Shown: positions 1 to 19,047 of the stretch, piece by piece | Layout: the number at the start of each line of letters is the position of its first letter | How positions within the stretch are numbered: the first letter of the stretch is position 1 | NCBI GenBank assembly: GCA_013378385.1 | Contig: JACAFS010000017.1 | Coordinates: forward strand, 1 to 19,047 | Source: Nitrososphaerota archaeon | GTDB lineage: Archaea; Thermoproteota; Nitrososphaeria; Nitrososphaerales; UBA57 | Direction: 5' to 3' | DNA: 19,047 bases | Program-made: the position numbers and the translations under genes | The notes under the pieces: generated by a model | What the model was told of the DNA's origin: nothing | Database searches by the model: none | Seen by the model: the letters and a program-made list of their open reading frames with translations, nothing else

Positions 1-65
1 AAATATTTTTATATATATAATACAAGAATTATAAGATTCTATAGAATAAATTTCGTTAAATAAAT

Positions 66-93
66 GATGTTAATATAATTTAATATCAACATC
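66..93 (-). terminator. Hairpin plus U-rich tract downstream of the EF-1alpha stop (possible terminator or 3' end structure)
   Basis: On the minus-strand RNA, GAUGUUGAUAU / AUAUUAACAUC forms an 11-bp stem with one G.U pair. On the plus strand that position is an A/C mismatch, which favours function on the minus transcript. The stem lies 13 nt after the stop and is followed by AUUUAUUU. Confidence 0.3.
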
Positions 94-106
94 AAGAATT
101 AAGAGT

Positions 107-1414
107 TTATTTTAGATCCCATTCTGCATTGATTTCTTTAACTACACCAGCGGCTATGGTTGTACCCATATCTCTTAGTGCGAATCGTCCCATTTGTGGG
201 TATTCAGTAAATGTCTCAAGACATAATGGTCTTAATGGTTGAATCTTTACAATTGCAGCATCTCCAGTTTTTAGCGCTTTAGGTTTTTCTTCTAAAACAC
301 CTCCAGTTCGTGCATCGAGTTTAGAAACTAATTCTGTTATAGTTGCAGCAGCTTGTGAAGTATGCGCATGTATAACAGGGGTATAGCCAGGGGCTATAGC
401 AGTAGGATGATGTACAACAATGATCTGTGCAGTAAATTCTTTAACAACTTTAGGTGGGTCATCAATCGGACCAATTACATCACCACGACGAATGTCCTTT
501 TTATCAACGCCACGAAGGTTGAATCCAATATTATCACCTGCAGAGGCTTGTTGCATCTCAACATGATGAGATTCAATAGATTTTACTTCAGCAGTTGCGT
601 TACTAGGCATGATAATGACCTTTTCTCCTACTTTGAATGTGCCAGTTTCGACTCTTCCGACTGGAACAGTTCCAACACCAGTAATAGAATAGACATCCTG
701 AAGTGGAAGTCTCAATGGTTTATCAACAGGGGGCGCTTCTACTTCGAAATCATCAAATGCTTGGTAAATAGTTTTACCGTCATACCAGTCAAGATTATCG
801 CCCTTATTGATGAGGTTATCGCCCTTCCATCCTGAAACAGGGATAATAGGAACCTTTGAGAGATCCCAACCAACGCCTTTTAATAATTTTTCAACTTCAA
901 CCTTTACTTCTTCATATCTTTCCTTTTTATAACCGACTTCGTTGGCATCCATTTTATTAACGGCAACAATCATTTGTTTTACGCCTAAAGTTTTGAGTAA
1001 GAAACAGTGTTCTCTAGATTGTCCGCCAGGTGCAATAGCAATTTCTGTTTCTCCGGGTTTACCAGAAACACAAAGAACAGCGGCATCTGCTTCAGAAGCG
1101 CCAGTAATCATGTTTTTAATAAAATCTCTGTGTCCAGGTGCATCAATAAGAGTGAAATCAAATTTTGGAGTTTCAAATTTCTTGAATGCTAAGTCAATAG
1201 TAACACCACGTTCTCGTTCGTCTTTCAGATTATCCATAACCCATGCGTACTTGAATGTATCACCTTTACCTGTTTTTTCAGATTCTTCTGCAAATTTGTC
1301 AATAGTTCGTTCATCAATGACTTTGAGGTCAACAAGAAGGTGACCAATTATAGTAGATTTACCTTGGTCTACGTGACCTGCTACAATTAAATTAAGATGG
1401 GGTTTGTCTGCCAA
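107..1414 (-). CDS. tuf: Translation elongation factor EF-1alpha (aEF-1A)
   Basis: 435 aa. GTPase motifs GHVDQGKS (G1), DAPGH (G3) and NKMD (G4) are present, and the protein has archaeal EF-1alpha layout over its full length. The N-terminus MADKPHLNLIV is encoded from a TTG codon at 1412-1414, with no in-frame ATG upstream. Confidence 0.97.
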   Translation of the reverse strand: MADKPHLNLIVAGHVDQGKSTIIGHLLVDLKVIDERTIDKFAEESEKTGKGDTFKYAWVMDNLKDERERGVTIDLAFKKFETPKFDFTLIDAPGHRDFIKNMITGASEADAAVLCVSGKPGETEIAIAPGGQSREHCFLLKTLGVKQMIVAVNKMDANEVGYKKERYEEVKVEVEKLLKGVGWDLSKVPIIPVSGWKGDNLINKGDNLDWYDGKTIYQAFDDFEVEAPPVDKPLRLPLQDVYSITGVGTVPVGRVETGTFKVGEKVIIMPSNATAEVKSIESHHVEMQQASAGDNIGFNLRGVDKKDIRRGDVIGPIDDPPKVVKEFTAQIIVVHHPTAIAPGYTPVIHAHTSQAAATITELVSKLDARTGGVLEEKPKALKTGDAAIVKIQPLRPLCLETFTEYPQMGRFALRDMGTTIAAGVVKEINAEWDLK

Positions 1415-1442
1415 TATTAATACCTAATGATTCAGTGATATC

Positions 1443-1461
1443 TTTTATATATATATATTTT
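1443..1461 (-). promoter_or_regulatory. TATA-box region upstream of EF-1alpha
   Basis: The minus strand reads AAAATATATATATATAAAAG and ends about 29 nt before the TTG start. This fits archaeal TATA geometry with a short leader. Confidence 0.4.
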
Positions 1462-1517
1462 CTAATTCGAATAGATTTATAGAAAGTGAATAATTTTTTC
1501 AAAATCAAATTATAGTT

Positions 1518-1525
1518 AATAAAAA
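1518..1525 (-). terminator. Oligo-T tract immediately after the tRNA 3' CCA
   Basis: The minus strand reads ...GGGACCA-TTTTTATT. Oligo-T is the typical archaeal termination signal. Confidence 0.4.
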
Positions 1526-1542
1526 TGGTCCCGCGGGTCGGA

Positions 1543-1563
1543 CTTTCATGGATTTTTATCCAA
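1543..1563 (-). other. tRNA intron 4 (21 nt, T-loop, position 59/60)
   Basis: Central helix UUCA/UGAA has four Watson-Crick pairs, with bulges AAU and AGU and inner 5-bp hairpin UGGAU-AAAA-AUCCA. Cleavage joins UUCAAA to U-CCGAC. Confidence 0.78.
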
Positions 1564-1569
1564 TTTGAA

Positions 1570-1588
1570 TTCGTCGAGCATAAGCCCT
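1570..1588 (-). other. tRNA intron 3 (19 nt, T-arm, position 53/54)
   Basis: Central helix CGUC/GACG has four Watson-Crick pairs, with bulges GGA and AAU and inner helix GGG/CUC closing a 6-nt loop. Cleavage joins T-stem GUCGG directly to UUCAAA. Confidence 0.78.
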
Positions 1589-1604
1589 CCGACGACAGTC
1601 CGGT

Positions 1605-1649
1605 TCCTGTGTTGCTTGGCAAACTGTTCGGATAAGCCAAGGCTTAACC
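1605..1649 (-). other. tRNA intron 2 (45 nt, canonical 37/38 position)
   Basis: Textbook hBHBh' motif. The anticodon stem is followed by central helix CUGU/ACAG, 3-nt bulges AGG and GAA, and inner helix GUU/AAC leading into a 7-bp intron hairpin. Cutting after the second bulge nucleotide gives loop CU-GUA-GA. Confidence 0.88.
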
Positions 1650-1664
1650 CTACAGCCGGAAGCT

Positions 1665-1677
1665 TTTGGCAATATTT
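1665..1677 (-). other. tRNA intron 1 (13 nt, D-arm, position about 22/23)
   Basis: Intron sequence AAAUAUUGCCAAA. Central helix UGGU/GCCA has one G.U pair and is flanked by 3-nt AGA and AAA. There is no inner helix (bulge-helix-loop type). A one-nt boundary shift is equally compatible with the mature sequence. Confidence 0.6.
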
Positions 1678-1742
1678 CTACCAAGCTGAGCTACCGCGGG
1701 CCTGCGGAAAATCATAAGATAATACCGCGGGTCGCGAGACCG

Positions 1743-1750
1743 AAATAATA
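1743..1750 (-). promoter_or_regulatory. Possible TATA element for the tRNA-Tyr transcript
   Basis: The minus strand reads CTCTATTATTTCGG about 45 nt upstream of tRNA position 1, which would give a leader of roughly 20 nt. This is only an AT-rich motif match. Confidence 0.2.
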
Positions 1751-1793
1751 GAGTACAGAAAAGAATAAAAAACTACCGCAGCGCTACATAATT

Positions 1794-2099
1794 ATGGACG
1801 AAAGCTATAAAAAATTAGATTCTGATGAGATAGAATTAGGATTATCAAAGATAAGTAACTGGAAACTAGATAATGATCGTATTAGAAAAACATTCGAATT
1901 TAAGAACTTTGGAGATGCATTCGCATTTATGACCAGAATGGCAATTGAGATAGAAAGAATGAATCACCATCCAGAGTGGTTTAATGTATATAATAAGATC
2001 AATGTAGAACTTACAACCCATGATGTTGGAGGAATAAGTAATTTTGATTTTAAATTAGCAAAGATTATGGACGATTTTGAGAAAATTTTTCTAGATTAA
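1794..2099 (+). CDS. Pterin-4-alpha-carbinolamine dehydratase (PCD/DCoH family)
   Basis: 101 aa. The family signature is matched exactly: E-x3-HHP-x5-Y-x9-H-x8-D, within [32 protein letters not shown]. Confidence 0.85.
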
Positions 2100-2101
2100 A
2101 A

Positions 2102-2323
2102 ATGAATGAAGAAGAAATAATAAAAAAAGCGACCGAATATGTAAATCTTTTTGGATATATACAATGGAATGAACTAAAAACAATTAATTTTGATAATGAT
2201 TCATCGACATGGATAGTAGGTTTTTCTGCAAAACAAAATGATACAAATGATATATTTTCATATACATTAGAGATTAATGAAGTATCCGGAGATATTTCAA
2301 ATATGCAAATGATAGATGATTAA
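2102..2323 (+). CDS. Hypothetical small acidic protein (73 aa)
   Basis: ATG start 2 nt after the PCD stop, so probably co-transcribed. I recognise no motif. Confidence 0.5.
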   Translation: MNEEEIIKKATEYVNLFGYIQWNELKTINFDNDSSTWIVGFSAKQNDTNDIFSYTLEINEVSGDISNMQMIDD

Positions 2324-2377
2324 TTTCTAAAATGGTAATATCCAAAAGATATAAGTATTCATAATTATTCTATTATA

Positions 2378-2887
2378 TTGTTTAAAATGGGCAAAGTATC
2401 TAGAACTATAATGATGGAAGCACCTGTAGAAGATGTTTTCATGTACTATGCAAGACCAGAGCATGTAGCAGGTCATTTTCCAAAAGAGTCAAAAATGAAA
2501 GTTATTCCTATCAAGATTACAGAAGGATGGGGAGTTGGAACGGTAATGCGAATCATAGGTGAATTTGGTGGTAGAACAATGCAATGGGACAGTATAACAT
2601 GTCAAGTAACTAAGAATAAGAAAATTGTGTCAAAAGCATTAAATGGGCCATTCAAAAAGAATGTAATTACAGTAAACTTTGAGGAAATAAATGATACAAC
2701 TAAGGTAACATTTGAAGCAGATTACATACTTCCAAATTTCATAATTGGAATAATTATCGATAGAATGCATGTAAGAAAGCAAGTCATTAACGGAATGGAT
2801 TCAAGTTTACAGGAAGTAAAGAAATCAGTAGAAGAAAAACACAAAGAAACTGTTAAAGAAGAAATAACAGTAGAATCAAAGAACTAA
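2378..2887 (+). CDS. SRPBCC/START-fold protein (polyketide cyclase-dehydrase-like)
   Basis: The N-terminal pattern SRTIMMEAPVEDVFMYYARPEHVAGHFP and the size are typical of this superfamily. The track start at 2378 is TTG. An ATG at 2387 (MGKVS...) is an equally plausible start. Confidence 0.7.
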   Translation: MFKMGKVSRTIMMEAPVEDVFMYYARPEHVAGHFPKESKMKVIPIKITEGWGVGTVMRIIGEFGGRTMQWDSITCQVTKNKKIVSKALNGPFKKNVITVNFEEINDTTKVTFEADYILPNFIIGIIIDRMHVRKQVINGMDSSLQEVKKSVEEKHKETVKEEITVESKN

Positions 2888-3804
2888 AAAATAGGAAACC
2901 TAAATAAAACATCCAAGATCAATGCAATAAATATTATCGCAAGATATGGACTAGAAAATTTGAATGCAGTAAGAGCGATTTTTTTGTCGGCAGGGTTCTT
3001 AAGTAATTTTACATTACTATATAATAATAAAATTCCGAATATAACAGAAATTACAAGATAAACATAACCAAATCCCAATAAGACAAAGACCAATGAAAAT
3101 GGAATTAACAAAAGAGTATTGATTATAGTGTAACGTGCAGCTTTTACTTTACCTACAACAACAGGTAGCATAGGAATACCTGCTTCTGTATAATCGTCGT
3201 CTTTCAATAATGCCAATGCCCAGAAATGTGAAGGAGTCCAGATAAAAACTAAAGATCCCATAAGAATAGCAATAAGGTTAAGTTCTCCAGTGATAGCAGT
3301 CCACCCTGCAAATGCAGCGGCGCTACCTGCAAAGCCTCCAATTACAATATTCCAAGTAGTCCTTCGTTTTAGCCATATCGTGTAAATAAATACATAGAAG
3401 AATGAACCTAATAGGATCATTCCTGTAGTTAATAAATTAAGAAAGACAGTAGAAACAATTGCTGCGATTGTAATCATAATAATTCCATAAGCCAGAGTAA
3501 TATTAGGTGAAAGCTGACCAGTTGCACTAGCGCGTTTTTTAGTTCTTTCCATCTTAATGTCAATATCACGATCTACATAACAATTCAATGCAGCAGAGCC
3601 GGCAGAAGAAAGAGTGCCTGCAATAAGAAGTCCAGCCACTATAGTGAAACTAATAGGATTAGTAACGTAATTTGGGTCAAGATATGCAATTAATAATGCA
3701 GAAATAGCCACAAAATCAAGAAGGTAGATTATTGAAGGTTTAGAGACTTCTATAAGATGAGATACTAGATTTCTATAATTTATTGGAATTGAATTAGATG
3801 ACAT
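2884..3804 (-). CDS. ctaB: Protoheme IX farnesyltransferase (heme O synthase)
   Basis: 306 aa, polytopic. It has the UbiA-family Asp-rich motif NCYVDRDIDIKMERTKKR and is the last gene of the oxidase operon. Confidence 0.9.
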   Translation of the reverse strand: MSSNSIPINYRNLVSHLIEVSKPSIIYLLDFVAISALLIAYLDPNYVTNPISFTIVAGLLIAGTLSSAGSAALNCYVDRDIDIKMERTKKRASATGQLSPNITLAYGIIMITIAAIVSTVFLNLLTTGMILLGSFFYVFIYTIWLKRRTTWNIVIGGFAGSAAAFAGWTAITGELNLIAILMGSLVFIWTPSHFWALALLKDDDYTEAGIPMLPVVVGKVKAARYTIINTLLLIPFSLVFVLLGFGYVYLVISVIFGILLLYSNVKLLKNPADKKIALTAFKFSSPYLAIIFIALILDVLFRFPIF

Positions 3805-3814
3805 TCGGGGTATT

Positions 3815-3985
3815 TCACTCTGATGGAATTACAAAGAATGATTGCCATAAAAGATAAGCAATTCCAAGAACTAAGAAAACAACAGATAATGTAACAATTA
3901 ATTTTTTAGTTCCTTGGTCATTGTGCTGTTCAGAACCTGACAACATTACAAATATGTTAAGAACAAGATTGATTATGTCAAACAT
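3815..3985 (-). CDS. Unlisted small membrane ORF (56 aa) inside the oxidase operon
   Basis: Translated by hand as MFDIINLVLNIFVMLSGSEQHNDQGTKKLIVTLSVVFLVLGIAYLLWQSFFVIPSE. It has an ATG start and TGA stop, shares the operon strand, and ends 10 nt before the ctaB start. It contains two hydrophobic segments and is absent from the supplied ORF track. Confidence 0.4.
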   Translation of the reverse strand: MFDIINLVLNIFVMLSGSEQHNDQGTKKLIVTLSVVFLVLGIAYLLWQSFFVIPSE

Positions 3986-4023
3986 ATGATTTTTACCTAT
4001 TTTCCAATTATTAAATCCTTTGA

Positions 4024-4698
4024 TTATTTAGGTGTAGAAGTGAAGAAAGTTTTTAGAATCATAAGTATACATATTAAATCAATTCCGACCATCATAAATA
4101 TCATCCAAAATCCAGATGTCATTTGTACGGAGAGAGGGTATGTTTGATAAATCTGAGAATTTCCACTGGCTAGAAAGAAACCTAAAACCCCCATTGTTTT
4201 ATCAATAGATAATATGAAGATGAGTGACTGAATACGTGAAATCATCTTAAAGCTAGAATAGAGGAATATTCCAGAGAGGATTATACTAAAGTGCATTGTC
4301 ATATGTGAATTGAGATCAACAACGGCAGTATCAAAATTAGAGGGAATATGCCAGTAAAATAATGATATGAGAAATAGTAATCCCGTAATCATACCAAATG
4401 GATTAAATCGATTATTAAGTACAAGATACTTAGAATAATATTGTAAGATTTGTCTTTGGTAATTTGATGAACTATATTTGAATGATTTAATTACAGAATC
4501 AGTACCTGATGCAAAAAGAAAACCAGTTGAAAGATATAATATATGTTCAATCATGATATGAAAAAACAGATTCTGTACTTCGTAACGTTCTAATGTTGGA
4601 GAGGTTAATAATAAGATGAATGCATTTCCAAGAATAATTTGCAGCAGGCCATCTTGAAATAGATTTTTTGGATTATTTCGGTTTTTAAGATATTGCAT
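4024..4698 (-). CDS. His-rich polytopic membrane protein; candidate oxidase assembly factor (possibly CtaG/Caa3_CtaG-like)
   Basis: 224 aa with about 6 TM segments. Paired-His motifs are HIMIEH and HMTMH, plus WHIP. It sits between ctaA and ctaB with short gaps. The function is inferred from context only. Confidence 0.5.
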   Translation of the reverse strand: MQYLKNRNNPKNLFQDGLLQIILGNAFILLLTSPTLERYEVQNLFFHIMIEHILYLSTGFLFASGTDSVIKSFKYSSSNYQRQILQYYSKYLVLNNRFNPFGMITGLLFLISLFYWHIPSNFDTAVVDLNSHMTMHFSIILSGIFLYSSFKMISRIQSLIFILSIDKTMGVLGFFLASGNSQIYQTYPLSVQMTSGFWMIFMMVGIDLICILMILKTFFTSTPK

Positions 4699-4711
4699 AT
4701 TTCATTATCAA

Positions 4712-5137
4712 TTATGTTCGCAATGATAATAAAGCAGTAATTACAGAGAAACCAAACAAGGCGGTAGATACAGCTAAGTGAATAGTGACGATTGCAGGGT
4801 CAAGAATTGAAGTCACTGTAAGCATTCCAATATAGGCCTGGATGGTTACTAAAACGAGAGTTATTCCAGATGTAGTAACAAGATATGTAGTATCTCGATA
4901 TGAACGATAAGCGACTATAAATGTACCAAGTATAAGAAAACCAACAACCATTGCAAGATAACGATGAGTCATTTCAATCAATACAGAAGTAGTAAGATTA
5001 GGAAGAAATTCTCCGAAACATAAAGGCCAATCAGGGCAAGCCATACCAGAACCACTCTGTGTAGTAATTCCGCCAACAACAATTAAGATGTAGATACCTA
5101 TAGCAGATGACACTGAAAGAGTCTTTAATGGATTCAT
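4712..5137 (-). CDS. ctaA: Heme A synthase, compact 4-TM archaeal form (COX15/CtaA family)
   Basis: 141 aa. It has the GSGMACPDWPLCFGE Cys-pair motif and conserved His in EMTHRY and VTIHLA. It starts 3 nt after the subunit I stop. Confidence 0.82.
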   Translation of the reverse strand: MNPLKTLSVSSAIGIYILIVVGGITTQSGSGMACPDWPLCFGEFLPNLTTSVLIEMTHRYLAMVVGFLILGTFIVAYRSYRDTTYLVTTSGITLVLVTIQAYIGMLTVTSILDPAIVTIHLAVSTALFGFSVITALLSLRT

Positions 5138-5140
5138 CGA

Positions 5141-6676
5141 CTACTGATCAGGCCATTCTTTCAAACCGTAGTCGGCGAGTTTCCATGGATCTTCTTGATT
5201 TTCAACAAGAGGGCCTCGATACCAACTATTCAAGATATTATACAAGAATACAAGTGCGCCAAATGCAATTAAAATAGCGCCAAATGATGCAGCCACATTA
5301 AGATTGAAGAATTCTGGAAGATATTGATAATATCTTCTAGGTGCTCCAGCGAGTCCCAAGAATAACATGGCAGTGAATAACGTATACATTCCTACAGTAG
5401 TCAAAGCAAAATGAAGTTGTCCTAGTGTTTCACTGTATTTTCGACCAGTCATATATGGGAAGTAATAATAAATTCCTGCAAAAACAGCTTGAGCTGAGAC
5501 TCCAAACAGAACATAATGCAGATGACTTACTACATAATATGTATCTTGAAGTTGATAGTCTAACGGAATGTTAGCAAGGAAAACGCCTTCAACTCCCTGA
5601 ATAATAAAACTAAGAATAAAGCTTAGACTGAAAAGCATAGGAGTGCTGAGCTTAAGCTTGCCGCCATACAGTGTAGCAACCCAGTTAAAGATTTTTACGC
5701 CGGACGGTATAGCAATAGCCATAGTCATAAACATAAACGGTACACGTGCAGTAATAGACAATCCACTAGTCCACATATGATGTGCCCATACACCAAAACC
5801 TAAGAATCCAATCAATGCAGTAGAAACTGCAATAGAGCTATAGCCAAATATTCTTTGTCTTGACATACTTGGTAAGATTTGCGATATTAGACCCATTCCT
5901 GGTAAAACCATGATATATACCGCAGGATGTGAATAGAACCAGAATAGATGTTGCCACATTATAGGATCTCCGCCAAGAGCAGGGTTAAAGAATCCTGTTC
6001 CAAGATTTCTATCCAATAGCAATAAAGTCAAAGCCATGGCGAGAACTGGTGTAGCAAGAACTTGTAAGAAAGAAGTAGTCAGCTGTGTCCAGACCAGCAA
6101 AGGCATGTTTCTATAGGTAACATTAGGAGCCCTCATCTTCATGATTGTAACTATAAAATTAAGACCTCCAATAATCGACGATGTTCCTAACAAGTGAAGA
6201 CCAAGGATAGTCATATCCATACCCCAACCAGCTGCATAAACAGACAATGGAGCATAAGCAGTCCATCCTACATTAGGCATACCTGCCCAAATAAGAAAAC
6301 CTGCAGGAGGCAGCATCCAGAAACCTAATGCGTTAAGTTTTGGGAAATACATATCTTTAGCTCCAATATATTTTGGAACGAGATAGTTTCCGAAACCTGC
6401 CCAAGCAGGAATTACAAACAGAAATATCATACTAACGCCATGAATTGTAAATAAACTCGAATATGCCTCAGGAGCTATTGAACCTCCACGAGTTAGACCA
6501 TATCTAACAAGTAATGAAGCAAAACCTCCCATAAAGAAAAAGAACATAGAGAACACCAAATACATTATGCCAATGTCGGTGTGATGAGTAGTAGTTAGAA
6601 TAGTCTTCCAACTAGAATAGAAATTCTTATGTTCTTGTTGTGCAGTTGCTTCTTTCTTAGCTTCTTTAATTTCCAT
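5141..6676 (-). CDS. ctaD: Heme-copper oxidase subunit I, type A2
   Basis: 511 aa. Ligand and channel motifs are FTIHG, WFYSHPAVYIMVLPG (the YSHPxV variant in place of the helix VI Glu), AHHMW, IPSGVKIF (K-channel Lys) and VVSHLHYVL. Confidence 0.96.
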   Translation of the reverse strand: MEIKEAKKEATAQQEHKNFYSSWKTILTTTHHTDIGIMYLVFSMFFFFMGGFASLLVRYGLTRGGSIAPEAYSSLFTIHGVSMIFLFVIPAWAGFGNYLVPKYIGAKDMYFPKLNALGFWMLPPAGFLIWAGMPNVGWTAYAPLSVYAAGWGMDMTILGLHLLGTSSIIGGLNFIVTIMKMRAPNVTYRNMPLLVWTQLTTSFLQVLATPVLAMALTLLLLDRNLGTGFFNPALGGDPIMWQHLFWFYSHPAVYIMVLPGMGLISQILPSMSRQRIFGYSSIAVSTALIGFLGFGVWAHHMWTSGLSITARVPFMFMTMAIAIPSGVKIFNWVATLYGGKLKLSTPMLFSLSFILSFIIQGVEGVFLANIPLDYQLQDTYYVVSHLHYVLFGVSAQAVFAGIYYYFPYMTGRKYSETLGQLHFALTTVGMYTLFTAMLFLGLAGAPRRYYQYLPEFFNLNVAASFGAILIAFGALVFLYNILNSWYRGPLVENQEDPWKLADYGLKEWPDQ

Positions 6677-6682
6677 CTTTCA

Positions 6683-7108
6683 TCATTCCTCAATAATTAA
6701 CTTAGTTCTCATACCACCATGATAAGCGCCGCAGAATTCTGCGCATTGAATCCAATACTCGCCAGGAGTTTCAGCACTAATTATCTGAATTCTAGTTTTA
6801 CCAGGTATTATATCAACTTTAAATCCCATTTCTCGAACGTAGAAACTGTGAATAACATCTTCACTTTCTAGTTCCAGTCTAACTATATCACCTTGTTTAA
6901 TTTTTAGTTCGCCAGATTCTGTTCCATCAGGATAAATGAATTTCCAATACCATTGACCTGATTCAACTTTGACAATATAATCAGGATCTCCATAATAATC
7001 AGGGTTATCTAATGCGTCTAAAACAGGAAGAGCTAATGCGCCCAATCCAAATAACAGAACAGTAGCTCCTATAATTGTTATCCATTCTAATTTTTCTAAT
7101 GTATTCAT
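6683..7108 (-). CDS. ctaC: Heme-copper oxidase subunit II (CuA cupredoxin domain, single N-terminal TM)
   Basis: 141 aa. The CuA ligand set is complete: H in VIHSFYV, and CAEFCGAYHGGM. Confidence 0.92.
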   Translation of the reverse strand: MNTLEKLEWITIIGATVLLFGLGALALPVLDALDNPDYYGDPDYIVKVESGQWYWKFIYPDGTESGELKIKQGDIVRLELESEDVIHSFYVREMGFKVDIIPGKTRIQIISAETPGEYWIQCAEFCGAYHGGMRTKLIIEE

Positions 7109-7110
7109 GA

Positions 7111-7368
7111 TTATTCCAGTCCTGCAGGTTGTGAACGATCCCAGAATTTAAGTATCAAATAAAAGAATGTTCCCACAAACAAAGCAGAAACGAACATTCC
7201 AGCAACATAAACTATATCATAATATTGTTTAATCATAGCAGCACGTGCGTCGATTGGATCAGGATACCAAGACAGTATAAAACCTCCACCTATAATAAAT
7301 AATACAATAAATGTTACAATAACAGTCAATCCCCAAACGATTCTATCAAAAGTTGAAAGTATTCCCAA
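7111..7368 (-). CDS. Small 2-TM membrane protein at the head of the oxidase operon (possible small subunit)
   Basis: 85 aa. It has a TTG start and ends 2 nt before the subunit II start. I recognise no motif. Confidence 0.55.
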   Translation of the reverse strand: MGILSTFDRIVWGLTVIVTFIVLFIIGGGFILSWYPDPIDARAAMIKQYYDIVYVAGMFVSALFVGTFFYLILKFWDRSQPAGLE

Positions 7369-7437
7369 TGTTTAGCCAAATTTTAGTGCATCGATTTAAT
7401 ATATTAGGATTTCTACTCCTTCCAGATTTGGTAAGAA

Positions 7438-7752
7438 TTATTTAAACTTATTTAACATCAATGGGTCGGGTTCAATTGCTTTTTTTCTAAGTCGTTTTTC
7501 ATACAATTTCGGTCCATAGTATATATTCAGATATGCAAGAATCTGCATAGTAGCGTGAAAAACAAGCATAGTAGTAAAGGAATAAGATAGTATGACTAGC
7601 ATTACTATTCCGGTAACAAATGCAATAACATGAATTATTACGGCAAGAATCATAGAGAATTTTCTGTATTTAGAGACTTTGTCAGAGATTTGTTGTCTTC
7701 TTAATTCTTCCAATTCAGCAAGATATGATAATTGATTCAATAATATTAACAA
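7438..7752 (-). CDS. Hypothetical membrane protein (104 aa from a TTG start; 72 aa if the internal ATG is used)
   Basis: Charged N-terminal helix followed by two TM segments. It is on the same strand as, and upstream of, the oxidase operon. Confidence 0.4.
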   Translation of the reverse strand: MLILLNQLSYLAELEELRRQQISDKVSKYRKFSMILAVIIHVIAFVTGIVMLVILSYSFTTMLVFHATMQILAYLNIYYGPKLYEKRLRKKAIEPDPLMLNKFK

Positions 7753-7828
7753 AGTATAGAATTTAATTAAATGTTATTAGGAAAAAAAAGTTAAATGTGG
7801 TTATCGATATAAAATTTTTGACTTAAGG

Positions 7829-8695
7829 ATGGGTAATAATGAAGAAAAGCCAGAATTTGAACATCATGTAGATACGAGTGAAATTCATTCTTATATGCCT
7901 GCTTTGATAGGTTTAGGAGCTGGAGCGTTTGTTGCAGCTGGAGTAATCTTCATGCTAAAAGGATTCTCCTTACAATTAGGAGCAGGATTAGTTGGGTTAT
8001 TTGTTTTATTGATATTCATATTCCTTGGAGGAGAAATACCAAGGTGGCCAAAGATTACAAAGGATTCCGAACACATGGTAAAGGCAGGAGGCACTCCTGG
8101 TGAGTTTCATGAAATAGGAGATGTTGGTTTTCCAACTGCTTTGTTTCTTTTGTCGGAAATAGCATTCTTCGGAGGAGCGTTTATAGCTTATTTCTATCTA
8201 AGGTCAGCTTATGCAGTATGGCCTCCAGAAGGACTACATCATCTTGATGTTGCAATTCCAAGTATTCAAACTGCATTATTAATTGTCAGCAGCGTTATGA
8301 TTGAATGGGCTACTGCAGGTGTAAAGAAAGGAAATCAAACAGCAGTAAAATATGGTTTTCTCGGAGCAGTAATTCTTGGTTTAGGATTTGCAGTTATACA
8401 GATGGGTTATGAATGGCCAGAACTACTTAGAACAGGTGAACTAACACCACAAGATGGATTATTTGGAGCTTCGTTCTTTGTACTTACAGGCATTCATGGA
8501 GTGCACGTAATAGCAGGAGTTATTGCAAACGCAGTTGTAACAGTAAAGGCATTTAAAAATCAATTTGATGAGAAGAATCACGGATTTTTAGAAGCTGCGG
8601 GAACCTATTGGCACTTTGTACATATTGTTTGGTTATTCTTGTTTGCATTTTTGTGGCAAGATGGTTTATCATATTTCCAGGCGGCGGTAGCATAA
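7829..8695 (+). CDS. ctaE: Heme-copper oxidase subunit III (7-TM form)
   Basis: 288 aa. Family motifs are FFVLTGIHGVHVIAG and YWHFVHIVW. It is divergent from the subunit II/I operon. Confidence 0.9.
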   Translation: MGNNEEKPEFEHHVDTSEIHSYMPALIGLGAGAFVAAGVIFMLKGFSLQLGAGLVGLFVLLIFIFLGGEIPRWPKITKDSEHMVKAGGTPGEFHEIGDVGFPTALFLLSEIAFFGGAFIAYFYLRSAYAVWPPEGLHHLDVAIPSIQTALLIVSSVMIEWATAGVKKGNQTAVKYGFLGAVILGLGFAVIQMGYEWPELLRTGELTPQDGLFGASFFVLTGIHGVHVIAGVIANAVVTVKAFKNQFDEKNHGFLEAAGTYWHFVHIVWLFLFAFLWQDGLSYFQAAVA

Positions 8696-8696
8696 A

Positions 8697-9263
8697 TTGT
8701 CAAAACAAAATAATCCATTAAAGGGAATATTCAACACAAGTCGTTTTGGTTTATTTGTAATTACAGCTGGAATTACTGCAGCAGGAAGTCTAGGATTACC
8801 TGAAACATCAATTTTTACTTTATTGCCGAGTAATTTATTAGCTGCAATAGATTCTTCAGGGGAAGTACTTGCGTCAGAAAAGTTACATGTATTATTAACA
8901 ATAATTCCTGGATTCATGTTAGCGCCATTCATTGCATTCTTTGGTATGTCTGCAATATTTGGGATAACACTAGGTCATTTAGTAATTGCCACAACTTCAA
9001 AAGTAGGTGCTATTGATCTTTTATCTCCATTATTCACGTTTCTAGGATTGTTCTTTATTAGGCAATATAAGAATCCAGGAAACATAATAGGACCACTGAT
9101 ATTTGTATTATTAACATCACTGTGGTTGTCATATGTAGGAATTTCAGTGACAGGGTTAGATATATTACCGGTAATGCTACTGACGCTAATTACGCAGTTT
9201 GGAATAGTAGCTGTAGGATATGTATTTTATCTATTGGCAAAACAACTAAAGATTTTCAAATAA
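8697..9263 (+). CDS. Hypothetical polytopic membrane protein (188 aa)
   Basis: TTG start 1 nt after the subunit III stop, so probably co-transcribed. It has about 5-6 TM segments and I can assign no family. Confidence 0.55.
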   Translation: MSKQNNPLKGIFNTSRFGLFVITAGITAAGSLGLPETSIFTLLPSNLLAAIDSSGEVLASEKLHVLLTIIPGFMLAPFIAFFGMSAIFGITLGHLVIATTSKVGAIDLLSPLFTFLGLFFIRQYKNPGNIIGPLIFVLLTSLWLSYVGISVTGLDILPVMLLTLITQFGIVAVGYVFYLLAKQLKIFK

Positions 9264-9264
9264 G

Positions 9265-9456
9265 TTAATTTTTACTACGGCGTTTTTTCATTATGCCAAA
9301 AACAAGATAGAGACCCAGGAATATCATACCAAATCTAAGACCTTGAACAAGTAAACTAGTTTTATCTAATGCGGGAAACGGGAAGATAAGGCCTGTAAGT
9401 AGGAAAGATAATGCAAAAGTAAAGTTAAATGGTTCTAACCAGTTACGAGCCAACAT
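9265..9456 (-). CDS. Hypothetical small 2-TM protein (63 aa) with a basic C-terminus
   Basis: ATG start, two hydrophobic segments and a KKRRSKN tail. Confidence 0.4.
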   Translation of the reverse strand: MLARNWLEPFNFTFALSFLLTGLIFPFPALDKTSLLVQGLRFGMIFLGLYLVFGIMKKRRSKN

Positions 9457-9520
9457 TGCTTTTATCAGATTGATATTAATTAGGCTTTACTTTTTAAATC
9501 ATTAAAGTAGAATATCAATA

Positions 9521-10369
9521 TTGAAATATAATTACGGGTGGGCAGTTCTTGGACTCGTGATAATAATAGGTAGTTCTATCACATATGCAGAGATAATTAA
9601 CAATTATTTTCAGAATCTCGCCAATTTAGTACAATATGTGGCTTCATTATACATAATCAGCATATTAATCGGAATGCTAATGATTGTAATACAAATTGAG
9701 AAAATATTAATTACACAAAAAAATTTGAAGCTATCTAATAATTCAACCTCAATAGACTTAAGATCCCTCACATATGATTTATTTGCAAAAATGAAATACA
9801 GAAAAATATTTATTATTTCTTCAGGATTATATGTAATATTTTTTTCAATAATTTCAGGAACAATCGTTTATCAGCCAGAGATAGTTTTTTCCGACGCTTT
9901 TAAGGTATCAATACCTTCAATCAAAATAGTCTATTGTTGTGGATCGCCAGGTCAATATCCTAATGTTGCAATCTACATAACAGAACACATAGGGGCAATT
10001 TTAATTCCGGTGAGCTTATTATTATTAATCCTAATTTCAGCACTAGTATCCTGGAATGTAATGCTTATGGCATTTGCGTTTAGTAATAGGCCAAAGAATA
10101 ATGAAAAATGGTTATTGAGCATAGGTGCTTTGACAGGTCTATTTACGGCATGTCCAACATGTGCGGGTTTATTATTGACAAGTATATTACCCGGTTCAAT
10201 CGGGGTTTCATTAATTACTGGAACTCCCATATTATTATCATTATCAAGTGTATTTTATCAACAGGTTTTTCTACTAATCACATTAATAATTTTAACAATC
10301 TCGCCATTGATTTTAGTCACAAATATAAGAGAATTATTTGAAAAAGGATGTATTATCGAAAAGACTTGA
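9521..10369 (+). CDS. Polytopic membrane protein with CC and intramembrane CPTC motifs (possible thiol or metal handling)
   Basis: 282 aa with about 7 TM segments and a TTG start. A loop carries VYCCGSPGQYP and a TM segment carries FTACPTCAGLLL. Confidence 0.6.
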   Translation: MKYNYGWAVLGLVIIIGSSITYAEIINNYFQNLANLVQYVASLYIISILIGMLMIVIQIEKILITQKNLKLSNNSTSIDLRSLTYDLFAKMKYRKIFIISSGLYVIFFSIISGTIVYQPEIVFSDAFKVSIPSIKIVYCCGSPGQYPNVAIYITEHIGAILIPVSLLLLILISALVSWNVMLMAFAFSNRPKNNEKWLLSIGALTGLFTACPTCAGLLLTSILPGSIGVSLITGTPILLSLSSVFYQQVFLLITLIILTISPLILVTNIRELFEKGCIIEKT

Positions 10370-10430
10370 ATAATTAATGAATTTTAACGAGAAAGCAAGG
10401 TTTTTATTTTTATAAATACATGATTTTTTC

Positions 10431-10712
10431 ATGGATTGGGAAGTATTGTTTCCAGCATTGGCATTTACAATTTCTGGTGCATTTGGGATTTGGTCGTCGT
10501 ATGATACAAATTTTTTGTTTCCGGCTGATACGTTCATTCAAGGCTTGCATGCAACATCGATGTTTGTATTAGCGTTAGGTCTAATGTTACTTCCTGGAGG
10601 ATTATTCAAAGGCGGTACGCCAAGACCAAGAGGCGTAGGATTAGCAGTAGTAGTTACATTAGCCACTATGACAACGGCATTGGGCATATTATTTATCGTA
10701 TTAAACTTATAG
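10431..10712 (+). CDS. Hypothetical small membrane protein (93 aa, about 3 TM)
   Basis: ATG start. The gene is locally more GC-rich. It ends 8 nt before the next gene. Confidence 0.5.
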   Translation: MDWEVLFPALAFTISGAFGIWSSYDTNFLFPADTFIQGLHATSMFVLALGLMLLPGGLFKGGTPRPRGVGLAVVVTLATMTTALGILFIVLNL

Positions 10713-10720
10713 ATTCAATT

Positions 10721-11239
10721 ATGCGAAATAAAATCGAATATATTTTCCCGAAATATTGGATTAATTCATTTATTTTCGTTCTTATATTCACAGTACTAAT
10801 TGGGGCAATTGGATCTGCATTTCCGTTGAATGTAGAACAAGTATCAGAAATATTAAAAGAAGCTGAAGAATTAATTCCAGACGACATTAATGTAGAGAAA
10901 ATTTTCTTGAATAATTATCGAATTTCATTAATAATGTTGACGCCAGTATTGGGATTCGTATTCGGGTTGTTAGTAATTTTTCAGACAGGAATGGTATTTG
11001 GAGCAGCAGGTGCGAGTGTAGGTTTTTCTGGAATATTACTATATGGATTAACGGCATTAACGCCATTTTTCTGGTTAGAATTCATAGCATATGCAGCAAG
11101 TATGACTGAGAGCATATACATAATACGTGGATTAATTGAAAGGAAATTCAAGATAGAATTGACAAGAGTCTTAGCAATAATAATAATTAATTTCGTTTTA
11201 CTCGGACTAGGAGCTTTAATTGAAATGTTATTTATTTAG
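10721..11239 (+). CDS. SpoIIM/DUF95-family integral membrane protein
   Basis: 172 aa. Family-like blocks are IFLNNYRISLIMLTPVLGFVFGLL and PFFWLEFIAYAAS, the latter corresponding to the PHGxxExxA region. Confidence 0.65.
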   Translation: MRNKIEYIFPKYWINSFIFVLIFTVLIGAIGSAFPLNVEQVSEILKEAEELIPDDINVEKIFLNNYRISLIMLTPVLGFVFGLLVIFQTGMVFGAAGASVGFSGILLYGLTALTPFFWLEFIAYAASMTESIYIIRGLIERKFKIELTRVLAIIIINFVLLGLGALIEMLFI

Positions 11240-11703
11240 ACATCGTATAATAAATTAATAATCAAAGTACCATTTTTGAAATCGTGTTTCTTAAGTAGAA
11301 GATTTTTTGGTATTTTAATTTTTTCAGATAGATCATTATTGCTAGTGATAGTAATTTTTCCAGGGATGAATGCGACTTTCATTTCAGAATGTTGTCCAGG
11401 AATTTGTGCAATTATATTCAGTCCGTTGTTAGTTTCTATAGATTCGTAAGTGAATTTGTTTGATGAACGAATTATTCCCAATCCAGGTTGTTTTTTTAGA
11501 ATTAATCTTATCTCATTAGACCAATAAAGAAAGATCAATGTAGTTAAGAGACTTAGTACAATTGCTGACGAACCACGTACTACTCGCGTAGTTACTAGGA
11601 TTATCAGGCTAACTGCAATTATTGCAAGAAATGCATAGAAATATTTCGAATTAGCTTTGAAAGGAGATCTAATCATTATTAGACTTAGAAACTGGTAAAT
11701 CAA
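11236..11703 (-). CDS. Membrane-anchored protein with a short Hsp20/alpha-crystallin-like C-terminal domain (tentative)
   Basis: 155 aa with two N-terminal TM segments. The C-terminus, ...NIIAQIPGQHSEMKVAFIPGKITITS...IKIPKNLLLKKHDFKNGTLIINL, resembles the xxLPG...I.V....L.I / LP....I.A...NGVL.I pattern. The track start is TTG; an ATG lies 9 codons in. Confidence 0.45.
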   Translation of the reverse strand: MIYQFLSLIMIRSPFKANSKYFYAFLAIIAVSLIILVTTRVVRGSSAIVLSLLTTLIFLYWSNEIRLILKKQPGLGIIRSSNKFTYESIETNNGLNIIAQIPGQHSEMKVAFIPGKITITSNNDLSEKIKIPKNLLLKKHDFKNGTLIINLLYDV

Positions 11704-11750
11704 AAATGTTACTAATTTATGGCAAAAGTTAACATCAGGTCCAATATAAT

Positions 11751-13067
11751 ATGAATGTGGCTGTTTTAACGATATCCGGGTTAAGAGGCATAATGGGAGA
11801 AGATTTGTTCGGTAATGATATATTAGACACGATTTATAATTTTGTCAGTTCAAAGGAGATAAAAACTTGTGCAATTGGGAGGGATACGAGGTCAACGTCA
11901 GAAATGCTTCATCAGGTAGTTCTTTCATGTCTATTAGCAGAAGGGTGCAACGTAGAGGATTTAGGAGTAACGTCAACGCCATCAGTATTTCGTCATGTTA
12001 AAAAGAATAATTTAGACGGAGGAGTATGTATAACGTCTTCACACAATCCAAAAGAATGGAACGGTTTAAAATTAATCATTAGGCCAGGAAGAATAATTAA
12101 ACCAGATGAATTGAACAACAAAAACACAAAGAATTATTCATTCACTGGGACAAAGAAAGAACTAGAAACATGTTATTACAATGATTTAATTGAATTCTTT
12201 AAAGATGAGAGATTCCATGGGTTAAAAATAGGTATGGATTTAGGAGGAGGGGCAGCGTGCATATTTGTGAAAGATATTTTTATAAAACTAGGATGTCGGG
12301 TTTATACAATAAATGACTCTCCAGGAACGTTTAATCGAATAATTAATCCAACTGAGGATCCATTGGAATCGCTTTCAAAACTAATAGTAGAAAATGAGTG
12401 TAATGTAGGATTTGCATTTGATGCGGATGTTGACAGATTAGTAATACTAAATGAGAGAGGTGAGAAGATAGCTCCTGATTTTTCTCTATTAGCAGGCATA
12501 AAATATATTGAACAGAGGTTCAAATTGGAAAAAGCGGCAATTAGCATAGACAGTTCCTTATCCATAATCAATTATCTAAAAAAAATCAATTGTGAAATAC
12601 TTACAACGCCAGTAGGAGAAATTAGCGTATTGGAAAAGATTCAAAGTGGGAAATGTCAAGTAGGAGGAGAAGGCAGCAGTGGAGGATTTATTTATCCGGA
12701 ATTTAATTTATGTAGAGATGGGATTCTATTAGCTTTAATGGTTTCGAGGTTAGTGGAAAATTATGGAGATGTAGATAGTATATTCTCGGACATTGAGAAA
12801 TTTAAACAAAAAAGGATAAAGATAAAGACGAATCCAGAAAATTTCAATGTAATAAAAGAACATTTTTTAAAATTAGATAATGTAACATTCATTGATGGAA
12901 TAAAGATCACACCTAATGATGATAAATGGGTATTAATTAGGCCATCAAATACAGAGAAATGCATAAGATTGTCAGTTGAGGCAAATAATGAGAAAGATGC
13001 ACAGGATTTAATTGATGAATATAAGAATCAGATAGAGAATTTACTCAGTGACTCTACAAGTCATTAA
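11751..13067 (+). CDS. Phosphohexomutase superfamily enzyme (PGM/PMM-like, divergent motifs)
   Basis: 438 aa. Motifs are active-site TSSHNP, metal loop FDADVDR and sugar loop GGEGSSG. Confidence 0.85.
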   Translation: MNVAVLTISGLRGIMGEDLFGNDILDTIYNFVSSKEIKTCAIGRDTRSTSEMLHQVVLSCLLAEGCNVEDLGVTSTPSVFRHVKKNNLDGGVCITSSHNPKEWNGLKLIIRPGRIIKPDELNNKNTKNYSFTGTKKELETCYYNDLIEFFKDERFHGLKIGMDLGGGAACIFVKDIFIKLGCRVYTINDSPGTFNRIINPTEDPLESLSKLIVENECNVGFAFDADVDRLVILNERGEKIAPDFSLLAGIKYIEQRFKLEKAAISIDSSLSIINYLKKINCEILTTPVGEISVLEKIQSGKCQVGGEGSSGGFIYPEFNLCRDGILLALMVSRLVENYGDVDSIFSDIEKFKQKRIKIKTNPENFNVIKEHFLKLDNVTFIDGIKITPNDDKWVLIRPSNTEKCIRLSVEANNEKDAQDLIDEYKNQIENLLSDSTSH

Positions 13068-14415
13068 TTAAATCATTAATCAATTTTGAACAGTTCTCAG
13101 TTATTGTATCCAAATGAGTTTGACTATCAGATTCACTAAATAACCTTATAATAGGTTCAGTTCCACTTGGACGAATTAAAGACCAACTGTTATCATTCCA
13201 AAGAATTTTAAGGCCGTCAGTTTGATCAATTGTTTCAGATAATGAAGATGCAATATTAGAAATAATGGAGTCACGAGAATCAATTGGACAGGAGAATTTA
13301 GTCTTGTGCTGATAAAATTGTGGCAAAATAGAAAGATGTTGAGAGAGTTTTTTATCTGAAAAAGACAACAATTCAAGCATAAGTGCAGTACCCATTGCGC
13401 CGTCTCTTACGGCAACATGAGGAGAATAAAGGCATCCGCCATTTTCTTCAAAACCGAATTTAGAATCTAATTCTATCATTTTATGTGAAACGTCTACACT
13501 ACCTACTTTAGTACGATACACTTCAACGTCGTATTTTGATGCAATTTTTTCAATTATTTGTGAAGTAGCAATAGTGGTAACAATAGGAGATTTAATGCCT
13601 TTTTGAATAAGATGTTCGCCTACAAGAGTTCCTGATTTATCACCCCAAAAAACAGTACCAGTTTCATCGCAGAATATACTTCTATCACCATCTCCGTCAT
13701 ATCCAACGCCAATATCTGCGTTGTTTTCAACAACAGATTTAGATAGAAAATCTAATGTTTTAGGAGTAGGTTCGCCTCCACGTCCAGAGAAATTTCCATC
13801 AATATGATTATTTAGAGTGATTACTTCGCATCCAAGGTCCTCAGCAATAAATGGGGCACTTAAGGCCTGAGTGCCATTTCCAGAATCGATAACAATTTTT
13901 AGTTTACGCTTTTTGATAGATGAAGAATCGACATTTTTTATTACAGAATTAATATAATCAGTGACTACAGAACTATTAGATGTCATATTTCCTACTCCTT
14001 GCCAGTCTTTTCTTGAATATTTTTTCTGGAAATAAATATCCTCGATTATGTCTTCGTCGGATCTTGAAACTTCAATTCCAGTAGAAGAAATTACTTTGAT
14101 TCCGTTATATTCAGCAGGATTATGAGATGCAGTAATCATTACGCCGCCGTCAAAAGAATTCTTTGTAATTAATTGAATGCCAGGAGTTGGGACCATATTG
14201 GCAAAAACAACGTTCTTTCCAGATTCCATCAATCCTGCAGAGATAGCACGAGAAATAGAAGGGCTAGAATGACGGCCGTCATATCCAACTATTATATTAT
14301 TGCCTTCAAAAAAGGAACCAATACTCAGACCCATATTTACAATAAAATCAAGACCGTACTCCTTACCAGGAATGAATCTAATGCCATTTGTTCCAAAAAG
14401 TTTCTTATTAGTCAA
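13054..14415 (-). CDS. Phosphohexomutase (archaeal phosphoglucosamine/phosphomanno-mutase type)
   Basis: 453 aa. Motifs are FGTNGIR, TASHNP, YDGDGDR and GFEENGG. The start is TTG; the only upstream ATG is followed immediately by TAA. Confidence 0.88.
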   Translation of the reverse strand: MTNKKLFGTNGIRFIPGKEYGLDFIVNMGLSIGSFFEGNNIIVGYDGRHSSPSISRAISAGLMESGKNVVFANMVPTPGIQLITKNSFDGGVMITASHNPAEYNGIKVISSTGIEVSRSDEDIIEDIYFQKKYSRKDWQGVGNMTSNSSVVTDYINSVIKNVDSSSIKKRKLKIVIDSGNGTQALSAPFIAEDLGCEVITLNNHIDGNFSGRGGEPTPKTLDFLSKSVVENNADIGVGYDGDGDRSIFCDETGTVFWGDKSGTLVGEHLIQKGIKSPIVTTIATSQIIEKIASKYDVEVYRTKVGSVDVSHKMIELDSKFGFEENGGCLYSPHVAVRDGAMGTALMLELLSFSDKKLSQHLSILPQFYQHKTKFSCPIDSRDSIISNIASSLSETIDQTDGLKILWNDNSWSLIRPSGTEPIIRLFSESDSQTHLDTITENCSKLINDLINDL

Positions 14416-14496
14416 TTATATCATTAAAAATAGTAAATAAGAAATAAAACGATATCGCAAAGGTAAAATGTAAAAAGAACTTATGAAAATCTTGAT

Positions 14497-15252
14497 ATGA
14501 ACATTGCAGTGTGTATAAAACAAGTACCAGATACAGCATCACAACTAAAAATTGCAGAAGATAATAAAACAATCGAGGATAATGGAATAAAATATGAAAT
14601 CAATCCATTTGATGAATATGCGCTAGAAGAAGCTCTGAGATTGAAGGATAAAGACAATACTATAAATATTACAGTAATTTCGCTTGGGCCAGAACGTGTG
14701 AAACAATCTTTAACGAAGACATTAGCAATGGGGGCCGATGAAGCAATACATCTTCAAACAGATAATTCAATTAATGATTGTATGGTCATAGCTAACACAA
14801 TCACAAATGAGATAAAGAAGAAACAATATGATCTGATATTATTCGGGAAGAAATCAGTTGATCAAGATAATAATCAAGTAGGGATGATAATTGGGGAGAT
14901 TAATGGCATACCGTGTATTTCAAATTGTTCAGAATTTGCCATAGAAGACAATAAGATTGTAGCAAATAGAGAAGTAGAAGGTTCGGTAGAGGTATTTGAA
15001 GGAGAATTTCCAGTAATTATAACACATGAAAAAGGTAAAAACGAATTACGATATCCTTCATTAAAAGATTTGATGGCAGCCAAGAAGAAATCAATCAATA
15101 CAATAGATGTTGATGTTAATGACAATAAAAATCCAGAGTTAATTAGATTAGAATATCCAAAGAAGAGAGAAGAAGGAATAATCATTGGGGAAGATAAATC
15201 AGCAGTTTCGGAGTTAATAAGAATACTTAGAGAAGAGAGAAAATTAATCTAG
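14497..15252 (+). CDS. etfB: Electron transfer flavoprotein beta subunit
   Basis: 251 aa. The N-terminus MNIAVCIKQVPDT is typical of EtfB/FixA, and the gene is followed directly by the alpha subunit. Confidence 0.92.
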   Translation: MNIAVCIKQVPDTASQLKIAEDNKTIEDNGIKYEINPFDEYALEEALRLKDKDNTINITVISLGPERVKQSLTKTLAMGADEAIHLQTDNSINDCMVIANTITNEIKKKQYDLILFGKKSVDQDNNQVGMIIGEINGIPCISNCSEFAIEDNKIVANREVEGSVEVFEGEFPVIITHEKGKNELRYPSLKDLMAAKKKSINTIDVDVNDNKNPELIRLEYPKKREEGIIIGEDKSAVSELIRILREERKLI

Positions 15253-15261
15253 GTGATATTT

Positions 15262-16233
15262 ATGTCATGTATACTAACTGTAATTGAATCTAAGAATAAA
15301 GAAATTAAGAATTCGGCATTAGAATTACTTTCAGAGGCTAGAAAGATATCATCAAAAAGGAATCTAGACAATAAGGTAATTATCATAGGAGAATATGAGA
15401 AAAATAATTCTACGCAGATTAATGAATTTGGGATAAATGCATTGTTAACTGGATCTACAGACAAAATAAGTAAATATTCGCCTGAATTATACAGAGATTC
15501 ATTACTGCATACAATAAATGAATTGAAGCCAGAAATAATATTATTTTCGGGTAGTGCAATTGGAAAAGATTTAGCGCCAAGAATAGCAGCCAATATAGGT
15601 TATAATTTAGTAACTGAATGTATAGATATTTCAATAATAGAAGAGGGATATGAGATAAAACGTCCAATTTTTGCTGGAAAGATTATTCAGACATTAAGAT
15701 TCAATAAAACCCCGATAGTAGTTTCATTAAAGTCAAATTCATTTACAATTGAGAAAATTGAAGAAAATGAGATTTCGATAAAACAAATTGACGTCAATGT
15801 ATCAGAAGATAAGAAATTGCCAATATTAAGAGAAATAATACAGCCGCAAAAAGAGGTATTGGATGTATCAGAAGCTTCAACAATAGTATCTGGAGGAAGA
15901 GGAATGAAGGAACCAGAGAATTTTAAATTAATTGAAGAATTAGCAGAGATTCTCAATGCAGCAGTTGGCGCATCAAGAGCAGTAGTTGATGCAGGTTGGA
16001 GACCGCATTCAGAACAAGTGGGGCAAACAGGCAAAATTGTTTCGCCAAATTTATACATTGCATTCGGAATATCAGGAGCTATACAACATCAAGTTGGGAT
16101 GATAAATTCAAAATGTATAGTAGCCGTGAATAAAGATAAAAATGCACCAATTTTCAAATTTGCAGACTATGGAATAGTAGGTGATTTGTTCGAGATAATT
16201 CCAGAATTAATTGCTGAATTAAAAAATAAATAA
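15262..16233 (+). CDS. etfA: Electron transfer flavoprotein alpha subunit
   Basis: C-terminal FAD block PNLYIAFGISGAIQHQVGM. I place the start at the ATG at 15262, preceded by GGTGAT, rather than the track's GTG at 15253. Confidence 0.9.
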   Translation: MSCILTVIESKNKEIKNSALELLSEARKISSKRNLDNKVIIIGEYEKNNSTQINEFGINALLTGSTDKISKYSPELYRDSLLHTINELKPEIILFSGSAIGKDLAPRIAANIGYNLVTECIDISIIEEGYEIKRPIFAGKIIQTLRFNKTPIVVSLKSNSFTIEKIEENEISIKQIDVNVSEDKKLPILREIIQPQKEVLDVSEASTIVSGGRGMKEPENFKLIEELAEILNAAVGASRAVVDAGWRPHSEQVGQTGKIVSPNLYIAFGISGAIQHQVGMINSKCIVAVNKDKNAPIFKFADYGIVGDLFEIIPELIAELKNK

Positions 16234-16234
16234 A

Positions 16235-17521
16235 TTAAAGAGCATTAGATCCCTTAAGAGAATCCAATATCAGATTAATTGATGAGACTTTATTATTCTT
16301 CATAGAGCTGCGAATAATTTCACGCATAAGTTGTTGAGAGTTTCCGTCAATATTATAGAGATTCTCAAAGATATTACAAATCAACCTAGGATAATCAGAA
16401 TAAAGTCGTTTATTTTCCATATACTTAGGTCCTTTTTTGAATTTTTTGATATCAGTAAGTACGTTATATTTGTAAAGTAATTTTTCATAATTAGATAAGG
16501 ATGAATTTGAGAAATCATTGATTTTTTGAGATGTCATAAAGGTTTCTGCGGCAGCTATTCCAGAGGATATGGCAAGATCAACGCCACGAAATGTATACCC
16601 GTTATTGAGCAACATGCCTGCAGCATCTCCGCACACCAATATTCCATCTCCATATAATTTAGGTAGCATATTATAACCTGCTTCCGGAACTAAATGCGCG
16701 CTATATTCTGCTACTTTACCATCTTTTACTATACAAGAAATATCAGGATGATTTTTGAAATTATTGATGAGCGAGGAGACTTGAGTTTTATTGTCAACAA
16801 GATCAATGCCTTTAACAACTAAACCAATTGAAATAGAAGATTTATTTGTATAAATGAATGCACCGCCACGTAGATAGTTAGTTGGAAAACCTACACAAAC
16901 TAATGCAGCGCCTTTATCATTGTTAATGCAGAATCGATCATTAATTACATCTTCAGGGAGTTCTATGACTTCCTTAACTCCAACAGAAAAATGTTCAGAT
17001 TGGAACTGATTTCTAAGTCCTGCTTTTTTAGCAATAATAGATGTAGCGCCATCGGCAGCAATAACTAATTTTGAAGTGATTTCGTCAGATCCACTCTTTA
17101 TTCCGATAATTGATTTATTTTCGTCGACAATAACATCGTCAACTTTGATTTCAGGAAATAATTCTGCACCGACGTCGACTGCTTTATTTGCAAACCAACT
17201 ATCAAATTTAGAACGAAAGGCAGTAAACCCATGATTAACTGATTCGTCAGAAGAGAAATTAGTTTGGAAACTAGACTTTTCTGTCATAAACATAATACTT
17301 TCTTTTGTAACGTTTCGTTCAATGGGAGCGTCTTCTGCAAAATTAGGAATTAATTGGGAAAGAGAATAAGGGTATATTCTGCCTCCATATACATTCTTAG
17401 AGCCTGGTTCCTTTCCGCGTTCTAGCATCAAGACATGATGTCCATTTTTTGCTAGGCTATATGCAGCTGCTGAACCTGCAGGCCCTGCGCCAACTATAAT
17501 CACATCATAATCGGTTGACAT
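16235..17521 (-). CDS. fixC: FixC-like FAD-dependent oxidoreductase (ETF:quinone oxidoreductase / geranylgeranyl-reductase family)
   Basis: N-terminal dinucleotide fold YDVIIVGAGPAGSAAAYSLAKNGHHVLMLERG. I place the start at the ATG at 17521 (MSTDYDV...). The track's TTG at 17545 sits too close to the TTAATATTT element. Confidence 0.85.
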   Translation of the reverse strand: MSTDYDVIIVGAGPAGSAAAYSLAKNGHHVLMLERGKEPGSKNVYGGRIYPYSLSQLIPNFAEDAPIERNVTKESIMFMTEKSSFQTNFSSDESVNHGFTAFRSKFDSWFANKAVDVGAELFPEIKVDDVIVDENKSIIGIKSGSDEITSKLVIAADGATSIIAKKAGLRNQFQSEHFSVGVKEVIELPEDVINDRFCINNDKGAALVCVGFPTNYLRGGAFIYTNKSSISIGLVVKGIDLVDNKTQVSSLINNFKNHPDISCIVKDGKVAEYSAHLVPEAGYNMLPKLYGDGILVCGDAAGMLLNNGYTFRGVDLAISSGIAAAETFMTSQKINDFSNSSLSNYEKLLYKYNVLTDIKKFKKGPKYMENKRLYSDYPRLICNIFENLYNIDGNSQQLMREIIRSSMKNNKVSSINLILDSLKGSNAL

Positions 17522-17585
17522 TACTTCAAAACTCGAATTTGGCAAATATTAAGATTGTCTTAGTCTGATAAATTTTTGACATGGA

Positions 17586-17593
17586 TTTTATAA
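17586..17593 (+). promoter_or_regulatory. TATA box upstream of the DEAD-box helicase
   Basis: TTTTATAA ends 31 nt before the proposed GTG start, implying a very short leader or none. Confidence 0.35.
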
Positions 17594-17624
17594 GCAACCA
17601 CATGGTTGATAGTCGTGAATATTA

Positions 17625-19047
17625 GTGAGTACAAAGTTAGTTTTCAATGACATTGAAATTGATAAAGAATTAATTGCGATATTAAGCAAAGAAGGAATAG
17701 AAGAGCCAACGGAAATCCAGGAAAAGGCAATACCCTTACTCCTAGATGGAGAAGATGTAATAGCCCAGTCAAATACTGGAACAGGAAAGACATTAGCATT
17801 TGGGATTCCAATAGTCCAGACGATAAAGGATGAAACGAGGGATATAGAAGCATTAGTATTGGTACCAACACGAGAATTATCAGCGCAGGTAAGCAAGGAG
17901 ATAAAGAAAATTTCAAGATATAAGAGATTAAGAATGACAAAAGTATGTGGTGGAGAATCGCCAAATATTCAGAAAGCTTCCATAAGAAGAAATCCAAGTG
18001 TAGTAGTTGCCACACCTGGAAGATTAATAGATTTTATTGAAAGAGGAGTAGTAAATCTTGATTGGGTTAAATTTTTGGTAATAGATGAAGCAGATACAAT
18101 GTTAGAAATGGGATTTATTGAAGATATAGAATTCATAATAAGATCAATAGAAAATAAACATCAGACAGCGTTATTTTCAGCTACATTTCCTCCACCAATT
18201 GTTCAATTAGCAAAAAAATATCAAACGCAAGCCAAAAGAATTATGATACATGAAGATAATAAGATTTCAGAGGAAAAATTAGAGCAATATTATCTATGTG
18301 TAAATAGCGAGAGGAATAAACAAGATTTATTGATTGAATTAATAGAAGACATAAAACCAGAAAAAGGAATAATATTCTGTAGAACAAAATCAGACACGAA
18401 CAGAATCCATAAAGTATTAAGAGGGTTAGAAATTAAAGCAGTAGTAATAAATGGAGACATGAGTCAATCGCAAAGAGATAGATCTATGAGGAATTTCATG
18501 GATAAAAGAACACAAATAATAGTTGCGACAGATTTGCTCAGTAGAGGAATACATGTTGAAAATGTAGATTATATTATAAATTATAATGTGCCAAAAAATA
18601 GAGATTCGTATTTTCACAGGATTGGAAGAACTGCAAGGATAGGAAATAAGGGAAAGGCAATAACAATAGTTGCAGGCAGGGAAACACGAGATTTTGTAGA
18701 ACTGAAAAGAGAGATTAAAAGTAAAGTCAGTAGTTTCAAAGGTAAGCAGATTTATAGATATGAAATTCCATTAGATGAAGGAAGTTTTGCTAGATCAGGA
18801 GGACGAAGAAATGGAAGAGGGGGCTCTCCAAGATATGGTAGAGGAGGTCAGAATAGAGATTCGTCAGGGGGTAGACGTTACGGAGGAAACCGTTCTGGAG
18901 GATATGGTGGCCGTTCTGGAGGATATGGTGGCCGTTCTGGAGGATATGGTAACCGTTCTGGAGGAGACAACAATCGTTCTGGAGGATATGGTAACCGTTC
19001 TGGAGGAGACAACAATCGTTCTGGAGGATATGGTAACCGTTCTGGAG
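17625..19047 (+). CDS. DEAD-box ATP-dependent RNA helicase with RGG/GYG repeat tail (3' partial, runs off the window)
   Basis: Not in the supplied track because there is no stop in the window. Hand translation gives the Q motif (F...PTEIQ), AQSNTGTGKT, PTREL, DEAD, SAT, VATDLLSRGI and HRIGRTAR. The frame opens after a TGA at 17616-17618, and GTG at 17625 is the only candidate start before the Q motif. Confidence 0.9.
   Translation, partial: MSTKLVFNDIEIDKELIAILSKEGIEEPTEIQEKAIPLLLDGEDVIAQSNTGTGKTLAFGIPIVQTIKDETRDIEALVLVPTRELSAQVSKEIKKISRYKRLRMTKVCGGESPNIQKASIRRNPSVVVATPGRLIDFIERGVVNLDWVKFLVIDEADTMLEMGFIEDIEFIIRSIENKHQTALFSATFPPPIVQLAKKYQTQAKRIMIHEDNKISEEKLEQYYLCVNSERNKQDLLIELIEDIKPEKGIIFCRTKSDTNRIHKVLRGLEIKAVVINGDMSQSQRDRSMRNFMDKRTQIIVATDLLSRGIHVENVDYIINYNVPKNRDSYFHRIGRTARIGNKGKAITIVAGRETRDFVELKREIKSKVSSFKGKQIYRYEIPLDEGSFARSGGRRNGRGGSPRYGRGGQNRDSSGGRRYGGNRSGGYGGRSGGYGGRSGGYGNRSGGDNNRSGGYGNRSGGDNNRSGGYGNRSG
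18891..19047 (+). repeat. In-frame 21-nt tandem repeat (about 7.5 units, with a 42-nt higher-order period) encoding RSGGYG(G/N)/RSGGDNN
   Basis: cgttctggaggatatggtggc occurs twice. It is then followed by alternating cgttctggaggatatggtaac and cgttctggaggagacaacaat, nearly base-perfect, up to the window edge. Confidence 0.95.

What the first reader, a model, noticed from the sequence alone, without database searches (positions are those of the whole stretch)
1526..1700. tRNA-Tyr(GUA) gene apparently split by four BHB introns (22/23, 37/38, 53/54, 59/60)
The minus strand from 1700 to 1526 starts as a perfect tRNA 5' end (CCCGCGG-TA-GCTC-AGCTTGGTAG) and ends as a perfect 3' end (CCGAC-CCGCGGG-A-CCA). 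It is 175 nt long. A canonical 74-nt cloverleaf is recovered only by removing four segments. The cloverleaf has the C1:G72/A73 Tyr identity pair, anticodon GUA, a 5-nt variable loop and T loop UUCAAAU. Each removed segment sits in its own bulge-helix-bulge context: a 4-bp central helix with 3-nt bulges on opposite strands. Cutting after the second bulge nucleotide yields exactly the mature junction in all four cases. The central helices are CUGU/ACAG (intron 2), CGUC/GACG (intron 3), UUCA/UGAA (intron 4) and UGGU/GCCA (intron 1). Intron 1 is the weakest because it is of the bulge-helix-loop type. Four independent structural coincidences of this kind are unlikely by chance. As far as I recall, the published maximum is three introns per archaeal tRNA gene (Thermoproteales), so a four-intron gene would be at or beyond the known extreme. 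It also explains why the six-frame track shows a spurious 82-aa ORF here.
Basis: partly seen in the sequence, partly recalled or inferred. Interest (0 to 1): 0.85.

Follow-up and report, generated by a model that had tools for sequence, protein, structure and literature searches.

The report
Four-intron tRNA-Tyr gene plus retired fifth intron
A marine non-ammonia-oxidising thaumarchaeon encodes its tyrosine tRNA in five pieces separated by four short protein-spliced introns, with the remains of a fifth intron stranded in the leader; close relatives still use all five, more than I found reported for any archaeal tRNA gene.

Summary
On the minus strand, 1700..1526 is a 175-nt tRNA-Tyr(GUA) gene. 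Removing four segments (13, 45, 19 and 21 nt; positions 22/23, 37/38, 53/54, 59/60) gives a 77-nt product that ARAGORN calls tRNA-Tyr. Each junction lies in a bulge-helix-bulge (BHB) register.

The decisive evidence is comparative. In 11 distinct orthologues, 0 of 77 exon columns vary against 39 of 103 intron columns. Intron helices change by compensatory substitutions. More distant thaumarchaeal lineages lack individual introns exactly at the predicted boundaries.

There is a new element. The 44-nt leader (1744..1701) holds a second copy of CCCGCGGTA followed by a fifth BHB. In sister lineages this is a real intron at 9/10, so those genes have five introns. In the window's clade a 10-nt insertion (CCCGCGGTAG, which equals nt 1-10 of the spliced RNA) restored a contiguous 5' end and left the old exon and intron in the leader. 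The central helix of that relic still covaries.

Caveat: four-intron archaeal tRNA genes are already listed for Asgard archaea in a 2024 supplement, so four equals the published record rather than exceeding it. I found no report of five. There is no RNA-level evidence.

The parts
1526..1700 (-). tRNA-Tyr(GUA) gene, 175 nt, with genomically encoded CCA
   Evidence: The spliced product is recognised by ARAGORN as tRNA-Tyr(gta).
1678..1700 (-). Exon 1: acceptor 5' strand, U8 A9, D stem 5' strand, D loop and G22 (CCCGCGGTAGCTCAGCTTGGTAG)
   Evidence: Invariant in 9 of 9 window-clade sequences. The same mature sequence is found in all lineages.
1665..1677 (-). Intron 1 (13 nt, AAATATTGCCAAA) at 22/23. 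Bulge-helix-loop type with central helix UGGU/GCCA.
   Evidence: It is absent at exactly this point in L104, L089 and L081. In L109 it is 17 nt with a 3-bp inner helix.
1650..1664 (-). Exon 2: AGC, U26, anticodon stem 5' strand and CUGUAG (anticodon GUA, G37)
1605..1649 (-). Intron 2 (45 nt) at the canonical 37/38 position. Strict hBHBh': the anticodon stem is the outer helix, CUGU/ACAG is the central helix, and there is a 3-bp inner helix.
   Evidence: It is present in every lineage examined.
1589..1604 (-). Exon 3: A38, anticodon stem 3' strand, variable loop CUGUC and T stem 5' strand GUCGG
1570..1588 (-). Intron 3 (19 nt) at 53/54. HBh' type with central helix CGUC/GACG and inner helix GGGC/GCUC.
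   Evidence: Inner-helix pairs covary: GC/AU, GU/AU/GC and CG/UA. It is absent in L081, L092 and L095.
1564..1569 (-). Exon 4: T-loop nucleotides 54-59 (TTCAAA), a 6-nt exon
   Evidence: It is contiguous with the T stem in L081, L092 and L095.
1543..1563 (-). Intron 4 (21 nt) at 59/60. HBh' type with central helix UUCA/UGAA and a 5-bp inner helix. It becomes a strict hBHBh' once intron 3 is removed and the T stem can form.
   Evidence: Inner pair 4 occurs as AU, CG, UA and GC.
1526..1542 (-). Exon 5: U60, T stem 3' strand, acceptor 3' strand, A73 and CCA
1723..1731 (-). Pseudo-exon: a second copy of CCCGCGGTA (tRNA nt 1-9) in the 5' leader. It is homologous to the functional exon 1 of the five-intron relatives.
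   Evidence: Alignments A1 and A2. It has diverged to CCCACGG in L002 and CCAGTGG in L003, showing it is no longer used as the acceptor strand in this clade.
1701..1722 (-). Retired intron at 9/10 (21 nt, TTATCTTATGATTTTCCGCAG) plus G1701. The BHB central helix is GCGG (1728..1725) with CCGC (1707..1704). The bulges are UAU and AGG.
   Evidence: It is homologous to the true 9/10 intron of L004, L083, L097-L102, L104 and L109. The central helix is paired in 8 of 8 variants, with GC to AU and CG to UA double changes. The strict inner-helix register is lost in the window clade.
1732..1741 (-). Leader GGTCTCGCG(A), complementary over 9 nt to the tRNA 3' end CGCGGGACC
   Evidence: It pairs with the 3' end in the minimum-free-energy folds of the window, L004, L104 and L109. 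It is seen only in lineages that have the 9/10 intron.
1764..1772 (-). Conserved TATA-like box (TTTTTTATT) about 37-40 nt upstream of the pseudo-exon. This is the inferred promoter, so the transcript should include the pseudo-exon and the retired intron.
   Evidence: It is an invariant block within an otherwise variable spacer. A T/A-rich box sits at the same distance from exon 1 in L004, L104 and L109. This is an inference; no transcription start data exist.
1518..1525 (-). T-rich run directly after CCA, the likely transcription stop
   Evidence: Read directly from the sequence. Inference.

Best explanation
This is the functional tRNA-Tyr(GUA) gene of a heterotrophic marine Nitrososphaerota (thaumarchaeal) lineage. 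It lies upstream of the EF-1alpha gene on the same strand. The proposed pathway is as follows.

- Transcription (inferred): it starts at a conserved TATA-like box about 40 nt upstream of a leader copy of the 5' exon. The precursor of about 220 nt carries five BHB-type elements.
- Four true introns: they lie at 22/23, 37/38, 53/54 and 59/60.
- Cleavage (inferred from family knowledge): the archaeal splicing endonuclease EndA, which is the broad-specificity alpha2beta2 type in this phylum according to the literature, cuts after the second nucleotide of each 3-nt bulge.
- Ligation (inferred from family knowledge): an RtcB-type ligase joins the exons, giving a 74-nt cloverleaf plus encoded CCA.
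- Order (inferred): the central helices of introns 3 and 4 use T-stem and T-loop nucleotides, so the T arm can form only after splicing. Removing intron 3 turns the motif of intron 4 into a strict hBHBh'.
- Fifth element: it is a retired intron. The ancestor had a real 9/10 intron, still present in four- or five-intron genes of three related lineages.
- Origin of the window's form: in the window's clade a 10-nt insertion, CCCGCGGTAG, rebuilt a contiguous 5' end downstream of that intron. This sequence equals nt 1-10 of the spliced RNA.
- Consequence: the old exon 1 and the intron now sit in the 5' leader. Their central helix is still kept by compensatory substitutions.
- Likely role of the relic (inferred): the inherited leader pairs with the tRNA 3' end. 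It and the pseudo-exon must be cut off by EndA, or at least sequestered, so that the true acceptor stem can form.
For: - Spliced product: it is a canonical tRNA-Tyr according to ARAGORN.
- BHB register: it is exact at all four junctions and improbable by shuffling, with a combined probability of about 2e-13.
- Independent assemblies: 11 distinct orthologous sequences come from separate genome and metagenome assemblies.
- Exon conservation: 0/77 exon columns vary against 39/103 intron columns, p = 8e-12.
- Proposed precursor helices: 97.4% of cells are paired, against 31-44% when the partners are slid.
- Compensatory changes: they occur in the inner helices of introns 3 and 4 and in the leader central helix.
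- Intron presence/absence across lineages, all giving the same mature sequence:
  - 30/31 + 37/38 + 59/60 in L081
  - 30/31 + 37/38 + 53/54 + 59/60 in L089
  - 9/10 + 37/38 + 53/54 + 59/60 in L104
  - 9/10 + 22/23 + 37/38 + 53/54 + 59/60 in L109, L004, L083 and L097-L102
- Polarity: the 9/10 intron is present in lineages whose EF-1alpha is 71%, 73% and 81-84% identical to the window's. The window state is therefore the derived one.
- No intronless copy: an exon-anchored pattern that allowed 0-30 nt at 53/54 and 59/60 found no uninterrupted gene among the 16 matching metagenome contigs.
- Folding: minimum-free-energy folds pair the leader with the 3' end and form the 9/10 BHB in all four lineages tested.
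- Literature: Thaumarchaeota have alpha2beta2 EndA and many noncanonical introns (PMC4090602; PMC8450103).
Against: - There is no RNA-level evidence (junction reads, circular introns, mature tRNA) for any of the introns.
- Intron 1 has only a 4-bp central helix with one G-U pair and no real flanking helices in this clade, and none of its pairs vary. A competing 7-bp hairpin and a D-loop:intron-2 pairing appear in the folds.
- In L001 the central helix of intron 3 has a C-A mismatch.
- The endonuclease type, the ligase, RNase P and the number of tRNA-Tyr genes in this genome could not be examined.
- For the leader element, strict BHB geometry is lost in the window clade after a 2-nt deletion. 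The 5' site then lies in an internal loop.
- Covariation in the leader helix rests on only two independent double substitutions.
- The predicted 3' cut would leave an extra G before C1, so it cannot by itself make the mature 5' end.
Confidence: 0.85

Rival explanations
1. The locus is a decaying tRNA-Tyr pseudogene riddled with insertions, and a different, uninterrupted gene supplies tRNA-Tyr.
For: Standard detectors find nothing in the unspliced DNA. The rest of the genome could not be inspected.
Against: All 77 exon positions are invariant across lineages whose EF-1alpha has diverged to 81-84%. The same mature sequence is kept at 71-73%. Introns diverge but keep their helices through compensatory changes. 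The promoter-like box and the T-run are conserved. The exon-anchored metagenome scan found no intronless copy with this exon sequence.
Confidence: 0.03
2. Only three segments are true introns. The 13-nt insert at 22/23 is not spliced and is kept as an enlarged D loop, or the gene is non-functional at that step.
For: Intron 1 is the weakest motif: bulge-helix-loop type, 4-bp helix with one G-U, no covariation. Alternative hairpins compete with it.
Against: Without removal the D stem is reduced to 3 bp with a loop of about 23 nt, and the G18-G19 nucleotides are tied up. Lineages L104, L089 and L081 have an uninterrupted GCTCAGCTTGGTAGAGC at exactly this point. In L109 the insert at the same position is 17 nt with a 3-bp inner helix, which is a proper HBh' motif. 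Its interior varies (13, 14 or 17 nt) while GCCA and both junctions are fixed. Bulge-helix-loop introns are known substrates of broad-specificity endonucleases (PMC12397907).
Confidence: 0.05
3. The leader element (pseudo-exon plus old 9/10 intron) is only a fossil. It is not cut by the splicing endonuclease, and RNase P alone removes the whole 44-nt leader. Any conservation reflects recent origin, or selection for a plain hairpin that keeps the pseudo-exon away from the acceptor 3' strand.
For: The inner helix has lost its strict register and a 2-nt deletion enlarges the 5' bulge. The predicted 3' cut leaves G-1, so RNase P or an equivalent would be needed anyway. Splicing would give a tandem CCCGCGGUAG repeat with no obvious benefit. 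The pseudo-exon is diverging in L002 and L003.
Against: The 4-bp central helix is paired in all 8 variants, with two independent double substitutions (GC to AU in L002, CG to UA in L003). The folds keep the motif next to the acceptor stem. Hairpin-only selection would, however, explain the covariation equally well.
Confidence: 0.4

Closest known systems
Multiple-intron tRNA genes of Thermoproteales (Pyrobaculum, Thermofilum, Caldivirga); up to three BHB introns per gene
   Same: [quoted passage not shown] The motifs are relaxed BHB/HBh'/BHL forms. Some introns must be removed before the next motif can form (PMC8450103; PMC4033280).
   Different: The phylum differs: this is a mesophilic marine Nitrososphaerota with about 34% G+C. 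There are four introns in the gene and five in sister lineages. One exon is only 6 nt. An additional BHB element sits in the 5' leader.
Thaumarchaeal noncanonical tRNA introns (separate BHB covariance model in tRNAscan-SE 2.0; 107 noncanonical introns in the genomes analysed)
   Same: Same phylum, and the same kind of short noncanonical introns with their own consensus. The three-intron tRNA-Tyr form (30/31, 37/38, 59/60), found here on GC-richer contigs (L081, and by eye L092 and L095), fits the published 'up to three'.
   Different: The window lineage has a different and larger set (22/23, 53/54 and the 9/10 relic). I could not check whether any database already lists these genes.
Four-intron tRNA genes of Asgard archaea (Freyarchaeia tRNA-Arg(TCT), tRNA-Ile2(CAT), tRNA-Leu(GAG); Atabeyarchaeia tRNA-Trp(CCA)); Supplementary Data 4 of PMC11291895
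   Same: Four introns in one archaeal tRNA gene. The intron count of the window gene is therefore not unprecedented.
   Different: The phylum and isotype differ. Those genes are only tabulated, with no comparative or structural analysis. That table provides for at most four introns, whereas relatives of the window gene have five.
Split and permuted tRNA genes (Nanoarchaeum, Caldivirga, Cyanidioschyzon), in which leader and trailer sequences pair to build a BHB
   Same: A BHB that involves sequence outside the mature tRNA, and a leader that pairs with another part of the precursor to hold the pieces together (PMC4090602).
   Different: Here all exons are colinear on one strand in one transcription unit, so the gene is neither split nor permuted. 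The leader BHB derives from a former internal intron.

Membership tests
Archaeal tRNA gene with BHB (EndA-spliced) introns | Removing the proposed introns yields a canonical cloverleaf accepted by a tRNA detector | tested here: met
   ARAGORN calls the 77-nt spliced product tRNA-Tyr(gta). The same holds for the spliced L004, L104 and L109 genes.
Archaeal tRNA gene with BHB (EndA-spliced) introns | Each exon-intron boundary lies in a 3-nt bulge, the two bulges are separated by a 4-bp helix (strict hBHBh' or relaxed HBh'/hBH/BHL), and the cut falls after the second bulge nucleotide | tested here: met
   The central helix is 4/4 at all four junctions. Intron 2 is strict, introns 3 and 4 are HBh', and intron 1 is BHL. 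Shuffle probabilities range from 0.006 to 0.00006.
Archaeal tRNA gene with BHB (EndA-spliced) introns | Exons are under purifying selection while introns drift but keep their helices | tested here: met
   0/77 against 39/103 variable columns. Compensatory pairs occur in the inner helices of introns 3 and 4. Introns 1 and 2 show no informative covariation.
Archaeal tRNA gene with BHB (EndA-spliced) introns | The host encodes a splicing endonuclease able to cut relaxed motifs (alpha2beta2 or epsilon2) | not testable with these tools
   No EndA gene lies in the 19-kb window. The literature assigns alpha2beta2 to Thaumarchaeota (PMC4090602).
Archaeal tRNA gene with BHB (EndA-spliced) introns | Spliced RNA, splicing intermediates or circular introns are observed | not testable with these tools
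   No transcript data were available.
tRNA-Tyr of the archaeal/eukaryotic type | Anticodon GUA, C1:G72 first pair, A73 discriminator | tested here: met
   Read directly from the spliced sequence and the ARAGORN fold.
Split or permuted tRNA gene | tRNA pieces are encoded at separate loci or in rearranged order | tested here: not met
   All five exons are colinear within 175 nt on one strand.
Group I or group II self-splicing intron in a tRNA gene | An intron of hundreds of nucleotides with a catalytic RNA fold | tested here: not met
   The introns are 13-45 nt, and Rfam gives no match even at E <= 10.

The most novel reading that the evidence does not exclude
The locus records an intron being retired without being deleted. 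A 10-nt sequence identical to nt 1-10 of the spliced tRNA was written back into the DNA at the 3' splice site. Its last base, G10, is not adjacent to exon 1 in the ancestral DNA, which points to an RNA- or cDNA-templated event. The former exon 1 and 9/10 intron now serve as an EndA-processed 5' leader. Cutting at that BHB would detach a leader that otherwise pairs with the tRNA 3' end over 9 bp and competes with the acceptor stem. This would be a colinear tRNA precursor whose 5' maturation depends on the splicing endonuclease, in a clade whose relatives hold the record of five introns per tRNA gene.
Probability: 0.25. Interest if true: 0.75.

Novelty: new variant of a known kind. Interest (0 to 1): 0.6.

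Why it matters
Archaeal tRNA introns are the model for how protein-spliced introns are gained, moved and lost, and for how endonuclease specificity co-evolves with its substrates.

This tRNA-Tyr locus gives a graded natural series in one orthologous gene with an identical mature sequence. The series runs from three introns, through two different sets of four, to five introns, and then to four plus a stranded intron. Individual gain and loss events can therefore be placed on a tree.

It extends heavy tRNA fragmentation, including a 6-nt exon and up to five introns, to abundant mesophilic deep-ocean archaea.

Practically, standard annotation misses the gene, so genomes of this clade would appear to lack tRNA-Tyr. 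A spurious 82-aa ORF is called in its place.

The leader element offers a testable case of how an intron can be inactivated by exon duplication rather than by deletion.

Tried and rejected
- Direct detection failed.
- A relaxed BHB scan is too permissive, with about 30 hits per 290 nt. I dropped it as evidence in favour of fixed-junction shuffles and comparative data.
- The 76 ammonia-oxidiser and Nitrososphaeraceae EF-1alpha loci (L005-L080) carry no tRNA-Tyr upstream of EF-1alpha, so synteny helps only within the heterotrophic lineages.
- Loci L103, L105, L107 and L108 (EF-1alpha 73-74%) also lack the gene there. No DNA could be fetched for P0063.
- A small leader hairpin, GGTC/GACC, showed no covariation. 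I replaced it with the leader:3'-end pairing seen in the folds.
- I tested by eye whether the 31-nt unit ending in the proximal CCCGCGGTA is a tandem DNA duplicate of the preceding 31 nt. Only 9 of 22 non-exon positions match, which is inconclusive in AT-rich sequence.
- The likeness of the intron 3' end and of the leader to exon 1 cannot be used as evidence of duplication. CCGCGG is a palindrome, so complementarity forces similarity.
- The GC-rich island at the window's end (18.8-19.05 kb) is not another RNA gene. It is the coding Gly/Arg-rich tail of a DEAD-box helicase.
Full report
**What is in the window**

The 19-kb window has 34% G+C. It encodes the following genes:
- archaeal EF-1alpha (107-1414, minus strand)
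- pterin-4a-carbinolamine dehydratase
- an SRPBCC protein
- heme O synthase, CtaA and CtaG
- cytochrome oxidase subunits I, II and III
- two phosphoglucomutase-family proteins
- ETF alpha and beta, and ETF-QO

A genome scan with EF-1alpha gave hits of 92-94% identity to marine Nitrososphaerales/Thaumarchaeota MAGs (L001-L003). It gave 82% to MAG SAT139 (L004) and only about 70% to ammonia oxidisers. SAT139 is treated as a heterotrophic marine Nitrososphaerota genome in PMC13374868. The only non-coding GC-rich island in the window is 1525-1764.

**Checking the observation**

ARAGORN and Rfam find no tRNA in the raw DNA.

I removed pre-tRNA nt 24-36, 52-96, 113-131 and 138-158. This leaves a 77-nt sequence that ARAGORN folds as a canonical tRNA-Tyr(gta). 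It has C1:G72, A73, a 9-nt D loop, a 5-nt variable loop, T loop UUCAAAU and an encoded CCA.

I coded the BHB rule explicitly: two 3-nt bulges on opposite strands, a 4-bp helix between them, and a cut after the second bulge nucleotide. Every central helix scores 4/4.
- Intron 2 (37/38) is a strict hBHBh', with the anticodon stem as its outer helix.
- Introns 3 (53/54) and 4 (59/60) have 4- and 5-bp inner helices and no outer helix.
- Intron 1 (22/23) is bulge-helix-loop.

The central helices of introns 3 and 4 use nucleotides 48-51 and 54-57. The T arm therefore cannot fold until they are spliced out. After intron 3 is removed, the T stem becomes the outer helix of intron 4. The second-to-last exon is only 6 nt (TTCAAA).

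**Is it more than chance?**

A relaxed BHB definition alone is not informative, because it gives about 30 hits in 290 nt. At the fixed junctions the picture is different. I shuffled each intron interior and asked how often the result had a 4/4 central helix with an inner helix at least as long as observed. The probabilities were 0.0057, 0.0016, 0.0003 and 0.00006, with a product of about 2e-13.

**Comparative evidence**

The gene sits upstream of EF-1alpha in related genomes. An exon-anchored pattern scan of metagenomes recovered 16 more loci. The pattern was exon 38-53, TTCAAA and TCCGAC, with 0-30 nt allowed at 53/54 and 59/60. Look-ups of EF-1alpha homologues added L097-L109.

Eleven distinct sequences of the window clade and its sister clade were aligned (A2).
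- Exon versus intron variation: 0 of 77 exon columns vary against 39 of 103 intron columns (Fisher p = 8e-12).
- Proposed precursor structure: 97.4% of cells are paired, against 31-44% when the 3' partners are slid by 1-3 columns. Five pairs change on both sides.
- A splice-site-anchored table that includes more distant lineages shows the covariation in detail:
  - Intron 3 inner pairs occur as GC/AU, GU/AU/GC and CG/UA.
  - Intron 4 inner pair 4 occurs as AU, CG, UA and GC.

The introns behave as discrete presence/absence characters at exactly the predicted boundaries, and the mature sequence stays the same (TTCAAG in L109). L092, L093 and L095 were read by eye because they have small exon differences; L092 and L095 look like the three-intron L081 form.

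| Lineage | Intron positions |
|---|---|
| L081 (GC-richer contig) | 30/31, 37/38, 59/60 |
| L089 | 30/31, 37/38, 53/54, 59/60 |
| L104 (EF-1alpha 71%; same lineage as the partial L084) | 9/10, 37/38, 53/54, 59/60 |
| L109 (EF-1alpha 73%) | 9/10, 22/23, 37/38, 53/54, 59/60 |
| Sister clade at 81-84% (L004, L083=L094, L097-L102; many independent assemblies) | 9/10, 22/23, 37/38, 53/54, 59/60 |

In L109 the 22/23 intron is 17 nt and has a 3-bp inner helix. This removes most of the doubt about the weakest intron. All spliced products are called tRNA-Tyr by ARAGORN. The pattern would have matched a copy with no intron at 53/54 and 59/60 and this exon sequence. None of the 16 matching contigs was such a copy.

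Upstream of the gene the window reads GGTCTCGCGA-CCCGCGGTA-TTATCTTATGATTTTCCGCAG-G, and then the tRNA begins (1741..1701).

In the five-intron relatives the proximal CCCGCGGTA is absent. There the upstream copy is the real exon 1, followed by a textbook HBh' intron at 9/10. In L004 this has central helix GCGG/CCGU, bulges UAU and AGG, and inner helix GAUAU/AUAUC. In L109 the inner helix is GAUACC/GGUAUC, and in L104 it is GAU/AUC.

The 9/10 intron occurs in lineages at 71%, 73% and 81-84% EF-1alpha identity. The window's state is therefore the derived one. A 10-nt insertion rebuilt a contiguous 5' end immediately after the old 3' splice site.

The inserted decamer can be read as CCCGCGGTAG, which is nt 1-10 of the spliced RNA. 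In the ancestral DNA, exon 1 is flanked by A and T, not G. The extra G therefore fits a copy of the spliced junction better than a DNA-level copy of exon 1. This is a hint only, since one nucleotide would match by chance about one time in four.

The T/A-rich promoter-like box stays at a constant distance from the upstream copy in all lineages. I infer from this that the window's transcript still begins upstream and carries the pseudo-exon and the old intron in a 44-nt leader.

In this clade the pseudo-exon is free to diverge: CCCACGG in L002 and CCAGTGG in L003. Yet the 4-bp central helix stays paired in all 8 variants, through GC to AU and CG to UA double changes. The strict register of the inner helix has been lost after a 2-nt deletion.

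**Leader pairing**

The 9 nt before the (pseudo-)exon, GGUC(C/U)CGCG, are complementary to the tRNA 3' end CGCGGGACC. This is seen only in lineages that have the 9/10 intron.

Minimum-free-energy folds of the window, L004, L104 and L109 precursors all pair the leader with the 3' end and form the 9/10 BHB. Forcing the true acceptor stem instead costs 2.8-4.8 kcal/mol.

I infer that in the five-intron genes this helix tethers the 9-nt exon 1 while its G4-G7 are engaged in the BHB. In the window clade the inherited leader has become a competitor of the new acceptor strand. That would explain why a cleavable, or at least sequestering, helix is retained. These steps are inference; nothing at the RNA level was tested.

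**Comparison with what is known**

Reviews and the tRNAscan-SE 2.0 paper state a maximum of three introns per archaeal tRNA gene (PMC4033280; PMC8450103). They also note many noncanonical introns and alpha2beta2 EndA in Thaumarchaeota.

However, Supplementary Data 4 of a 2024 Asgard study lists four-intron genes: Freyarchaeia Arg-TCT, Ile2-CAT and Leu-GAG, and Atabeyarchaeia Trp-CCA (PMC11291895). The window's count of four therefore equals that record rather than exceeding it. My searches found no report of five introns, nor of a BHB intron stranded in a leader by exon duplication. The library is incomplete, so this absence is weak evidence.

**Verdict**

This is a real, selected tRNA-Tyr gene with four BHB-type introns, plus a fifth retired BHB in its leader. 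It is a variant of a known kind, not a new kind of system.

Its value lies in the orthologous series of intron states and in the intron-retirement event. The main gaps are the lack of RNA evidence and the lack of genome-wide context: the EndA type, RNase P, and whether other tRNA-Tyr copies exist.

Noticed in passing
L004 3721-3921; L083; L094; L097-L102; L109 (about 1228-1430): tRNA-Tyr genes with five BHB introns (9/10, 22/23, 37/38, 53/54, 59/60) occur in two related lineages, in many independent assemblies. This is more introns per tRNA gene than I found in any paper searched.
   Followed up: yes
L089 83-264; L104 (about 1236-1410); L081 1485-1688: Other thaumarchaeal lineages carry the same mature tRNA-Tyr with different intron sets. 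L089 has 30/31, 37/38, 53/54 and 59/60. L104 has 9/10, 37/38, 53/54 and 59/60. L081 has 30/31, 37/38 and 59/60. Together they form a ready-made series for studying intron gain and loss.
   Followed up: partly
window 1665-1677 and 1605-1649 (minus strand): Introns 1 and 2 both contain TTGCCAA(A)GC, which is complementary to the D-loop sequence GCTTGGTA. Minimum-free-energy folds sometimes pair the D loop with intron 2 instead of intron 1. The meaning is unknown; it could be common origin, ordered splicing or chance.
   Followed up: no
window 1732-1741 (minus strand); the same place in L004, L104 and L109: The leader GGTC(C/T)CGCG(A) looks like 'GGT + CCCGCG'. That is the 5' flank plus exon 1 of lineages without the 9/10 intron (L089 has GGT directly before CCCGCGG). 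It may be an even older copy of the 5' end. Because CCGCGG is a palindrome, however, similarity and complementarity cannot be told apart.
   Followed up: partly
window about 17650-19047 (+), running off the end: A DEAD-box RNA helicase gene (motifs GTGKT, DEAD, SAT, HRIGRTAR) has a C-terminal Gly/Arg-rich tail built from NRSGGYG-type repeats. The tail is encoded by a 21/42-nt tandem repeat at 18888-19047. This is the second GC-rich island of the window.
   Followed up: partly
window 2884-8695: A heme-copper oxidase cluster holds heme O synthase (UbiA family), CtaG-like and half-size CtaA-like assembly proteins, and COX subunits I, II and III. This is consistent with an aerobic heterotrophic, non-ammonia-oxidising thaumarchaeon.
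   Followed up: no
window 11751-13067 (+) and 13054-14415 (-): Two convergent phosphoglucomutase/phosphomannomutase paralogues overlap at their 3' ends by 14 nt. They are followed by ETF beta and alpha and an ETF-quinone oxidoreductase (14497-17545).
   Followed up: no
window 1392-1640 (-): The 82-aa ORF (TTG start) is an artefact. It starts inside intron 2 and runs through the tRNA 3' half, and orthologues carry frame-breaking 1-nt indels there.
   Followed up: yes

Follow-up and report, generated by a model that had tools for sequence, protein, structure and literature searches.

How a six-nucleotide exon lying between two introns can be retained when both are spliced out is the question raised by a tRNA-Tyr(GUA) gene found in the window (the whole stretch of DNA analyzed, 19,047 nt of contig JACAFS010000017.1 of a Nitrososphaerota archaeon). 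The gene is interrupted by four introns, and the BHB motifs of the last two have one nucleotide in common. A pterin dehydratase gene stands back to back with it, and EF-1 alpha lies downstream. The features of the locus are as follows.

1701..1731, minus strand: 5' leader, consisting of positions 1-9 in a second copy (1731-1723), a 21-nt remnant (1722-1702) of the 9/10 intron which relatives possess, and one G (1701)
1526..1700, minus strand: tRNA-Tyr(GUA) gene, 175 nt, CCA encoded, mature tRNA of 77 nt
1678..1700, minus strand: exon 1, positions 1-22
1665..1677, minus strand: intron 1, site 22/23, 13 nt
1650..1664, minus strand: exon 2, positions 23-37, bearing the GUA anticodon
1605..1649, minus strand: intron 2, canonical site 37/38, 45 nt
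1589..1604, minus strand: exon 3, positions 38-53, in which G49-G53 are the 5' strand of the T stem
1594-1591, minus strand, within exon 3: C48-C51, which give the intron-3 central helix its 5' strand
1570..1588, minus strand: intron 3, site 53/54, 19 nt, relaxed HBh' motif without exon-exon outer helix
1564..1569, minus strand: exon 4, 6 nt, UUCAAA, positions 54-59; U54 (1569) is common to both motifs
1543..1563, minus strand: intron 4, site 59/60, 21 nt, predicted to form a full hBHBh' motif after removal of intron 3 and closure of the T stem
1526..1542, minus strand: exon 5, positions 60-76
1540..1601, minus strand: possible helix of the precursor only, in which G41-U47 (1601-1595) face a strand (1546-1540) made up of the final 4 nt of intron 4 and U60-C62

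The reading of UUCAAA (1569-1564) as the exon between introns 3 and 4, put forward in an earlier note on this DNA, is confirmed by gene anatomy, ARAGORN predictions and motif geometry. With all four introns taken out, and only then, ARAGORN recognizes a clean tRNA-Tyr(GTA) of 77 nt. States which keep intron 3 or intron 4, or skip the hexamer, give no tRNA, and in the raw window the tRNA is detected neither by ARAGORN nor by Rfam. The genome, which is 96% complete (assembly of 996,535 bases), yielded neither another tRNA-Tyr nor an intronless one; being the only tRNA-Tyr copy found, the gene must be spliced. As read from the sequence, the hexamer is a true exon.

Introns 3 and 4 both feature a 4-bp central helix, the predicted cuts falling behind the second base in each of the 3-nt bulges. 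The central helix of intron 3 is formed by C48-C51 (1594-1591) and GACG (1575-1572), with four of four residues paired; the bulges are G52 G53/a at the 5' side and a a/U54 at the 3' side, and the inner stem is 4 bp long. In intron 4, U54-A57 pair with UGAA (1548-1545), again at all four positions, the 5' and 3' bulges being A58 A59/u and a g/U60, and the inner stem 5 bp long. The chance of such motifs, as estimated by shuffling the intron letters, is low for intron 3 (P = 4e-4) and for intron 4 (P = 3.5e-5). In a genome-wide scan the double geometry was found at this locus alone, and the reversed genome, scanned in the same way as a control, gave zero matches. Intron 3 has no outer helix h in any state (U47 faces U55), and because no exon-exon helix is available its motif is of the relaxed HBh' type. 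The outer helix of intron 4 is the T stem, which becomes available only after intron 3 is removed. Since a BHB needs six exon bases before the 5' cut and one after the 3' cut, a 6-nt exon forces an overlap of one base. This base is U54 (1569), at the same time the third base of the intron-3 3' bulge and the first base of the intron-4 central helix, precisely as the earlier note had observed.

Conservation was monitored in loci gathered from relatives, GTDB genomes and metagenomes, 126 of which were parsable as tRNA-Tyr; lineages are given according to GTDB family labels and record titles, and one unpublished genome (G111) is counted only in the tallies of relatives and of the 401 genomes mentioned below. 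Near-identical tRNA-Tyr genes reside in marine thaumarchaeal MAGs (e.g. ATL, ASW2_bin45, UBA223 and SAT139). The 53/54 and 59/60 introns occur as a pair at 64 loci, which correspond to 33 distinct T-arm sequences. Within the Nitrososphaerales the pair is present in all eight genomes of the genus, in two other genera of the family and in three other families; beyond the order, it was detected in records titled Hecatella orcuttiae, Bathyarchaeia and Geothermarchaeota. Between the paired introns there are in every case 6 nt of exon, which read UUCAAA in 31 of 33 orthologues; the introns themselves range between 19 and 35 nt (intron 3) and between 17 and 31 nt (intron 4). Pairing in the intron-3 helix is conserved (a single mismatch among 132 cells), position 50 being involved in U-A, U-G or C-G pairs, and both introns retain an inner stem in most orthologues, though its sequence and length change. 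In the intron-4 helix, positions 55-57 are paired in all 33 orthologues. U54 faces instead a U in 12 of these (a U.U mismatch, found in two lineages), and is mismatched also in 4/19 lone 59/60 introns. Assuming that all these genes are spliced, the shared base pair is dispensable.

The same data bear on the possibility that 1543-1588 is removed as one unit, or that the gene is a pseudogene, to which we assign practically no weight. Taken as a single 46-nt intron, the region has one of four central-helix pairs and no inner stem, and its removal does not yield a tRNA. Nearly all orthologues keep the exon as UUCAAA while the lengths of the introns vary, and no other tRNA-Tyr was found in the 96%-complete genome. 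Excision as a single unit, which the earlier note had named as the finding that would speak against the hexamer, is thus refuted by the sequence. Further candidates were rejected. An enumeration of alternative single excisions having a 4/4 helix left 1588-1570 and 1563-1543 as the only ones to yield a T arm; shifting intron 4 to 60/61 gives an identical product, but 1/4 helix pairs.

The conflict between the two motifs was analyzed by constrained folding of this gene and of 33 orthologues, with nearest-neighbour energies that ignore protein binding and tertiary structure. According to the earlier note, the two motifs cannot be fully formed at once because of U54. The overlap at U54 holds true, but U54 is not the chief conflict: in the double precursor the intron-3 motif costs 3.4 kcal/mol and a relaxed intron-4 motif 3.0 kcal/mol, and both at once, with U54 unpaired, 6.8 kcal/mol, the shared base accounting for about 0.4 kcal/mol. 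The larger clash, missed in that note, is predicted at the T-stem strand. Helix and bulge of intron 3 occupy G49-G53, which make up both a strand of the T stem and the outer helix of intron 4; the relaxed intron-4 motif can form in the precursor, the full motif requires intron 3 to be gone. The probability of the T stem rises from P = 0.01 in the double precursor to 0.97 once intron 3 is out, and the cost of the intron-4 motif, by then a perfect hBHBh', drops from 3.0 to 0.6 kcal/mol. When intron 4 leaves, the cost of the intron-3 motif moves from 3.4 to 4.1 kcal/mol, the outer helix being still absent. The orthologue medians are a gain of 1.7 for intron 4 and a loss of 0.6 for intron 3 (n=33, kin which are not independent).

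Gene anatomy, conservation, motif geometry and enzyme genes are observed; the order and all the chemistry we infer. Introns 3 and 4 would be removed singly by a broad-specificity (alpha-beta)2 EndA and by RtcB, in most cases the 53/54 intron first, and we consider this the probable course. At the onset the T stem of the double precursor would be open, C48-C51 would pair with intron 3, and EndA would cut the relaxed HBh' motif, U54 fraying off the intron-4 helix at little cost. The T stem would then close and U54-A57 pair with intron 4, G53 and U54 meeting as a nick to be sealed by RtcB; during this first ligation the hexamer would be still joined to intron 4 and exon 5. Intron 4, by now a textbook hBHBh', would be eventually cut, and the exons ligated. 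At 10 C, the nicked intermediate generated by removing intron 3 first folds into T stem and central helix, with the G53/U54 nick aligned; at 37 C it is misfolded in the model.

An obligatory splicing order and a tolerant endonuclease had been envisaged as alternatives in the earlier note. The pair of options was well chosen, but both probably apply. Intron 3 is relaxed in every route, and an enzyme able to cut intron 3 could therefore cut intron 4 early. As the relaxed intron-4 motif is slightly cheaper in the precursor, folding energy does not decide which cut comes first. There is room for a lesser, still appreciable chance that no order is fixed, a relaxed EndA cutting either HBh' motif first and both routes being completed. 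The two relaxed motifs are near-equal in precursor cost and can largely coexist when the intron-4 helix is reduced to 3 bp, the U54 pair is dispensable in relatives, and the tRNA-Ile of Cyanidioschyzon merolae loses two introns in either order (PMC3728597). The route starting with intron 4, however, leaves the costliest motif for last (4.1 kcal/mol, outer helix lacking), and the matching gene state, with the 53/54 intron alone, was not found in the genomes searched. A pathway in which intron 4 goes first and intron 3 second seems unlikely. In 26/33 orthologues the double precursor forms the relaxed motif of intron 4 at the lower cost, yet the perfect BHB arising after intron 3 removal would be forfeited, the intron-3 motif would become harder to form in this gene as in the median orthologue, and in 12 orthologues the intron-4 central helix consists of 3 pairs only.

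The earlier note also supposed that the ligase has to join a 6-nt fragment at both ends, held only by intron pairing. This is not the case in either sequential route, as the hexamer is kept covalently attached at one side. A free hexamer would result if all four sites were cut before ligation, the fragment, paired to intron 4, being then ligated at both ends. Joint formation of the two motifs is possible at about 6.8 kcal/mol, and cleavage of a nicked perfect BHB could precede the action of RtcB. Excised intron 4, however, provides a weak hold (2-4 kcal/mol, binding of the hexamer being about -1.9 kcal/mol when modelled at 37 C, and -4.1 kcal/mol when modelled at 10 C), and since there is no partner in the mature tRNA body, the free hexamer would be mostly lost. 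We deem splicing by this route very improbable; it is more likely a failure route than a pathway.

Sequential removal, intron 3 mostly first, can be compared with the distribution of the T-arm introns. In 69 tRNA-Tyr genes fetched without selection for such introns, a sample in which the own genus is over-weighted, 27 genes had none, 27 had one near 56-60, 15 had both, and none had the 53/54 intron alone. Patterns for a lone 53/54 intron, spanning only some T-arm sequences, had no match in 401 genomes of the order, nor in 301 genomes of the phylum, a sample overlapping the former; as a control, the same gapped syntax applied to lone 59/60 introns gave matches in 5/5 genomes. As the 53/54 intron was not found alone, introns 3 and 4 are not independent in the genomes searched, and their independent gain or loss, to be looked for among orthologues according to the earlier note, was not borne out. 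The distribution (lone 59/60 common, lone 53/54 not found) agrees with the predicted splicing intermediates. It fits either the gain of the 53/54 intron atop the 59/60 intron, or the loss, via spliced intermediates, of intron 3 and then of intron 4; the data cannot separate the two, and the missing lone 53/54 state could merely record the order of gain.

Further variation was observed among tRNA genes. Five introns (at 9/10, 22/23 or 30/31, 37/38, 53/54 and 59/60) interrupt tRNA-Tyr at 17/64 double loci, some of which are redundant (L008, L010, L019, L116, L123 and duplicates); no published five-intron archaeal tRNA was found in the literature searched. At L025, L029, L040 and other loci, introns at 30/31 and 37/38 set off a 7-nt anticodon exon in the same gene which carries the 6-nt exon. 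Loci L111-L113, from another genus of the same family, have a 15/16 intron and lack T-arm introns, a pattern denoting fast turnover of intron positions inside the family. A lone 59/60 intron is found in two other tRNAs of the genome under study (G000 C3 near 20233, plus strand, and C11 near 6857, plus strand), and in a different tRNA of one relative (G023 C1:1187335-1187377, minus strand) the T arm is matched a second time, an insert lying near 59/60. ARAGORN calls only 21 tRNAs in the 96%-complete genome, several of them wrong; the genes called 'Tyr(ata)' and 'Phe(aaa)' are different tRNAs whose introns were misplaced (G000 C12:31959-32068, C89:17787-17890 and C11:2944-3053).

The genome carries two EndA paralogues. 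For one of them, EndA alpha, the best alignment is with the alpha subunit of Aeropyrum, and the lysine of the Crenarchaea-specific loop is retained; the second paralogue lacks the catalytic His. Judging from these alignments, the genome encodes an (alpha-beta)2-type EndA endowed with the loop lysine for relaxed motifs. Enzymes of this type cleave relaxed HBh' and BHL motifs (PMC3241643, PMC6379350). An RtcB gene and RNase P RNA are also present. No spliced or part-spliced joints were found in the contigs of four RNA runs (depth 2-3), in which tRNA-Tyr is unspliced throughout, and whose source may be DNA or precursor. Introns 1 and 2 are retained in contig X4 (depth 2.2, 1589-1741), which stops exactly at the intron-3 5' splice site; a lone contig end cannot demonstrate an RNA end.

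When the intron-3 motif is enforced, the fold closes G41-U47 with the tail of intron 4 plus U60-C62, forming 6/7 pairs. It is conceivable, if rather doubtful, that this helix supplies the 53/54 motif with an outer helix and hides the intron-4 3' site. Intron 4 would in such a case be a folding aid for neighbouring intron 3, the removal of intron 3 and then of intron 4 would be enforced, and the failure to find the 53/54 intron alone explained. Position 44 and the last intron-4 base form a Watson-Crick pair (C-G, G-C or A-U) in 10/16 representative doubles, the corresponding pair being found in 1/23 lone 59/60 introns, and where U54 loses its partner, the base facing it can pair with G46 instead. 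The Fisher value of 0.008 obtained for the position-44 pair is an overstatement, the singles being not collapsed; when kin are collapsed the pair is found in 5/11 doubles, with a permutation P = 0.17 in a post hoc comparison. The helix competes, moreover, with the anticodon stem.

The leader preceding the gene (1731-1701, minus strand; loci L005 and L007) contains a second copy of positions 1-9, followed by an old 9/10 intron and one G, and has the look of a 10-nt duplication by which a fifth intron was bypassed. In the remnant the 4-bp helix is kept by compensatory changes (GCGG/CCGC, ACGG/CCGT, GTGG/CCAC), and the copied exon has drifted. The remnant may still be an EndA site, and a cut at its 3' site, if made, would leave a one-G leader. 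The idea that the remnant replaces RNase P was dropped, as RNase P RNA is present. All the 9/10-intron genes inspected (L008-L010, L019 and L123) have a leader copy 10-14 nt upstream. Such copies are complementary to the 3' acceptor strand of their own gene (GTCCCGC), and could keep the ends in place during an opening of the acceptor stem for splicing.

Contrary to the earlier note, the tiny exon is not unprecedented. Some archaeal introns are so close that one must leave before the motif of the second can form (tRNAscan-SE 2.0, PMC8450103; see also PMC4033280), and nested archaeal introns removed in order are cited in PMC3978253 (Sugahara 2007, Tocchini-Valentini 2009). As in the multi-intron tRNAs of Thermoproteales and Thaumarchaeota, introns 3 and 4 are both short, non-canonical BHB introns lying very close, the EndA is an (alpha-beta)2 enzyme, and one intron must go before the full motif of the other can form. 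In contrast to nested archaeal introns, the 6-nt exon just holds the second central helix, neither motif is strictly nested, and the two compete for U54 and for the T stem. The number of introns differs as well, being four here and five in relatives versus 'up to three' in papers on multi-intron archaeal tRNAs, three being also the stated maximum per archaeal tRNA (PMC8450103); literature searches for four or five introns per archaeal tRNA returned nothing relevant. Four-intron Asgard tRNAs are reported in Supplementary Data 4 of Valentin-Alvarado 2024 (Freyarchaeia Arg-TCT and Ile2-CAT, Atabeyarchaeia Lys-TTT by tRNAscan; PMC11291895), with coordinates implying 7-9-nt exons. In the portion of that source covered here, intron positions in the tRNA are not given, and micro-exons and splicing order are not discussed. 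In Cyanidioschyzon merolae (PMC3728597) BHB introns reside in the T-loop and D-arm, and the measured order of their removal tracks motif stability. Unlike at the locus described here, the enzyme is eukaryotic, the motifs fold independently, and share no nucleotides. No paper describing the 53/54 and 59/60 pair was found in the literature searched, the coverage of which leaves out some primary intron surveys.

Splicing of the tRNA-Tyr micro-exon is most likely of an already described kind, the ordered removal of close introns, and new chemistry is not required. What the locus provides is a compact, conserved case of EndA and RtcB not losing a tiny exon, for which single-intron and mismatch variants are natural controls. 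tRNA genes with four or five introns occur in marine Nitrososphaerales, and as these are missed by ARAGORN and Rfam, the tRNA counts of such genomes are understated.
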